Shown: positions 1 to 64,000 of the stretch, one piece after another | Position numbering within the stretch: the first letter of the stretch is position 1 | Layout of the letters: each line of letters opens with the position of its first letter | NCBI GenBank assembly: GCA_050250645.1 | Contig: JBFWOG010000017.1 | Location: 49,006-113,005 of the forward strand | DNA from: Vicinamibacterales bacterium | GTDB lineage: Bacteria > Acidobacteriota > Vicinamibacteria > Vicinamibacterales > UBA2999 | Direction: 5' to 3' | DNA length: 64,000 nucleotides | The notes under the pieces: generated by a model | The model's input: the letters and a program-made list of their open reading frames with translations, nothing else | What the model was told of the DNA's origin: nothing | Databases searched by the model: none | Made by a program: the position numbers and the translations under genes

Positions 1-558
1 GTGACGTTCGGCCGCTGGTGGACGCTGCTGACGGCCGGGTGGCTGCACGCGGGCGTGCTGCATATCCTGTTCAACGTCCTCTGGATCCGGCAGCTCGCGC
101 CCGTCGTCGCCGATCTCTACGGCCCCGGGCGGATGGTCATCCTCTACACGCTCGCCGGCGTGACGGGCTTCGGCCTGTCGACGCTCGCCGGCGCGTACCT
201 GGGCGGCATCCCCATCTTCTTCCTGCGCGGCGCGCAGTTCACCGTCGGCGCGTCGGCGCCGATCTTCGGCCTGCTCGGCGCCGTCATGTACCACGGCCAC
301 CGGACCGGCAGCAGTCACACGGCGCAGGCCGGCCTGCAGTACGCGCTCTTCCTCGGCGTGTTCGGCCTGATCATGCCCGGCATCGACAACTGGGCGCACC
401 TGGGCGGCTTCGCGGGCGGCTACTTCGTCGGCCAGCTCCTCGACCCGCTGAAGCCCGAGCGCGTCGATCACCTCGTCGTCGCCCTGCTCTGCCTCGGCGC
501 CACGCTCGTCGCGCTCGTCACGTCCTTCTTGACCGCGCTACCCATGCTTACTCGCTAA
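1..558 (+). CDS. Rhomboid family intramembrane serine protease (5' end outside or at window edge)
   Basis: WW-LLTAGWLH-G-LHILFN, catalytic VGASA, second motif IDNWAHLGG; multiple hydrophobic helices. Confidence 0.93.
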   Translation: MTFGRWWTLLTAGWLHAGVLHILFNVLWIRQLAPVVADLYGPGRMVILYTLAGVTGFGLSTLAGAYLGGIPIFFLRGAQFTVGASAPIFGLLGAVMYHGHRTGSSHTAQAGLQYALFLGVFGLIMPGIDNWAHLGGFAGGYFVGQLLDPLKPERVDHLVVALLCLGATLVALVTSFLTALPMLTR

Positions 559-566
559 CGCTCGTT

Positions 567-604
567 GAGTAATCAAGAATCAAGAATCAAGAATCAAGAA
601 TCCC
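567..604 (+). repeat. Heptamer tandem array GAGT(AATCAAG)x4-AATC
   Basis: Directly visible 9 nt after the rhomboid stop; same family at 1039-1178, 10571-10677, 17011-17040, 17731-17800. Confidence 0.95.
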
Positions 605-988
605 TCGACACAATTGTCCCCACAATCGTGTCCGACAGAACCGTCGGGGCATGCGGATGCTGCATGCGTTGCATGCAATGATTCCTCGGCGTACATTTCT
701 TTCCGTCATGTCGTTCGGGAGCCACCTGTCCTGTCTCCGTGCGCCGGCCGCCCCCACCGTCGGTGGCGGCCTGACGCGACAGCGCCGGCCGGCCTGATCG
801 CCCCCATCGGGCCCGCCCCCTCTACCGACGCCCCCAGCCCTCGCGGCTGCCGGCGCGTCCAGCGGGTCCCGAGCCGGCGGCCCCCACCTCCGTCAAGCCA
901 CGGCGGTGGCGCAGCCCTTCACGCGCGTGGCGCGCCCACACGCGACCCGAGTTCCCCCGGTGCCCCGACGCCGACACCGCGGGGCCGT

Positions 989-1040
989 TGGCGTCGTTGC
1001 GGACCGGACCTCCTGACCGGAACGGACGGCGCCACTTTTT
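989..1040 (+). terminator. Intrinsic terminator-like hairpin with T-tract; apical loop contains CCTCCT
   Basis: TGGCGTCGT (989-997) pairs with ACGGCGCCA (1026-1034, one G-U); inner CCGG/CCGG; followed by CTTTTT. Confidence 0.5.
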
Positions 1041-1178
1041 CTTCGATGAGTAATCAAGAACCAAGAATCAAGAATCAAGAATCAAGGACCGGGACCGCGC
1101 CGGCGAGCTTCGGGTCCTTGTTTCTGGATTCTTGATTCTCGATTCTTGATTCCTCATCGAAGAAGCCCTTGATTACTC
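1039..1178. repeat. Inverted pair of AATCAAG arrays (long hairpin 1039-1164) plus terminal CTTGATTACTC copy
   Basis: TTCTTCGATGAGTAATCAAGAA (1039-1060) is the reverse complement of 1143-1164 except for one mismatch. Confidence 0.92.
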
Positions 1179-3797
1179 ATTCCGAAGGACCTCGATCGGG
1201 TCCACCCGGCTGGCCTTCCACGCCGGGCCGGCGGCGGCGGCCAGGGTGACCGTCGTCAGCATCAGCACGACGACGCCGAGGTTGACGGGGTCGGCCGGGC
1301 CGACACCGTAGAACATGCCTCGCATGGCGGTCGCGGCCGCCAGGCCGCCGGCGAGGCCGAGCGCCAGGCCGGCGCCGAGCAGCACGACCGCCTGCCGCAC
1401 CACGAGGCGAAGCACGTCGCCCGCCTGGGCGCCGAGCGCGAAGCGCGTGCCGAACTCCGCGCGCCGCCGGCTCACCGAGTAGGCCACGAGGCCGTAGAGG
1501 CCCGTCGTCGCCAGCACCAGCGCGAGGACGGCGAAGCCGGCGAACATGCCGATGACGATCCGGTCGCTGGCGCCGCGGCGGTCGAGTGACACCCGGTAGG
1601 ACTCGAAGTCCCTCAGGGGGAGCCCCGGCGCGACTTCGCGCAGCGCCTGGCGCACCGCGGCGGCCACGTCGAGTGGATCGCCCGGGGCGCGCACGATCAC
1701 ATCGAGCCGGCGGGTCGCCGGGAGCGGAGTCCAGATCCGCGGGGGCATGCCCTGCGCGAGGTCGCCGGCGCGCACGTCGCCCGTCACCCCGATCACCTGG
1801 CGCTCCTGGTCCGCTCCGTCCGCCACCACCCGCACGCGGCGTCCCAGGGCGGACGTCGCGCCGCCGAAGTACCGCTCGGCGGCCGCCAGGCTGACGAGCG
1901 CCAGGGGCGCGCCGCTTGCGACCTCGGTCGCACTGAACGAACGCCCGGCAATCACCGGCACGCCCAGCGTCTCCAGCGCGCCGTCGCCGACGCCCAGCTG
2001 CTGCGCCCACGGCGCATCGTCCGGCCGCGGGCGTGCGCCGTCCACGCCGAGCGTGACCACGCGCTCCCCGCCGACGGCCGGCAGGTCCTCAATGAGGGCC
2101 GCGCCGGCGACGCCGGGCAACGCCGTGAGACGGTCGGCGATGGCGCCGGCGGCCTGGCGCGCCTGCGCCGGATCGCCGTATGACGCCGGATCGAACTCGA
2201 GGCCGAACGTCAGCAGGCGGTCCGCATCGAACCCAGGGGGGATGGCGGACAGGTTCACGGCGGTGCGGACCGCCAGCCCCGCGGCGGTCACGAGCGTGAC
2301 GGCCAGTGCGAGTTGCGCGACGACCAGGACGTTCCGGCCCCCGGCGCGGGCCGACCCGCTGCGCGCGCCGCCGGCGTTGAGCGTCGAACGCAGATCGACC
2401 CGGCCCACCCGCAGTGCCGGCGCCAGCGAGAAGGCGAGCGGCGCCAGCACGGCGAGCGCGGCCGCGAAGAGCAGCTCGTGCGGGTCGATGGTCAACTGCC
2501 GGAAGAGAGGCTCCGCATCGACGGAGCGGATCAGCCGCAAACCGCCCTCCGCCACCAGCAGCCCCGCGGCCCCGCCGGCGACGCCGAGCAGCAGCCCCTC
2601 GATGAGCATCTGCCTGGCCAGGCGCAGCCGCCCCGCACCAAGTGCCGCGCGGAGGGCCATCTCGCGCTCGCGCGCCGTGGCCCGCGCCAGGAGCAGGCTC
2701 GCGACATTCGCGCAGGCGATGGCCATGACGAACCCGACCGCCACGACGAGGAGCGTCAGCACCGCCCAGAGGTTCTCCCCTCCGACCGCCTCGCCCGCCT
2801 GGAGGACGTTGACCGTCCAGCCCGCGGCGGTGTCCGGGTGCTCCCGCTCGATGCCCCGCGCCACGGCGGCGAACTCCGCGGCGGCGCCCTGCGCCGTGAC
2901 GCCGTCGCCAAGCCGCGCCGTCAGGACGAGATCGCGCCTGTCGCGCGGCGTGCCCGCCTGGACGACCAGCGGCACCCAGGCCGCGAAGCGCGCGAAGTCT
3001 CCGGCCTCGGCGCCCGCCTCCATGACCCCCACGATGGTGTGCGGCGTGCCATCGATGAGGACGCCCCGGCCGAGCACGCCGGGCGAGGCGCCGAATTCGC
3101 GCTGCCAGTAGGCATGGGACAACACGGCGACGCGCGGCGCGCCCGGCGCGTCGTCGCCCGGGCCGATGAGCCGGCCCAGCGCGGGCCGGAGCCGCCAGGC
3201 CGCGGCGAAGTCCCCGGTGACCCCGTTGACCTCCACCGCCTGCGCGAGCTGGTCGTGGACGAGCGTCGCCGGGCGAGGCGACCACGCCGAGAGGTCCGTG
3301 ACCGACCCGACGCGCTCGCGATAGTCGACGAAGTCCCCGAGCGACACCGGCGCCCGGCGGTTGCCCTGCCGCGGGTCCACGCCGTACACGATGACCGTGC
3401 GGCCGGGCTCGGCAATGGGCAGGCCCTGGAGCGCGACGAGATCGACGAACGAGAAGGCGATCGTGGCCGCGCCGATCGCGGCCGCCAGCGTGAGGACGAT
3501 GACGGCGGTGTGGCCCGGCGCCTGTCGGGCAAGCCGGAGCGCGGCGGTCAGGTCGCGGCGGAAGTCGAACATGGGGCCTCCTCTCGGGGGGCGGGGCCAG
3601 GCGCGGACGCCCCGGGCGCGGCCGCGGTAGTGCCAGGCGAGCGCAAGCGCCTGCCGCCAGTACCACGCCCGCGCGCCGCGGCCGCGCCGGCGCCGCTCGT
3701 GGAAGTCCTCGCGCAGGTCGCCGAGCAGGGAGAGGCCGGCCGTGCCGGGGGGCAGGCACCGCGCGAGCAGACGGTCGGCGAGCGGCGGAGGCCTCAT
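1173..3797 (-). CDS. ADOP-family duplicated ABC transporter permease (MacB_PCD/FtsX x2)
   Basis: IACANVASLLLARA..REREMALRAALGA, GLYGLVAYSVSRRRAEFGTRFALGA, C-terminal ASRVDPIEVLRNE; overlaps upstream PadR stop (ATGA). Confidence 0.93.
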   Translation of the reverse strand: MRPPPLADRLLARCLPPGTAGLSLLGDLREDFHERRRRGRGARAWYWRQALALAWHYRGRARGVRAWPRPPRGGPMFDFRRDLTAALRLARQAPGHTAVIVLTLAAAIGAATIAFSFVDLVALQGLPIAEPGRTVIVYGVDPRQGNRRAPVSLGDFVDYRERVGSVTDLSAWSPRPATLVHDQLAQAVEVNGVTGDFAAAWRLRPALGRLIGPGDDAPGAPRVAVLSHAYWQREFGASPGVLGRGVLIDGTPHTIVGVMEAGAEAGDFARFAAWVPLVVQAGTPRDRRDLVLTARLGDGVTAQGAAAEFAAVARGIEREHPDTAAGWTVNVLQAGEAVGGENLWAVLTLLVVAVGFVMAIACANVASLLLARATAREREMALRAALGAGRLRLARQMLIEGLLLGVAGGAAGLLVAEGGLRLIRSVDAEPLFRQLTIDPHELLFAAALAVLAPLAFSLAPALRVGRVDLRSTLNAGGARSGSARAGGRNVLVVAQLALAVTLVTAAGLAVRTAVNLSAIPPGFDADRLLTFGLEFDPASYGDPAQARQAAGAIADRLTALPGVAGAALIEDLPAVGGERVVTLGVDGARPRPDDAPWAQQLGVGDGALETLGVPVIAGRSFSATEVASGAPLALVSLAAAERYFGGATSALGRRVRVVADGADQERQVIGVTGDVRAGDLAQGMPPRIWTPLPATRRLDVIVRAPGDPLDVAAAVRQALREVAPGLPLRDFESYRVSLDRRGASDRIVIGMFAGFAVLALVLATTGLYGLVAYSVSRRRAEFGTRFALGAQAGDVLRLVVRQAVVLLGAGLALGLAGGLAAATAMRGMFYGVGPADPVNLGVVVLMLTTVTLAAAAGPAWKASRVDPIEVLRNE

Positions 3798-4120
3798 CCC
3801 TCGAGCAGGTCCTCGAGCCCGCTCCAGAGGTCGAGCAGCGTGCGCCGGGAGGCGCGGACCGCCGCGAGCCCCGTCGCCGTGACCTGGTAGGACCGCTCGG
3901 GCAGGCCGTCGCGGGTGTCGCCGCCCGGCCGGGCCGTCCAGCGCACGAGGCCCTTGGCCTCGAGGCGATCCAATGTCGTGTAGAGGGCGCCGCGGGAGAC
4001 CTCCTGGTCGGAGGACCGGGCCAGCCGTTCGCGAATGGCCCGGGACGTGCCGGCCTCGCCGGCGCCGAGGATCGCCAGGAGGACGCGGTGTTCGAATTCG
4101 CCGAGAAATGCGCGGGACAT
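3794..4120 (-). CDS. PadR family transcriptional regulator
   Basis: LGEFEHRVLLAI..GALYTTLDRLEAKGLV..R-Y-VTATG winged-HTH pattern. Confidence 0.92.
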   Translation of the reverse strand: MSRAFLGEFEHRVLLAILGAGEAGTSRAIRERLARSSDQEVSRGALYTTLDRLEAKGLVRWTARPGGDTRDGLPERSYQVTATGLAAVRASRRTLLDLWSGLEDLLEG

Positions 4121-4130
4121 GCCTGTCTCC

Positions 4131-4161
4131 AGTAGACGAGTCTACTTTGTGAACTGTTCAC
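4131..4161. promoter_or_regulatory. Two palindromes upstream of PadR (candidate operators)
   Basis: AGTAGAC-GA-GTCTACT (4131-4146) and GTGAAC-T-GTTCAC (4149-4161). Confidence 0.6.
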
Positions 4162-4349
4162 GGCCCCGGGCGCCACAGGCGGCGCCAGGGCGCACTTGCG
4201 CCGGTTCGAGGTGAAATGGAAGGCCGACATCCGTATCCGGATGCGGAAATTTGGATGAAAAACGGGGCCTTCCTACAAGGTTTTGAACGACCGTTCTACC
4301 AGCTCAACCATAACAACAAGATTTGGCTGAATTCTGTCGGGACGAACGC

Positions 4350-4365
4350 TGGTACAGGAACTGCC
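4350..4365 (+). promoter_or_regulatory. Putative sigma-54 promoter of the TonB-dependent receptor
   Basis: TGGTAC-AGGAA-CTGC: GG (4351-52) and GC (4363-64) separated by 10 nt; AT-rich upstream region. Confidence 0.5.
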
Positions 4366-4439
4366 TACAGCTCATCCGTTGCCGTCCGGCGCTTGCGGAC
4401 GGCGGTTGAGGCCGGCCGGTGGCCGGTCGAGGAGGACGG

Positions 4440-7412
4440 ATGAGAACCCTTCGAACCTCGTTGTGGCTCGCGCTGCTGCTGGCGTGCTCGGTCGGTGTGG
4501 CCGCGGCCCAGCAGCAGACGGGCGAGATCTTCGGTCGCGCGGTCGACAACACCGGCGCGGTCCTGCCGGGTGTCACGGTCACCGTGTCCGGACCGACCCT
4601 GATCCAGCCCCGCGTCGTCATCACGTCGGAGACCGGCACCTACCGGGTGCCGGAACTGCCGGTCGGCACCTACGAGGTGCGGTTCGAGCTGCCCGGCTTC
4701 CAGACGATGGTCCGCCAGGACATCCGGATCACCATCGGCTTCACGGCCCAGGTGAACGGCGAGCTGAACCTCTCGAGCGTGCAGGAGACGGTGACGGTGA
4801 CGGGCGAGAGCCCCCTCGTCGACACCAAGGAGACGGGCACGAAGTCGACCTTCGACCTCGAGACGCTCCAGAACCTGCCGTCGGCGCGTGACCCGTGGGT
4901 CATGCTGGAGCGCGCGCCCGCGATCACGATGGACCGCGTCAACGTCGGCGGCAGCCAGTCAGGCCAGCAGTCGGGCTACATCTCGCGCGGCTCCTCCACC
5001 GGCAACAACAAGTGGTCGATCGACGGCGTCGACATCACCGACATGTCGGCCACCGGCGCGTCGCCGATCTACTACGACTTCGACATGCTCGAGGAGATGC
5101 AGGTGACGACGGGCGGCGCCGACGTGACGCAGCAGACCGGCGGGGTCGGCATCAACCTCGTGACCAAGAGCGGCACCGACCGCTTCAAGGGCTCGGGCCG
5201 CGTCTACGTCACGGACCAGAAGTTCGAGGCCGACAACGTCACCGACGAGATTCGCGCCGCGGGCGCGGGCTCCGGCGCGCCGATCCAGAACATCCGCGAC
5301 TACGGCTTCGACGTGGGCGGCCCGATCAAGAAGGGCAAGGCGTGGTTCTGGGGCTCCTACGGCACGCAGGACGTCAAGGTCGGCGTGGTCGGCTTCTTCA
5401 AGAACACGCCGACGTGCCGGCCCGCCGGCGTGCCGGCGAGCCAGATCCCGTTCCTGCTGAACACGAGCCAGCTCCGCGACTGCCTCGAGACGGACCTGAC
5501 GACCCTGAACAACTACAACTGGAAGGTCCAGTGGGCGGCGTTCACGAACAACCGCCTGACGTTCCAGAACACCTGGGCCGAGAAGGTCCGGAGCGCGCGC
5601 GACGCGTCGGACACGCGGCCGATCGAGACGACGTACCGCCAGAAGGCGGTGTCGAGCGAGTACGGCAAGTTCGGCTGGAACACGGGCCCGGGCCCGTTCT
5701 GGAAGCTGAGCGACCAGCACGTCATCAGCGATCGCTGGCTGATGGACATGACCTGGTCGCACCTCGGCAACAACTTCGTCCTCGACTTCCACGACGACTC
5801 GCTGGCTGACGTCCAGCAGAGCCTCGAGACGACGACGGGGCTGAACGGACGGTCGTTCCAGCAGTCGATCTTCCTGCGGCCGACCAACAGCTTCGACGTG
5901 TCGAGCAACTACTTCCTGCCCGCGGCCCTCGGGGCCGACCACGCCTTCAAGTTCGGCTACCGGTGGCGCTCGGCGCACTCGATCAGCCTGAACCACCGCG
6001 GCGGCAACACGATCGCGCGGTTCACGAACGGCGTCGCGAACTCCGCGGACCTCTACCGGGACGGCGACTCGCGGTCGCACCTGAACACGCACGCGTTCTA
6101 CGTGCAGGACACGGTCACCAAGGACCGCCTCACGCTGAACCTCGGCGTGCGCGTCGACCGGCAGGACGACTTCTCGGCCGCGTCGACCGTCGCCGCCCAC
6201 CCGTACGCGCCGCAGGTGCTGCCGTCGGTCGACTTCCCCGGCGCGGATGCGGGCGTGGTGTGGACCGACGTCTCGCCCCGCCTGGGCGCGACCTACGACC
6301 TGATGGGCGACGGCCGGTCGGTCCTGTCGGCGTCGTACTCGATCTACTTCGGCCAGATGGCGCCGGGGCAGCTGTCGAACGAGCTGGCGGCGACGGGCGC
6401 GGTGTTCGTCCGCTACCCGTGGACCGACCTGAACGGCGACGAGTTCGTCCAGGCCAACGAGCTGGACTACAGCCGTATCCTGAGCCGGAGCGCGGCCTAC
6501 AACCCGGCCAACCCCAGCAACTTCCTGTCGCCCGGCACGGTCGACCCGAACATCAAGAACGACCGGACGCGCGAGTTCATCGTGGGCTTCGACCGGCAGG
6601 TCGGCCCGACCATGGCCGTGGGCGCCAGCTACATCTGGCGGAAGTACGACCGCTTCAACTGGCAGGACCGCGTCGGCCTGACCAGCGCGGACTACGTGCC
6701 CGTGAACTACACCGCGACCACCTGCCCGGCCGGCGCGCGGTGCGACACGGTCACCTACTACCAGCCGAGCATCCCGCTGCCGTCCGCGTTCATCCGCACG
6801 AACGTGCCCGACCGGTGGCGCGACTACAACGGCATCGAGCTGACGTTCCAGAAGCGGTACGCGAACCGCTGGTCGATGAACGCCAGCTACGCCTACAACG
6901 ACGCGGTCGACACGTGGGACTCGCCGGCGGCCTACGAGGACCCGACGTGCACCGTGACCTCGTGCCCGGGCAGCCAGATCTACGCGCCCGAGTCGAGCGG
7001 CAGCGGCATCGACAACATCTTCACCAACGCCAAGTGGCTCGTGAAGCTGGGCGGGCAGTACACGCTGCCCTACGACATCAACATCTCCGGGTTCTACAAC
7101 GCCCGCCAGGGCTACCCGTTCCCGCAGGGCATCCAGTCGCCGAACCGGGCCAACTCGGCCGGCCAGGCCGTCGTGCTGCTCGACCCGTTCGGGGACGTGC
7201 GCCTGCCGAACCTCCAGACGCTGGACTTCCGCCTCGACAAGTCGATCAAGGTCGCGTCGATGACGCTCCGCCCGTCGATGGAGGTGTTCAACCTCGGCAA
7301 CGTGAACACGGTGCTCGCGCAGCGCCGCAACCAGAACGCCAGCAACGCCAACAACATCAGCGGCATCGTCGCGCCGCGGGTGATCCGCTTCGGCGTCCGG
7401 GTCACATGGTAA
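4440..7412 (+). CDS. TonB-dependent receptor (carboxypeptidase-regulatory-like N-domain, Oar-like barrel)
   Basis: RBS GGAGG, signal peptide, GAVLPGVTVT..G-Y-V-FELPGF, INLVTKSGT, SPRLGATYD, C-terminal PRVIRFGVRVTW. Confidence 0.93.
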   Translation: MRTLRTSLWLALLLACSVGVAAAQQQTGEIFGRAVDNTGAVLPGVTVTVSGPTLIQPRVVITSETGTYRVPELPVGTYEVRFELPGFQTMVRQDIRITIGFTAQVNGELNLSSVQETVTVTGESPLVDTKETGTKSTFDLETLQNLPSARDPWVMLERAPAITMDRVNVGGSQSGQQSGYISRGSSTGNNKWSIDGVDITDMSATGASPIYYDFDMLEEMQVTTGGADVTQQTGGVGINLVTKSGTDRFKGSGRVYVTDQKFEADNVTDEIRAAGAGSGAPIQNIRDYGFDVGGPIKKGKAWFWGSYGTQDVKVGVVGFFKNTPTCRPAGVPASQIPFLLNTSQLRDCLETDLTTLNNYNWKVQWAAFTNNRLTFQNTWAEKVRSARDASDTRPIETTYRQKAVSSEYGKFGWNTGPGPFWKLSDQHVISDRWLMDMTWSHLGNNFVLDFHDDSLADVQQSLETTTGLNGRSFQQSIFLRPTNSFDVSSNYFLPAALGADHAFKFGYRWRSAHSISLNHRGGNTIARFTNGVANSADLYRDGDSRSHLNTHAFYVQDTVTKDRLTLNLGVRVDRQDDFSAASTVAAHPYAPQVLPSVDFPGADAGVVWTDVSPRLGATYDLMGDGRSVLSASYSIYFGQMAPGQLSNELAATGAVFVRYPWTDLNGDEFVQANELDYSRILSRSAAYNPANPSNFLSPGTVDPNIKNDRTREFIVGFDRQVGPTMAVGASYIWRKYDRFNWQDRVGLTSADYVPVNYTATTCPAGARCDTVTYYQPSIPLPSAFIRTNVPDRWRDYNGIELTFQKRYANRWSMNASYAYNDAVDTWDSPAAYEDPTCTVTSCPGSQIYAPESSGSGIDNIFTNAKWLVKLGGQYTLPYDINISGFYNARQGYPFPQGIQSPNRANSAGQAVVLLDPFGDVRLPNLQTLDFRLDKSIKVASMTLRPSMEVFNLGNVNTVLAQRRNQNASNANNISGIVAPRVIRFGVRVTW

Positions 7413-7414
7413 GG

Positions 7415-7573
7415 AGATTTCAGATCTCAGATTGCAGCTTGACGCTTGCAGTCTGACGATGCCGGATCTCGGATCCGAGGTCTCGTGATACGGGCGGGCG
7501 GCATGGCCTGGCGGCCAGCCGCCCGCTCTCTCTGTACACCCAATCTGCAATCTTCAATCTGAAATCTGAGATC
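7415..7573. repeat. Inverted pair of degenerate heptamer arrays (AGATTTC/AGATCTC/AGATTGC ... CAATCTG/AAATCTG)
   Basis: Forward array 7415-7437 right after TAA; reverse array 7541-7573. Confidence 0.8.
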
Positions 7574-7582
7574 CCCTAGCCC

Positions 7583-7628
7583 TTGACAGCCTGCCTACGA
7601 TGTCGGCATGATGCCAACAAGGTAGGCA
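7583..7628 (+). promoter_or_regulatory. -35 TTGACA plus two tandem palindromic PadR operator candidates
   Basis: TTGACA 7583-7588; TGCCTAC-GAT-GTCGGCA 7592-7608 and TGCCAAC-AAG-GTAGGCA 7612-7628. Confidence 0.7.
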
Positions 7629-7634
7629 TTCAAG

Positions 7635-7964
7635 ATGGCCCAGGGTCCGCTCGGCGAATTCGAAGTCCTCGTCCTCCTCGCGGTGCTGCACCTCGGCGAC
7701 GCCGCGTACCCGCCCGCCGTGCGGACCGCCATCGAGGCCCGCACGGGACGCGCGGTCGCCCGCGGCGCCGTCTACGTCACCCTCGACCGCCTCGAAGCCA
7801 AGCGCCTCCTCGCCTCCCGGCTCGACGACACCGACGGGACCGGCGGCCGGCCCCGGCGCTTCTATCGCGTGGCGCCGCGCGGGCTCACCGCCCTGCGCCG
7901 CGCCCTCCACGCGGTCGAGCGCATGCGCGACGGCCTCGAGGCGCTCATCGGGAAGCCCTCGTGA
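7635..7964 (+). CDS. PadR family transcriptional regulator
   Basis: LGEFEVLVLLAVL..GAVYVTLDRLEAKRLL..GGRPRRFYRV. Confidence 0.93.
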   Translation: MAQGPLGEFEVLVLLAVLHLGDAAYPPAVRTAIEARTGRAVARGAVYVTLDRLEAKRLLASRLDDTDGTGGRPRRFYRVAPRGLTALRRALHAVERMRDGLEALIGKPS

Positions 7965-10585
7965 CCGCCCCCCCGCTGCCCCGGCTCGTCACGGCGGTCC
8001 TGGCCCGACTCGCGCCACGCCGGGACGCCGGGCTCGTGCTCGCCGACCTCGCCCAGGACTACGCCGTCGCCGTCGCCACCCGCGGCGCCGCGCGCGCCCG
8101 GTGGTGGCTCGCCCGGGAGGCCGCCTCCCTGGCCGCCGCGTATGCCGGCGCCGCGCTGCGGCGCCACGCGGCGCGCGCGCCTGTCGGTCTCGCGCGCGAC
8201 CTGCAACTGGCCGCGCGCGCCCTGCGTCGCCGCCCGGTCGGATCGCTCGGCGCCGCCGTGATGCTGGCCTGCGGCCTGGCGGCCGTCGCCGGCGCCGTCG
8301 GCATGGCCGACGCGCTCCTCTTCAGGCCCATCAGCCCCGTGCACGGTGAACGCCTGCGGCGCCTCGCGTGGGCCGATCGCGACGGCCAGCCGGACCGGCG
8401 GTTCTCGTGGGCCGAACTCGAACGCCTCGCCCCGCGCCTGTCCGCCGCCACCGGCGCCGTCAACCTGCAGCCGATCGTCCTGCGGGACGGGTCGACGCTC
8501 GTCCAGGGGCTCGGGGAGGTGGTGACCGCTGGATACGCCTCCCTCGTGGGCATGGAGACGGTGGTGGGCCGCGGCCTGCTCGCGGGCGACGACCGCCCCG
8601 GCGCGCCGCCCGTGGCCGTCGTGAGCGAGGCCGCCTGGCGCACCCGCCTCGGCGCCGATCCCACGATCGTCGGGCGGGCCGTCACGATCAACGCGACCAG
8701 CGTCACGGTCGTCGGCGTCGCGCGCGACCGGGGCTCGAGCGCGTACTTCGGCGCCAGCGTCGACGCGTGGCTCCCCACCGCCGCCGGCGACGCCATGCTC
8801 AACCCCGGCTGGCGCACGAACCCGGACGACCGCTGGTGGGTCGCCGTCGCCCTGCCAGCGCCGGGCAGGGATGCGGCATTCGCCGCCCAGCTCGCCAGCG
8901 CCGCTGGCGACCTCCGCCAGGCCTTCCCCGGCGCCTGGCGCGACCGCCGGCTGCTGGCGGAGCCGGGCCTCGTCCTGACGGGCAGCCAGCGCGCGCCCGC
9001 GGTCGTGCTCTCCGCCGTCCTCGCCGCGCTGGCCGGGCTCATCCTGCTGGCCGCCGCCGCCAACGTCGCGGGCCTGCTGCTCGCCCGCGCGGCCGCCGAA
9101 CGCCGCCAGGCCGCGGTGCACATGGCCATCGGCGCGGGCCGGCTCGCCATCATGCGCCGGCGGATCCTCGAGGGCGCCCTCATCGGCGCGGCCGGCGGCG
9201 TGATCGCGGCGGGGCTCTACGCCTGGGCGCGGCGGGCCGTGTCGGACGTCGCGCTCCAGCCCACGCTCACGCTGCGCGTGGACCTGCCCGCCGGACCGGC
9301 CGTCGTCCTTGGCCTGTCGCTGGCCGGGGTGCTGGCCGGCGTGCTGCTCGCGGTGGCGCCGGCCGCGTGGGCCATCCGCGTGGACCTGGCCGGGGCGCTG
9401 CGTGACGGCATGGCCCGCAACGCGTCGGCGGCGCTGCCCCGCGTGCGCGGCGCCCTCGTGTCCGCCCAGGTCGCGCTCTCGCTCGCGCTCATCGTCTGCG
9501 CGGCGCTGCTCGCGCGCAGCGTGGACGGCCTGGCCACGGCCGACGCCGGCTTCGCGCGGGCCGGGCTCGTGGCGATGGACTTCGACGTCGAGCCCGCGGT
9601 GCCCGACGCGGCCACGCTGCCCGCGCTCGCGCGCGACGCCCTCGCGCGGACGCGCGCGCTCCCGGGCGTCACCGGCGCCGCCATGGCCAGCCGCGCGCCC
9701 GTGGACCCCTCGACGCCGACCACCGGCATCCGCCGGCCCGGCGACACGGCGCGGGCCGCGGACGCCACCTGGCTGCGGGTCACCGACGGCTATCTCGACA
9801 CGGTCGGCATCCCCCTCGTCGCCGGCCGCGACATCACGGCCGCCGAGGCCGAACGCGGCGCCGACGTGGCAGTGGTCAACGAGACTCTGGCCGCGCGGCT
9901 GTGGGAGGGCGGCGACGCCATTGGCCGGGCGCTCGTCCTCGACGGACCGGGACGGACGCTGCAGGTCGTCGGGGTGGCGCGCGATGCGCGATACCTGTCG
10001 CTGTCGGAACCCGGCGGGCTGAACGTGTACGTCCCGGAGGCGCCGCAGTTCGGCCTGGCGCTCATCGCCCGGACGTCGGGGGACGAGCGCCGCGCGCTCG
10101 CCGCCATCCAGGCCGCGCTCGACGAGGTGGGACCGGGTGTCATCGGCTTCTTCCCGCGGACGCTCGAGGACCACCTCGCGCTCGAACTGCTGCCCGGCCG
10201 CGCCGCCGCGGGCGCCGCGACGGCGCTCGGCGCGGTGGCGCTGGCCCTGAGCGCCATGGGGCTCTACGGGCTGGTCGCGTGGTTCGTCGAGGTGCGGCGC
10301 CGCGAGATCGGCGTCAGGATGGCGCTCGGCGCGTCGCCGGGAGACGTCCGGCGCCTGATCGTCGGCCAGGCCTTCCAGACCGCGATCCCCGGCATCGTCA
10401 TCGGGCTGGGACTGAGCGTGGCGCTGGCACTGGCCGCGCGCTCCGCCCTGCCAGGCGTCACGCCCCTCGACCCGATCGCCATCGCCGCAGGCGCAGCCGC
10501 AATCAGCGGCGTCGTCCTCGCGGCCAGCTACGCGCCCACCCGACGGGCGACACGGATCGATCCCGCACTGGTGATCCGTGAGTAA
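7961..10585 (+). CDS. ADOP-family duplicated ABC transporter permease
   Basis: GTG start overlapping PadR stop (GTGA); ANVAGLLLARA, GLYGLVAWFVEVRRREIGVRMALGA, ends RRATRIDPALVIRE. Confidence 0.92.
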   Translation: MTAPPLPRLVTAVLARLAPRRDAGLVLADLAQDYAVAVATRGAARARWWLAREAASLAAAYAGAALRRHAARAPVGLARDLQLAARALRRRPVGSLGAAVMLACGLAAVAGAVGMADALLFRPISPVHGERLRRLAWADRDGQPDRRFSWAELERLAPRLSAATGAVNLQPIVLRDGSTLVQGLGEVVTAGYASLVGMETVVGRGLLAGDDRPGAPPVAVVSEAAWRTRLGADPTIVGRAVTINATSVTVVGVARDRGSSAYFGASVDAWLPTAAGDAMLNPGWRTNPDDRWWVAVALPAPGRDAAFAAQLASAAGDLRQAFPGAWRDRRLLAEPGLVLTGSQRAPAVVLSAVLAALAGLILLAAAANVAGLLLARAAAERRQAAVHMAIGAGRLAIMRRRILEGALIGAAGGVIAAGLYAWARRAVSDVALQPTLTLRVDLPAGPAVVLGLSLAGVLAGVLLAVAPAAWAIRVDLAGALRDGMARNASAALPRVRGALVSAQVALSLALIVCAALLARSVDGLATADAGFARAGLVAMDFDVEPAVPDAATLPALARDALARTRALPGVTGAAMASRAPVDPSTPTTGIRRPGDTARAADATWLRVTDGYLDTVGIPLVAGRDITAAEAERGADVAVVNETLAARLWEGGDAIGRALVLDGPGRTLQVVGVARDARYLSLSEPGGLNVYVPEAPQFGLALIARTSGDERRALAAIQAALDEVGPGVIGFFPRTLEDHLALELLPGRAAAGAATALGAVALALSAMGLYGLVAWFVEVRRREIGVRMALGASPGDVRRLIVGQAFQTAIPGIVIGLGLSVALALAARSALPGVTPLDPIAIAAGAAAISGVVLAASYAPTRRATRIDPALVIRE

Positions 10586-10677
10586 TCAAGAATCAAGAAT
10601 TTAGAATCAAGAAATTGGAGACCCTGGTTCCCCTTTCTAAATTCTTGATTCTTGATTCTTGATTCCTCACGGATCAC
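10571..10677. repeat. Inverted pair of AATCAAG arrays between convergent genes, including gene-end sequence
   Basis: GTGATCCGTGAGTAATCAAGAATCAAGAAT ... ATTCTTGATTCTTGATTCCTCACGGATCAC. Confidence 0.95.
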
Positions 10678-11048
10678 TCCGTGAGGACGACGCGCCCGTT
10701 GGCCTGCTCGTCCTCGAGCCAGGCGGCGATCTGCTCGCGCGACCAGCGATGCTCGTCGTTCAGGTGCACGATGATGGCGGCGAGCACGAGCTTCTTGTGG
10801 CACCCGCCGGCCGGGCACTTGCGGACGGTGCCCTCGAGGCAATCGAAGAACCAGTCGAGGTCCTTCGTCGGGTGCAGGCCGCCCACCTCGCGCGGCAGCC
10901 GGTACATGCCCTCATAGGCCGCGCCGAGCGCGCAGGACGCGCGCTGCCCCTTGAAGTAGTCACCGTAGGCCTGGTCGGGACGCCGCTCGACGCCGGCGCG
11001 GATGAACGACGCGAGCGCCTTCTCGCTCTGGTGGTCCTGTGGCGGCAT
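10674..11048 (-). CDS. Hypothetical protein (SCALGA ... C-P-x3-C ... IVHLNDEHRWSREQIAAWLE)
   Basis: RBS GGGAGGAG before ATG at 11048; normal high-GC3 codon usage; globular composition. Confidence 0.8.
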   Translation of the reverse strand: MPPQDHQSEKALASFIRAGVERRPDQAYGDYFKGQRASCALGAAYEGMYRLPREVGGLHPTKDLDWFFDCLEGTVRKCPAGGCHKKLVLAAIIVHLNDEHRWSREQIAAWLEDEQANGRVVLTE

Positions 11049-11218
11049 GGGCTCCTCCCGGCAGGCGGCCGCCTGCCATCCCACAGCCTACTCCCGGCGG
11101 CCACCCGCCGCGCCCCCCCCACGGCGAAGTCACGGGGACGAGCCCGGCCGCCGTTCTGCCCGGATGCGGACGGGGCGCGTTCGGAAGTGGGAAGCAGAAA
11201 ACCAGGGTGCACCGCCAG

Positions 11219-11475
11219 GGTGCCAGGGGTGCCTGGGGTGCCAACGGTGCCAGGGGTGCGCCCTCAGGGTGCCAAGGTGCCAGGGGTGCCAACGGTGCCA
11301 GGGGTGCGCCCTCAGGGTGCCAAGGTGCCAGGGGTGCCAACGGTGCCAGGGGTGCGCCCTCAGGGTGCCAGGGGTGCCTGGGGTGCCAACGGTGCCAAGG
11401 GTGCGCCCTCAGGGTGCCAGGAGTGCCAGGCGTGCCAGCGGTGCCAGGGGTGCCAGAGGTGCCACGGGTGCGACG
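11219..11475 (+). repeat. GGTGCCNNN nonamer array organised as four 48/49-bp higher-order units
   Basis: Unit of about four GGTGCCNNN plus GGTGCGCCCTCAG at 11219, 11268, 11316, 11364, then 7 more nonamers. Confidence 0.95.
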
Positions 11476-11530
11476 GGGGGTGGGGCCCTGCCGGGGGACA
11501 GGGCGGCGCGCGGACGCGGGACGAACGTCA

Positions 11531-11592
11531 GGGACCTGAGGAACCCCAGGAACCGGAGGAACCAAGGGCCTCCAGGAACCTGGAGGCACCCC
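11531..11592. repeat. Degenerate GGAACCNNN/GGCACC nonamer array (inverse-related to the GGTGCC array)
   Basis: GGGACCTGA GGAACCCCA GGAACCGGA GGAACCAAG ... GGAACCTGG AGGCACCC. Confidence 0.75.
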
Positions 11593-11606
11593 GGGCCTGG
11601 CCGGCG

Positions 11607-12377
11607 CTAGAACGCCTTGCCGAGGCGCTCCTGCAGCTTCTCGCGGTAGCCGCGGCTCAGGGTGAGGCGCGTGCCGTTGTGCAGCACGACGACGTACTCG
11701 CCGTTGAACCAGGGCTGGAGCTCCTTGATCCGGTCGGTGTTGACGATGCGCGACCGGTGGATGCGGACGAAGCGCCTGGGGTCGAGGCGGGACTCCATGT
11801 TGTTCATGGTCTCGCGGAACAGGTGCGAGTCCTCGCCGAGGTGCAGCTTGACGTAGTTGCCGGCGGCCTCGATCCACTCGATCTCGTCGGTGCGCAGGAA
11901 GAACACGCGGCCGCCCGACTTGACGACGAGCCGGTCGAGCTTCTGCGGCTCCGGCTTGATGTCGTGCACGAGCGCGAGCAGCCGCTTGCCCAGGTCGCCG
12001 GCGCGCCGCCGCTCGAGGTGCTGGCGGGCGTGCTGCAGGCTCTGCTGGAACCGGTCGCGGCCGAAGGGCTTCAGCAGGTAGTCGATGGCGTGCACCTCGA
12101 AGGCGCGCAGCGCGTACTCGTCGTAGGCCGTGACGAACACGACCGCGGGCATCTGGTCGGGGCCGACCTCGCGGATCACCCCGAAGCCGTCCACCGCCGG
12201 CATCTGCACGTCGAGGAACACGAGGTCGGGATGCTGCTGCTGGATGGCGTTGACGGCCTGGCTGCCGTCGGCGCACTCGCCCACCAGCTCGATGTCCTTC
12301 TCCTGCTGCAGGAGGCCCACGATGCGCTCGCGCGCCATCGGCTCGTCGTCCACCACCATCGTCCGGATCTTGCTCAC
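11607..12377 (-). CDS. LytTR family response regulator
   Basis: VVDDEPMAR, DLVFLDVQMP, FVTAYDEYA, DYLLKPF, FVRIHRSRIVN; GTG start overlaps kinase stop. Confidence 0.95.
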   Translation of the reverse strand: MSKIRTMVVDDEPMARERIVGLLQQEKDIELVGECADGSQAVNAIQQQHPDLVFLDVQMPAVDGFGVIREVGPDQMPAVVFVTAYDEYALRAFEVHAIDYLLKPFGRDRFQQSLQHARQHLERRRAGDLGKRLLALVHDIKPEPQKLDRLVVKSGGRVFFLRTDEIEWIEAAGNYVKLHLGEDSHLFRETMNNMESRLDPRRFVRIHRSRIVNTDRIKELQPWFNGEYVVVLHNGTRLTLSRGYREKLQERLGKAF

Positions 12378-13507
12378 GCCACACCCTCCACGATGTCGTC
12401 GGCTTCCACGGCCTCGGTGAGTTCCACCAGCGGGATCGCGATCAGCACCGACAGCCCGCCGCCGGCCGGCTGCCGGAACTCGAACCGGTGCGCCTCGCCG
12501 TACAGGTGCTGGAGCCGCGACCGTGTATTCGCCAGCCCCACGCCCTGGTTGAAGTCCGACAGCCGCGCCGCCGACAGGCCCACGCCGTCGTCGGTGACCT
12601 CCAGCTCCAGCAACCCGCCCCGCCGCCGCGACCGGATCGTGATCTGTCCGGGCGTGGGACGCGGGCCGATGCCGTGCTTGATGGAGTTTTCGACGAGCGG
12701 CTGGAGCATAAGGTTTGGAACCAATGCGTCGAGCGTGTCCGGCTGCACGTCGATCACCACGGTCAGACGATCCCGGAAGCGCGTTTGTTCGATTTCCAGG
12801 TACTTCGAGAGGAAGTCGAGCTCGTCCTTGAGGGGGACCTCCTGCACGCCCACCGTCTGCAGGGACAGGCGCAGCAGGTCGCTGAGCCGCGCGATCATCT
12901 CGTCGGCGGCCTCCACGTCCCGGTGCATGAGCGCCGAGATCGCGTTCAGGGTGTTGAAGAGGAAGTGCGGCTGGAGCTGGCGCTGCAGGGCCTGCAGCTG
13001 GGCCTCCACGAGCCGCGTCTCGAGCTGGCTCTCGCTGAGCGCGCGGTCGCGCGCCTCGTAGTGGTACCCGATGGCGTGGCTCAGCCCGACGATGGCCCAG
13101 TAGGTCATCATCTCCCAGTCGAAGTTCAGGAAGAACATCCGCTGGGCCTCGGCCAGCCACGCGAACGGCGGCTCGCCCGCGGCCCAGTAGATGCCCATCC
13201 GCGACCAGATCGACAGGCCCACGTGTAACAGCGTCGCGACGACGACGCCCACCACGTGGACCGGCACCGAGAGCGCCCAGCGCCCGCTCTGGAAGGGGAA
13301 CCGCCGCGCCAGCCACAGGATGCCCGGCGTGAGCAGCGCCCAGGAATACCAGTAGTTCAGGTTGAGCGCGAGCAGCATCGGGAAGCTGCCCGGCCGTTCC
13401 GTGAAGGTCGAGACGAAGTAGTACGCCTGGAAGGCCGAGAAGAACCCGAGCACGGTGGCCGCGCCGAAGACGTGCCGGGGACGGATGACGTCGCGTGTCC
13501 GCTCCAT
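12374..13507 (-). CDS. LytS/YehU-type membrane sensor histidine kinase
   Basis: N-terminal TM helices; QLQPHFLFNTLN, LQPLVENSIKHG, DDGVG, GVGLANTRSRL. Confidence 0.94.
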   Translation of the reverse strand: MERTRDVIRPRHVFGAATVLGFFSAFQAYYFVSTFTERPGSFPMLLALNLNYWYSWALLTPGILWLARRFPFQSGRWALSVPVHVVGVVVATLLHVGLSIWSRMGIYWAAGEPPFAWLAEAQRMFFLNFDWEMMTYWAIVGLSHAIGYHYEARDRALSESQLETRLVEAQLQALQRQLQPHFLFNTLNAISALMHRDVEAADEMIARLSDLLRLSLQTVGVQEVPLKDELDFLSKYLEIEQTRFRDRLTVVIDVQPDTLDALVPNLMLQPLVENSIKHGIGPRPTPGQITIRSRRRGGLLELEVTDDGVGLSAARLSDFNQGVGLANTRSRLQHLYGEAHRFEFRQPAGGGLSVLIAIPLVELTEAVEADDIVEGVA

Positions 13508-13763
13508 GGCCCGAATATCCGGGCCGGGCCGCCGGGCGTCAAGCGCGAAGGACCGCGTCGTCATGATCTCCGACGCCGACCATGCGAATCGCGTGCCGGG
13601 TCCGGATCTCGCCGGGCGGGCGCCGGGGCGGGCGGCATTTCCGGGCGGGACGGGCGGGGCGGCCCGCCGCGGGCCGCGACGGCCTCAGCGCGGCCGGATC
13701 GCGGAATCCATCACGTTGAAGCCATTCGTCCCACGACTCGGCCCGGAAGAATGACGACGGGGC

Positions 13764-15962
13764 TCAGGCGCCGGGCCTGAGCACCAGGCAGCCGAGCGGC
13801 GGCACCGTCAGCGACAGGGACTGCGCGAAGCCGTGCGAGTCGATGGCCTCGGTCGCCGTCGCGCCGCCGTTGCCCATGTTGCTGCCGCCGTAGATCTCGG
13901 CGTCGGAGTTGAGCACCTCGCGCCACGGCCCGGCCGCGGGCACCCCCACGCGGTAGGCGTGCCGTGGCACCGGCGTGAAGTTGACGACGACGACGGCGCA
14001 GTCGTCGCGGTCGGCCGCGCGGCGGACGAACGAGATCACGCTGTTGGTGGAGTCGTGGCAGTCGATCCACGCGAAGCCGCCGGGGTCGGCGTCGACCTCG
14101 TGCAGCGGCGGCAGGTCCTGGTAGGCGCGGTTCAGGTCGCGCACCCAGCGCTGGAGCCCGGCGTGCTTCGCGTCGCCGAGCGCCTCCCAGTCGAGCTGCC
14201 AGTCGTGGTTCCACTCGCGCCACTGGCCGAACTCGCCGCCCATGAACATGAGCTTCTTGCCGGGATGCGTGAACATGTACCCGAGCAGGGCGCGGTACCC
14301 GGCGTGCTTCTGCCAGAGGTCGCCCGGCATCTTGTCGATCATCGAGCGCTTGCCGTGCACCACCTCGTCGTGCGAGAACGGCAGCACGAACTGCTCGGTG
14401 AACGCGTACAGCATCGAGAACGTGATGCGGTCGTGGTGATACTTGCGGTAGATGGGGTCCTGCCCGCAGTAGTCGAGCATGTCGTGCATCCACCCCATGT
14501 TCCACTTGTAGGTGAACCCGAGGCCGCCGAGGTGCACGGGCCGCGTGACGCCGGGCCACGCGGTCGACTCCTCGGCGATGACCATCGCGCCGGGACAGCG
14601 CGCGCCCACCACGGTGTTCAGCTCCTGGAGGAACCGGATCGCCTCGAGGTTCTCGCGCCCCCCGTACTCGTTGGGCACCCACTGCCCGTCCTCGCGCGAG
14701 TAGTCGAGGTACAGCATCGACGCGACCGCGTCCACGCGCAGGCCGTCGAGGTGGAACTCCTCCAGCCAGAAGAGCGCGTTGCTCAACAGGAACCCGCGCA
14801 CCTCGTTGCGGCCGTAGTTGAAGACGAACGTGCCCCAGTCCTGGTGCTCGCCCTGGCGCGGGTCCTCGTGCTCGTAGAGCGCGGTCCCATCGAAGCGCCC
14901 GAGCCCGTGGAGGTCCTTCGGGAAGTGTCCCGGCACCCAGTCGAGCAGCACGCCGATGCCCGCCTGGTGGCAGCGGTCCACGAAGTACTTGAAGTCCTCG
15001 GGCGGGCCGAAGCGGCTGGTCGGCGCGTAGAAGCCCACCACCTGGTAGCCCCAGGACCCGAGGAAGGGGTGCTCCATGATCGGCAGGAGCTCGATGTGCG
15101 TGAAGCCCATCTCGACGACGTAGGGCACGAGGCGGTCGGCGAGCTCGCGGTACGAGAGGAACGCGCCGTCCGGGTGGCGCTGCCAGCTCGCGAGGTGCAC
15201 CTCGTAGACCGACATCGGGCGCGCCAGCCACTGCCGGCCGGCCGCGCGCGTCTGCGCCCACGCCTCGTCCTGCCACGTGTACTCGGCGTCCCACACGACC
15301 GACGCGGTGTTGGGCGGCACCTCGAACTGCCGCGCGTACGGGTCGGCCTTGAGCACGACGCCGCCCTGCGCGGTCGCGATCTCGTACTTGTAGGGATCGC
15401 CCGGGCCGAGGCCGGGGATGAAGATCTCCCACACGCCCGACGGCACGAGGCGGCGCATCGGGTGCACGCGCCCATCCCAGCTGTTCCACTGGCCGACGAC
15501 ACTGACGCGGCGCGCGTTCGGCGCCCAGACGGCGAAGTGCACGCCGCGGACGCCCTCGGCGGTCGTGACGCGGGCGCCGAGGCGCTCGAAGGCGCGCTGG
15601 TGCGTGCCTTCGCCGAACAGGTGCAGGTCGAAGTCGGTGAGCACCGAGGCGAACTTGTACGGGTCGTCGAACGCGCTCACCGAGCCGTCGTGCCACGTCG
15701 CCTCGAGCGAGTAGGCGACGTCCTCGCGCGTCGCGCCGGGCACCACGACCTCGAACAGGCCCTCGGGATGGACGCGCGGCATCGGCCGCGCCGGCGCGCC
15801 GGGCGTCACGAGCCGGATCTCGCGCGCATGCGGGCGGAACACCCGGATCGCCAGCCCGCCGGTGACCGCGTGCGGGCCGAGTTCGGAGAAGGGATCCGCG
15901 TGCAGCCCGCGCACGATGGCGTCGAGGGCTCCCGGAGACATGGTCGAGGTGGTATCAGGCAT
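13764..15962 (-). CDS. glgB: 1,4-alpha-glucan branching enzyme (GH13)
   Basis: [70 protein letters not shown]. Confidence 0.97.
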
Positions 15963-16043
15963 CGGGATCTCCCATTGTACCCCCCGCCCCCGCGCCACCT
16001 CGGCCGTGGACGCCGCCCCCCGGTCCCGGCGTAAGATATCCGG

Positions 16044-16556
16044 ATGCCCATCTTCGCCAACTTCACGACATCCGAGGGGTCGTTCAAGGTGCGCCTGTTC
16101 GACGACAAGGCGCCCAAGACCGTCGCCAACTTCGTCGGTCTCGCCGAAGGCACGACCGAATGGACCGATCCCAAGACGCGGGAAAAGGTCACGCGGCCGT
16201 TCTACGACGGCCTCATCTTCCACCGCGTTATCGACGGGTTCATGATCCAGGGCGGCTGCCCGATGGGCAGCGGCATGGGCGGCCCGGGCTACCAGTTCGA
16301 GGACGAGTTCGGCCCCGGTCTCAAGCACGATCGCGAGGGCCTGCTCTCGATGGCCAACGCGGGCCCGAACACCAACGGCAGCCAGTTCTTCATCACGCTG
16401 GTGCCGACGCCGTGGCTCGACAACAAGCACGCGATCTTCGGCGAGGTGGTCGAGGGGATCGAGGTGATCCGCAAGATCGGCAAGATCGCCACCGGCCGCA
16501 ACGACCGCCCCACCACCGACATCGTCGTCGAGTCTGTCGCGATCGAGCGGACGTAG
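16044..16556 (+). CDS. Cyclophilin-type peptidyl-prolyl cis-trans isomerase
   Basis: [48 protein letters not shown]. Confidence 0.97.
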
Positions 16557-16560
16557 GCCC

Positions 16561-16980
16561 GTGCTCGACGCGGTCCGCGCCAGCTTCGACCGCCAGGGGC
16601 TCATGGCGGCGCTCGGCGCCCGGCTCGTCTCGGTCGAGCCGGGCGCCGTCGCCATCGACCTGCCGTTCTCGCCGGCGCTCACCCAGCAGCACGGCTACTT
16701 CCACGCCGCGGCGACGACGGCCATTGCCGACACGGCTGGCGGCTACGCGGCGCTCACGTTGATGGCGCCCGGTGACGAGGTGCTGGCCGTCGAGTTCAAG
16801 GTCAACCTGCTCCGGCCGGCGGTGGGCGACCGGCTCGTCGCCACCGCACAGGTGCTCAAGCCGGGACGCACCCTCACGGTCTGCCGCATCGACGTTCATG
16901 CGCACCGCGACGGCGCCGCGACGCTCGTCGCCACCATGACCCAGACCAACTTCCGCGTCCCCGGGGGGGGCGGGGCCTAG
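16561..16980 (+). CDS. PaaI family hotdog-fold thioesterase
   Basis: [37 protein letters not shown]. Confidence 0.92.
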
Positions 16981-17040
16981 GGTTCGTCGGGTTCGACAGG
17001 TTCGGCTCTTCTTGATTTCTTGATTCTCGATTCTTGATTC
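16981..17040. repeat. Composite repeat: GGTTCGNCN x3, then reverse AATCAAG array
   Basis: GGTTCGTCG GGTTCGACA GGTTCGGCT directly after TAG; CTTGATTTCTTGATTCTCGATTCTTGATTC 17011-17040. Confidence 0.85.
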
Positions 17041-17100
17041 CCCATCGGGGCCCCTGAAGGGTTCCTCGGCCGCCGGCCGCCCGGCGCCGTCTAACGAGGC

Positions 17101-17682
17101 ATGGCTCACTCCGCCCTCCTGCCCCTGGCCGTCGCGGCGGCGCTTGCCGTCCAGGCCGTCCCCGCGCCGCCGGCGCCGCAACTGCTGCGCGAACCCTACT
17201 CCGCGACGCACGCCGTCGAGTGGATCGAGCCGACCGACGGGCCGCCGCCCCCGGTCACGGCCACGCGGGTCCGCCTGCAGGGACACGCGCCGCTGCCCGG
17301 CGTCACGCTCGCCCTCGACGCCCGGACCACGGACGGCTCGGTCGTGCCGGCGAGCCGGATCGTGATTCGCGTCGGCATCCGCCGCGGCCGCGACGGCGTG
17401 GAGACCTGGACGATGCGGGTGCCGGACGAGGGGGGGCGATTCGGGGACCCGTCGCTGGCCGCGCCGCCGCGCGACGTCACCGACACGTGGACGCCGGTCG
17501 TCCTGGCGCTCGGTCCCGGAGAGGCGACGCCGCCCGTGGCCTACGCCAGCCGGCGGTGGCGGTTCGTCGCGGCGCTCGAGCGCGTGGAGGACGAGCGCGG
17601 CGAGGCCATCTGGAGCAACCTGCGTGTCGAGGATCTGCTCAAGCACGCGCGCTTCACCATGCGCTCGCAGCAGGACCGCTGA
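17101..17682 (+). CDS. Hypothetical exported protein
   Basis: Signal peptide (LLPLAVAAALAVQA), GAGG before ATG, GC3-biased codons. Confidence 0.7.
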   Translation: MAHSALLPLAVAAALAVQAVPAPPAPQLLREPYSATHAVEWIEPTDGPPPPVTATRVRLQGHAPLPGVTLALDARTTDGSVVPASRIVIRVGIRRGRDGVETWTMRVPDEGGRFGDPSLAAPPRDVTDTWTPVVLALGPGEATPPVAYASRRWRFVAALERVEDERGEAIWSNLRVEDLLKHARFTMRSQQDR

Positions 17683-17687
17683 CGACG

Positions 17688-17718
17688 AAAGGGGCGGCCC
17701 CGTTCCCGGAACCGCCCC
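17688..17718 (-). terminator. Hairpin between convergent genes (terminator for the minus-strand gene)
   Basis: AAA-GGGGCGG (17691-17697) ... CCGCCCC (17712-17718). Confidence 0.55.
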
Positions 17719-17730
17719 CGCATCGCGTCT

Positions 17731-17800
17731 GGATTCTTGGTTCTTGATTCTTGTTCTTGATTCTTGTTCTTGATTCTAAATTCTTGATTCTTGATTACTC
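17731..17800 (-). repeat. AATCAAG array (reverse orientation)
   Basis: 17767-17800 is the exact reverse complement of 10580-10613 (34 nt). Confidence 0.95.
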
Positions 17801-17812
17801 AAGATCCCCTGA

Positions 17813-18793
17813 TCACCGTCCCGCGAGCTTCTTGCCCATCTCCACGGTCTTGAAGCCCGAGTCGCCCCAGCCCATCACGAAGACGCTGAAGCCCTGCTTC
17901 ATGCGCATCTCGATGTCCTTCTCGTTGGCGGGGAACCCGCAGGCGATCTTGAACTCCTTGCAGGCGCTCAGGACGGTCTGGATGGCGTTCTCCCAGCCCT
18001 GCTCGTCGAAGTGGCGCTCGCCGGCGGCGTTGGTGGTCGTGAACACGCCGCGCAGGGTGCCGGCGCCGGGCCACAGGACGCCGATGCCGGGCACCGCGGC
18101 GATCTCGCGGACGTGCGCCAGGCCTTCCTTGCTCTCGACGATGGTCCAGTTGATCAGCTCACCGTCGGGGTTGAGCGGCCAGAGGTCGGCCTTGTTCTTG
18201 TACTCCGCCTCCGACAGCCCCCAGTAGGCCGGGGCCATGCCCACGTCGTCGGGCCGGGTGCCGCCGTGCGACTTGAAGCGCATTGCCGCGATGCCGGCGC
18301 GGACCTGCTCGGCCGTCTCGGCGCCCGGGAACATCACGCCGCTCACGCCGAGGTTCAGCTCGCGCTGGACGTCCCTGGCGAACGCGGCCGGCCCCTCGCC
18401 GAACTCGGGGGTCTTGATGATCAGCGGGTGGGTCAGGTGGACGAACGGCGACTTCTGGAACGGGCCGGCCGCCGCCAGCGCCTTCACGAAGGGCTCGAAG
18501 GTCGGCATGGCACGGTCGACGCCGCCCTCCATCGCGCCGTCGAAGATGAAGTCGGCGTGCTTGTAGCCGAGCGCCTCGCTGGCCAGGTCCGCCGGCGACT
18601 TCTGGGTCACCTCGGGGGGCTGGCCGGGGCCGCGGAAGCGGCGGTTGCTCGGCACGTAGAGACCGAAGACGGGCTTGCCCTGCTCGAGCAGCCCGATGAC
18701 CGGATTGAGGCGCTGCTTCTGGGCGCCCTGGACCATGACCATGCCCGCGAGCAAGGCCAGCCCCATCATCGAAACGGTTACGCGTGCACGCAA
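17813..18793 (-). CDS. HpcH/HpaI aldolase/citrate lyase family protein with signal peptide (start approximate, TTG)
   Basis: LNLGVSGVMFPGAETAEQV, IVESKEGLAHVREIAAVPGIGVLWPGAGTL, ACKEFKIACG, MKQGF. Confidence 0.8.
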   Translation of the reverse strand: MRARVTVSMMGLALLAGMVMVQGAQKQRLNPVIGLLEQGKPVFGLYVPSNRRFRGPGQPPEVTQKSPADLASEALGYKHADFIFDGAMEGGVDRAMPTFEPFVKALAAAGPFQKSPFVHLTHPLIIKTPEFGEGPAAFARDVQRELNLGVSGVMFPGAETAEQVRAGIAAMRFKSHGGTRPDDVGMAPAYWGLSEAEYKNKADLWPLNPDGELINWTIVESKEGLAHVREIAAVPGIGVLWPGAGTLRGVFTTTNAAGERHFDEQGWENAIQTVLSACKEFKIACGFPANEKDIEMRMKQGFSVFVMGWGDSGFKTVEMGKKLAGR

Positions 18794-18881
18794 GAGATCC
18801 CCCCTCGGAAGAAAAACCTCGCGGAGTATACGCCAGATGAGGCGACAGGATTGTCGCCGGATGTCGCCGGGGGGGCGGAAG

Positions 18882-18980
18882 GGTTCGTCAGGTTCGGCGG
18901 GTTCGACGGGTTCGTCAGGTTCGTCAGGTTCGTCAGGTTCGACGGGTTCGACGGGTTCGACGGGTTCGTCGGGTTCGCCG
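18882..18980 (+). repeat. GGTTCGNCN nonamer x11 in a divergent intergenic region
   Basis: 11 contiguous copies visible. Confidence 0.95.
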
Positions 18981-19051
18981 CGGTCCACGGCCGGTGGTCC
19001 CGGTCCGGCTCAGCCCTTGTGCGGCGGACCGGCCGGGCGGATACTCGGAGC

Positions 19052-19726
19052 ATGCGGCTGCTGGTGGTCGAGGACGATCGCAGGATCGCCGCGTTCATCG
19101 AGAAGGGCCTCCAGCAGGAGGGCTACGCCGTCGACACGCTCCACGACGGGACCGACGCCGGCGCGCAGGCGGCGGTCGTGGCATACGACGCGGTCGTGCT
19201 CGACCTGATGCTCCCGGGACGCTCCGGCCTGCAGGTGCTGCGCGACATCCGCGCGCGGCACCCGTCGATGCCCGTGCTGATCCTGACGGCCCGGGGCAGC
19301 GTCGAGGACCGGATCGCGGGGCTCGACAGCGGCGCGGACGACTACATGGTGAAGCCGTTCGCGCTCGCCGAGCTCTCGGCGCGGCTGCGCGCGCTGCTCC
19401 GGCGCGGCGCGCCGCGCGAGACGCGCCTGCGCGTCGGTGACCTGGAAATCGACACGACGCGCCGCGTGGTGCGCCGCGGCGACCGCCCCATCGACCTCAC
19501 GCCCAAGGAATACGGGGTGCTGGAGTTCCTCGCCAGGCACAGCGACCACCCCGTCACGCGGTCCCTCCTCCTCGAGCACGTCTGGGACGTGCACTTCGCG
19601 GGCATGAGCAACGTCGTCGAGGTGCACATCAGCACGCTGCGCAACAAGATCGACCGCGGCTTCGGCACGCCCCTCATCCGGACCGTGAGGGGCGTCGGGT
19701 ACGTCCTCACCGACCGGGCGCCATGA
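19052..19726 (+). CDS. OmpR/CusR-family response regulator
   Basis: MRLLVVEDD, LDLMLPG, LILTAR, GADDYMVKPF, LTPKEYGVLEFL, LIRTVRGVGY. Confidence 0.96.
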   Translation: MRLLVVEDDRRIAAFIEKGLQQEGYAVDTLHDGTDAGAQAAVVAYDAVVLDLMLPGRSGLQVLRDIRARHPSMPVLILTARGSVEDRIAGLDSGADDYMVKPFALAELSARLRALLRRGAPRETRLRVGDLEIDTTRRVVRRGDRPIDLTPKEYGVLEFLARHSDHPVTRSLLLEHVWDVHFAGMSNVVEVHISTLRNKIDRGFGTPLIRTVRGVGYVLTDRAP

Positions 19727-21177
19727 CCGCGCGGCCACTCCGCACCACCCTGACCGCGTTCAACACCGTCGTGCTCGCCCTGCTGCTGGCCGGGCTCGGC
19801 GCGATGTACTACCGCGTGCTCGCGGCCGAGCTCGACGCGAGCGCCACCGCCAACCTGGTCGAGATGACCAACGGCATCCACGGCTACCTCCACATCGTGC
19901 GCGGCACGCCGACGCTCGCCTTCGACAGGGACGACCCGGACGAGGCGGCGTTCGTGGAGCGCGCCACGCGCTACTACCAGGTCTACGACGCCGGGTCGGG
20001 CCGCCTGCTCGTGCAGTCGCCGGCGCTGGCCCCGCTCGGCGTGCGATACACGCCGTCCGAGGTGCTGGCGTTCCGCCGCCACCCGGCGATCCACGACATC
20101 CGGACGGACCACGGGCGCCTGCGCTTCACCAACAGCCTGATCGGCGCGGAGGGCCGCGTCTACCTGCTCCAGGTCGCCGCGTCACTCGAGCCGATCGACC
20201 GGACGCTCGACGGGTTCCTCGGGTTGCTGCTCTGGAGCGCCCCGGTGGCCCTGCTCGCGGCCGGCCTCGCCGGACGCTGGATGGCCGGGCGCGCCCTCGC
20301 GCCGATTGCCGCCCTCGCCGCCGCCGCCGGCACCATCGGCGTCGCCGACCTCGGCCGCCGCCTCCCCGTCCGCGGCACCAGCGACGAACTCGACGCCCTC
20401 GCGGGCGCGTTCAACCGCACGCTCGCCCGCCTCGAGCAGAGCGTCGGCGAGATGAAGCAGTTCAGCGCCGCGCTCGCCCACGAGCTCCGGACGCCCCTCG
20501 CCGCCCTGCGGGGCGAGACCGAGCTGGCGCTGCTCCAGGCCAGGACCCCGGACGAGTTCCGCCAGGGCCTCGCCGGCCAGCTGGAGGAGCTCGACACGCT
20601 GGCCGGGCTCGTCAACCAGCTCCTCACGCTGGCGCGGGCCGAGGCCGGCGAGATCGCGCTCGCGCGGGCGCCCGTCGAGCTCGGCGGCCTCTGCGGCCGG
20701 CTCGTGGACCAGCTCGCGCCCATTGCGCAGGCGCGGGCGATGACGCTCGACGTCGTCCCCGGCGACGCGCCGACTGTCGTCATGGGCGACGCGACGTGGC
20801 TCACGCGGCTCTTCATCAACGTGCTCGACAACGCGATCAAGTTCACGCCCGAGGGGGGCCACGTCACGGTCACCGTCGGCCGCGAGGGCGCGGCTGCCCG
20901 CGTCGACGTCACCGATTCGGGCCCGGGCATGTCGGCGGACGTCGCGGCGCGCGCGTTCGACCCGTTCTTCCGCGCCGATCCCGCGCGGTCGCCCGCGACG
21001 GCCGGCGCCGGCCTGGGGCTGAGTCTCGTCCGGTGGATCGCCGAGCGCCACCAGGCCCGGGTCTCGTTCGCCCCCGCGCCCGGCGGCGGCAGCACGTTCA
21101 CGATCCGCCTGCCCCTGGCGCCAGATGAAGAAACCTTCATCGAGGCTTCATCGGGCCTTCAGGCCCACCCGCTGTAA
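19723..21177 (+). CDS. Sensor histidine kinase (HAMP-HisKA-HATPase)
   Basis: Two TM segments, AHELRTPL, NVLDNAIKF, DSGPG, FDPFFR, GAGLGLSLV. Confidence 0.95.
   Translation: MTARPLRTTLTAFNTVVLALLLAGLGAMYYRVLAAELDASATANLVEMTNGIHGYLHIVRGTPTLAFDRDDPDEAAFVERATRYYQVYDAGSGRLLVQSPALAPLGVRYTPSEVLAFRRHPAIHDIRTDHGRLRFTNSLIGAEGRVYLLQVAASLEPIDRTLDGFLGLLLWSAPVALLAAGLAGRWMAGRALAPIAALAAAAGTIGVADLGRRLPVRGTSDELDALAGAFNRTLARLEQSVGEMKQFSAALAHELRTPLAALRGETELALLQARTPDEFRQGLAGQLEELDTLAGLVNQLLTLARAEAGEIALARAPVELGGLCGRLVDQLAPIAQARAMTLDVVPGDAPTVVMGDATWLTRLFINVLDNAIKFTPEGGHVTVTVGREGAAARVDVTDSGPGMSADVAARAFDPFFRADPARSPATAGAGLGLSLVRWIAERHQARVSFAPAPGGGSTFTIRLPLAPDEETFIEASSGLQAHPL
21135..21162 (+). promoter_or_regulatory. 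Three direct repeats CTTCA at 11-bp spacing (OmpR-type boxes)
   Basis: CTTCATCGAGG CTTCATCGGGC CTTCAG at 21135, 21146, 21157. Confidence 0.55.
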
Positions 21178-21223
21178 TGGGGCGTGTCGACGGATGGCCG
21201 TCGACAAGGAGTGCAACCCAACC

Positions 21224-21592
21224 ATGAAGCTCTCACACCCCGCGCTGCTGCTCGCCCTCACGCTCGCCGTCCCCGCGCTGGCCGCCGCCCAGGCGAAGCC
21301 CGCCCCGGCGCGTGCCACCCACACCGCCGCGAAGGCGGCGATGACCGCCCCGGCGCCGGCCCTCGCGACCGAGACCACGACGGGCGTGGTCAAGTCGATC
21401 GATGCCAGCACGCTGATGCTCACCGGGGCGCGGCACAAGCAGATGACGTTCAAGCTGTCGGCGGACACGGCGCGCGAGGGCACGATCGCGGCCGGCGCGC
21501 GCGTGTCGGTGCGGTACCGGATGGACGGCGCCAGCATGGTGGCCACGGCCGTCACCGCGCAGCCGGTCAAGGGGAAGAAGCCGGGCCGCTAG
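21224..21592 (+). CDS. Small exported beta-rich (OB-fold-like) protein
   Basis: RBS AAGGAG, signal peptide ..ALAAAQA, TTGVVKSID..L..G..V-V-Y..A..V pattern. Confidence 0.75.
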   Translation: MKLSHPALLLALTLAVPALAAAQAKPAPARATHTAAKAAMTAPAPALATETTTGVVKSIDASTLMLTGARHKQMTFKLSADTAREGTIAAGARVSVRYRMDGASMVATAVTAQPVKGKKPGR

Positions 21593-21653
21593 GGCCGGGC
21601 GCGTGCCGGGTCCCTGCCGTGGCCGCGGGCGGGGACCCGGCGCGGCCGGACGG

Positions 21654-22541
21654 TCAGCGCCCGGGGCCGCCGCGCGCCAGGGCGGCCAGTTCGGCGCGGC
21701 CGATCCGCACCTGCTGCGCATCGGTCACGAACGGGCTCACGTCAACGGCATGGCCGCCGAGCGTGAGCTCGACGCGGTCGCCGATGCCCACCGCGAGGTA
21801 GATCGGCACGCCGGTCAGGTCGAGTGCCTGCCCTGGCTGCAGGACGCGCTCGACGGTGTCGTTGTTGGCGTAGCGCACGAAGACCCAGGTGGCCCGCCCG
21901 ACCGACACGCGGCCAGCCGCGCCCGATGACACGCTCGCCGGCACCGGGACGGCGGCCGGCGGAGCCGCCACGGCCGCCACGGCGGCGACGTCGGCCACGT
22001 ACCGATCCGGCGCCACCGCCGCGCGCAGTTCGTCGAACGGCGCCAGCGACTGGACGACGAGGGGGGCGGGCGCGACAGGTGGCGCCACATCGGCTGCGGC
22101 CGGGGCGGCGCCAGGGCTGTCGTAGAAGTAGCTGACGCCGACGAGCGCCAGCCCGGCGACGGCCATGGCGGCGAGCAGCCACGTCCGCCCGGACACCGGC
22201 GCGCGGGCCGCGGCGGGCCGCTCGACGGCCGCGGGCGCGGCATCGTCGCGCCCCGGGATGGCCAGCATCCGCTCGAACAGCGGCTCCGACAGCCCCCCCA
22301 CACCGACGAACTCGACGTACTTCTGCAGCCCCTTCACGAAGTACGGCTCGCCGTAGAACGCCGTCGGGTCCGGCTGCTCGAGCGCGCGCACCTGGCGGGG
22401 CGACAGCAACAAGCGCTCGGCCACCTGGTCGATCGTCAGTTCGCGGTCGGCCCGCGCCTTCGACAGCAAGGCCCCCAGCTCGGCCGCAAAGCCGAGATCG
22501 ATGGTCGAGCCACGCGTCTCCGCACCGGGGAAGGAGGGCAC
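21654..22541 (-). CDS. RodZ-like protein (XRE HTH, TM, DUF4115-like C-terminus)
   Basis: LGALLSKARADRELTIDQVAERLLLS..ALE..YFVKG..KY; single TM; WVFVR..VLQPGQ. Confidence 0.8.
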   Translation of the reverse strand: MPSFPGAETRGSTIDLGFAAELGALLSKARADRELTIDQVAERLLLSPRQVRALEQPDPTAFYGEPYFVKGLQKYVEFVGVGGLSEPLFERMLAIPGRDDAAPAAVERPAAARAPVSGRTWLLAAMAVAGLALVGVSYFYDSPGAAPAAADVAPPVAPAPLVVQSLAPFDELRAAVAPDRYVADVAAVAAVAAPPAAVPVPASVSSGAAGRVSVGRATWVFVRYANNDTVERVLQPGQALDLTGVPIYLAVGIGDRVELTLGGHAVDVSPFVTDAQQVRIGRAELAALARGGPGR

Positions 22542-22643
22542 GGGACGATCCTACGCATTTCCGGCGCCGAATGCGCGCCCATCGATCGCGGCCCGGCAAA
22601 AATCCCCGAGCGGCTCAGCTCACCTCCGCGCCGGAGACACAGC

Positions 22644-23453
22644 TCAGCGCGCGCCAGGCAGGCGGTAGTGCCACACGCGCGACCGCGCGAAGACCGCCAC
22701 CCCCTGCCCGCCAGGCAGCGCCTCCAGCCCGAACGCCTGCTCGTCGGCGACGTCCTCGTAGAGGAGCCGGCCATCCCCGCTGTAGACGAACAGCGCGTGG
22801 TACGGCACGTAGCCGTTGCCCGAGGCGAGGAGCACGAGCCGCCCGCCGACGGTCGTGGCGAACAGGTCCGTGAAGAAGCTGCCCTCGGGCGCGCCGAGCC
22901 GCGCCAGGGGCGCGCCCATGGGCGAGCGGACGACCAGGTCGTCGCCCTGCAGGTACACGAGGGCCGGGTCGCCCTGCCAGGCCGCGACAGCGAAGTGACT
23001 CGGCGGCGGCGACTCGCTCCACGTGGCGACCAGGGCGTCACCAGGCGTGCGCACCTCGAACGTCCCGCCACCCGTCGCGTCGGGATAGAGGTAGAGCGCC
23101 AGGTCCCGCTTCGGCGCGCGCGAGGCCGGCACGAGGGCCATGGCCGTCAGGTAGCCGTCGGTCGCGAGGCGCGCCTGCACGGCGCCGGCGGCGTCACGCA
23201 CCTCGACGCCAGCCCCGCCGGCCAGCGCCGCCACGGTTTCCGGCGCCTCGTCGCCGAGCACGTCGCCGTGCTCGACGCGCACCACCGCGTCCGGGGCCTC
23301 GAAGCCGCGCCGGGCGACGTCGGGCGGCGCGGGGCCGGCGTCGGACTTCTCGACGCCGGCCGAGTTGACGAGCTCGCCGAGGCGCGCGGGCGCCTGCCCG
23401 CACGCCCCGCACAGCCCCGCCGCCACCAGCGCCACGGCGAGCCCCCCGCGCAC
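22644..23453 (-). CDS. Putative lipoprotein of unknown function (start uncertain: 23453/23480/23489)
   Basis: Hydrophobic N-terminus ending AGLCGAC-GQ (lipobox-like); starts 4 nt after the upstream stop. Confidence 0.7.
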   Translation of the reverse strand: MRGGLAVALVAAGLCGACGQAPARLGELVNSAGVEKSDAGPAPPDVARRGFEAPDAVVRVEHGDVLGDEAPETVAALAGGAGVEVRDAAGAVQARLATDGYLTAMALVPASRAPKRDLALYLYPDATGGGTFEVRTPGDALVATWSESPPPSHFAVAAWQGDPALVYLQGDDLVVRSPMGAPLARLGAPEGSFFTDLFATTVGGRLVLLASGNGYVPYHALFVYSGDGRLLYEDVADEQAFGLEALPGGQGVAVFARSRVWHYRLPGAR

Positions 23454-23457
23454 GCAC

Positions 23458-24663
23458 TCAGATATACGGTCCGGTTCCATCCCCACCACCGATCGTCTCG
23501 AAGCAGAACACCGCGCTCATGTTGCACGAGACGCACTGCCACGCCTGTCCCCACGGCCAGAACCACGAATAGCGATTGCAGCCGTACGTGTTGTAGCAGT
23601 TGTCGTGCTGATCGCAGCACGCGCGGAAGATGGTGCCGTCGAGCCAGTGCAATCCCGTGCAGCCGTCCTGGGCCTGCAGGGTCGGGACAATGGCCTGGAC
23701 GACGCGCTCGACGAGCCCGGGCCGCTGGTCGAGCCGCACGCCGGGGGGCGGCTGGCGACGCGGCAGTTCGTAGAAGGCGAAGGCCTGCATGTTGACCCAG
23801 GCCATGTCCGGCGTGAAGGGCCAGCCGCCGATTTCACCCAGGCGCCCCGGCGTCAGGTACCCCGTCGTCCCGCCCGGGAAGTGCCAGGCCAGCACCCGCG
23901 TGTTCTGGTGCCAGCGCACCCACCCGATCTCGACGCCGTCGCGGAGGAGGACGCTCGAGAACGAGATGATGGCGCCCGACTTCGCGCGGGCCGCGGCGCG
24001 CGAGGCGGGCCGTCGCGCAATGGCGGTGAGCCCGCCGGCGAACTCGGTCCGCACCTCCACGATGTGGGCATCGATGTCCGCCAGGCCGGCCCGGTCGGGC
24101 CGGACGAGGTTCCGCCGCCAGCGGACGCTCGAACCCGGCACGCCCGCGGCCTGGTTGACGCCGTCCTTGACGAACGCGTAGGCCTGCCGCGCCGCCCAGT
24201 CGAGCGTGGGTGCCAGTTCGGCCCGGCCGGGGGCGCGCACGAGCGGGGCGCCGGGCGCGCGGAACTCGAGCCAGGTGCCGGCCGCGGCGTCGCGCGTCGC
24301 CACGAACGTGCCCAGGTCGTTCCCCAGCCGGTCGGTCATCCGCGTCCGGATCCCTCCATCGGCCCGCCGCTCGTTCACGGCCACCGCGTCGTCGAACGTC
24401 GTCTCGACGCGCGTCGCCTGCCCCTCGAGGCCGTTGTAGGTCGCCCCCTTGTCGAGCGCCGCGCTGACCGGCACGTCGGCCCCGAGCCGCAGGACCGTGC
24501 GCAACGCGTCCGGGTTGAGCCGCGGCACCTCCCTCGCCGGCGCCGCCTGCGGCCGCGCCCCCGCGCGAGCCGCCCAGCCCCCCGCCACGGTCGGCCCGCC
24601 CGCCGCGAACACCACACCCACCGCAATCGCCAGCCAACAGCCACGCCTGGTTCGGTCGCGCAT
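23458..24663 (-). CDS. Secreted protein with C-terminal Cys-rich sPLA2-like domain
   Basis: RBS GGAGGGAGG; signal peptide; C-terminal DGCTG..CCDQHDNCY..CVSCNMSAVFCF. Confidence 0.8.
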   Translation of the reverse strand: MRDRTRRGCWLAIAVGVVFAAGGPTVAGGWAARAGARPQAAPAREVPRLNPDALRTVLRLGADVPVSAALDKGATYNGLEGQATRVETTFDDAVAVNERRADGGIRTRMTDRLGNDLGTFVATRDAAAGTWLEFRAPGAPLVRAPGRAELAPTLDWAARQAYAFVKDGVNQAAGVPGSSVRWRRNLVRPDRAGLADIDAHIVEVRTEFAGGLTAIARRPASRAAARAKSGAIISFSSVLLRDGVEIGWVRWHQNTRVLAWHFPGGTTGYLTPGRLGEIGGWPFTPDMAWVNMQAFAFYELPRRQPPPGVRLDQRPGLVERVVQAIVPTLQAQDGCTGLHWLDGTIFRACCDQHDNCYNTYGCNRYSWFWPWGQAWQCVSCNMSAVFCFETIGGGDGTGPYI

Positions 24664-24913
24664 GGCGCCTCCCTCCGGGCACACGTCCCGGCGGTGCGTG
24701 GCAGACCCACGCACCGGATCGTGGAGGCTCCTGACCCAGGCCGCTTCGACGAATGCCTGGCGCCTTTCAAGGTCCCTGCCAGCGGAGGGAGAAGGGATTG
24801 GCCGCGTTCACGCGGCGCACCCTGACGCCGAGCGCCGGCGCCCGCCAGTTCGGCGCACACCGGTGCCCGTGGGGCGAGGAAGGGGCTACCCGCTACCCCG
24901 GACGCCCCCGCGC

Positions 24914-27900
24914 CTACTGGTCGCGCGCGCCGCCCGCCGGCAGCGTCACCCGGGGCACGCTCGCGGGCGCCCGCCGCTCCAGGTCCGCCGCGAACGCCGA
25001 CACCGTCGTCGTGAGCACGCGCCGCACCTCGGCCAGCCGGTCCGGCACGCGCGCCGCCCCGCGCGAGAACTGCAGGGCCTGCGCCGGCGTCGGCGCGTCG
25101 CTCGACGATGCGACGTCGCGCGCCGCCCCGCTGGCCTGCTGCAGCGCGCGCCCGAGGCGCGTCTGCGCCTGGCGCAGCGCCTTCGTGGCCGCGTCGCCGG
25201 CGGCCTTCAGGTCGTCCGGGACGTCGGACGCGGCGCCGAGCGCCCGGGTCGCCGCGCCCAGTTGCTTCAGGACGTCGGCAACCTCCTGCTGGACCGGATA
25301 TACCTGCTTCTGCAGGTCGTACAGCCGGAACAGCAGGTCGAACCGCGCCTGGCGCGACTCGTCGGACACCGCGACGCGGGGATCACCCGAGACCACGAGG
25401 CGCGCGCGCTGCTCCACGCCGGCCGCGCGCAGGGTCACGACGTATTCACCGGGCAGCACCTCCGGGCCCTCGGGCGCGCGGCGGGGCTCGCCGGCCTCGC
25501 CGCCCGTCGGGTCGCCACCGCCGCCGAAGTCCCCGGGCACGCGTGCCTTCGTGCTCTCGGCCGGGCGCGGGTCCCCGGGGACCACGCCGGCCGGCGGATC
25601 GGCGCGCGGCGGCGCGGGCGGCGCCTCGTAGCGCAGGTCCCACACGACACGGTGCAGGCCGGCGCCGGCCGGCGCGTCGATCTCGCGCACCACCGTCCCG
25701 TCACGGCCGGCAATCACGAGCCGGGCCCCGCCGGCCGCCTCACGCAGCCAGTAGTCGATGGCCGCGCCGTAGGGCGGGTTGGCCCCCACATAGGTCGCCT
25801 GGGCGAGGAAGTCGCGGTGTTCGAGGTAATTGAACGCCGTGGCCCGCGCGGGCGTGAACAGGTGCGCGGCCGAGGCCGCCACCTCCGTTGTCAGGGCCTC
25901 GAGCGCGGCGATGGGGACGATGTAGATGCTGCGCCCGTGCGTGCCGACGATGAGGTCCCGATCCCGCGGGTGTATCCGGAGGTCGTAGACCGGCACGTCG
26001 GGGAGCCCGCCGCCCACCTTCGACCACGACGTCCCGCCGTCGGCCGACGCCCAGAGCCCGTTCTCGAGGCCGGCGAAGAGCAGCTCCGGGTTCCGCGGGT
26101 CCTCGATCATCGTGCGGACGACGCTGTCGAGCCCGCTGGTCACCGCGCGCCAGGTCGCGCCGCCGTCGTCGCTCCGGAAGAGGTGCGGCGCGAGGTCGTC
26201 CAGCTGGTGGCCGTCGAAGGCGACGAACATGCGCGCGGGGTCGTGGGCCGAGAGCGCGACGTGGCTCACGGGCGTCCGCTCGCGGATGCCCGCGAAGCGG
26301 CCCGAGATCTCCGTCCAGCTCACGCCGCCGTCAGTGGACAGCTGCACGTTGCCGTCGTCGGTGCCGACGACGAGCAGGCCCGGGTCGATCGGCGACTCGG
26401 CAAAGGCCGTCGCGGTGCCGTAGGCGTCGACGCCGTCGTGCTTCGAGAGGGTGTCGCCGTCGGGGACGCGCCCCATGATGGGCAGGGTGTTCCTGTCGAT
26501 CTGCCTGGTGAGATCCGGCGACACGGGCCGCCAGTGCTCCCCGCGATCGAGCGAGCGCCAGAGCCGGTTGCCCGCGATGTACAGCGTGCGCGGGTTGTGC
26601 GTGGAGACGGCCAGCGGCGACGTCCAGTAGAAGCGCGTGGCGTCAGGCAGCTCGGGCTGGCCGGCCTCCGGCGGGTCGGCGTCCTCGTTCGGGTCGGGCT
26701 CGTACGGGCGGATGCCGCGCCGCTCGCCCGACGCCGTGTCGAAGCGCATCGCGCGCCCGTTCTGCGTGGACACGTAGGCGGTGCCCGGGTCGAGCGGGTC
26801 CGGCGCCACCGACATGCCGTCGCCGCCGGCCACCTGGATCCAGTCGTCGTCGAGCGGCCCGACGCGGTTCCACGTGGCGCTCGGTCCCGCCCAGACGCCG
26901 TTGTCCTGGAGCCCGCCGTACAGCCGGTATGGGCGGCCCATGTCGGCGCCGACGGTGTAGAACTGCCCGAGCGGGATGTTGTTGACACGCTGCCAGGTCA
27001 GGGCGGCGTCACGCGACATGAAGACGCCGCCGTCGTTGCCGAGCACCAGGTGCGCCGGATCGCGCGGGTCGATCCAGAGGGCGTGGTGGTCGACATGGAC
27101 GTTGCGGGCGCCGTCGCTCCTGAACGTCCTGCCGCCATCGTCGGACACGTAGAGCGGGGCCGCGAGGAGGTACACGCGCTGGTCGTTCGACGGGTCGACC
27201 CGGATGTGGCTGAAGTACATCGGGCGGGGATTCAGGCTGTTCACCTTCGTCCAGGTCCGCCCGCGATCGGCCGAGCGGTAGACCCCGCCGGCGCTCTTGT
27301 GCTCGACCGTCGCATAGACGATCGCCGGGTTCTTCCGGAAGACATCGATGCCGATCTTGCCGAGGTCGCCCGCCGGCAGGCCGCCGCCCAGCCGGGTCCA
27401 GGTGCGCGCGCCGTCGGTGGTCTTGTAGAGGCCGCTGCCGGGCCCGCCGCCGGAGAACCCCCAGGCCGTCCGCCGGCGCTGGTAGGCGGCGGCGTAGAGC
27501 ACCCGCGGGTTCGACGGGTCCATCACGACGTCGGTGAACCCGGTGTCCTCGTCGATGAACTTGGTGTTCGTCCACGTGCGGCCGCCGTCGGTCGTCTTGA
27601 ACAGCCCGCGCTCCGCGTTGGGCCCCCAGAGGTGGCCGAGGGCCGCGACGTAGACCACGTCGGGGTCACGCGGGTCGATCGCGATGCCGCCGACGTGTCG
27701 GCTGTCGGCGAGCCCCATGTGCTGCCAGGTCGCGCCGGCGTCGGTGGACTTCCAGACGCCGTTGCCCCACGACGAACTCTGGCGGTTGTTCGATTCCCCC
27801 GTGCCGACCCAGACCACCGCCGGGTTGGAGCGCGAGACCGCGATGGCCCCGATCGAGGTCGTGCCCTTGTCGTCGAAGACCGGCGCCCAGGTCGTGCCGC

Positions 27901-28090
27901 CGTTCTCCGTCTTCCACACCCCGCCGGTCGCCGCGCCGATGTAGATGACGTCGGGGTCCGACTCGACCGCCGCGATCGTCTCGACGCGCCCGCCCATGAT
28001 GGCGGGCCCGACGTTGCGGGCCGGGATGGTGTCGAACTGGGCAGGGGCGGCGGTCAGGGCGAGGGCGAGGAGGAGGGAGGCGATCGGCAT
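24914..28090 (-). CDS. VPS10/sortilin-like BNR (Asp-box) repeat beta-propeller protein, exported
   Basis: RNVGPAIMGGRV, GGVWKTENGGTTW, many S/T-D-G-G-x-T-W boxes, HVDHHALWIDP, GGLQDNG, VGTHGRSIY. Confidence 0.92.
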   Translation of the reverse strand: MPIASLLLALALTAAPAQFDTIPARNVGPAIMGGRVETIAAVESDPDVIYIGAATGGVWKTENGGTTWAPVFDDKGTTSIGAIAVSRSNPAVVWVGTGESNNRQSSSWGNGVWKSTDAGATWQHMGLADSRHVGGIAIDPRDPDVVYVAALGHLWGPNAERGLFKTTDGGRTWTNTKFIDEDTGFTDVVMDPSNPRVLYAAAYQRRRTAWGFSGGGPGSGLYKTTDGARTWTRLGGGLPAGDLGKIGIDVFRKNPAIVYATVEHKSAGGVYRSADRGRTWTKVNSLNPRPMYFSHIRVDPSNDQRVYLLAAPLYVSDDGGRTFRSDGARNVHVDHHALWIDPRDPAHLVLGNDGGVFMSRDAALTWQRVNNIPLGQFYTVGADMGRPYRLYGGLQDNGVWAGPSATWNRVGPLDDDWIQVAGGDGMSVAPDPLDPGTAYVSTQNGRAMRFDTASGERRGIRPYEPDPNEDADPPEAGQPELPDATRFYWTSPLAVSTHNPRTLYIAGNRLWRSLDRGEHWRPVSPDLTRQIDRNTLPIMGRVPDGDTLSKHDGVDAYGTATAFAESPIDPGLLVVGTDDGNVQLSTDGGVSWTEISGRFAGIRERTPVSHVALSAHDPARMFVAFDGHQLDDLAPHLFRSDDGGATWRAVTSGLDSVVRTMIEDPRNPELLFAGLENGLWASADGGTSWSKVGGGLPDVPVYDLRIHPRDRDLIVGTHGRSIYIVPIAALEALTTEVAASAAHLFTPARATAFNYLEHRDFLAQATYVGANPPYGAAIDYWLREAAGGARLVIAGRDGTVVREIDAPAGAGLHRVVWDLRYEAPPAPPRADPPAGVVPGDPRPAESTKARVPGDFGGGGDPTGGEAGEPRRAPEGPEVLPGEYVVTLRAAGVEQRARLVVSGDPRVAVSDESRQARFDLLFRLYDLQKQVYPVQQEVADVLKQLGAATRALGAASDVPDDLKAAGDAATKALRQAQTRLGRALQQASGAARDVASSSDAPTPAQALQFSRGAARVPDRLAEVRRVLTTTVSAFAADLERRAPASVPRVTLPAGGARDQ

Positions 28091-28094
28091 GGGC

Positions 28095-28195
28095 CACAGA
28101 TAACACAGATGCACAGATAAGAGGGAGATGCACAGATGGACACAGATGCACAGATGGGACGCAGATGCACAGATACGAGGCAGGTGCACGGACCG
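28095..28195 (+). repeat. (G)CACAGAT-type 8-11-nt degenerate tandem array
   Basis: CACAGAT AACACAGAT GCACAGAT ... GCACAGAT GGACACAGAT GCACAGAT; related arrays at 34070-34345. Confidence 0.9.
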
Positions 28196-28598
28196 ATTCA
28201 CGGACGGGCCGCGGATGCGCCGATGGCGCTGGCGGGGCACGGATGCCTCTTGTCAACGCCCAGGGTCGCGGGTAAACTCGGTGGCGTGACAGCCTGGTCG
28301 GGGTCTCGCCCCGGTCTGCCCACATCCGGCATGGCACCGACGCCTCCGTCCATGGACGGCGTCTCGCGCCACGCCCGCTCCCGCACACTCGATCGCGAGC
28401 GACGGCTCTCCACGCGACGCGCCCGGCCGGGCTGCTCGCGGTCGTAGCACCACCACCCACCTCCCCCATGTTGACGGCACGCGTCCTCGACGCCGGCAGG
28501 CGCCCGGCCGCGCGTCATCCGCCCCCGGGCGCGCCATGCCGGCTCCGTTCGCGCACCGAGATCCCGAGTTCCAACGACGCTTACATGCGAGGGTGGGT

Positions 28599-30662
28599 AT
28601 GAAAGTCCTGGTTCCGACGTTCGTCTGGGGAGGCGTCTCCCTGCTTGGCGCGTATGCGCTCGGGGTCGTCGCGCTGACGCGCGGCGAGCCGATCAACAGC
28701 ATCTGGATCGTCGCCGCCGCCGTGTGCGTGTACGCCGTCGGCTACCGCTTCTACGCCGCCTTCATCGCCGCCCGGATCATGGCGCTCGACAACACCCGGG
28801 CGACGCCGGCGGAGCGGCTGCGCAACGGGCACGACTTCGAGCCCACGAACAAGTGGATCGTGTTCGGCCACCACTTCGCCGCCATCGCCGGTCCCGGTCC
28901 GCTGGTCGGCCCGACCCTGGCCGCGCAGTTCGGCTACCTCCCGGGGACGCTCTGGATCATCTTCGGCGCCGTGCTGGCGGGCTGCGTGCAGGACTTCGTC
29001 ATCCTGTTCGCGTCGCTGCGCCGCGACGGCAAGTCGCTCGGCGAGATGGCGAAGGAGGAAATCGGCCCGATTGGCGGGTTCACGGCGCTGATCACGGTGC
29101 TGCTGATCATGATCATCCTGCTCGCCGTGGTCGCCCTGGTCTTCGTGAACGCCCTGCGCGGCAGCCCCTGGGGCGCCTTCACGATCCTGGCGACCATGCC
29201 CATCGCGGTCTTCATGGGCCTGTACCTGCGGTACTGGCGTCCCGGCAAGGTGCTCGAGGCCACGGCCATCGGCGTCGCGCTCGTGATCGCAAGCATTGTC
29301 GCGGGCCAGTGGGTCTCGGAGACGCCCCGGATCGCGGCCTACTTCAACTACTCGGCCATGACGCTCTCGTTCGGGGTCATCGTCTACGGCTTCCTCGCGA
29401 GCGCCTTGCCCGTGTGGCTGCTGCTCGCGCCGCGCGACTACCTGTCCACCTTCGTGAAGCTGGGCGTCGTGATCATGCTGGGGTTCGGCGTGCTCTTCGC
29501 GGCGCCGCAGCTCGAGATGCCCGCCCTCACGCAGTTCACCGACGGCACCGGCCCGATCTTCGCGGGCAAGATCTTCCCGTTCTGCTTCATCACCATCGCG
29601 TGCGGCGCGATCAGCGGCTTCCACTCGCTCATCTCGTCGGGCACGACGCCGAAGCTGCTCGCGCGCGAGGGCCACGCCAGGCCGGTCGGCTACGGCGCGA
29701 TGGCCCTCGAGAGCTACGTCGCCATCATGGCGCTCGTCGCGGCCTGCGCGCTCCAGCCCGGGGTGTTCTTCGCCATCAACTCGCCGCAGGGGGTCGTCGG
29801 CAACACGCCGCAGGCGGCCGTCGAGACGATCTCGAGCTGGGGTTACCCGGTCACGGTGGCGCAGATGGACGGGCTGGCGAAGCAGGTCGGCGAGGAGTCG
29901 CTGCTCCACCGCACGGGGGGCGCCCCGTCGCTGGCGCTCGGCATGGCGCACATCTTTGCGCAGTTCCGCGGCGTCGAGCGGTTCCTTGGCTTCTGGTACC
30001 ACTTCGCGATCATGTTCGAGGCCCTGTTCATCCTGACCATCCTCGACGCCGGCACCCGCGTCGGACGGTTCATGCTGCAGGGCCTGCTCGGCACGATCTC
30101 GGCGCCCCTCGGCCGCACGAGCTGGACGCCGGGCGTGATCATGACGAGCGCCGCCATCTGCATGATGTGGGGGTACTTCCTGATCCAGGGCGTGCTCGAT
30201 CCGCTCGGGGGCATCAACTCGCTGTGGCCGCTCTTCGGCATCGCGAACCAGCTGCTCGCCGGCATCGCCCTGATCGTCGGCACGACGATCCTGATCAGGA
30301 TGCACGGGGCGAAGTTCATGTGGGTCACGGCCGTGCCGCTCGTGTGGCTGGTCGTCGTGACCTTCACGGCTGCCTACCAGAAGATCTTCTCGCCGCTGCC
30401 CAACCTGGGGTTCCTCGCGCAGGCCGACGCCCTGCAGGCATCGCTCGCGGGCGGCGCGGTGCCGGCCGCGCAGCTCGCCGCGGTCCAGGCCCAGATCTTC
30501 AACAACCGGCTCGACGCCGTCATCTGCGGCGTCTTCGTGGTGCTGTGCTCGCTGATCCTCGCCGACGCGATCCGGATCTGGATCGGCCTCCTGACCGGGG
30601 GGCGCGACGCGCGCGTCCACGAGGCCCCGTTCGTCCTGTCGAAGCTGGAGGAGGGGCTGTGA
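28599..30662 (+). CDS. cstA: Carbon starvation protein A (peptide/pyruvate transporter)
   Basis: FGHHFAAIAGPGPLVGP, LPVWLLLAPRDYLSTF, ITIACGAISGFH, RTGGAPSLA, LWPLFGIANQLLA. Confidence 0.96.
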   Translation: MKVLVPTFVWGGVSLLGAYALGVVALTRGEPINSIWIVAAAVCVYAVGYRFYAAFIAARIMALDNTRATPAERLRNGHDFEPTNKWIVFGHHFAAIAGPGPLVGPTLAAQFGYLPGTLWIIFGAVLAGCVQDFVILFASLRRDGKSLGEMAKEEIGPIGGFTALITVLLIMIILLAVVALVFVNALRGSPWGAFTILATMPIAVFMGLYLRYWRPGKVLEATAIGVALVIASIVAGQWVSETPRIAAYFNYSAMTLSFGVIVYGFLASALPVWLLLAPRDYLSTFVKLGVVIMLGFGVLFAAPQLEMPALTQFTDGTGPIFAGKIFPFCFITIACGAISGFHSLISSGTTPKLLAREGHARPVGYGAMALESYVAIMALVAACALQPGVFFAINSPQGVVGNTPQAAVETISSWGYPVTVAQMDGLAKQVGEESLLHRTGGAPSLALGMAHIFAQFRGVERFLGFWYHFAIMFEALFILTILDAGTRVGRFMLQGLLGTISAPLGRTSWTPGVIMTSAAICMMWGYFLIQGVLDPLGGINSLWPLFGIANQLLAGIALIVGTTILIRMHGAKFMWVTAVPLVWLVVVTFTAAYQKIFSPLPNLGFLAQADALQASLAGGAVPAAQLAAVQAQIFNNRLDAVICGVFVVLCSLILADAIRIWIGLLTGGRDARVHEAPFVLSKLEEGL

Positions 30663-30838
30663 AGGCGTGCCTGCTCGCCTTCTGGCGCAACCTCCGGGGC
30701 GTGATGCGGGAGATTGCCGACGAGAACGCCTACGAGCGCCACCTGGCCTGGCACGGCACCGTGCACTCGCCCGAGGAGTATCGACGCTTCGCCGACCACC
30801 GGCTCGCGGCGAAGTACACCCGGGCGAAGTGCTGCTGA
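30659..30838 (+). CDS. Small CstA-associated protein (YbdD/YjiX-like), ends in CC
   Basis: GTG overlaps the cstA stop; ENAYERHL..H....EEY.RF......Y...CC. Confidence 0.85.
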   Translation: MKACLLAFWRNLRGVMREIADENAYERHLAWHGTVHSPEEYRRFADHRLAAKYTRAKCC

Positions 30839-30936
30839 ATCCGCGAGGTGTCGCGAGGGCTTGACTTGGCCAGCCGGACCGTCAGAAGCTGACGATTCGG
30901 CTGGCCCGGATCCGGCCCTGGGAGAACAGGTTCACC

Positions 30937-31851
30937 ATGCGCAGACTCATCGTCCTGACGGCGCTCGTCGCGACCGGCGCGCTCGGCATCGGCCTCGCGG
31001 CGTTCCAGGCTCCCGCCCAGCCGAAAGTGCTGGAGGTCGAGAAGCTCAAGGACAACCTCTTCCTGCTGAAGGGCGGGGGCGGCAACACGGCCGCGTTCGT
31101 CACCGCGACGGGCGTGGTGGTCGTCGACTCCAAGCTCCCGGGGTGGGGGCAGGTGCTGCTCGACACCATCAAGACCGTCACCGACAAGCCGGTGACGATG
31201 GTGATCAACACGCACACGCACTACGACCACGTGAGCGGCCAGGTGGAATTCCCGGCGACGGTGGAGGTGGTGGCGCACGCCAACACCAAGGCGCTGATGG
31301 AGCAGGCCAACCCCGTGTACGGCCTGCAGACCGGGCCGCAGCCGAACATCTTCAAGGACCACGGCGGGCGCGGCTACCCGACGCGCACCTTCACCGACAC
31401 GCTGACGCTCGGCCAGGGCGCCGACCGCATCGACCTCTACTACTTCGGGCGCGCGCACACGGGCGGCGACGCCTACGTGGTCTTTCCCGCCCTCCACGTG
31501 ATGCACGCGGGCGACACGTTCCCGGGCAAGGACCTGCCCATCATGGACATCAACAACGGCGGCAGCGGCGTCGACTTCGCGGGCACCCTGACGAAGGCCG
31601 CCGCGCTCCCCGGGATCGAGTTGGTCATCAACGGCCACAACCCGAAGACGACAACGATACCGGAGCTGAAGGAGTACGCCGCGTTCATCGGCGACTTCGT
31701 CGCGGCGGCGCAGGCCGCCAAGCGCGCCGGCAAGACCGTCGAGGAGTTCGTCCCGACGTGGACGACGCCGGCGAAGTACGCGGGCTACGCGACGCCGAAC
31801 CCCGCCCGGGTCAAGGCCGACGCGGAAGTCGTCTACCGCGAGACGAAGTAG
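30937..31851 (+). CDS. MBL-fold metallo-hydrolase (cyclase-like), exported
   Basis: GGGGN, VVVDSK, INTHTHYDH, AHTGGD, HAGD, INGH; signal peptide. Confidence 0.92.
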   Translation: MRRLIVLTALVATGALGIGLAAFQAPAQPKVLEVEKLKDNLFLLKGGGGNTAAFVTATGVVVVDSKLPGWGQVLLDTIKTVTDKPVTMVINTHTHYDHVSGQVEFPATVEVVAHANTKALMEQANPVYGLQTGPQPNIFKDHGGRGYPTRTFTDTLTLGQGADRIDLYYFGRAHTGGDAYVVFPALHVMHAGDTFPGKDLPIMDINNGGSGVDFAGTLTKAAALPGIELVINGHNPKTTTIPELKEYAAFIGDFVAAAQAAKRAGKTVEEFVPTWTTPAKYAGYATPNPARVKADAEVVYRETK

Positions 31852-31855
31852 CGCC

Positions 31856-32620
31856 CTACTTCCAGGTCACTTCCATCCCGAAGAAGTGCGCGAAGACCGC
31901 GCGCTTCGGGGTGTTGCGCTCGTCGGACTCGGGACTGCGGATGTAGAAGTCGAGCTGCTGGGCGGCCGGGTTGACACCCCCGGCGCCCGGCGGGCGCGAC
32001 GGGTTGGGATAGTCCACCCGCAGGGTGTCGCGGTTGCGGATGCCCTCGGTCACCATGAAGTGCATCTCGTAGTCCTGGTAGAGCGGCTCGCCGTTCAGCG
32101 TGGCGTGGCCGTAGCCCCAGCCCGCCACGTACACGAGCGTCTTCGGCCAGTTCGCGTCGCCGCACCCCGAGTCGGCGCCGTGCTCGTGCAGGAACGCCGC
32201 CACCCCGCCGTCCTGGCAGGGGCTGAACTCGTGGATCCGGTCGAGCGTGACGACGAGGTCGCCCTCGGGCACGCGCATGCGCGCCTCGAAGGTCCCGGTG
32301 TTGCCAATCTCGTCGACGTCGAACGCGGCGGTGCCCTCGACGGGGTGCACCGTGGCGCCGCTGTTGTCCATGTGATCCCAGCCCGGCGCGTCGTGCAGGC
32401 CACCGACCATGTACAGGCGATTGGCGGTGATGACGAAATGCCCGTCGTACAGGTCATGCTGCGCGGGCGCGTAGAGCTCGAGGGTCGCGCCGGCAGGGTG
32501 GCGCGGATCGGGCGCGGCGGCGGGCGCGGCCGTGGAGGCGGGCGGCGTGGGCGCACCGCCGCAGGCAGCGGCGAGCGCGAGAGCACCGGCGAGCGCGGCG
32601 AACGCGGCGTGACGTGACAT
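31856..32620 (-). CDS. Hypothetical lipoprotein
   Basis: RBS AAAGGAG; LALAAAC lipobox; GC3-biased codons. Confidence 0.8.
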   Translation of the reverse strand: MSRHAAFAALAGALALAAACGGAPTPPASTAAPAAAPDPRHPAGATLELYAPAQHDLYDGHFVITANRLYMVGGLHDAPGWDHMDNSGATVHPVEGTAAFDVDEIGNTGTFEARMRVPEGDLVVTLDRIHEFSPCQDGGVAAFLHEHGADSGCGDANWPKTLVYVAGWGYGHATLNGEPLYQDYEMHFMVTEGIRNRDTLRVDYPNPSRPPGAGGVNPAAQQLDFYIRSPESDERNTPKRAVFAHFFGMEVTWK

Positions 32621-32748
32621 GGACGGGCTCCTTTCGATGAGCGCGGCGGCTCCGGGGGACGGGCCCTGGGAACGAGAGGCCATTATCCGTCCGGCGGTCT
32701 CCGGCCACGCATGAGCTTCGCCCCGGGGAAGCACGATAGAATCAAGGA

Positions 32749-33141
32749 ATGGTTCGTGTGCTCGCCGCGTTCGTGCTCCCCGCCCTGCTCCTCGTCACCG
32801 CCGCGTGTTCGGACGGCCCGCTCCAGGCGGAAACGATCCAGCTCGGGCGGTCGCTGAACGCCGACGACAGCGTGGGAGAACTCACCACGGCCTTCAAGCC
32901 GAAGGACACGATCTACGTGTCGGTGCTGACGGCCAACCGCGGCAAGGGCACCATCGGCGTCCGCTGGATGTACGGCGGGCAGCTCGTGAGCGAGCGCGAG
33001 AAGCAGGTCTCCTTCAAGGGACCGGCGGCGACCGAGTTCCACATCCAGAGCGCCGGCGGCTTCCCGACGGGCAACTACACCGTGGAGCTGTCGATTGACG
33101 GCCAGTCGGTGGGCCAGCGCAACTTCACCGTCGCGCGGTAG
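32749..33141 (+). CDS. Hypothetical lipoprotein (beta-sandwich-like)
   Basis: LVTAAC lipobox; F-P-DTIYVSV..W..G-Y-VE...G pattern. Confidence 0.8.
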   Translation: MVRVLAAFVLPALLLVTAACSDGPLQAETIQLGRSLNADDSVGELTTAFKPKDTIYVSVLTANRGKGTIGVRWMYGGQLVSEREKQVSFKGPAATEFHIQSAGGFPTGNYTVELSIDGQSVGQRNFTVAR

Positions 33142-33275
33142 CCAGGCCCAGGGCCCACACCGCCGTGCCCGTGGATGGGCGCGCCGGTCCGCGGCCCCGG
33201 CGCCCCCCGCAACGCACCCGCCCGGGTGGGTCCCACGATGACAATCACGGCCCTCGGCCCCGCTAGACTGGGAGC

Positions 33276-33704
33276 ATGAAGGGCCTCGTGCTTGCCGCGT
33301 GCGTGCTGGCCACCGGGGGGATCATGGCCGCCCAGGAAAAGCCAGTCCCCAAGGACTCGATGCGGGTGTTCCTTCCCGGGTGCGCCGAGGACCGGATGTT
33401 CACCGTCGCGCCGCCGGCCGAGGACCAGCCGGGACGATCCGACATCCCCGCCGGCACCCGCCTCCGGATGACCGGCCCGAAGAAACTGCTCAACGAGATC
33501 AAGGCGCGGCCCGAGAGCCTGATCGAGCTGACCGGCCTCATCCGGAAAGGCCAGTTCGAGCCCGGCGGCGTCAAGCTGGGGCCCTTCCGCGTCGGCCCGG
33601 CGCCGCCGATGGGCAGCAACCCGATGCGCAGTCCGGGCGTGGAGCAGGTCGTGATCGACGTCGAAGGCTGGCGCGTGATTCCCGGCGAGTGCCCGATCAA
33701 GTAG
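33276..33704 (+). CDS. Hypothetical exported protein
   Basis: Signal peptide; GC ... terminal GECP cysteine pair. Confidence 0.75.
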   Translation: MKGLVLAACVLATGGIMAAQEKPVPKDSMRVFLPGCAEDRMFTVAPPAEDQPGRSDIPAGTRLRMTGPKKLLNEIKARPESLIELTGLIRKGQFEPGGVKLGPFRVGPAPPMGSNPMRSPGVEQVVIDVEGWRVIPGECPIK

Positions 33705-33712
33705 GCCGCCCC

Positions 33713-34060
33713 ATGCTCGTCTACAAGATCGTCCCCGCCACGCTCTGGGAGGCCGCGCGCGAGGCCCGGCGCTTTGCCGGCGCGCCCGTGGACCTCGCCG
33801 ACGGCTACATCCACTTCTCCACCGCCGCGCAGGCACGCGAGACGGCGGCACGGCACTTTGCCGGACAGGCCGGCCTGCTGCTCGTCGCGGTGGACGCCGA
33901 GGCCCTGGGCGACGCCCTGAAGTGGGAACCGTCCCGCGGCGGCGCGCTCTTCCCGCACCTCTACGCCGAACTCCCCTTCACCGCGGTCCGGTGGGAGCGC
34001 CCGCTGCCCCTCGGGCAGGATGGGGCGCACGTCTTCCCCGAACTCAGAGAAGCTGATTGA
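33713..34060 (+). CDS. DUF952 family protein
   Basis: VYKI..W..A..G..VDLADGYIHFST..Q..ETAARHF..LKWEPSRGGALFPHLY. Confidence 0.93.
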   Translation: MLVYKIVPATLWEAAREARRFAGAPVDLADGYIHFSTAAQARETAARHFAGQAGLLLVAVDAEALGDALKWEPSRGGALFPHLYAELPFTAVRWERPLPLGQDGAHVFPELREAD

Positions 34061-34069
34061 GACGGAGAG

Positions 34070-34345
34070 GCACACAGATGCACGGATGAGGGCAGGTGCA
34101 CAGATAGAACACAGATGCACAGACAAGACGTCGATGCGCCGATAGGGACCGACCAGGCGAAGGGTTCGTGGGCGGATTTCCCACGTTTCACGGGTTCCGT
34201 CTCTCAGAACTCCTCGGACTCCCATTCGTGCATCAAATTCGTATCTGCGCCGCAGATTCGTATCCGCGCACCAGATTCGTATCTGTGCATCTGCGTCTTA
34301 TCTGCGCATCTGTGGCCTGCGCATCTGTGGCCTGTGCATCTGTGC
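34070..34345. repeat. Inverted pair of CACAGAT / ATCTGTG arrays with AT-richer spacer
   Basis: Forward 34070-34124; reverse ATCTGTGC-type copies about 34242-34345. Confidence 0.85.
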
Positions 34346-34508
34346 CGTGATTTCGCGTATGCTCCAGATGTCAGTCCAGAACTGAGCCCGCCAGCGTTCG
34401 AGTAGTGCCCCGTCCGGGTGCGCGCCGACCGGCCCAACTCTTGGCCGGAGTCCGTGCGCCCACCATCCCGGTGACACGCGCGCCTTCCGTTTCTCGCGAG
34501 GGGGTCCC

Positions 34509-34778
34509 GTGCTCAGTGCCCGCGTTCAGCTCCACCTCATCACCGGCTGGTTCCTGTTGCTCGTCGCGCTGCTGGGCGTCGGCGCGGCGGCCGGCCTGCG
34601 GCTGTCCACGACGGAGGGTGTCGGGCTCTTCGTGCTCGCGACCATCCCGGCAGGGATCCTGCTGAAGGCGCTCGCTCACGCGCCGCGAACCGCCGCCGAG
34701 GCGCGTCGACCGCTCGCGCGACCGCGCGGCCTGTCAGGACTGGCGCCCCGGGCACCGGGCGGGGACGGGCTCCGATGA
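34509..34778 (+). CDS. Small two-TM membrane protein
   Basis: GAGGGGG before GTG; two hydrophobic stretches. Confidence 0.55.
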   Translation: MLSARVQLHLITGWFLLLVALLGVGAAAGLRLSTTEGVGLFVLATIPAGILLKALAHAPRTAAEARRPLARPRGLSGLAPRAPGGDGLR

Positions 34779-34936
34779 GCCGCCCCTCCCCGGCGTCCGG
34801 CGGCGAAGGCAACCCGTGGCTCGGCGACGCCTGGTGGCTGCTGCTCATCTGGCTCGCGCTGCCTGTCGGCATCCTCGCGGTCGGTACCCCCCTGGCCCTG
34901 CTTGCGCGAGCCATCCTGGCGCTCCTCGGCGGGTAG
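34775..34936 (+). CDS. 53-aa membrane peptide (not in ORF track)
   Basis: ATGA overlap; MSRPSPASGGEGNPWLGDAWWLLLIWLALPVGILAVGTPLALLARAILALLGG*. Confidence 0.6.
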   Translation: MSRPSPASGGEGNPWLGDAWWLLLIWLALPVGILAVGTPLALLARAILALLGG

Positions 34937-34956
34937 GCGGACCACCTCGCGAGCGA

Positions 34957-35433
34957 TCAGGGTGCGAGGACCGGCCGGAACCGGCGCGCCGCCGACGCGA
35001 TGAGCCCCGCGAACACCGCGAACACCGCGGTCTGGGCCACCGCGAACGGCGGTTCCGACCCGGTGGGCGCCAGGGCGTGCAGTGACGGCACCTTGAGGAA
35101 CAACTGCACCACGAGGACGAAGACGTTCAGGTAGAGCGCCGCGCCTCCGCTTACCACGTACACCGCGCGCCATCCCCCCGAGAGCCCCCGCGCGTAGCGC
35201 GCAAAGGCGGCGACGGCCAGGACCACCAGCGAGATGCCAGCGACAATGTGCGACGGCAGCACCTGGGTGGCCGGGAAGCCGAACCCGGTCAGGCTGGTCG
35301 CGACCGTCGTGCCGAGGAACACGGCGGTCCAGCCCTCGAGACGCCGGCTCTGCAGGAGGCCGGCGAGGACGACACCGCCGGAGGCAATGCCGATCAAGCT
35401 GATGACAACGTGGGCGAGCGTGAAAGACGTCAT
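34957..35433 (-). CDS. Conserved hypothetical membrane protein
   Basis: HVVISLIGIASG, TSLTGFGFP, ALYLNVFVLVVQLFLKVP.L..LAPTGSEPPF. Confidence 0.85.
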   Translation of the reverse strand: MTSFTLAHVVISLIGIASGGVVLAGLLQSRRLEGWTAVFLGTTVATSLTGFGFPATQVLPSHIVAGISLVVLAVAAFARYARGLSGGWRAVYVVSGGAALYLNVFVLVVQLFLKVPSLHALAPTGSEPPFAVAQTAVFAVFAGLIASAARRFRPVLAP

Positions 35434-35635
35434 GGGGACACGTCCCTTCCGGCCCGGTCGGGCCTCGTGCGACGCCACGACCCCGGCCCCGTGACGCACG
35501 AGACCGGCTGGCCGTAACGGGGCGGCGAGCATACCAGAGACAGGGGTGGGGCGGCGGCTCCGGACCGGTGTGGCCATATTTCTGGCCGTTTCCCGGCCGA
35601 TCGGTATAATGGCGCGGCTCAGCCACCAGGATCTC

Positions 35636-36955
35636 ATGACAACCAACCCACACCCCGCGCCCCTCGATCTCAAGGACGCGTCGCGGCGCATCCGCGCGAT
35701 CTTCGTCGGCTCGATCGGCAACCTGGTCGAGTGGTACGACTTCTACGCCTACGCGGCCTTCGCGCTCTACTTCGCGCCGGCCTTCTTCCCGGGCGAAGAC
35801 CCGGTCGTCCAGCAGCTGAACGCCGCCATCCTGTTCGCCATCGGCTTCATCGTCCGGCCGATCGGCGGGTGGCTGTTCGGCCATATCGGCGACCACTACG
35901 GCCGGCGGAACTCGCTGATGCTGTCGGTGCTGCTGATGTGCTTCGGCTCGCTGCTGATCGCGGTGATGCCGACCTACGCCGCGATCGGCGTGTGGGCGCC
36001 CGTCGCGCTCGGCCTGGCCCGCATGGTGCAGGGCCTGAGCCTCGGCGGCGAGTACGGCGCGAGCGCGACCTACCTGAGCGAGGTGGCCGACGAGGAGCAC
36101 CGCGGCTTCTACTCGAGCTTCCAGTACGTGACGCTCATCGGCGGGCAGCTCTGCGCGATCCTCGTGCTGCTGCTGCTCGAGCAGGTCTTCCTGACGGGCG
36201 ACCAGATCCGGGCCTGGGGCTGGCGCATCCCCTTCGCCATCGGCGCGCTGCTGGCGGTGACGGCGCTGCTGATGCGGAGCGGGCTGCACGAGACGGATCA
36301 CTTCGTCGCGGCGAAGGCGGCGACCCCCGTCAAGCGCGAGAGCTCCCTCCGGACGCTGATGAAGTACCCCAAGGAGGTCGCGGTGGTCGTCGGCCTCACC
36401 ATGGGCGGGACCACGGCGTTCTACACCTACACCACCTACATGCAGAAATTCCTGAAGCTGTCGGTGGGCCTGACGAACGAGCAGACCACGTTCGTGACGG
36501 CCGGGGCACTGCTGTTCGCGCTCGTGCTGCAGCCGACCTACGGCGCCATGTCCGACCGCATCGGCCGCAAGCCGCTGCTCATCTGGTTCGGCGTGATGGG
36601 CACGGTCTGCACCATCCCGCTCCTCATCGCGTTGCAGAACACGACGAGCGTCCTCGTGGCCTTCCTGCTGATCTGCGGCGCCTGGATGATCGTGGCGGGC
36701 TACACGTCGATCAACGCGGTCGTGAAGGCCGAGCTGTTCCCGACGCGCATCCGCGCGACAGGCGTCGGCCTGCCCTACGCGGTGACCGTGTCGATCTTCG
36801 GTGGCACGGCCGAGACCGTGGCGCTCTGGTTCAAGTCGATCGGCCACGAGGCCTGGTTCTACTACTACCTCACCGGCATCATCGCCATCTCGCTGCTCGT
36901 CGCGCTGTCGATGCACGACACCAAGCACCACTCGGCGATGGACCGGCACGAGTAG
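35636..36955 (+). CDS. MFS metabolite:H+ symporter (KgtP-like dicarboxylate permease)
   Basis: GSIGNLVEWYDFY, RPIGGWLFG, QGLSLGGEYG, WGWRIPF, VKAELFP; TATAAT upstream. Confidence 0.93.
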   Translation: MTTNPHPAPLDLKDASRRIRAIFVGSIGNLVEWYDFYAYAAFALYFAPAFFPGEDPVVQQLNAAILFAIGFIVRPIGGWLFGHIGDHYGRRNSLMLSVLLMCFGSLLIAVMPTYAAIGVWAPVALGLARMVQGLSLGGEYGASATYLSEVADEEHRGFYSSFQYVTLIGGQLCAILVLLLLEQVFLTGDQIRAWGWRIPFAIGALLAVTALLMRSGLHETDHFVAAKAATPVKRESSLRTLMKYPKEVAVVVGLTMGGTTAFYTYTTYMQKFLKLSVGLTNEQTTFVTAGALLFALVLQPTYGAMSDRIGRKPLLIWFGVMGTVCTIPLLIALQNTTSVLVAFLLICGAWMIVAGYTSINAVVKAELFPTRIRATGVGLPYAVTVSIFGGTAETVALWFKSIGHEAWFYYYLTGIIAISLLVALSMHDTKHHSAMDRHE

Positions 36956-36997
36956 CCGCGCGCCAGGCGCGCGCGGCCGGCCGCCCCGGCCGCGCGC

Positions 36998-39634
36998 TCA
37001 GCCCTCCTCGCGCAGCACGGCCACCGGGTCCACGCCGGCGGCCCGGCTCGCCGGCAGGTAGGCCGCCAGCAGCCCCACGGCGAGCGTGGCCGCGCACGCC
37101 GCGGCCAGCGCCACCGGGTCGAGCGGCGACACGTCGAACAACAGCCCCGCGAGCACGCGCGTGAACGCCACCGCGCCCACGAGCCCCGCTGCCATCCCGC
37201 CGAGCAGCAGCGCCGCCGCCCCGCCGAGGATGCCCGAGACCACCTCGCCCCGGCCGGCCCCGAGCGCCATGCGGATGCCGATCTCCCGCCGCCGCGCTGC
37301 GACCATGTGCGCCAGGACCCCGTAGAGCCCGAGCGCGGCCAGTAGCGTCGCCACCGCCGCGAACGCCCCGATGATCCACGCCGGGCGCGTGGTCCCCGCG
37401 AACGTCCCCTCCCGGACCTCGGTCATCGTCGTCACCTCGCCGAGCGGCAGGCCCGGCGCGACCTCGCGGACGGCCTCACGCACGCCGCCGATGGCGGTGG
37501 CGGCATCGCCGTCCACGCGCACGATGAGCGTCGCCGCCGCGGTGGGCACCTGGGCCATCGCCACGTAGGCGACCGGCGGATCCGGCCGGCCGGGCGCGTC
37601 CACGCGCTCGGGCCGGATGACACCGACCACCTCGAAGGCACCCGCGTCGCTCTCGGGCTTCCCGTAGGCCGGGAACGTGAGCCGCACGACCTGCCCGATC
37701 GGGTCCGCGACGCCCGCCTGCTCGGCCACGCGCGCGGCCAGCGGCTCGTTGAGGACAACGACACGCCGCGCGCCTGGCGTGTCGCGCCGCGTCACGCCGC
37801 GCCCGGCCACGACGGGGATGTCGAACGCGTCGAAGTACCCGGGATCCACCCGCTTGAACCGCACCCCGAACATCTCGCCGCTGCCCACCTGCATGCCCTC
37901 GCCGTTGCCGATCCACCGCAGCGGCAGGTGCGACGTGAAGGCGGCCCGCCGGACGCCGGGCGCCGCCTCGACCCGCTCGGCAATCGCCGCGAACGCGCGG
38001 GCGGCGGCGTCCGCGGAGGGATAGAGGTTCTCCGGCAGGCTCGCGTCGATGGCCACGACGCCCGCGATGCGGATGCCCGACTCGACGGCCTGCAGGCGCA
38101 GCAGGCTCCGGAGCAGCAGGCCGGCGCCGCACACGAGGACCAGCGACAGCGCGACCTCGCCGACGACGATGAGCCGCCGCACGCGCGCCTGCCGGCCTGA
38201 CGATCCGCGGGCGCCCTGGTTGAGCCAGCCCGCGAGGGCGCCGAACCGCGTCTGGAGGGCGGGCAGGATGCCGACGCCAAGGGCCACGGCGACGACCGTC
38301 GCGCCGGTGAACGCCAGTACCCGCAGGTCGAGGCGCACGTCGGCGGTCGGGGGCAGGGCCTCGCGCACGAGCGGCCCGGCCGCGCCCAGCAGCCCGTATG
38401 CCAGGGCCAGGCCCGCGCCCCCGCCGAGGGCGCAGAGCACGACGCTCTCGGTGAGGAGTTGCGCGACGAGCCGCGCGCGCCCCGCCCCGAGTGCCGCGCG
38501 CACCGCCAGCTCCCGCCGGCGGGTCGCGCCCCGCGCGAGCAGCAGGTTCGCGACATTCGCGCACGCGATGAGCAGCACGAGCAGCGCGGCGCCAAACGCC
38601 ACGATGACCGTGCGCCGCAGGCGGCTCCCCACGAGCCACTCGTCGAGCCGGCGCACTTCGATCGTGCGGCCCGGCTGGCTGACGAGGGCCGGCGGCGAGA
38701 TCGCCCGGTCGGCGGCCGCCAGTTGCGCCATGGCCTGCTGCACGCTGGTGCCCTCGCGCAGCCGGCCGCGCACCGTCAGCCAGTGCATCGGCGAGTTCCG
38801 CTGCCCGGGCTCGAAGGCCAGCGGAACCCAGACGGCGGCGGCATCCCGGTCGAAGATGCCGGCCGGCAGGACGCCGACGATGCGGTACGGCCGCCCGTCG
38901 AGCCGCATCTCCTGGCCGAGCGCGCTCGCCGCGCCGCCGAAGTAGGCCTGCCACGCCGCGTGGCTCAGCACGACAACCGGCTCGGCCCCCGGCGCATCGT
39001 CGCCGGGCCCGAGCAACCGGCCGATCGCCGGGGAGGCGCCGTACACGGCGAAGTAGTCGGCGGTCACCGCTTGGCCGGCGACGCGCGTGGGCTCGCCCCG
39101 GCCACTGAGGGTCAACAGCGACGCGCGCTCCGCCGACAGGGCCTCGAACGCGGTCGTGCGGCTCCGCCACTCGAGGAACTCCCCCGTCGTGGTCGAGTTG
39201 TACCCGCCGGCGCTCGGCGCCTCGAAGACGCGGACGATGCGCGCGGCGTCCGGGTACGGGAGGGGCTTCAGGAGCACCGCGTCCACGAGGCTGAACATCG
39301 CCGCCGTGGCGCCGATGCCGAGGGCGAGCACGCCGATCACGACGGCGCTGAAGCCTGGCTGCCGCCCGGTTGCCGCGAGGCCGTAGCGCAAATCCCGGCC
39401 GAGGTGCTCGAGCCACCGCACGCTCCGGGCGTCACGATGCGCCTCCCGCACGGCGTCGACGCTGCCGAAGCGGAGGCGCGCGGCGCGGCGCGCCTCGTCG
39501 GGTGGGAGGCCGGACGCCAGCGCCTCGCGCTCGGCCATCTCGAGGTGCGCGCGCATCTCGGCCTCCAGCTCGCGGTCGAGCCGGCCGGTGCGCACGAGCG
39601 CCACCAGGCGGGCCACGAGCCGTCGCGGGCTCAC
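36998..39634 (-). CDS. ADOP-family duplicated ABC transporter permease
   Basis: LDRELEAEMRAHLE..ARRAARLRFG, ALGIGATAAMFS..LLKPLPY, IACANVANLLLARG, ends DPVAVLREEG. Confidence 0.94.
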   Translation of the reverse strand: MSPRRLVARLVALVRTGRLDRELEAEMRAHLEMAEREALASGLPPDEARRAARLRFGSVDAVREAHRDARSVRWLEHLGRDLRYGLAATGRQPGFSAVVIGVLALGIGATAAMFSLVDAVLLKPLPYPDAARIVRVFEAPSAGGYNSTTTGEFLEWRSRTTAFEALSAERASLLTLSGRGEPTRVAGQAVTADYFAVYGASPAIGRLLGPGDDAPGAEPVVVLSHAAWQAYFGGAASALGQEMRLDGRPYRIVGVLPAGIFDRDAAAVWVPLAFEPGQRNSPMHWLTVRGRLREGTSVQQAMAQLAAADRAISPPALVSQPGRTIEVRRLDEWLVGSRLRRTVIVAFGAALLVLLIACANVANLLLARGATRRRELAVRAALGAGRARLVAQLLTESVVLCALGGGAGLALAYGLLGAAGPLVREALPPTADVRLDLRVLAFTGATVVAVALGVGILPALQTRFGALAGWLNQGARGSSGRQARVRRLIVVGEVALSLVLVCGAGLLLRSLLRLQAVESGIRIAGVVAIDASLPENLYPSADAAARAFAAIAERVEAAPGVRRAAFTSHLPLRWIGNGEGMQVGSGEMFGVRFKRVDPGYFDAFDIPVVAGRGVTRRDTPGARRVVVLNEPLAARVAEQAGVADPIGQVVRLTFPAYGKPESDAGAFEVVGVIRPERVDAPGRPDPPVAYVAMAQVPTAAATLIVRVDGDAATAIGGVREAVREVAPGLPLGEVTTMTEVREGTFAGTTRPAWIIGAFAAVATLLAALGLYGVLAHMVAARRREIGIRMALGAGRGEVVSGILGGAAALLLGGMAAGLVGAVAFTRVLAGLLFDVSPLDPVALAAACAATLAVGLLAAYLPASRAAGVDPVAVLREEG

Positions 39635-39969
39635 GGCTTGGCCTCGAGGAAGCGCCCGACGAGGGCGGTGGCCTTTCTCCAGCTCTCCACCTCGCGGGCG
39701 AGCTGCTTCGCGCCGGCCCGCGTCAGGGCGTAGAACTTCACCTGCCGGCCCGTCTCGGACACGCCCCACTCGGTGCGAATCCACCCCTGCTGCTCGAGCC
39801 GGATGAGGGCCGGGTAGATCGAGCCCTGGCTGATCCGGACCTCGCTCTCCGCGACCTGCTCGATGCGGCGCGCCACGGCGTAGCCGTGCAGGGCGCCCAT
39901 GGTGTCCAGGGTCTTGAGGATCAGGAGATCCAGCGTGCCGTACGGAACTTCGGCCTTCTGTGGTGACAT
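39631..39969 (-). CDS. PadR family regulator (acidobacterial type)
   Basis: GTLDLLILKTL..HGYAVARRIEQ..GSIYPALIRLE..W..SETGR..KFYALTRAG. Confidence 0.95.
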   Translation of the reverse strand: MSPQKAEVPYGTLDLLILKTLDTMGALHGYAVARRIEQVAESEVRISQGSIYPALIRLEQQGWIRTEWGVSETGRQVKFYALTRAGAKQLAREVESWRKATALVGRFLEAKP

Positions 39970-40020
39970 GTCGCCTCTCGACAGGTGGAAGTGTCGATCG
40001 TCGACATATACGGCGTCAAG
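39969..40020 (-). promoter_or_regulatory. -35 TTGACG and two TGTCG-N5-CGACA palindromes (PadR operator candidates)
   Basis: TGTCGCCTCTCGACA 39969-39983 and TGTCGATCGTCGACA 39992-40006. Confidence 0.65.
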
Positions 40021-40083
40021 CCCCCCGTGGTTCAATGGGGGGCAGGACGCGGCGTTCGCCGAGGCGATGGAGGCCGGACGCGG

Positions 40084-40635
40084 CTAGCGCGCGGACGGCA
40101 GGCGCTTCATGATGTCGGCGACCGCCTCGTCGATCCGCTTCTCCATCACCGCCTGGTCGTCGATCACGCCGTCGACGCTGCCCTCGCCCCACCCGCGCCA
40201 GACGAGCGACTTCGTCCGCGGGTCGACCAGGTCGACGAACAGCGTGCCCGCCTGGTACACGTACGCCCGGCCGGCCGCATCGTCATACCGGTAGCCCGGG
40301 TCGATGTCGCCGCCTGCGACCTCCTGGGCGACGCTGGCGTGGTAGTGGACGACGAGATCGGGCGCATCCGCCGTGGTCTTCTCGAAGCCGCGGCGGGCCA
40401 GCTCGCGGTCGACGGCCGCGCGCACGCGGTCCTCGAAGAAGCGGTTGTTGTCGAGGCGCGGGTCGCCGGTGGTCACGCCGTCGCCCGGCGCCCACGCGTA
40501 GGTGCGGTACTGCCGGAGGTCGAGGCCGCGCTCGGCGAACGAGCCGACCGTGACCGACGCGCAGCCCGCGAGGAACAGCACGGCCGCCACCGCCGCGGCG
40601 CGCGCGAGGCGCGTGGGAAGGGTCTCCATGATCAT
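40084..40635 (-). CDS. DUF4136 family lipoprotein
   Basis: LAGC lipobox; YRTYAW, TGDPRLDNN, PDL..HYHA, GTL.VD.VD....LVWRG. Confidence 0.88.
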   Translation of the reverse strand: MIMETLPTRLARAAAVAAVLFLAGCASVTVGSFAERGLDLRQYRTYAWAPGDGVTTGDPRLDNNRFFEDRVRAAVDRELARRGFEKTTADAPDLVVHYHASVAQEVAGGDIDPGYRYDDAAGRAYVYQAGTLFVDLVDPRTKSLVWRGWGEGSVDGVIDDQAVMEKRIDEAVADIMKRLPSAR

Positions 40636-40651
40636 CTCCTGACGCCGCCCG

Positions 40652-41206
40652 CTAGCGACGAAGGGACGCGGGCAACTGCGCCAGCATCCGTTGAACGGCC
40701 TCGTCGATGGTGCGCGCCATCTCGTCGGGGTCCCCCAGCAGGTCCTTGACGCTGTTGGTCGCCCAGCCGCGCCACACGAGCTTGTCGGTGCGGGCGTCCA
40801 TGAAGTCGATGACCAGCGTGCCGGCCTCGGACGCGATGGTGTCCGGCGGGCAGTCCTCGCCGGCGCAGTAGCCGTAGGTGCGATCGGCGCGATTGATGTC
40901 GAGCTTCTCGGTGATGCTGGCGTGGTAGTGGATCAGCAGGTCGGGCGCCCCGCCCGTGACGAGCTGGATGCCACGGGCCGCGAGCTGGCGTTCGACGGCC
41001 CCCTGCACGCGGTCCTTGAACAGCGCGTTCTGGTCGAGCCGTGGATCCCCGGTCGGCAGCGCGTCCGCGGGCCCCCAGTCGTAGGTCCGGTAGGCCGAGA
41101 AGTCGAGCGCGCGATCGACGTGCGACCCGACGTCCATCGCCGACGCGCACGCCGTCAGCGCCGCCGTCGTGACCACCAGGGCCCCCAGTCGAAGCAGTCG
41201 TCGCAT
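40652..41206 (-). CDS. DUF4136 family lipoprotein (tandem paralog)
   Basis: LTAC lipobox; YRTYDW, TGDPRLDQN, GTLVIDFMD..T.KLVWRGW. Confidence 0.88.
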   Translation of the reverse strand: MRRLLRLGALVVTTAALTACASAMDVGSHVDRALDFSAYRTYDWGPADALPTGDPRLDQNALFKDRVQGAVERQLAARGIQLVTGGAPDLLIHYHASITEKLDINRADRTYGYCAGEDCPPDTIASEAGTLVIDFMDARTDKLVWRGWATNSVKDLLGDPDEMARTIDEAVQRMLAQLPASLRR

Positions 41207-41300
41207 GGTTGTGCCCCCGTGTGGTGACAAACGTTGTCGACCCCCCAGCCGGCACGTACGCCGCGCCTCGCCGCTGACGGTGTCGCTCGTCAGTATAGAT

Positions 41301-41316
41301 TGCGAAATTCGTGCCT
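41301..41316 (-). promoter_or_regulatory. Putative sigma-54 promoter of the DUF4136 pair
   Basis: Minus strand AGGCAC-GAATT-TCGCA, GG-N10-GC. Confidence 0.6.
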
Positions 41317-41437
41317 GGTGACACCCGACCCACAAATCCCGGAAATGTCCCCACAACCCGACGATTCCGCAGACGCTCCAGGCCCGGGCAGGTTGGCGCC
41401 GGGTTTCCGTCACGCGCGAAGGTGGCGCGCCGTGTGC

Positions 41438-42439
41438 CTACCTCGGCGCCCGCCCGTACCACACGCCGTCCGGCGAGTGCTCGACCTTGATCCGGCGGGT
41501 CAGCGTCCGCGACTCGAGGTCGATGACACCAACCGTCTCGTCGTCGGCCAGCGTCACGAACGCCGTCCTGCCGTCGGGCGCGATGTTGACGCCGCGCGGC
41601 GAACCGAGGTCGTCGAGCGTCCAGACGACCTTCCGCGCGCGGACGTCGGCCACGTGGATGCGGTTGGCCTCGGGGTCGCAGACGATCGCCGTCGTCCCGT
41701 CCGCCGACATCGCGAGGCGGTACGGCAGGGTGAAGCCGGTCAGGGTCGCGGTGATGGCGCCCGTTGCCGTGTCGATGACGCTCACGGTGCCGTCCTTGTT
41801 GCTCCCGGCCCACACCTCGCGGCCGTCCGGCGTCACCGCGATGCCCTCGACCTGCGGCGCCACCGGGATCACGCGGACGAGCGCCTTCGCCGACAGGTCG
41901 ATCTCGGACACGGCCCCGGTGCCGACATCCGACGTGAAGGCGCGGCGCCCGTCCGCGGTGACCGCCACCATGTGCGACCCCGCGGCGCCGGTCGGGATCG
42001 CCGCCTCGACCTCGCCGGACACGAGGTTCACGAGCACGAGCCTCTGGGTCGCCTCCGACGTGACCGCCACGCGCGTCTCGTCCCCGGGCAGGAACCACGC
42101 GCCGTGCGGCCGGACGTACTCCCCGAGGGAGATCGTCCTGGTCACCACGCCCTTCGCGACGTCCACCACGGCAAGCCCGTTGCCGGGCTTCCCCGCCAGC
42201 CCGTAGATGGTCACGACGGCCGTCCGGCCGCTCGGGGCGATCACCGCCTCGTGCGGCCCGTCACCCACCGCCAGCACGCGGGCGCGGTCGCCGTCGAGGT
42301 CGATGAGGGAGGCGCTGGCCGACGCCTGGTTGGCGACGATGACGAAGCCCGTTCGCAGGTCCGCGGCCGCGTCCACGCCGGGCGCGGTGACGGCGATGGC
42401 CACGAACAGTCCGAGGGCGGCAAGGCGGCGCATGGTCAT
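41438..42439 (-). CDS. YncE/YVTN beta-propeller repeat protein, exported
   Basis: Repeats VGDGPHE, PEGIAVTPDG-like (VEGIAVTPDG), GTVSVID, PRGVNIAPDG; signal peptide. Confidence 0.9.
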   Translation of the reverse strand: MTMRRLAALGLFVAIAVTAPGVDAAADLRTGFVIVANQASASASLIDLDGDRARVLAVGDGPHEAVIAPSGRTAVVTIYGLAGKPGNGLAVVDVAKGVVTRTISLGEYVRPHGAWFLPGDETRVAVTSEATQRLVLVNLVSGEVEAAIPTGAAGSHMVAVTADGRRAFTSDVGTGAVSEIDLSAKALVRVIPVAPQVEGIAVTPDGREVWAGSNKDGTVSVIDTATGAITATLTGFTLPYRLAMSADGTTAIVCDPEANRIHVADVRARKVVWTLDDLGSPRGVNIAPDGRTAFVTLADDETVGVIDLESRTLTRRIKVEHSPDGVWYGRAPR

Positions 42440-42559
42440 GCGCGCCAGTCTACCCGGCGGCGGGCGCCGGCGGGCCGCCGAGGGCCGCCAATCGCGGTGA
42501 CGACGGCCGGGACGGACGGCCGGCCCGCGGGCGGGCCCGGCCGGCCGCGCCCGGCGGGA

Positions 42560-44875
42560 TCAGAGGCTGGCCGACCTGAGCGCCGCCAGCACGCGCGCGG
42601 GCCGGAAGGGCACGCGCCGGAGACGGACGCCGGTCGCGTCGAAGATCGCGTTGGCCACGGCGGCGAGCACCGGCTTGCACACCGTCTCGCCGGCGCCGTA
42701 GTGCGGCAGGTCCGGGCGATCCGGGTCCGGGTCGCCGTTGACGATCACGATGTCGATGCGCGCGGGCGCGTCGGCATGCGTGAGCGTGGGATGCGTCCGC
42801 CAGTCCACGCTCGTCACCTTCTCGGTGTCGAAGCTGACCTCCTCGTGGAGCGCGCGGCTCAGGGAGTGGAGCGTGCCGCACTCGAGCGTGCGCCGCAGTC
42901 CCTCCGGGTTGACCACGAGACCGCAGTCGTGCGCGCACACGAACCGCTTCACCCACACCCGGCCCGTGGTCCGGTTCACCTCGACCTCGGCGATCTGCGC
43001 CACCACGGTCTGGCTGCGATAGGCATACGCGATGCCGCGCCCCGTGAGGATCTCCCCGTCGCCGCGCGGCCGCGGCGAGGGCCGCGGATCCCACGCGTAG
43101 GCCTCGGCCGCGGCCTTGACGACCGCGATCGACCGCGCCCGCTTGAACCCGCTGTCGTCGTCGGTCGCGCCGGTGAGCATCTGCAGGCGGAACGCCACCG
43201 GGTCGGCGCCGGCCGCCGCCGCGAGCTCGTCGATGAACGACTCCGACGCGAAGGTCACCTGCGGGCCGTTGGGGTCGCGCAGGTTGCCGGTCCTGAGCGG
43301 CGTCTCCCACACGAGCGGCAGGCTGACCACGTGGACCGCCTCGCGCCGGTTGGGGACGGCGTACATGTCGGAGGGCGTCGACGCGCCGCCGCGCGCGGGT
43401 GCCGCCTTCCGCTGGCCCGTGAGCTGCGCGATGAGCACCGTGTCGTGCTCGTTGTAACCGAGGTGGTTGTGGTCGGCGGCACGGGCCTCGTAGTCGAGGG
43501 CCACGACGCGGCCGGCGGCGTCGAGACCGCCGCGCATGCGCACGGCGTACGCCGGCCCCTTGGTGTCCCAGGCCGTCTCCTCGTGCCGCATCCACTGCAC
43601 GCGCACCGGGCGTCCCAGCTCCTTCGCCAGGAACGCCGCCTCGAAGCCCGCATCGTCGGCCGCGGTGCGCCCGTAGGCCTGCGAGCCGTCCATCCACACG
43701 ACGCGCACGCGGTCGCGCGGCATCTGCAGGAACTCGGCGACGCCGTTCCGGAGCCCGTACGACTTCATGTCGTTCGAGTAGATCGTCATCTGGCCGTCCG
43801 ACGGGTCGGCCGTGGCGTGCGCCGGGCCGAAGGCGGTGTGGCCCTGGAACGGGACCTCGTAGTCGGCCTCGACCACGCGCGCCGCGCCGGTGATCGCCGC
43901 GCCGGGGTTGCCCGTCACCGTGGGATCGGGGCTGTAGGTCGGCGCCGCCGCGCGCATGAACGTGAACAGGTCGTCCGAGGCCGGGAAGGGCGCGGTGGCG
44001 GGCTTCCGCCACTCGGCCTTCAGCTGCCGCGACGCCTGGATCGCCTGCTCCTCGCGCTCGCAGACCACGGCGAGGTAGTTGCCCTTCCGGACGACGCGGA
44101 CGAAGCCCGGGAGATCGCGGACCGACGACTCGTCCACGCTCACCAGTTGCGCCCCGGCCACCGGCGGCTTCACGTTGCGCGCGTGAACCATGCCCGGCAG
44201 CTTCACGCCGACGGCCCACTCGAGCGAGCCGTCCACCTTCGGCGGGATGTCGAACCGCTCGGGCGACTGGCCGGTCATCTTGAGGTCCTGCACCGCCTTG
44301 ATCGGCGCCTGCCCCGTCGTCTCGTTGGTGTTGCGGCCGGTGAGCGTGACGTTGAACCGACGGCCGCCGATGAGCTCGCCGTAGGTGACACGGCGCGAGG
44401 GGTCGCCGGCCACGGTGACGACGCCGTCGCGGACCGCGAGCGCGGCGACGGGCACCCCGAAGCGCGCCGCGGCCATCTCGAGCAGCACCCGGCGCGCCTC
44501 CGCGGCGACCCGCCGCATCGGCCAGCCGTCGGTCTGCAGCGCGTCGGAACCCCCTGAGCCCCCCTGGTCCACGGTGACGTCGGTGCTGCCCATCACGACG
44601 CTGGTGTGGTCGTAGGCGATGTCGAGCTCGTCGGACATCAGCTGCCGGAACGCGGTGCCCGTCCCCTGCCCGAGGTCGGTCTTGCCGACGTAGAACGTCG
44701 CGGTGTTGTCCGGGCGCACGACGATCCACGAGTCGAGCTGGTGGAAGTCGGGGTCGGGATACGGCCCGGCGGCCTGCGCCTCGGCCGACGCGAGCCAGTC
44801 GAGGCCCGCGGCCGAGATCGCGCCGGCGCTGACGACGAGCGCCCCCGAGGCCTTGAGGAAGTCGCGGCGCTTCAT
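42560..44875 (-). CDS. Xanthine dehydrogenase-family molybdopterin-binding subunit (IorB-like), Tat signal
   Basis: MKRRDFLK, GKTDLGQG, PGMVHAR, LGRPVRVQWMRHEE, ASESFIDELA, DCGLVVNP, GAGE..AVANAIFDATGVRLR. Confidence 0.94.
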   Translation of the reverse strand: MKRRDFLKASGALVVSAGAISAAGLDWLASAEAQAAGPYPDPDFHQLDSWIVVRPDNTATFYVGKTDLGQGTGTAFRQLMSDELDIAYDHTSVVMGSTDVTVDQGGSGGSDALQTDGWPMRRVAAEARRVLLEMAAARFGVPVAALAVRDGVVTVAGDPSRRVTYGELIGGRRFNVTLTGRNTNETTGQAPIKAVQDLKMTGQSPERFDIPPKVDGSLEWAVGVKLPGMVHARNVKPPVAGAQLVSVDESSVRDLPGFVRVVRKGNYLAVVCEREEQAIQASRQLKAEWRKPATAPFPASDDLFTFMRAAAPTYSPDPTVTGNPGAAITGAARVVEADYEVPFQGHTAFGPAHATADPSDGQMTIYSNDMKSYGLRNGVAEFLQMPRDRVRVVWMDGSQAYGRTAADDAGFEAAFLAKELGRPVRVQWMRHEETAWDTKGPAYAVRMRGGLDAAGRVVALDYEARAADHNHLGYNEHDTVLIAQLTGQRKAAPARGGASTPSDMYAVPNRREAVHVVSLPLVWETPLRTGNLRDPNGPQVTFASESFIDELAAAAGADPVAFRLQMLTGATDDDSGFKRARSIAVVKAAAEAYAWDPRPSPRPRGDGEILTGRGIAYAYRSQTVVAQIAEVEVNRTTGRVWVKRFVCAHDCGLVVNPEGLRRTLECGTLHSLSRALHEEVSFDTEKVTSVDWRTHPTLTHADAPARIDIVIVNGDPDPDRPDLPHYGAGETVCKPVLAAVANAIFDATGVRLRRVPFRPARVLAALRSASL

Positions 44876-45372
44876 GCCCGCACCGCCTTCCCGTCGGCCG
44901 GCTGCGCCCCGGCCATCGCCCGCGAGGCACGCCGGATCGCGGCCTGGATCCGGTAGTAGGTCATGCACCGGCAGAGGGTGCCGTTCATGCCCTGGCGGAT
45001 TTCCTCGTCCGAGGGGGTGGGGTTCCGATCGAGCAGCGCCTTGGCGGTCATGATCTGCCCGTTCTGGCAGAAGCCGCACTGGGGCACCTGCTCGTCGATC
45101 CACGCCTGCTGGAGGGGGTGCAGGGTGCCGCCGGTCGCGAGGCCCTCGAGCGTCGTGATTTCGACGTTCGCCGCCGAGGAGACCGGCCGCACGCACGAGC
45201 GCACCGCCTGGCCGCCGATGATGACCGTGCACGCCCCGCACTGCCCGAGCCCGCACCCGAACCGCGGCCCCTCGAGGCCCACGTCGTTGCGGAGCACGTA
45301 GAGGAGCGGTGTCGCGGGCTCGACGTCGACCACGTGGGTCCGGCCGTTGACCTTCAGAGAGAACTGGCTCAT
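44872..45372 (-). CDS. (2Fe-2S)-binding subunit (IorA/CoxS-like)
   Basis: FGCGLGQCGACTV..SC, QCGFCQNG, LCRC. Confidence 0.95.
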   Translation of the reverse strand: MSQFSLKVNGRTHVVDVEPATPLLYVLRNDVGLEGPRFGCGLGQCGACTVIIGGQAVRSCVRPVSSAANVEITTLEGLATGGTLHPLQQAWIDEQVPQCGFCQNGQIMTAKALLDRNPTPSDEEIRQGMNGTLCRCMTYYRIQAAIRRASRAMAGAQPADGKAVRA

Positions 45373-45476
45373 CGCGCGCGCCTCCGTCTGGTGGGTGTGG
45401 GTGCAGTCTGCCGTCTGGGTCGCCCGAAATCAAGCCGCGGACCGGCCGCGCCGCGCGGCCACGATACGATGGCCGG

Positions 45477-46553
45477 GTGTCCACCTTCCTGCGCCGGCAC
45501 GGCTGGCAGTTGCTGCTCGGCTTCGTCCCGTTTGCCGTCGGGCTGGCCTGGGCGGCGCCCGGGCGGAAGGTGGCGATCTTCGTCACGTCGGTGCTGGCGA
45601 TTCTCCCGCTCGCCGGCTACATCGGCCGGGCCACCGAGGAACTGGCGGACCAGCTCGGCGGCGGCATCGGCGGGCTCCTGAACGCCACCTTCGGCAACGC
45701 GGCGGAGCTCATCATCGGGCTGTTCGCGCTCTCGGAGGGGCTGACCGACCTCGTGAAGGCGTCGATCACCGGCTCGATCCTCGGCAACCTCCTCCTCGTC
45801 TTCGGCGCGGCGGCGTTCGCCGGCGGCCTCGGGCGCCCGGTGCAGCGCTTCAACCGCACCGCCGCGAGCATCGGGACCACGATGCTCCTGCTCGCGACGA
45901 TCGGGCTCGTCGTCCCCGCCGTCTTCCACCACATCGGCGCCGGCCGCGGCCTCGAGCTCCAGCTCGACACGGAGATCGCCGTCGTCCTGCTGCTCACCTA
46001 CGGCGCCAGCCTGGTCTTCACCCTGCGCACCCACCGCAGCCTCTACGGGCACCAGGACGAGCGGGCGGCGGCGCCGGCCCCGGCGGCGGGCGGGCGGATG
46101 CGGCCGCTGCTGCTCCTGCTCGGCGCCACGGCGGCGGTCGCGGTGGTGAGCGAGCTGCTGGTGGGCTCGGTGACGGAGACCGCCGAGGCGCTTGGCCTCT
46201 CGCAGATCTTCGTCGGGGTCATCGTGGTGGCGCTCGTCGGCAATGCCGCGGAGCACTACTCCGCCGTGACGCTGGCCATGGACGACCGCATGGACGCGGC
46301 CATCGGCATCGCGGTCGGGTCGTCCACCCAGATCGCCCTGTTCGTGGCGCCGGTGCTGGTGTTCGCCAGCTACGTCGTCGGGCCGCGGCCGATGGACCTG
46401 CTCTTCTCGACCTTCGAGCTGGTGGCCATCGGCGTGGCGGTGCCGGCCATCACCGTCATCGCGCACGACGGGGAGACGACGTGGATGGAAGGGGTGCAGC
46501 TGCTCGCCGTCTACACCATCCTCGCGCTGGCGTTCTTCTATCTGCCGGGCTAG
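45477..46553 (+). CDS. cax: Calcium/proton exchanger (CAX/ChaA family)
   Basis: GGLLNATFGNAAELII, GSILGNLLLV, VGNAAEH, GSSTQIALFVAP, WMEGVQLL. Confidence 0.94.
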   Translation: MSTFLRRHGWQLLLGFVPFAVGLAWAAPGRKVAIFVTSVLAILPLAGYIGRATEELADQLGGGIGGLLNATFGNAAELIIGLFALSEGLTDLVKASITGSILGNLLLVFGAAAFAGGLGRPVQRFNRTAASIGTTMLLLATIGLVVPAVFHHIGAGRGLELQLDTEIAVVLLLTYGASLVFTLRTHRSLYGHQDERAAAPAPAAGGRMRPLLLLLGATAAVAVVSELLVGSVTETAEALGLSQIFVGVIVVALVGNAAEHYSAVTLAMDDRMDAAIGIAVGSSTQIALFVAPVLVFASYVVGPRPMDLLFSTFELVAIGVAVPAITVIAHDGETTWMEGVQLLAVYTILALAFFYLPG

Positions 46554-46590
46554 GCGGCGCGCCGGACGGCGCCCGGACGGCGCGACATCC

Positions 46591-47511
46591 TCAGCCGGGC
46601 TCGACATCCTCGAGCACGTCGATGCGCACCCGCACGGCGGTCGCCTTCGGGACGATGCGGTCGCCGCGCAGGCGGATGGCGGCGCGCGTCAGCGCCGCGC
46701 CGAAAAAGAGGATGAGCGACGAGTAGTAGACCCACAGCAGCACCAGCACCAGCGACCCGGCGGCGCCGTAGGTCGAGGCGGGCGCGGCGTGCGTCAGGTA
46801 GATCGAGATGAGCGACTGGCCGGCGACGAACAGCACGGCCGTGATGGCCGCGCCGTGCCACATGTCGCGCCAGCGCAGCCGCACGTCCGGCAGGACCTTG
46901 AAGATCGTCGCGAAGAGCAGCGTCGCGACCAGCAGCGAGACGCCGAGGTTGGCGGTCGTGACCACGATGCCGGGCACGGGCAGCCACGCCTGCGCGAACT
47001 GGACGGCCGCGGCGACCGCCGCGCTGATCACCATCGACGTGAGCAGCAGGAAGCCGATGATGAGGACGAGCCCGAGCGAGACCAGGCGCGTCCAGAGGTA
47101 CACGACGAGACCGCTGCGGGAGGGCCGGGCCATGACGCCCCAGATCTCGTTCAGCGACGCCTGCATCTGCGCGAAGACCGTCGTGGAGCCCAGGAGGAGC
47201 GCGACCCCGCCCATAACGGAGGGCAGCAGCCCGGCGTCCTGGACGCGCGAGCGGCGGACCGCCTCCTGGACCGCCGCGGCCGCCTGCGTCCCGATCAGCC
47301 CGTCGATCTGCGACGCGACCTGGCCGCGTGCGGCGTCGTCGCCGAACACGGCGCCGACGATCGCGATCAGGATGATGAGCAGCGGCGCCAGCGAGAAGAG
47401 CGTGTAGAACGCCAGCGCGCCGGCGAGCTGGAAGGCGTTGCCGGACGACCAGAGCCCGAACGCGTCGCGCAGAAGCGCCAGGGTCCGGCGGCCCACAGGC
47501 ATGTTGGCCAT
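46591..47511 (-). CDS. YihY/virulence factor BrkB family membrane protein
   Basis: GALAFYTLFSLAPLL, LFATIFKVLPD, YGAAGSLVLVLLWVYYSSLILFFGA. Confidence 0.93.
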   Translation of the reverse strand: MANMPVGRRTLALLRDAFGLWSSGNAFQLAGALAFYTLFSLAPLLIILIAIVGAVFGDDAARGQVASQIDGLIGTQAAAAVQEAVRRSRVQDAGLLPSVMGGVALLLGSTTVFAQMQASLNEIWGVMARPSRSGLVVYLWTRLVSLGLVLIIGFLLLTSMVISAAVAAAVQFAQAWLPVPGIVVTTANLGVSLLVATLLFATIFKVLPDVRLRWRDMWHGAAITAVLFVAGQSLISIYLTHAAPASTYGAAGSLVLVLLWVYYSSLILFFGAALTRAAIRLRGDRIVPKATAVRVRIDVLEDVEPG

Positions 47512-47624
47512 TCGTCGAGCGGGATGTGTGCGAACGGATCCCAGCCTACCGCACCATCGCCCCGGCGGCCAACCGTCCACGGCAGGGCTGGCAGGCCGTC
47601 CGGCGCGCGCGCTACACTCCGCCC

Positions 47625-49331
47625 GTGCCGGCCCTCAGCGTGGTCATGCCCGTGCGCGACGGCGAGCGGTTCCTGCGCGACGCCATCGACAGCGTCCTCG
47701 CCCAGACCTTCGAGGACTTCGAGTTCCTCATCGTCGACGACGGGTCGACGGACGGGACCGCGGCGATCCTCGACGAGTACGCCGGCCACGATCGCCGGAT
47801 CAAGGTGCTCCGCAACCCGCGCCCGCTCGGCGCCGGCGCGGCGATCAACCGCGGCATCTCGGCGAGCCGCGCGCCGCTCATCGCCCGGATGGATGCGGAC
47901 GACCTCTCGATGCCCACGCGGTTCGCGCGCCAGACGGCCTTCCTCGACGAGCACCCGCACGTCGTGCTGTGCGGCACCGGGATGTGGGCCATCGACGAGC
48001 ACGGCGACGTGATCGGGGTCCACGAGGCGCCGGCCGGTGACGCCTGGCTGCGCGAACAGCTCCGCCATGACAACACGTTCGTCGCCGGCTCGGTGATGCT
48101 GCGCCGCCGCGAGGCCGAGAATGCCGGTCTCTTCTCGCCCGATCCCGCCTACATCTACGCCGAGGACTACGAGTTCTGGGTGCGCCTCGCGGCGCGCCAC
48201 CAGGTGGACAACATCCCCGAGCCGCTCTACAGCTACCGTGTGCACCCGCGGCCCGACGGGCGGGCGCGCGCCGAGGCGCAGGCAGCCTCCGCAGCCCGCA
48301 TCCGGCGGCTCGCCGCCGAGTGGCTCGACGGCAACGGGTACGACCAGCTGTTGCCGCGGCTGCACACGCCGGTGCCACGGGGGCGGATCTTCGTCCAGAT
48401 CGCGAGCTACCGTGACCCGGAGTGCCAGTGGACCATCCGCGACCTCTTCAGGCGCGCGGCCCGTCCCGACGACATCACCGTCGGCGTGTGCTGGCAGTAC
48501 GAGCCACGGTTCGACCAGGGCTGCTTCCGGATTCGCACGCGCCCCGACCAGGTGCGCACTGTCGATGTGCACATGCGCGAGGCGCGCGGCCTCGGGTGGG
48601 CGCGCCACCTGACCGAGCGCCTGTGGCAGGGCGAGGAGTACGTGCTCCAGATCGACGCCCACATGCGGTTCGCCGACCAGTGGGACGACCGGCTGCTCGA
48701 CGAGCTCGCCCAGTGCAACTCGCGCTTCCCGATCCTGACGGTCTATCCATGGGGCTACCGGCCGCCACGGACCCTGCACGAGGGCCCGCCGCTCCGGATG
48801 GCGGCGCTCAAGTTCGGCGACAACGGGCTGCTCGCCTACGTCGGGACGATCCACGGGGATCCGCCGACGCGCCCGGCGCCGCAGGCGTTCTGGGCAGGCG
48901 GCTTCGCCTTCTCACGCGCCGACGTCCTCAGGGAGGTGCCGCAGGATCCCTACCTGTTCTTCAACGAGACGGAGATGACACACGCGGCGCGCCTCTGGAC
49001 GCACGGCTGGGACCTGTTCGCGCCGGCCCAGAACCTGATCTGGCACTGCTACGGGCCGGACAAGCAGGTCACGCACGCGCCCTGGAGCGACGACCGCCGC
49101 TGGATCACGGCCGCCACGCGGGCGCAGCAGCGCACGTTCCACCTGCTGCAGGTCACGCCGACGAACGAACCGGCCGCCCTTCGCGAGCTCCCGCGTTATG
49201 GGCTCGGCCGGGACCGGACACTCGCGCAGTACCAGGAGTTCGCCGGCGTGGACTTCGCGGCGCGGACCATCACCGACGATGCGCGCAACGGCTATGTCAG
49301 GTCGGCCGCCGCGCGTCCACGGATGAGCTGA
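47625..49331 (+). CDS. Fused glycosyltransferase: N-terminal GT2 plus C-terminal Gnt1/GT60-like GlcNAc-transferase
   Basis: GT2: SVVMPV, IVDDGSTD, ARMDADD, EDYEFW. GT60: IFVQIASYRDPEC, YVLQIDAHMRF, FWAGGFAFS, VPQDPYLFF, ARLWTHGWD, YGLG..RTL..Y..FAGVDF. Confidence 0.9.
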   Translation: MPALSVVMPVRDGERFLRDAIDSVLAQTFEDFEFLIVDDGSTDGTAAILDEYAGHDRRIKVLRNPRPLGAGAAINRGISASRAPLIARMDADDLSMPTRFARQTAFLDEHPHVVLCGTGMWAIDEHGDVIGVHEAPAGDAWLREQLRHDNTFVAGSVMLRRREAENAGLFSPDPAYIYAEDYEFWVRLAARHQVDNIPEPLYSYRVHPRPDGRARAEAQAASAARIRRLAAEWLDGNGYDQLLPRLHTPVPRGRIFVQIASYRDPECQWTIRDLFRRAARPDDITVGVCWQYEPRFDQGCFRIRTRPDQVRTVDVHMREARGLGWARHLTERLWQGEEYVLQIDAHMRFADQWDDRLLDELAQCNSRFPILTVYPWGYRPPRTLHEGPPLRMAALKFGDNGLLAYVGTIHGDPPTRPAPQAFWAGGFAFSRADVLREVPQDPYLFFNETEMTHAARLWTHGWDLFAPAQNLIWHCYGPDKQVTHAPWSDDRRWITAATRAQQRTFHLLQVTPTNEPAALRELPRYGLGRDRTLAQYQEFAGVDFAARTITDDARNGYVRSAAARPRMS

Positions 49332-49413
49332 CGACGCTGTATCATTTTGGCTTGCGTCTCCGTCGCGGCGATCGATAATGTGTGGCGTTCGCGACACGCC
49401 ACGGAGCCCCCTC

Positions 49414-50631
49414 ATGGCAGAGTCACGCCCTTCGTCCTCCCCGAACCCCGCCCTCGACGCGCTGCTGGCGCGCGTGGACCTGACCCGCCGCAGCTTCCTC
49501 GGGCGGCTCCTCGCCACGGGGGCGATGGCCGGCCCCGCCGTGGCCTCGCTTGCGATGCCTGCGGCCGCGCAGGCCTTCGGCGGCCAGGCCACGACGGCGC
49601 CGCCGCCATTCATCACGACCACCACCCCGTTCCCGACCACGGGCGTGCCCGGCACGCCGTTGCCGACGACGGCGCTGACCCTGCCGCCGTCCACGACGCC
49701 CTTCCCGACCACGACGACCACCCCGTTCCCGACGACGGTCTTCTCGACGACGCCGGTGCTGACGACGGGCGTGACGCTGCCGCCGTCCACGACGTTCGCG
49801 ACGACGCCGCCGCCGACGACCACGACGACGACGTTCGCCACGACGACGCCGCCGCCGACCACGACGTTTGCCACGACGCCGCCGGCAACCACACCACCGC
49901 CGGCCACGAGCGCCGTGCTCGGCGTGCAGGCCGACACCTTCATCCGGGAAGACGAGCCGAACACCAACGAGGGCGCCAACCCGGTGCTCCGCGTCGGCGT
50001 GGGACCGGTCAGCCGTGGGCTGGTGCAGTTCGATCGCCTGGCGCTCCTCAGCGAACTGCAGACCCACGCGCTCGCCAGCGCCGTCCTCGTCGTCACCATC
50101 GCCAACAACCACAACACGTGGGGCCAGGACGAGAACCGGGGCGTCGACGCGTTTCCGCTCGACGTGGAATTCGTCGAGGGCAACGGCGCGCAGGCGACGC
50201 TGCCCGCGGCTGACGAGCAGCGCGCGTTCGGTCCCGGCGCCACGTGGAACTCACCGGCCGACCCCGACTGCCAGGACGACAGGATCGGGCGTCACGCGCC
50301 GCGCTGGCGGCGGGGTGACGTCGGCCGCGCGACCGCGCCCACGGCCGTCCACACGAATCACCTCGACGGCGAGGTCTCCTGGGACGTCACCGCCGACGTC
50401 ATCGCGGGGGCCAGCGGCTGGATGCTCGGGGTCGACGCCGAACGATACGGCCGGGGCGACCATGGCGACGACCACGGGCGGGGCCGCCGGGATCAGGACG
50501 ACCACGGCCGGCGGCGCCGGGCTCCGGGACGCGAGGACTTCGCGGGTGTCGTGGAGTACTACTCGCGCGAGGGCGCGACCGAGGCCGGCAACATCATGTT
50601 GGCGGCCCGGCTCATCCTGACCTACGCCTGA
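49414..50631 (+). CDS. Tat-leader protein with Thr/Pro mucin-like stalk and DNRLRE/CBM96-like C-terminal domain
   Basis: TRRSFL..AAAQA; about 47 Thr in ~107 aa; ADTFIR..PNTNEG..LRV..SRGLVQFD, ATWN, WDVTADV, YSRE..RLILTY. Confidence 0.85.
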   Translation: MAESRPSSSPNPALDALLARVDLTRRSFLGRLLATGAMAGPAVASLAMPAAAQAFGGQATTAPPPFITTTTPFPTTGVPGTPLPTTALTLPPSTTPFPTTTTTPFPTTVFSTTPVLTTGVTLPPSTTFATTPPPTTTTTTFATTTPPPTTTFATTPPATTPPPATSAVLGVQADTFIREDEPNTNEGANPVLRVGVGPVSRGLVQFDRLALLSELQTHALASAVLVVTIANNHNTWGQDENRGVDAFPLDVEFVEGNGAQATLPAADEQRAFGPGATWNSPADPDCQDDRIGRHAPRWRRGDVGRATAPTAVHTNHLDGEVSWDVTADVIAGASGWMLGVDAERYGRGDHGDDHGRGRRDQDDHGRRRRAPGREDFAGVVEYYSREGATEAGNIMLAARLILTYA

Positions 50632-50633
50632 TC

Positions 50634-51752
50634 GTGCCGGCCAGGCCCGCCATCGCCGTCATCCTGACGGGTGACGTCCCGGCGGCGGGCCGCCGCCGCT
50701 GCCGCGCCGCCTTCGGCCGACAGTCGGTCCCTGCCGCCCGCATCGAACTGCTGGACGCGGCCGGCGCCGGGCCAATCGGGCGCCGGCGCAACCGCGCCGT
50801 CGCGGCCGCCCGCGCGCCATTCCTGCTCTTCTGGGACTACGCCTGGCATCCCCTGCCGGGCCTGATCGCCTACTGCCTCGACCAGCATGCCCGGCACGAC
50901 GCGGCCGGCGACGCCGTGCTCGTGCACGCCGAACCGGGGATCGGGGCACGACACTCGCCCATCGCGCGGTGGTGGCAGCACCTCGGCGGCTGGCCGGCCC
51001 GACCCGCGACCGACGGGGTCTATGCCTGGCCCCACTTCCGGGCGCCCGGCCTCTCCGTGCGGGCGGAACTCTTCGAGCGCGCGCGCTTCGACGATGACTT
51101 CGCGGCCGGGGACGACGCGGAGCTGGCCGCACGACTGTCGTCACGCCTGCCGCTTTGTGTCTGGTTCGAGCGCTTTGCCCTCGCGACGATCGAGGACGTG
51201 CCGTCAATCGAGGCGGTGGTCGCCGCGGCGTGGCAGGACGGGTACTTCCGGCGGCTGCGGTGGGCGCGCACGCCGGCGCTGCGCGACGTCGCCGACCTCC
51301 AGGCCGTGCACGCCGAACCGCAGCGCTTCGAGCGGCCGGCCGCGCAGGCGCCAGCGATGTGGGCGACGGTGCGCGGACTCGAGGCGAGCTTCGAGGGCGT
51401 GGACCTGAGCTTCAGGGACAAGGACCAGACGGATCGGTTGCAGGTGCTCTTCGAGGCCTGCGAAATCCTCGTCAACGCCGCGATCGCGGACGGCCACCGC
51501 GCGGCGCTGGCCGGCGAGCCACCGGCCGTGCCGCCGGCGCCTTCGCTCGCCTCGCCGCCGCCGGCGCGGCAGTCTTCGTCTTCGTCGTCGCGGCAGGCTT
51601 CGTCGTCGGCGGCTTCGCGGCCGGCGCCGTCCGCGTCGCGCTCCGGGACCTCGCGTGCGGCGGCCTCGAAACCGGGGCCTTCGCCTTCGGGGCCTTCCGG
51701 CTCCCGCGCGCGGGGCGTGGCGGTGACGCGGCGACGGCGCCCGCCTCGCTGA
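50634..51752 (+). CDS. Divergent GT2-like glycosyltransferase (DxD motif degenerate)
   Basis: RQSVPAARIEL, RRNRAVAAARAPFLLFWD, LSVRAELF..RFDDDF..GDD.ELAARL; tail overlaps the convergent gene. Confidence 0.7.
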   Translation: MPARPAIAVILTGDVPAAGRRRCRAAFGRQSVPAARIELLDAAGAGPIGRRRNRAVAAARAPFLLFWDYAWHPLPGLIAYCLDQHARHDAAGDAVLVHAEPGIGARHSPIARWWQHLGGWPARPATDGVYAWPHFRAPGLSVRAELFERARFDDDFAAGDDAELAARLSSRLPLCVWFERFALATIEDVPSIEAVVAAAWQDGYFRRLRWARTPALRDVADLQAVHAEPQRFERPAAQAPAMWATVRGLEASFEGVDLSFRDKDQTDRLQVLFEACEILVNAAIADGHRAALAGEPPAVPPAPSLASPPPARQSSSSSSRQASSSAASRPAPSASRSGTSRAAASKPGPSPSGPSGSRARGVAVTRRRRPPR

Positions 51753-51996
51753 CGACGAGCCCCATCCCGACCAGTTCGTCGAGCGTCTTCACGAGGTCGG
51801 CCACTGCGACATTCGTGGCGCTCGCCACGCCGGCTGCCAGTTCCTCGGTGGTGGCCTCCCCCTGGCAGAGCTCGAGCAGCAACGCCGCCAACGGGTTGAG
51901 GTGGTGCAGCGTCCCCGTCGCCGCCCGCCGCACGACGTACCCATTGGGGACGGGGTGAATCTGGAGATCGTCCGCGCGCCGCAGTCGTGCCGCCAT
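51472..51996 (-). CDS. PqqD-family (RiPP recognition element) protein with Lys/Ala/Pro-rich tail
   Basis: V.NGYVV....GTLHHLNPLAALLLELCQG..T.EELA....LDEL...GLV; TATAAT 8 nt upstream of ATG. Confidence 0.82.
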   Translation of the reverse strand: MAARLRRADDLQIHPVPNGYVVRRAATGTLHHLNPLAALLLELCQGEATTEELAAGVASATNVAVADLVKTLDELVGMGLVVSEAGAVAASPPRPARGSRKAPKAKAPVSRPPHARSRSATRTAPAAKPPTTKPAATTKTKTAAPAAARRAKAPAARPVARRPAPRGGRPRSRR

Positions 51997-52028
51997 GGAC
52001 GCCGATTATAGGGGCACCCCACGACGGC

Positions 52029-52049
52029 ATCCGCGGATGGGCGCGGAGG
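52029..52049 (+). repeat. ATCCGCGGATG-type repeat copy
   Basis: ATCCGCGGATGGGCGCGGAGG vs ATCCGCGGATGGACGCAGAGG at 55150. Confidence 0.7.
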
Positions 52050-52133
52050 TCTCTTCCCCGGTCGTCCCGACAGCCGTCCCCGCCGATCCCGCTCCCGCGC
52101 AAACGAGGCCCGCCGGTGTGCCCTGTCGGTGAT

Positions 52134-52145
52134 ATTGTTAACAAT
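52134..52145. promoter_or_regulatory. Perfect palindrome ATTGTTAACAAT upstream of PadR
   Basis: AT-rich island 25 nt before the start codon. Confidence 0.55.
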
Positions 52146-52170
52146 GTTACTTATACAAGCGAGCCCTTCC

Positions 52171-52503
52171 ATGGCGACCAGCAACCTTGGCGAGTTCGAA
52201 CAGCTCGTGCTCCTCGCCTGCCTCAGGCTCGGCGAGGACGAGGCCTATGCCGTGTCCATCGTCGATGAGATTCGCGAACGGACGGGGCGCGACGTCCAGC
52301 GCGCCGCGGTGTACGTCACCCTGCAGCGGCTCGAGGCCAAGCGCCTCGTCTCGACCCGGCTGGGCGACGCGCGGCCCGAGCGTGGAGGCAAGGCGCGGCG
52401 TCTCGTGAGGGTCGAACCGGCGGGGCGGGCCGCGACCCGCGAGTCGCGGCAGGCGCTCCAGCGCATGTGGGTTGGCCTCGACGCGCGGCTGGAGGAGCGA
52501 TGA
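52171..52503 (+). CDS. PadR family transcriptional regulator
   Basis: LGEFEQLVLLACL..AVYVTLQRLEAKRLV..ERGGKARR. Confidence 0.93.
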   Translation: MATSNLGEFEQLVLLACLRLGEDEAYAVSIVDEIRERTGRDVQRAAVYVTLQRLEAKRLVSTRLGDARPERGGKARRLVRVEPAGRAATRESRQALQRMWVGLDARLEER

Positions 52504-55127
52504 ACACGCCCCGTCCGGCCCGCTGGCTGCTGCGCCTGCTCGTCCAGGCCGATCGCCTCGACGATGTGCTCGGCGATCTCGAGGAGGTGCACGCGCGACG
52601 GCGGCGCGGCGGACCGGCGCTGGCCTGGGCGGCGACGGTCGCCGAGGCCGGCGTCGTCGGGGGCGCGCTGCTGTGGATTCGTCTCCGATCGGCGGCATGG
52701 CCCGACCTGCGGCACGCCGTCGCGGCGACAGACGTCCGGCTCGCGCTGCGCCTCATGCGCCGCCAGCCGATCGTCACCCTCACGGCCGGCGTCGCCCTCG
52801 CGCTCGGCATCGGCCTGGCGACGGTCGGCTTCGGCTTCGCCGAGGCGCTCCTCGACAGCCGGCTGCCCTTCGAGGGCGGCGACCGCTTCGTGCGGATCGA
52901 CGTGGTGCAGGAGCCGGAGCACACTCCGGCCCGGCTGAGGCCGGACGACTACCAGGTACTGGCCACGGGAACGCCGCTCCTCGAGCACCTCGGGGCGCTC
53001 AGCATGAGCCATGCGTACGCCACCCTGCCGTCGGGCGCCACCGACATCGTCACCACCGCCGGCCTCACGCCGTCGTCGCTGCGCCTGCTGCCGTACGCGC
53101 CGCTCCGGGGCCGGCTGTTCGTGCCGGCCGACGGCCGGGCCGGGGCCGAGCCTGTCGTCATGCTCCGCGAGGCGTACTGGCGGCGGGCACTCGGCGCGGC
53201 AGACGACGTCGTCGGCGCGACCATCGAGGTCGGCGGCGTCTCGCGCACGATCGTCGGCGTCGCGCCCGACCAGTTCGAGTTCCCCAACACCCCGGACCTC
53301 TGGACGCCGATCGACGAGGGCTTCCTGACGGGGCGCGCGGAGCCCGTCGACGGCGCGCGCCTGTTCGGGGTCCTGGCGCCGGGCCGGTCGCTGGCGTCGG
53401 CACGCGAGGCCGTCGCGACGCTGTCGGCGCGGCTGGCTCCCGCGCCAGGCGCGACCGGGCCGCTCCGGGTGGAACTCGTGGGCTTCACCGACGTCGGCCC
53501 CCAGGGCGTCCCCCTGGCGCTCGCCGCCCTCGCGGCCGTGCTGGCCGTGCTCGTGGTGGTGGCCGCCAACGTGGGCAACCTGGTTCTCGCGCGGTCGTTC
53601 ACGCGGACGCGTGAGCTGGCGCTGCGCGCGGCCCTCGGCGCGTCGCGGGAGCGGCTCGTCTGCCAGATCAGCCTCGAGGTGCTCGTGATCGGCGCCGTGG
53701 CGGCCGTCGTCGGCAGCGCCGCCGCGCAGGCCGTGCTTCGACAGTTCAACGCGATCGACGAGATCCCCTTCTGGGTGGACTTCAGCGGCGGGCCGCGGAC
53801 GCCGTTCCTCGTCGCCGGCGCGACGCTGCTGGCCACGGCCGTCGCAGGCGCCTGGCCGGCGCTCAAGGCGACGCGACGCGACCTGGTGGGCGCGATGCAG
53901 GGCGGCGACGGGCGCACGAGCGACGTGCGCTTCGGCCGGGTCGCCGGCGCGATGGTGGTGACGCAAATCGCGGTGTCGGTGGTGATGTTGCACGGCGCGA
54001 TCGTCGTGGCACAGGGGTTCGCGGCGTACGCCGGCGCCGAACTGGGCCTGCCACGCGACGTGCTGACGGCCGGGCTGAGCCTCGAGGGCCACCGGGACGA
54101 AGACACCGGGCACGCGCCGTCACCTGGAATTCGCGCCATCGAGGAAATCGCGCGGGTGCAGCCGGGCGTGCGGGCGGCGGGAATCACGACCGCCCTGCCG
54201 CGGCACAGCCCGCCTGCGCGCCTCGTCGAGGTGGAAACGGCCGCTGGCGAGGCGCCTCACGCGCCCATGGCGGCGCCGGCCGCGGCGGTCACCGCCGGCT
54301 ACTTCGCCGCCCTCGACACGGCGCCGCTCGGCGGGCGCCTCTTCGACGACGCGGACTACGCGGAGGGGGCGGCAGCCGTCGCAGTGGTCAATGCGCCCTT
54401 CGTGCGGCGGTTCCTCGCCGGTGGCTCACCGATCGGCCGCCGCTTCCGGACCGTCGACGGCGCGGCCCCGGGGCCCTGGCTGTCCATCGTCGGGGTCGTG
54501 CCGGATCTGGGCTTGAGCGTGGGCGACCCGGCGCTGGCGGCCGGCTACTACACCCCGCTGGACCTTGCGGGGGACGGCGAGGGACGGTTCGTGTACCTCG
54601 CGGTCCGCACCGACGGGGACCCGCTGCCGCTGGCGATGCCGCTCGGCCGCGCGCTGAACGAGAGGGATCCCGCCCTGGTGCTGAACCGGCCGGAGCGCCT
54701 GGAGGATGTCGGCAGCGAGGACCGGACGTTCTTCGTGTGGTTCTCGACAGCGCTCGTCGGCCTCGGGCTCGCGACGCTGGTACTGGCGCTGGCTGGCGTC
54801 TACGCCATGATGGCGCTCATCGTGGCGCGCCGCACGCGGGAGATCGGCATCCGCGTGGCGCTCGGCGCGCCGGGGTCCCGCATCGTCGCCACGATCGTCG
54901 GGCGGGCGGCCGCGCAGGTGGCGCTCGGCGGCGGTGTGGGCGCCATGCTGGCCGTGGCCTCGCTCGCCGGGCGCGGGCAGCTGGTGATGTCCAGGCTGGG
55001 CGACGGCGGCCGGTGGACGCTGCCGCTCGTGCTCGGCCTCCTGGTCGCGGCGGGCCTCGCGGCGACGTGGGTGCCCCTGCGGCGGGCCCTGGGTGTCCAG
55101 CCGGCCGAGGCCCTGCGGGCCGAATAG
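52500..55127 (+). CDS. ADOP-family duplicated ABC transporter permease
   Basis: ATGA overlap; ALALGIGL, AANVGNLVLARS..RELALRAALGASR, GVYAMMALIVARRTREIGIRVALGA, ends QPAEALRAE. Confidence 0.92.
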   Translation: MNTPRPARWLLRLLVQADRLDDVLGDLEEVHARRRRGGPALAWAATVAEAGVVGGALLWIRLRSAAWPDLRHAVAATDVRLALRLMRRQPIVTLTAGVALALGIGLATVGFGFAEALLDSRLPFEGGDRFVRIDVVQEPEHTPARLRPDDYQVLATGTPLLEHLGALSMSHAYATLPSGATDIVTTAGLTPSSLRLLPYAPLRGRLFVPADGRAGAEPVVMLREAYWRRALGAADDVVGATIEVGGVSRTIVGVAPDQFEFPNTPDLWTPIDEGFLTGRAEPVDGARLFGVLAPGRSLASAREAVATLSARLAPAPGATGPLRVELVGFTDVGPQGVPLALAALAAVLAVLVVVAANVGNLVLARSFTRTRELALRAALGASRERLVCQISLEVLVIGAVAAVVGSAAAQAVLRQFNAIDEIPFWVDFSGGPRTPFLVAGATLLATAVAGAWPALKATRRDLVGAMQGGDGRTSDVRFGRVAGAMVVTQIAVSVVMLHGAIVVAQGFAAYAGAELGLPRDVLTAGLSLEGHRDEDTGHAPSPGIRAIEEIARVQPGVRAAGITTALPRHSPPARLVEVETAAGEAPHAPMAAPAAAVTAGYFAALDTAPLGGRLFDDADYAEGAAAVAVVNAPFVRRFLAGGSPIGRRFRTVDGAAPGPWLSIVGVVPDLGLSVGDPALAAGYYTPLDLAGDGEGRFVYLAVRTDGDPLPLAMPLGRALNERDPALVLNRPERLEDVGSEDRTFFVWFSTALVGLGLATLVLALAGVYAMMALIVARRTREIGIRVALGAPGSRIVATIVGRAAAQVALGGGVGAMLAVASLAGRGQLVMSRLGDGGRWTLPLVLGLLVAAGLAATWVPLRRALGVQPAEALRAE

Positions 55128-55149
55128 CCCGCCGGCCACCGGAACAACG

Positions 55150-55394
55150 ATCCGCGGATGGACGCAGAGGCACGCGGATGGGGGCCCGGGGCACTCCCCT
55201 TGCCAGCGTGACGGAAGCGACGGCGGGGGCGCGCCGCCACGCGGCGCGCGGCGCGAGGACGGGTGGGCGCGACACAAGGCCCCGTGTCGAGGAGTTGGGG
55301 GCCTTGTGTCCGCGCCCACCCGTCCTCGCGGACGGCACCCTCCGGGTGCCGCCGCCGTCGCCTCCGCGTCCCTCCGCGTTCATCCGCGGATGAA
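55150..55394. repeat. Inverted pair of (A)CGCGGATG/CGCAGAGG arrays with internal hairpin
   Basis: ATCCGCGGATGGACGCAGAGGCACGCGGATG ... CCTCCGCGTCCCTCCGCGTTCATCCGCGGATGAA; GACACAAGGCCC/GGGCCTTGTGTC hairpin about 55272-55310. Confidence 0.8.
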
Positions 55395-55562
55395 GTTCTT
55401 CCGTGCTCTTCCTGGTCCCTCTACGCCAGCTCAGCCGCCCACCCGGCGCACGGCATCAATCTCCAAATTGAATCGGCGGATCCGCGGGTCTGCGCCTACA
55501 ATCGGCCCGTTGTGGCCGGCGCGCGCCGGGCAGTGCCGTCAGTCTTCCCGGAGGGCCTCTCC

Positions 55563-64000: not shown

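Follow-up and report, generated by a model that had tools for sequence, protein, structure and literature searches.

The window, a stretch of 64,000 nucleotides from an uncultured Vicinamibacterales bacterium, carries on its minus strand a 401-residue open reading frame (P0001) with an ATG at 24663 and a TGA at 23460-23458, followed by a gene for a predicted lipoprotein (Table 1). The gene is single-copy in its genome of 5.2 Mb, which is scored 100% complete. The last 70 residues (332-401) are the exact translation of 23461-23670 on the minus strand, the Trp-rich, eight-cysteine peptide that a sequence-only reading had placed at the C-terminal tip of the protein. This tip consists of a core of 61 residues and a Gly-rich tail of the final nine. 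The core has cysteines at positions 335, 349, 350, 356, 362, 377, 380 and 387 and five Trp residues, and it contains both CCxxHDxCY and CxxCN. CCxxHDxC[YF] has a chance expectation of 0.0013 by composition in the six-frame open reading frames of the genome, and a single copy of C..HD.C[YF] is present in the six frames. The stretch 22400-24950 is unbroken on one contig of run X1, a possible source of this DNA, and is found also on two overlapping, near-identical X3 contigs; mis-assembly is therefore unlikely. Its best DNA matches are landfill metagenomes, which may include the sample of origin, and no match is listed for it in the RNA data sets. The locus is flanked upstream by a gene for a large BNR/Sortilin-Vps10 beta-propeller protein (24914-28240, minus strand) and downstream by a RodZ-like gene with HTH_25 and RodZ_C (21654-22541, minus strand), and both flanks recur in one other locus (L001).

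Table 1. Positions of the features at the locus, in window coordinates.
Feature	Position	Strand	Remarks
401-residue ORF (P0001)	23458..24663	-	Predicted signal peptide, duplicated carrier, linker helix, PLA2-like tip
Predicted Sec-type signal peptide, ~residues 1-31	24571..24663	-	Arg-rich start, then hydrophobic stretch; model helix 2-21
Carrier repeat 1, residues 72-176	24136..24450	-	Beta-meander and W-x-x-x-Q helix; strands 83-145, helix 154-166 (model)
Carrier repeat 2, residues 196-305	23749..24078	-	Ends in conserved GGWxFxPxxAWxNxQ helix
Linker helix ending PTLQA	23671..23715	-	317-325 in model
sPLA2-like tip core, residues 332-392	23488..23670	-	8 Cys; helices 347-360 and 375-391
His353-Asp354, predicted catalytic His and Ca2+-binding Asp	23602..23607	-	His48/Asp49 equivalents
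Asn381, position of relay Asp99	23521..23523	-	Register from snake PLA2 alignment
Partner (family C), beta-rich predicted lipoprotein, candidate immunity protein	22644..23453	-	Likely GTG start 23453
Sigma-54-like -24/-12 site, TGGCA-N6-TTGA, non-canonical -12	24767..24781	-	104 nt upstream of start

The two helices of the tip are present in both structure models (tip alone, pLDDT 74; full length, 85). A Foldseek search with the tip returned 16 matches at E <=10, none of them significant, of which 13 are sPLA2s, and the first match is the rice group XI PLA2 (PDB 2wg8). Where the sequence-only reading expected an sPLA2 helical hairpin, the models have a pair of helices with mostly sPLA2s as matches, but the best E value is 3.7. 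A wide VIA search gave three sPLA2s at Z 3.3-3.4 with 60-61 residues aligned, tied with unrelated helical hairpins; their identities of 17-23% are the highest among the 50 rows. With the full model, VIA placed the Tuber PLA2 (4aup) on residues 330-401 (Z 4.3, rmsd 3.1, 61 residues). Leads from Atlas, below its bar, are clusters of PF00068, PF06951 and PF09056. The tip profile matched only two sequences in the PDB, at E 0.7 and 8.8, and each is a chain of the snake PLA2 type; in the alignment to one of them (3v9m), CCxxHDxCY coincides with its counterpart, and C380-N381...C387-F388 falls on the second-helix C-D...C-F, in agreement with the earlier proposal that the second-helix Asp is replaced. 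PLA2G12 (PF06951) is the sole Pfam family touching the tip, but at E 0.031 and 14.7 bits it stays below the cut-off of 34. This match covers only the His-Asp helix and is found at E<=0.1 in one of 138 family members; one RHS-borne relative reaches E 0.0033, and scores here range from 14.7 to 17.8 bits. Pfam scans gave no match to PF09056, NCBIfam and PHROGs gave none for the protein, and the family is without a Pfam or NCBIfam model. No single match to a PLA2 in Pfam, Foldseek, the PDB profile search or VIA is significant by itself. The core is also short, 61 residues compared with 120-135 in venom sPLA2s, and the N-terminal helix and beta-wing are missing. Several weak lines agree, none strong alone, and a minimal sPLA2 fold is very likely for the tip. 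Parvoviral group XIII PLA2 domains, which the available text of PMC9505059 describes as stripped-down cores without cysteines, can be regarded as a precedent for reduced PLA2 cores.

The active site of sPLA2s, with the pair His48/Asp99, Asp49 and the Ca2+ loop, is described in the available part of PMC10150362. At the predicted equivalent positions of the tip, an alignment of 155 rows selected by tip match has Cys349, Cys350, His353 and Asp354 each in 153 rows and Cys356 and Tyr/Phe357 each in 154, and Asn381 is present in all 149 rows reaching that position. Since this set was tip-selected, conservation was retested on loci found by the carrier alone. A carrier-pattern search yielded 97 metagenome stretches, of which 80 were kept, 77 complete and three cut by contig ends. 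CC..HD.C[YF] and C..CN are intact in the same open reading frame in 77 of the 77 complete loci, so the His-Asp signature recognised from the sequence holds where the tip was not used for selection. The canonical Y-C-G-x-G Ca2+ loop is absent from the tip. Gly334-Cys335 is found in 144 of 147 rows and Gly337 in 90 of 147. Among 143 homologs, 38 have only Asp333, 96 only Asp336, two both and seven neither, so that 136 of the 143 have an Asp flanking Cys335. The DGC Asp, taken earlier as a mark of the Ca2+ loop, is there in DGCT of the window protein, but Asp333 is found in just 40 of 143 homologs and alternates with Asp336. On a tree built from the carrier only, the alternation runs in the same direction in about six of six independent pairs (p 0.03-0.06). 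The alternating residues may represent a required acidic Ca2+ ligand; swapping of tip subtypes among carriers would also yield the pattern.

These residues bear on the question of whether the tip is an enzyme. Instead of an enzyme, the tip could be a PLA2-like scaffold without catalysis, or a disulfide-rich helical hairpin unrelated to PLA2, whose Trp-rich surface binds membranes, metal or a receptor. This would agree with the weak fold scores, the Asn in place of Asp and the missing N-terminal helix, and also with the near-invariant residues of the carrier-borne form that have no sPLA2 counterpart (His339, Trp340, Asp342, Arg347, Ser366, Trp367 and Trp375). However, His353-Asp354-x-Cys-Tyr/Phe and Asn381 are conserved in both carrier-borne and RHS-borne tips, while the LHWLD segment is lost from the RHS-borne ones, and an Asp is kept beside Cys335 in nearly all homologs. 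We regard a non-catalytic tip as a rather remote alternative, and the tip is probably an active enzyme. The tip is better conserved than the carrier (57% vs. 32%, in a homolog set partly found by the tip). An additional Cys-rich tail follows it in 58 of 86 homologs, with CPxxCxxC in 32. A few homologs (among P0016, P0046 and P0054) extend into a further domain, with EF-hand-like matches in P0046.

Comparison with the known sPLA2 groups places the tip near several of them. It shares with plant group XI (rice PLA2, 2wg8; the best, though weak, Foldseek match) the CCxxHDxC site and a relay Asp changed to Asn, His or Ser, a replacement of Asp99 described for plant sPLA2s in the accessible text of PMC6635587. 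Unlike the group XI enzymes as presented there, the tip is without the YGKYCGxxxxGC loop, is about half their size and comes with a bacterial carrier and a partner gene. With the group I/II animal enzymes (3v9m) it shares, in register, CC-x-x-H-D-x-C-Y of helix one and C-[D/N]-x5-C-F of helix two. It differs from them, as described in the available part of PMC10150362, in the absence of the N-terminal helix and beta-wing, in Asn for Asp99 and in four predicted disulfides rather than six to eight; just 20 residues lie between C356 and C377. The likeness to group XII is the sub-threshold PF06951 match. The DxC start resembles that of group XIV (Tuber borchii, 4aup, PF09056), a group with a different cysteine frame.

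Export of the 401-residue protein is predicted from its positively charged, hydrophobic N-terminus alone. A hydrophobic N-terminal stretch is found in 72 of 86 homologs, and a simple heuristic detected a lipobox-like motif in none of the 86. The carrier is an internal duplication of a beta-meander/helix module in a high-confidence model; comparison of repeat 1 with repeat 2 gave an HHalign probability of 98% (E 2.9e-13), against 0.5% for the reversed control. A single-repeat carrier was not detected in P0114, P0127, P0152, P0153 or L117. Fold searches with the full-length model showed no clear known-fold match for the carrier (Foldseek against the PDB, best E 1.7e-3, TM 0.11; viral library, best E 9.6e-4, TM 0.08; VIA, best Z 5.4 with assorted beta-barrels; Atlas, TM <=0.33 by query), and the resemblance to LolA/LolB/RseB folds is weak. 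Because the carrier was searched within the full-length model, a known fold may still exist for it. The earlier description of a tiny disulfide-type domain on an uncharacterised carrier of predicted export agrees with these results. The PTLQA at the end of the linker might conceivably be a processing site; of 84 homologs, 36 have P-x-[LVI]-x-A. The idea that PTLQA is a signal-peptidase motif used throughout the genome found no support, as its 18 matches are scattered.

The sequence-only reading had raised the possibility of other tips on the carrier, and none were found: all 77 complete carrier-selected loci end in a PLA2-like tip, as do seven of seven further proteins checked for the carrier's tip, and a search of longer proteins, which is weak evidence, revealed no other tip. 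Among 104 genome loci, carrier and tip lie in one open reading frame in 91, and nine are split or frameshifted (L024, L035, L036, L060, L066, L067, L068, L073 and L074) and were not counted as intact; several of these come from one MAG series and may reflect sequencing errors. In L075 the tip follows a short N-terminal part unmatched by the carrier profile, L103 has a broken tip, and L104 is an RHS protein. In the sole case of its kind, a carrier stops right after repeat 2, without a tip and without a recognised partner (L102:1273-2220, G139).

The PLA2-like tip itself is found behind RHS cores that score above the TIGR03696 cut-off in five proteins (P0144, P0149, P0154, P0157 and L104), with sub-threshold RHS matches in P0148 and P0155, and on other, exported-looking N-termini unlike the carrier in P0127, P0145, P0152, P0153 and L117. 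The tip swaps carriers, and the carrier does not swap tips. Of the marks of polymorphic toxins, a toxin domain on several carriers is thus observed, and interchangeable toxins on one carrier are not (one tip in 77 of 77). A PLA2-fold C-terminal domain on RHS and other exported proteins, Tox-PLA2, is described in the accessible text of Zhang et al. 2012 (PMC3482391). The earlier label of a eukaryote-type PLA2 is right for the cysteine frame, although bacterial RHS proteins with PLA2 toxin tips were already described. Tox-PLA2 has N-terminal DxC[ST] and CxxH motifs, and the tip has DGCT and CDQH; the Asp of this DxC[ST], Asp333, is kept in the minority of homologs given above. Unlike the Tox-PLA2 motif CxxHxxxYxN of the prokaryotic/fungal 1kp4 type given in that text, the tip has CCxxHDxCY, eight cysteines and no YxN: the window protein reads H-D-N-C-Y-N-T, and the residue two after Tyr is K, A, R or T, not Asn. 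The Tox-PLA2 table in the available part of PMC3482391 lists no immunity family and no Acidobacteria. A further difference lies in the carrier, which here has two repeats, is non-filamentous and is fixed. RHS-borne relatives might be among the Tox-PLA2 members listed in the supplement of PMC3482391.

The partner gene begins, at its likely GTG, 4 nt past the stop of the PLA2-like gene; ATG 23480 and GTG 23489 are also in frame. Searches with its product in Pfam, NCBIfam, PHROGs and the PDB sequences found nothing, and a Cys after a short signal is aligned in eight of 11 family-C homologs. At 76 GTDB loci, the next same-strand gene belongs to family A in 47, to family B in 16, to family C in seven and to none of the three in six, of which one is cut by a contig end and one has another small membrane ORF. 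At 77 metagenome loci the next gene is of family A in 68, of family C in five and cut off in four. Family A is a 3-4-helix membrane protein and family B a different small membrane protein, of the Luteitalea group; they are not clearly related (HHalign probability 28%), and none of the three families has a Pfam family above the cut-off. New here, and missed in the sequence-only reading, is this partner, which is nearly always one of three unrelated membrane-protein or lipoprotein families (70 of the 76 GTDB loci). Partner type follows the tree of the PLA2-like proteins with five changes (quick tree, 66 rows). Two loci have tandem partners, L134 with A then C and L170 with two A genes. Behind the RHS-borne tip of L104 lies a fourth, lipoprotein-like neighbour; its counterpart in L103, with 53% identity, is intact although the tip before it is broken.

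The partner families were also searched apart from the PLA2-like gene. In the 401 class genomes, family A has 13 strong matches and one borderline match, and 11 of the 13 strong ones adjoin the PLA2-like gene. Of the others, one is unlinked in a genome with the PLA2-like gene elsewhere, and one is a decayed fragment in a genome without it. Because the family-A profile was built from neighbours, the informative part is the small number of matches elsewhere. Two sister genomes without an adjacent A gene, including that of L037, keep an unlinked one. Family C occurs in 14 of 371 genomes of the order, in seven behind the PLA2-like gene and in seven without one in the 1.5-kb flanks; of the unlinked matches, two are near contig ends, three are weak and one is a strong orphan (L222, from the unpublished G884), on which no conclusion depends by itself. 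No recognisable partner follows the gene at L037, L042, L049, L053 and L117, and a search covering families A and C in five genomes found neither in four of them, those of L042, L049/L053, L075 and L117. Loci without a partner occur in Thermoanaerobaculia and Multivoradales. At L039 and L098, a membrane ORF of 119 residues, unmatched by the A-C profiles, lies at the partner position 25 nt past the stop. Non-homologous, envelope-located, coupled, tandem and orphan partners are the usual genetic signature of immunity genes, and inhibition of the enzyme by the partner may be read from it. The partner-less loci and the seven of 14 family-C matches without a nearby PLA2-like gene count against this reading.

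The pair stays together in 21 upstream and 26 downstream contexts. About half of the loci (33 of 65 and 29 of 69) lie at a common place in the chromosome, between a block of comEA, prepilin, a small conserved ORF and a sigma-54 activator on one side and gcvT on the other. The upstream block, seen at L016:2845-5731 and in roughly every second family-A locus, has genes for a comEA-like protein, a prepilin-type protein, the small ORF and a sigma-54-dependent activator, and gcvT-gcvH-gcvP-like genes lie downstream; the activator is frameshifted in L016. The small ORF has only a weak TIGR02266 match and may be PilZ-like. Of 70 loci, 19 have a sigma-54-like site upstream, compared with none of the 70 on the reverse strand and 2.8% of random windows. 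Canonical sites with a constant offset are found in 14 of the 15 family-B loci, the site of the window shares its offset with that of L001, and rpoN is present in the genome. No sigma-70 promoter was found upstream of the gene. For the family-A loci, a sigma-54 motif was rejected, with 13 relaxed matches in 45 loci vs. eight on the reverse strand. Common 7-mers, CTCCGGC and GCGAGGT among them, occur upstream in about half of the family-A loci and possibly belong to a regulatory element, an RNA or, in part, the end of the activator gene.

The stable position can also be explained by an active PLA2 that remodels the lipids of the cell's own envelope or scavenges lipids, with a carrier that binds or carries lipid and a partner that serves in anchoring, regulation or uptake rather than as an antidote. 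Nearly all genomes searched have one copy of the gene, its position is stable in a large clade, the carrier is in fixed pairing with the tip, the sigma-54-like promoter is conserved in one clade, and the weak carrier likeness to LolA/LolB/RseB points the same way. However, a cooperating partner would be expected to be homologous, and at least three unrelated families that differ in topology alternate at this position, with A and B not clearly related and with tandem and orphan copies; the same tip is carried by RHS toxins, and the distribution is patchy, with the gene in 27 of 401 class genomes, patchy by family, and in two of 66 genomes of its own family. Lipid remodelling is unlikely on balance, and stays a rival owing to the single copy, the positional stability and the few partner-less loci. 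Single copy, a stable position at half of the loci and a tip more conserved than the carrier also set the gene apart from fast-turnover polymorphic toxins.

The route out of the cell was considered from the gene content of the genome. It contains no VipB match and no RHS match, and no secretin above the GspD cut-off, with secretin-like genes below it, and this counts against the reading as a toxin. Three DsbA-like genes are present. Tle enzymes of the type VI secretion system have alpha/beta-hydrolase or PLD folds and are injected by this system. The protein here, by contrast, has a signal-peptide-like start and its genome is without the VipB match. The gene order, a PLA2-like gene and then a gene for a candidate periplasm-facing immunity protein, resembles the Tle/Tli pairs as far as the available descriptions of these go. 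Likened to Tox-PLA2 and Tle/Tli, the system nevertheless departs in its sequence motifs from groups XI, XII and XIV and has no swappable tips.

Export without a contact-dependent system would also suit a secreted, venom-like PLA2 directed at eukaryotes, such as protist grazers and fungi, or at prey cells, with the partner as a droppable safeguard. The eukaryote-style cysteine frame and the partner-less loci in Thermoanaerobaculia and Multivoradales are consistent with such an enzyme. Group IIA sPLA2s are cationic and bactericidal, unlike the tip, which is acidic (mean net charge -3). SlaA, described in the available text of PMC5491884 as a bacterial PLA2 acting on host cells, is a precedent. 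However, no host link was found, and 70 of 76 GTDB loci and 73 of 77 metagenome loci have retained a partner, which suggests that the producer's own membrane is a good substrate. An enzyme against eukaryotes is a distinctly unlikely explanation.

Somewhat better than evenly supported, in our judgement, is a predicted exported His-Asn PLA2-like toxin with an immunity partner, in line with the toxin suggested from the sequence alone. This toxin-immunity reading is preferred because the same tip is found on RHS toxins, because the partners alternate and occur in tandem and as orphans, and because the pair is kept across varied flanks. In the proposed mechanism, the protein would be exported by Sec and its disulfides formed in the periplasm, as suggested by the N-terminus, the eight cysteines and the DsbA-like genes. 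Judged from the spacing and the sPLA2 numbering, the disulfides would be 335-350, 349-387 and 356-380, with an extra 362-377. The base would be His353, oriented by Asn381, a residue that some plant enzymes of group XI also have instead of Asp, and Ca2+ would be held by Asp354, loop carbonyls and the Asp flanking Cys335. The tip would then cut membrane phospholipids of neighbouring cells. The duplicated beta-meander carrier, whose fixed pairing with the tip is observed, may serve in delivery, lipid presentation or latency. The linked partner, a periplasm-facing lipoprotein in this genome and a 3-4-helix membrane protein in most relatives, would block the enzyme at the producer membrane.

A bolder form of the toxin-immunity reading is tentative and doubtful as a whole: that Vicinamibacteria use a free, Sec-exported, disulfide-bonded 'venom-type' PLA2 bacteriocin, among the smallest sPLA2 cores and with an obligatory His-Asn dyad, which is delivered or unmasked by a new two-repeat carrier and neutralised by several independently recruited immunity families. 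If it is true, small integral membrane immunity proteins would be a new class of sPLA2 inhibitor. If the toxin-immunity reading is right, Acidobacteriota, which are abundant in soils, would have a compact two-gene weapon-antidote pair, the natural minimal His-Asn sPLA2 would show which parts of the fold catalysis needs, and three or four unannotated families would be candidate natural sPLA2 inhibitors. A literature search that left most subscription journals uncovered found no paper describing the toxin-partner system.

The pair, likely a membrane-attacking toxin and its antidote, is found in many soil-type Acidobacteria. The tip search gave 148 clusters at 50% identity, and the nearest homologs are labelled Vicinamibacterales or Acidobacteriota. 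Of 76 GTDB loci, 73 are titled Acidobacteriota and the rest Bifidobacterium, Planctomycetaceae and uncultured bacterium. The carrier profile matched six of 401 phylum genomes, all within the order of the window. Searches of plasmids and phages did not reveal the tip; a viral locus (L120) was rejected as a chance 15-residue match. L029, titled Bifidobacterium, and L066, titled Planctomycetaceae, have acidobacterial-type genes, and L066 is almost identical to L067, titled Solibacteraceae; mis-binning is likely. Two further matches of the tip profile were not counted, L119, which has no tip motif, and L118 (G742:C221), an RHS protein with a different HD-type tip. The tip of L118 has C-x-x-x-H-D-x-C-Y and C-x-x-x-C-N and possibly belongs to another bacterial His-Asn PLA2-like toxin family.

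What the first reader, a model, noticed from the sequence alone, without database searches (positions are those of the whole stretch)
47625..51996. Candidate RRE-guided, Tat-coupled mucin-type O-glycosylation system
Seen: a co-oriented GT2+GT60 fusion without signal peptide, a Tat-leader protein with a ~107-aa Thr/Pro stalk (47 Thr by my count; PFPTT, FATTPPPTT repeats) and DNRLRE-like domain, and a GT2-like gene, plus a convergent PqqD/RRE gene. Established: GT60 enzymes (Dictyostelium Gnt1/Gnt2, trypanosome OGNT) transfer alpha-GlcNAc to hydroxyproline or Thr of mucin-like proteins and use a DxH motif, present here as IDAH. PqqD/RRE domains bind leader peptides to deliver substrates to modifying enzymes, and Tat exports folded, cytoplasmically matured proteins. 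Inference: RiPP-like logic applied to a large surface glycoprotein, where RRE binds the leader, GT60 primes Thr with GlcNAc, GT2 domains extend the glycan and Tat exports it. This parallels but differs from SecA2/GtfAB serine-rich-repeat systems, and I know of no described equivalent.
Basis: partly seen in the sequence, partly recalled or inferred. Interest (0 to 1): 0.88.

Follow-up and report, generated by a model that had tools for sequence, protein, structure and literature searches.

The report
Bacterial mucin-type protein glycosylation cassette
An uncultured acidobacterium carries a rare four-gene cassette that most likely attaches sugars to a threonine-rich secreted protein inside the cell, using an enzyme type otherwise studied in amoebae and trypanosomes, and then exports it by the folded-protein route; this combination has not been described in bacteria.

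Summary
Window 47625-51996 encodes four genes:
- a cytoplasmic GT2+GT60 fusion with DAD and DAH motifs;
- a protein with a twin-arginine (Tat) signal, a 106-residue stalk (47 Thr, 28 Pro) and a CBM96/DNRLRE-like domain;
- a divergent GT-A-like protein without a DxD motif;
- a convergent PqqD-type RRE gene.

The block recurs intact in two other Acidobacteriota genomes with different flanks, and was found nowhere else.

Three comparisons back the interpretation:
- The genome has only two GT60 genes and four real Thr/Pro-stalk ORFs. Three of the four have RR leaders and lie beside a GT60 gene. The fourth has a Sec signal and does not.
- In Proteobacteria, GT60 is fused to PqqD in L015, L023 and L031, and lies next to it in L050.
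- L015 and L031/L203 also encode small peptides with Tat-type leaders and Thr/Pro-rich cores. In L015 the 69-residue peptide sits directly upstream of a GT60-PqqD-HprK protein.

A PqqD-plus-leader complex prediction gave only weak support. No step is shown biochemically. The acceptor could be hydroxyproline, as in many relatives, and the third gene is probably not catalytic. No described bacterial equivalent turned up in my searches.

Verdict: real, coherent, and a new variant. Interest is high.

The parts
47625..49331 (+). Bifunctional cytoplasmic glycosyltransferase, 568 aa (alternative GTG start at 47526)
   Evidence: PF00535 7.4e-39 and PF11397 3.8e-73; no hydrophobic segment; 79% and 62% identical orthologues in L013 and L014.
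47637..48113 (+). GT2 (GT-A, inverting type) domain with a DAD motif at residue 90
   Evidence: the best solved relatives by sequence are GT2 enzymes (5hea_A, 2e-15).
48387..49259 (+). GT60 (Pfam 'GlcNAc') domain
   Evidence: matches at G000:C17:97392-97529 and 97548-98264, converted to window coordinates..
48654..48662 (+). DxH motif (D344-A-H346, within QIDAHMRF), the GT60/GT27 replacement for DxD
   Evidence: The motif is invariant in alignment A2. PMC7185993 (passages seen) reports DxH in place of DxD in GT27 and GT60.
49414..49575 (+). Twin-arginine (Tat-type) signal: n-region, TRRSFLG, a mildly hydrophobic h-region, and AQA before F67
   Evidence: TIGR01409 18.1 bits against a 16.7 cut-off; the leader is conserved across three orthologues; the Atlas gene call starts at M13. 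TatC is present in the genome.
49591..49908 (+). Mucin-like stalk, 106 aa: 47 Thr, 28 Pro, 8 Phe, 3 Ser
   Evidence: counts. (GC3 0.93-1.0 in frame). (the stalk is retained in L013 and L014).
49909..50631 (+). CBM96/DNRLRE-like domain with an inserted His/Asp/Gly/Arg-rich loop
   Evidence: NF033679 4.3e-5, below its cut-off. CBM96 clusters, feature score 0.94, TM 0.66-0.70; my own AF2 model failed (pLDDT 30).
50634..51752 (+). Divergent GT-A-like protein, probably non-catalytic. It starts 2 nt after the stalk gene's stop codon.
   Evidence: FWD[YAG][AR]W stands where real GT2s have F[VT]DAD, and there is no DNGS-type motif; the N-terminal ~100 aa are modelled with confidence and every Foldseek top hit is a GT2 GT-A enzyme; only 3 proteins in 5.8 billion.
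51754..51924 (-). PqqD/RRE domain of the convergent 174-aa gene (51472..51996)
   Evidence: PF05402 29.1 bits against 23.4; nearest NCBIfam model is TIGR04353 PqqD_rel_X at 3.6e-4, below its cut-off; orthologues in L013 and L014.
51472..51753 (-). Basic Lys/Ala/Pro/Thr-rich tail of the PqqD protein, overlapping the 3' end of the GT-A-like gene
   Evidence: GC3 0.85 on the minus strand against 0.71 on the plus strand; the tails of the orthologues are basic but not conserved in sequence.

Best explanation
This is a dedicated cytoplasmic protein O-glycosylation cassette.

The GT2-GT60 enzyme has no signal peptide. Its GT60 domain (DxH, retaining) most likely starts glycans on the threonines of the 106-residue Thr/Pro stalk. 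By analogy with the eukaryotic family the sugar is alpha-GlcNAc from UDP-GlcNAc. The fused GT2 domain adds the next sugar. The substrate is the protein encoded immediately downstream, which carries a CBM96-like domain.

The substrate's twin-arginine leader then sends the finished, already glycosylated protein through the Tat pathway. Tat accepts cargo that matured in the cytoplasm.

The small PqqD-type RRE protein most likely binds the leader. That binding would present the substrate to the enzyme, hold it back from export until it is modified, or both. The third gene is a GT-A-like protein that has lost its DxD and nucleotide-binding motifs. It is more likely a non-catalytic accessory subunit than a transferase.

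Shown: gene content, motifs, co-orientation, conservation of the block, and recurrence of the GT60 / RR-leader / Thr-Pro / PqqD association. Inferred: sugar identity, acceptor residue, RRE-leader binding, order of events, and Tat dependence.
For: (a) Anatomy. The three plus-strand genes are separated by 46 nt and 2 nt, which fits an operon. Neither GT has a signal peptide or membrane segment. TatC is present in the genome.

(b) Conservation of the block. All four genes were found by tblastn in L013/L011 (same genus; 79/64/56/47% identity) and in L014 (62/53/40/48%). The flanking genes differ in each.

(c) Repetition within the genome. PF11397 matches only 2 loci in G000. A whole-genome scan gave 23 candidate Thr/Pro-rich ORFs. 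By coding-frame GC3, 4 are genuine: the window gene, two on C9, and C11:105-2132. Both C9 proteins have RR leaders (SRRAFVRK, TRRRFVRL) and lie directly upstream of the second GT60 gene, a GT60 plus HtrL_YibB multidomain protein. The fourth has a classical Sec signal and is not next to a GT60 gene. The sister genome keeps an RR-leader stalk protein about 4.7 kb from its second GT60 gene.

(d) Fusion evidence for GT60 working with an RRE. In the 49 genome-contig loci, a PqqD domain is fused to GT60 in L015, L023 and L031, adjacent in L050, and convergent in L013 and L014. That is 6 of 49. Among 120 listed long GT60 proteins, 5 carry PF05402.

(e) Small-peptide analogues.
- L015 encodes a 69-aa peptide with a GGAGG ribosome-binding site. 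Its TIGR01409 Tat signal scores 21.4 bits against a 16.7 cut-off, and its core is ...GGTTTSFPTTTTTTPPPFTQ. It lies directly upstream of a GT60-PqqD-HprK_rel_A protein.
- L203 (the L031 locus) has an RRDFLKK-leader peptide ending ...QPTPAPEPTPRPET.
- In L050 the PqqD protein itself continues into an RR/hydrophobic segment and a Pro/Thr tail.
- L201 has PqqD-HprK but no GT60, and its RR-leader peptide has no Thr/Pro core.

(f) Family knowledge. GT60 enzymes transfer alpha-GlcNAc to Thr of Thr-rich, Ser-poor mucins. The T. cruzi acceptor peptide is KPPTTTTTTTTKPP, and the mucins are about 50% Thr and about 1% Ser (PMC3769586, abstract and section 4). GT60 groups with the polypeptide GalNAc-transferases of GT27 and shares their DxH motif (PMC7185993, passages). 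The stalk here is 44% Thr and 3% Ser.

(g) Complex prediction, PqqD residues 1-95 against leader residues 1-80. Score 0.34, best of 3 controls 0.02, verdict 'weak support'. The mark was reached by 58 of 80 solved complexes and 2 of 110 mismatched pairs. At 0.60 or under it was reached by only 7 of those 80, and by both mismatches that passed. The runs agree in at least 84% of contacts and the partner's pLDDT is at least 55.
Against: - No biochemical or expression data exist.
- The block is known from only 3 genomes, two of them in one genus, so its conservation is partly shared ancestry.
- It was not found in 60 relatives of G426, in 39 of 40 relatives of G000, or in two metagenome scans.
- Eight other Acidobacteriota GT60 loci (L089-L096) have no adjacent stalk protein.
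- The second GT60 locus in this genome has no PqqD gene nearby.
- L018, a GT2-GT60 fusion 49% identical in the GT60 domain, lies beside Wzz/GumC-like genes and has no stalk protein.
- 43 of 120 listed long GT60 proteins are fused to 2OG-Fe(II) oxygenases. At least 14 of 49 loci have such a neighbour. The ancestral bacterial acceptor may therefore be hydroxyproline rather than Thr.
- The L015 peptide and the window leader show no detectable homology (BLASTP E = 17). The parallel is one of design, not of shown descent.
- L023 has a GT60-PqqD fusion, but its RR-leader peptide ends in GNSRR with no Thr/Pro core.
- The complex score is in the range where passes are more often wrong than right unless the guess was already likely.
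Confidence: 0.6

Rival explanations
1. The glycosyltransferases build a polysaccharide or glycolipid rather than a glycoprotein. The Tat-exported CBM96-like protein binds or processes that polymer outside the cell, and the Thr/Pro stretch is only a flexible linker.
For: CBM96-type domains are carbohydrate-binding modules. The GT2 domain's nearest NCBIfam models are exopolysaccharide and teichuronic-acid enzymes (EpsE 4.9e-36, TuaG), all far below their cut-offs. L018, 49% identical in the GT60 domain, sits beside Wzz/GumC-like genes. A Sec-dependent protease in this genome has a (TP)n linker and no GT60 gene nearby.
Against: No flippase, polymerase, priming transferase or export gene lies in the cassette or its conserved part. 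All characterised GT60 enzymes act on polypeptides. The GT60 link to RR-leader Thr/Pro sequences recurs with unrelated cargo domains: CBM96-like, FN3, and 69-aa peptides with no domain at all. Fusions of GT60 to PqqD and to prolyl-hydroxylase-like oxygenases point to peptide substrates.
Confidence: 0.12
2. The module works as in the best explanation, but the acceptor is hydroxyproline rather than threonine. A prolyl hydroxylase encoded elsewhere first hydroxylates the 28 stalk prolines, and GT60 then adds GlcNAc as in the eukaryotic Skp1 pathway.
For: 43 of 120 listed long GT60 proteins carry PF13640 or PF13661 oxygenase domains. Oxygenase neighbours or fusions were found in at least 14 of 49 loci (L050 and L059 add two more). 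TadE-like pseudopilins with (TPAP)n tails lie beside GT60 plus oxygenase genes in L039 and L045. The genome has one weak oxygenase-like match, on C5 (3e-7).
Against: No oxygenase lies in or near any of the three copies of the cassette or the C9 locus. The stalk is dominated by Thr runs with very little Ser, like the Thr-directed GT60 acceptors. The L015 system has no oxygenase and a core made of Thr runs.
Confidence: 0.12
3. The PqqD gene is a bystander. GT60 recognises the stalk directly, and the convergent PqqD protein serves another process, such as one linked to the divergent PadR / FtsX-permease pair.
For: The gene is on the opposite strand and shares a 132-nt divergent region with a PadR gene. 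The second GT60 locus has no PqqD gene. The genome's other PqqD gene, on C35, lies beside an HprK-like gene and is unrelated to GT60. The complex score is weak.
Against: PqqD stays attached to the cassette in L013 and L014, where PadR is not adjacent and the flanks differ. GT60-PqqD fusions in three proteobacterial MAGs and adjacency in a fourth give independent evidence that the two domains work together.
Confidence: 0.12
4. The RR-containing leader is mainly an RRE recognition tag of a RiPP-like system and not a working Tat signal. The product stays in the cell or leaves by another route.
For: The same RRxF[LI]K-type leader recurs on very small peptides in the PqqD-HprK ('HPr-rel-A'-like) cassettes. 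In L050 the equivalent segment lies inside the PqqD protein itself. The leader is unusually well conserved among the three orthologues.
Against: The leaders pass the curated Tat-signal model in the window, L013 and L015. They have the usual n/h/c layout with an AxA site. The cargo domains (CBM96-like, FN3) are typical extracytoplasmic domains. TatC is present.
Confidence: 0.04

Closest known systems
Eukaryotic GT60 polypeptide alpha-GlcNAc-transferases (T. cruzi TcOGNT-2, Dictyostelium Gnt2; Skp1 Hyp-GlcNAc-transferase Gnt1)
   Same: Same Pfam family (PF11397, 3.8e-73) and the same DxH motif. The acceptor is a Thr-rich, Ser-poor, Pro-containing mucin-like sequence.
   Different: This enzyme is bacterial, soluble and cytoplasmic, and fused to a GT2 domain. 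It is paired with an RRE protein and a substrate that carries a Tat leader. TcOGNT-2 and Gnt2 are Golgi membrane proteins. Gnt1 is cytoplasmic but acts on a single Hyp of Skp1 (recalled). Activity here is untested.
Serine-rich-repeat adhesin systems (GtfA/GtfB with accessory SecA2/SecY2) - recalled
   Same: A dedicated cytoplasmic O-GlcNAc-type glycosylation of a long hydroxy-amino-acid repeat in a surface protein. The system includes a non-catalytic glycosyltransferase-like partner, and export goes by a route that tolerates the glycosylated cargo.
   Different: The enzymes are GT-A (GT60 and GT2), not GT-B. The repeats are Thr/Pro, not Ser. Export is by Tat-type leader, not accessory Sec. An RRE protein is present. 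No SecA2/SecY2 was seen in the cassette.
RiPP pathways with PqqD-type RREs, including lasso-peptide tailoring by HPr-kinase homologues and nucleotidyltransferases
   Same: A PqqD-family domain sits next to, or is fused to, the modifying enzyme. The proteobacterial relatives combine it with HprK-like and PF14907 nucleotidyltransferase genes and small precursor peptides. In lasso peptides, such kinases phosphorylate the C-terminal Ser and such nucleotidyltransferases add hexoses (PMC8498205, passages).
   Different: Here the substrate is a 417-aa secreted protein. The 'leader' is a Tat signal. No leader protease, cyclase or ABC exporter is present, and the modifying enzyme is a GT60.
Tat proofreading chaperones (TorD/DmsD-type REMPs) - recalled
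   Same: A small cytoplasmic protein proposed to bind a twin-arginine leader until the cargo has matured.
   Different: The fold family is different (PqqD winged-helix rather than all-helical TorD). The maturation step would be glycosylation rather than cofactor insertion. Binding has only weak in-silico support.
NCBIfam 'HPr-rel-A system' (TIGR04352 HprK_rel_A, TIGR04353 PqqD_rel_X)
   Same: The window's PqqD protein has TIGR04353 as its nearest NCBIfam model (3.6e-4, below cut-off). The proteobacterial GT60-PqqD fusions carry HprK_rel_A-like domains (1.3e-22 and 2.9e-19, both below cut-off).
   Different: The window cassette has no HprK-like or PF14907 gene. The only such match in the genome is on C35. 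I found no publication on the function of the HPr-rel-A system.

Membership tests
GT60 (Pfam PF11397 'GlcNAc') | Significant match to the family profile | tested here: met
   3.8e-73, 247.4 bits against a cut-off of 21; found again in the genome search.
GT60 (Pfam PF11397 'GlcNAc') | DxH motif in place of the GT-A DxD | tested here: met
   D344-A-H346; invariant in three orthologues; the motif is stated for GT27 and GT60 in PMC7185993.
GT60 (Pfam PF11397 'GlcNAc') | Transfer of alpha-GlcNAc from UDP-GlcNAc to Thr or Hyp of a polypeptide | not testable with these tools
   Needs an enzyme assay. Only context supports it.
GT2 (PF00535), N-terminal domain of the fusion | Profile match and DxD motif | tested here: met
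   7.4e-39. DAD at residue 90.
GT2, third gene (50634..51752) | Profile match, DxD motif and nucleotide-binding D(D/N)GS motif | tested here: not met
   no Pfam hit; a single Asp in FWD[YAG][AR]W and no DNGS-type motif; the GT-A fold is supported, but from a model with pLDDT 58.
PqqD / RiPP recognition element (PF05402) | Profile match above the gathering score | tested here: met
   29.1 bits against 23.4.
PqqD / RiPP recognition element (PF05402) | Binds the leader of the substrate | tested here: inconclusive
   score 0.34, best of 3 controls 0.02, verdict 'weak support'. The mark was reached by 58 of 80 solved complexes and 2 of 110 mismatched pairs, but at 0.60 or under by only 7 of those 80 and by both mismatches that passed. 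The runs agree in at least 84% of contacts and the partner's pLDDT is at least 55. No interface was reported.
Twin-arginine (Tat) signal peptide | S/T-R-R-x-F-L motif, moderately hydrophobic h-region, AxA site, profile match | tested here: met
   TIGR01409 18.1 bits against 16.7. TRRSFLG, the h-region, and AQA; the L013 orthologue also passes; the L014 and C9 proteins show the motif only.
Twin-arginine (Tat) signal peptide | Export depends on TatABC | not testable with these tools
   TatC is present in the genome. Dependence needs an experiment.
CBM96 / DNRLRE domain | Profile match above the cut-off | tested here: not met
   NF033679 23.6 bits against 34. There is no PF24517 hit at E <= 0.01. 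Supporting leads only: Atlas CBM96 clusters; similar sub-threshold hits in L013, L014 and one C9 protein.
Serine-rich-repeat protein glycosylation (GtfA/GtfB + aSec) | GT-B GtfA/GtfB pair, SecA2/SecY2, Ser-rich repeats | tested here: not met
   The enzymes are GT-A. The stalk has 3 Ser in 106 residues. No Sec paralogue was seen among the cassette genes. I did not search for SecA2 genome-wide.
NCBIfam HPr-rel-A system | HprK_rel_A kinase and PqqD_rel_X together (PF14907 nucleotidyltransferase often adjacent) | tested here: not met
   TIGR04353 only 21.4 bits against 35; no HprK-like or PF14907-like match in the window's contig by tblastn; the single HprK-like match is on C35.

The most novel reading that the evidence does not exclude
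Bacteria have an unrecognised class of RRE-dependent peptide and protein O-glycosylation systems built on GT60 enzymes. In these systems a twin-arginine-type leader serves both as the handle that the PqqD domain holds and as the export signal. Glycosylation, and in relatives prolyl hydroxylation or phosphorylation, is completed in the cytoplasm before Tat transport. The small 'HPr-rel-A'-type cassettes with 50-70-aa RR-leader peptides would be the RiPP-sized form. The acidobacterial cassette would be the same logic scaled up to a mucin-like surface glycoprotein.
Probability: 0.35. Interest if true: 0.9.

Novelty: new variant of a known kind. Interest (0 to 1): 0.8.

Why it matters
If true, this would be the first functional assignment for bacterial GT60 enzymes and the first mucin-type, Thr-directed O-GlcNAc-like system in bacteria.

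It would also be a natural case of cytoplasmic glycosylation coupled to Tat export. That bears on what Tat can carry, and on producing glycoproteins in bacterial hosts.

It would extend the role of RRE domains from small RiPP precursors to whole secreted proteins, and give a testable function to the uncharacterised 'HPr-rel-A' cassettes.

The L015 system offers a compact model: a 69-aa peptide plus one tri-domain enzyme.

The side observation of GT60 with prolyl-hydroxylase-like genes next to Tad pseudopilins carrying (TPAP)n tails suggests hydroxyproline-linked glycosylation of bacterial pili. That would mirror the eukaryotic Skp1 pathway.

Tried and rejected
Metagenome scans. With the third gene (A1) no relative was found. 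With the fusion (A2) the patterns picked a generic GT2 motif. None of the 80 kept loci matched the GT60 half at high identity; the longest match, L133, covered residues 2-476 at 27%. This added nothing.

Relatives. The cassette was not found in 60 relatives of G426. GT60 was found in only 1 of 40 relatives of G000. The L015-type enzyme was found whole only in G487 itself among 101 genomes searched; 3 others had partial matches.

Structure. The AF2 model of the CBM96-like domain failed (mean pLDDT 30) and was not searched. The model of the third gene is only partly confident (pLDDT 58), so its Foldseek TM scores of about 0.4 support the fold class only.

Solved structures. phmmer found no solved relative of the GT60 half (21 hits, all to the GT2 half).

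Homology. I considered homology between the L015 peptide and the window leader and rejected it (E = 17).

Self-glycosylating tail. I considered that the PqqD protein's own Pro/Thr/Lys-rich tail is the acceptor, as L050 suggested. The tails in L013 and L014 are not Thr/Pro-rich, so I dropped this as a general feature.

L014 open frame. In L014 the stalk gene and the third gene read as one 830-aa open frame. I cannot tell a real fusion from an assembly frameshift.

Expression. No RNA holder was listed for the stretch, and I did not lay reads.

Literature. Searches of the held library returned no paper on a bacterial GT60 function, on PqqD with a glycosyltransferase and Tat, or on the HPr-rel-A system. 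The searches were: GT60+bacteria+glycosyltransferase; Gnt1+Skp1+prokaryot+hydroxyproline; PqqD+glycosyltransferase+twin-arginine; PF11397; twin-arginine/O-glycosylation/cytoplasmic glycosylation; HprK-related kinase/TIGR04352/TIGR04353/PF14907; and mucin-like/Acidobacteria/O-glycosylation/glycoprotein. Subscription journals are not covered.

Papers seen:
- PMC7185993: passages only.
- PMC8498205: passages only.
- PMC3769586: abstract, outline and section 4.
- All others: search listings only.

I did not request supplements, which are closed. The supplementary family tables of PMC7185993 may list bacterial GT60 members.

Full report
WHAT IS THERE. The window has 72% G+C. The title of its nearest relative points to a Vicinamibacterales (Acidobacteriota) genome. 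It maps to G000:C17:49006-113005.

Gene 1 (47625..49331, +) carries PF00535 Glycos_transf_2 (7.4e-39) and PF11397 'GlcNAc', the GT60 family (3.8e-73). It has a DAD motif at residue 90 and D344-A-H346 within QIDAHMRF. It has no hydrophobic segment.

Gene 2 starts 46 nt downstream (49378, or 49414 by the Atlas gene call).
- Its leader, TRRSFLG followed by a mildly hydrophobic h-region and AQA, passes the curated Tat-signal model at 18.1 bits against 16.7.
- Residues 72-177 form a 106-residue stalk with 47 Thr, 28 Pro, 8 Phe and only 3 Ser.
- In-frame GC3 there is 0.93-1.0, so this is the true frame.
- The C-terminal 240 residues match DNRLRE_dom only below threshold. The ESM Atlas puts them with CBM96 clusters, at feature score 0.94 and TM 0.66-0.70. 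My own AF2 model failed.

Gene 3 starts 2 nt after gene 2's stop codon (50634..51752). Gene 4 (51472..51996, -) is a PqqD-family protein at 29.1 bits against 23.4, with a basic tail. The 281-nt overlap between genes 3 and 4 has the codon bias of the minus strand.

Flanking genes are a BrkB-like gene and a Ca/cation antiporter upstream, and PadR plus a MacB/FtsX permease downstream.

THE BLOCK IS A UNIT. All four genes were found by tblastn in the same order in the sister species (L013 = G001:C14; 79/64/56/47% identity). They were also found in a more distant Acidobacteriota MAG (L014 = G426:C3; 62/53/40/48%). The flanks differ in each case:
- In L013 the BrkB gene lies on the other side and a different permease follows PqqD.
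- In L014 the neighbours are 2-oxoacid:ferredoxin oxidoreductase genes and an unrelated membrane protein.

The cassette is rare.
- GT60 occurs in 2 of 41 genomes around G000, counting G000 itself.
- It occurs in 19 of 401 sampled genomes of the phylum at E <= 1e-3, again counting G000. Ten of these are strong matches (E <= 3e-38), and the other nine lack the cassette.
- The third gene has 3 relatives among 5.8 billion proteins: itself, the G001 orthologue and one JGI protein.
- The cassette was not found in 60 relatives of G426 or in two metagenome scans.

THE GT60 / STALK / RR-LEADER LINK REPEATS WITHIN THE GENOME. G000 has exactly two PF11397 loci.

The second is on contig C9. It encodes a 1184-aa protein with GT60 at the N-terminus, an HtrL_YibB-like domain and further unassigned sequence. 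Directly upstream lie two genes whose products start with RR leaders (SRRAFVRK and TRRRFVRL) and carry very long (T/S)P stalks. One has a DNRLRE-like domain and the other an FN3 domain.

A scan of all ORFs of 100 aa or more in the 5.2-Mb genome gave 23 candidates with a Thr/Pro-rich 50-residue window. Judged by coding-frame GC3, only four are genuine: these three, and C11:105-2132. That fourth protein is a matrixin-like protease with a classical Sec signal and a (TP)n linker. It is not beside a GT60 gene, though it lies at a contig start.

So every RR-leader stalk protein in the genome is next to a GT60 gene, and the one Sec-type protein is not. By my own arithmetic, +/-5 kb around two genes covers about 0.5% of the genome. 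Counting the two C9 genes as one event, two of three independent placements falling there has a chance probability of order 1e-4.

The sister genome keeps the second locus: the GT60 protein is 70% identical, with a WecB-like epimerase and another GT beside it. About 4.7 kb away lies a protein with an RR leader (SRRTFIRR), a DNRLRE-like domain, a TP stalk and FN3.

INDEPENDENT SUPPORT FROM OTHER PHYLA. I examined the 49 genome-contig loci found with the GT60 domain.

(i) PqqD.
- An HMM built from the three cassette PqqD domains hit an ORF directly downstream of GT60 in L050 (7.8e-13) and the C-terminus of the GT60 ORF in L023 (4e-4).
- Pfam confirmed PF05402 above its gathering score in L023 (a GT60-PqqD fusion), in L050 (a separate protein) and in L015 (a GT60-PqqD-HprK tri-domain protein).
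- L031 has the same fused frame.
- With L013 and L014, that makes 6 of 49 loci.
- Among the 120 listed long GT60 proteins (242 reached E <= 1e-10), 5 carry PF05402 and 1 carries a radical-SAM/SPASM pair.

(ii) Substrate-like peptides.
- L015 has a 69-aa ORF with a GGAGG site 5 nt upstream. It lies between a PF14907 nucleotidyltransferase gene and the tri-domain enzyme. Its leader passes TIGR01409 at 21.4 bits against 16.7. Its mature part is QAQYLGGTTTSFPTTTTTTPPPFTQ.
- In the L031 locus (re-fetched as L203), a 68-aa ORF has an RRDFLKK leader and ends in QPTPAPEPTPRPET.
- In L050 the PqqD protein runs on into an RR/hydrophobic segment and PPPPTTMSPATKPPSPPPTT. The neighbouring enzymes are a PF14907-GT2-GT60 fusion and an HprK-like / 2OG-oxygenase fusion.
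- As a contrast, L201 has PqqD-HprK and PF14907 but no GT60. Its RR-leader peptide ends in a core without Thr/Pro.
- As an exception, L023 has the fusion but its RR-leader peptide ends in GNSRR.
- These peptides show no detectable homology with the window leader (E = 17). The shared feature is the design.

(iii) Prolyl-hydroxylase-like oxygenases.
- 43 of the 120 listed long GT60 proteins carry PF13640 or PF13661, often together with a peroxiredoxin domain.
- tblastn found such neighbours or fusions in at least 14 of 49 loci, and in two more.
- In L039 and L045 the adjacent gene is a TadE-like pseudopilin with a (TPAP)n tail. In L055 it is a TpsA-like protein with a (PTPE)n tail.

Together these results indicate that bacterial GT60 enzymes act on Pro/Thr-rich peptides and proteins. 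They are often helped by an RRE, and sometimes follow prolyl hydroxylation.

THE THIRD GENE. Aligned with real GT2 enzymes, it has FWD[YAG][AR]W where they have F[VT]DAD, and a gap where they have the DNGS nucleotide-binding motif. AF2 models the first ~100 residues with confidence as a Rossmann-like half, and all leading Foldseek hits are GT2 GT-A enzymes. I read it as a GT-A-derived, probably non-catalytic partner. This is an inference. It resembles GtfB in the serine-rich-repeat systems (recalled).

RRE AND LEADER. The leader is unusually well conserved among the three orthologues, including its h-region. A complex prediction of PqqD residues 1-95 with leader residues 1-80 scored 0.34, against a best control of 0.02 among 3. 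The verdict was 'weak support'. The mark was reached by 58 of 80 solved complexes and 2 of 110 mismatched pairs. At 0.60 or under it was reached by only 7 of those 80, and by both mismatches that passed. The runs agree in at least 84% of contacts, and the partner's pLDDT is at least 55. This raises my odds a little and is not proof.

MECHANISM. The most likely sequence of events is as follows.
1. The RR-leader protein is made in the cytoplasm.
2. The PqqD protein binds its leader.
3. The GT60 domain puts the first sugar on stalk threonines, and the fused GT2 domain adds a second.
4. The GT-A-like protein assists.
5. The leader then engages TatABC (TatC is present), and the glycoprotein is exported and cleaved after AQA.

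The CBM96-like head on a stiff glycosylated stalk would sit at or beyond the cell surface.

Shown: gene content, motifs, operon-like spacing, conservation and recurrence. Inferred from family knowledge: UDP-GlcNAc as donor, an alpha-linkage and Thr as acceptor (PMC3769586; PMC7185993). Inferred from context: the RRE-leader contact, the order of steps and Tat dependence.

RIVALS.
- Polysaccharide synthesis with a secreted lectin. Supported by the CBM96 identity and by L018's Wzz-like neighbours. Weakened by the absence of any export or polymerase genes and by the peptide-sized analogues.
- Hydroxyproline as acceptor. Supported by the many oxygenase fusions. Weakened by the absence of an oxygenase in all three cassette copies and by the Thr-run composition.
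- PqqD as a bystander. Supported by its strand and by the PqqD-less C9 locus. Weakened by the fusions.
- The leader as an RRE tag only. Weakened by the curated Tat-model hits and the extracytoplasmic cargo domains.

COMPARISON AND NOVELTY. The system works like the serine-rich-repeat glycosylation systems and like RiPP pathways, but it is a member of neither (see the membership table). Its enzyme belongs to GT60 by profile and motif. My literature searches found no description of a bacterial GT60 function, of an RRE paired with a protein glycosyltransferase and a Tat substrate, or of the HPr-rel-A cassettes. The held library lacks most subscription journals. I rate it a new variant of known kinds: dedicated cytoplasmic O-glycosylation of a secreted repeat protein, and RRE-guided modification.

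LIMITS.
- Only three cassette copies are known, and two are close kin.
- Most comparative loci are MAG contigs, and many are short, so the counts are lower bounds.
- My ORF calls in high-GC DNA rest on GC3 and homology.
- The L014 open frame that joins genes 2 and 3 may be an assembly error.
- No expression data were found.

Noticed in passing
G000:C9:138836-145754 (locus L062 4929-11754): This is a second GT60 locus in the same genome. Two RR-leader proteins with very long (T/S)P stalks lie directly upstream of a 1184-aa protein. One has a DNRLRE-like domain and a His/Asp/Lys-rich tail; the other has FN3. The large protein has GT60 at the N-terminus, an HtrL_YibB-like domain and about 600 unassigned residues. 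No PqqD gene is nearby.
   Followed up: partly
L015 6111-10175: This is a minimal three-gene system in an alphaproteobacterial MAG. It comprises a PF14907 nucleotidyltransferase, a 69-aa peptide with a Tat-signal leader and a Thr-run core, and a GT60-PqqD-HprK_rel_A tri-domain enzyme. It looks like a new RiPP-like glycopeptide (perhaps phosphoglycopeptide) class.
   Followed up: partly
L201 6143-6310(-), L203 9975-10181(+), L023 974-1126(-): PqqD-HprK ('HPr-rel-A'-like) cassettes carry small ORFs with a shared leader design: an acidic n-region, RRxF[LI]K, then an Ala/Pro-rich h-region. The cores are short and variable. Whether these are exported by Tat or only use the leader for recognition is unknown.
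   Followed up: partly
L039 3425-6637; L045 5079-9173: TadE-like pseudopilins with (TPAP)n C-terminal tails lie next to a GT60-peroxiredoxin fusion and a 2OG-Fe(II) oxygenase, inside Tad pilus loci. This suggests hydroxyproline-linked glycosylation of pilus subunits.
   Followed up: partly
L055 3-6438: A filamentous-haemagglutinin-like (TpsA-type) protein ends in (PTPE)n repeats, with a TpsB-like gene beside it. Two GT60 genes flank them, and one is fused to a 2OG-Fe(II) oxygenase.
   Followed up: no
proteins P0004-P0024: These are giant proteins of 1400-2000 aa, several named as Rickettsiales or Alphaproteobacteria MAG proteins. They combine GT60, GT2, 2OG oxygenase and peroxiredoxin domains, and their E-values suggest more than one GT60 copy per protein.
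   Followed up: no
window 51472-51752: The 3' end of the GT-A-like gene and the basic tail of the PqqD gene overlap convergently by 281 nt. The codon bias follows the minus strand, so the last ~90 residues of the plus-strand ORF may be run-on sequence in stop-poor DNA.
   Followed up: partly
L014 8955-11444: In the distant orthologous cassette, the stalk protein and the GT-A-like protein read as one 830-aa open frame. This is either a real fusion or a frameshift in a long-read assembly.
   Followed up: no
window 1173-3797(-), 7583-10585(+), 36998-39784(-), 52467-55127(+): There are four large MacB_PCD/FtsX permease genes in 64 kb, and the last is preceded by a PadR gene (52129-52503). Other window genes include a TonB-dependent receptor, GlgB, a BNR/sortilin-like protein, CstA, a molybdopterin hydroxylase and a DUF4953 Met-zincin.
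   Followed up: partly
G000:C35:30599-31815: The genome's only other PqqD gene sits next to an HprK-like P-loop protein, away from any GT60 gene. It may belong to a separate peptide-modification cassette.
   Followed up: no
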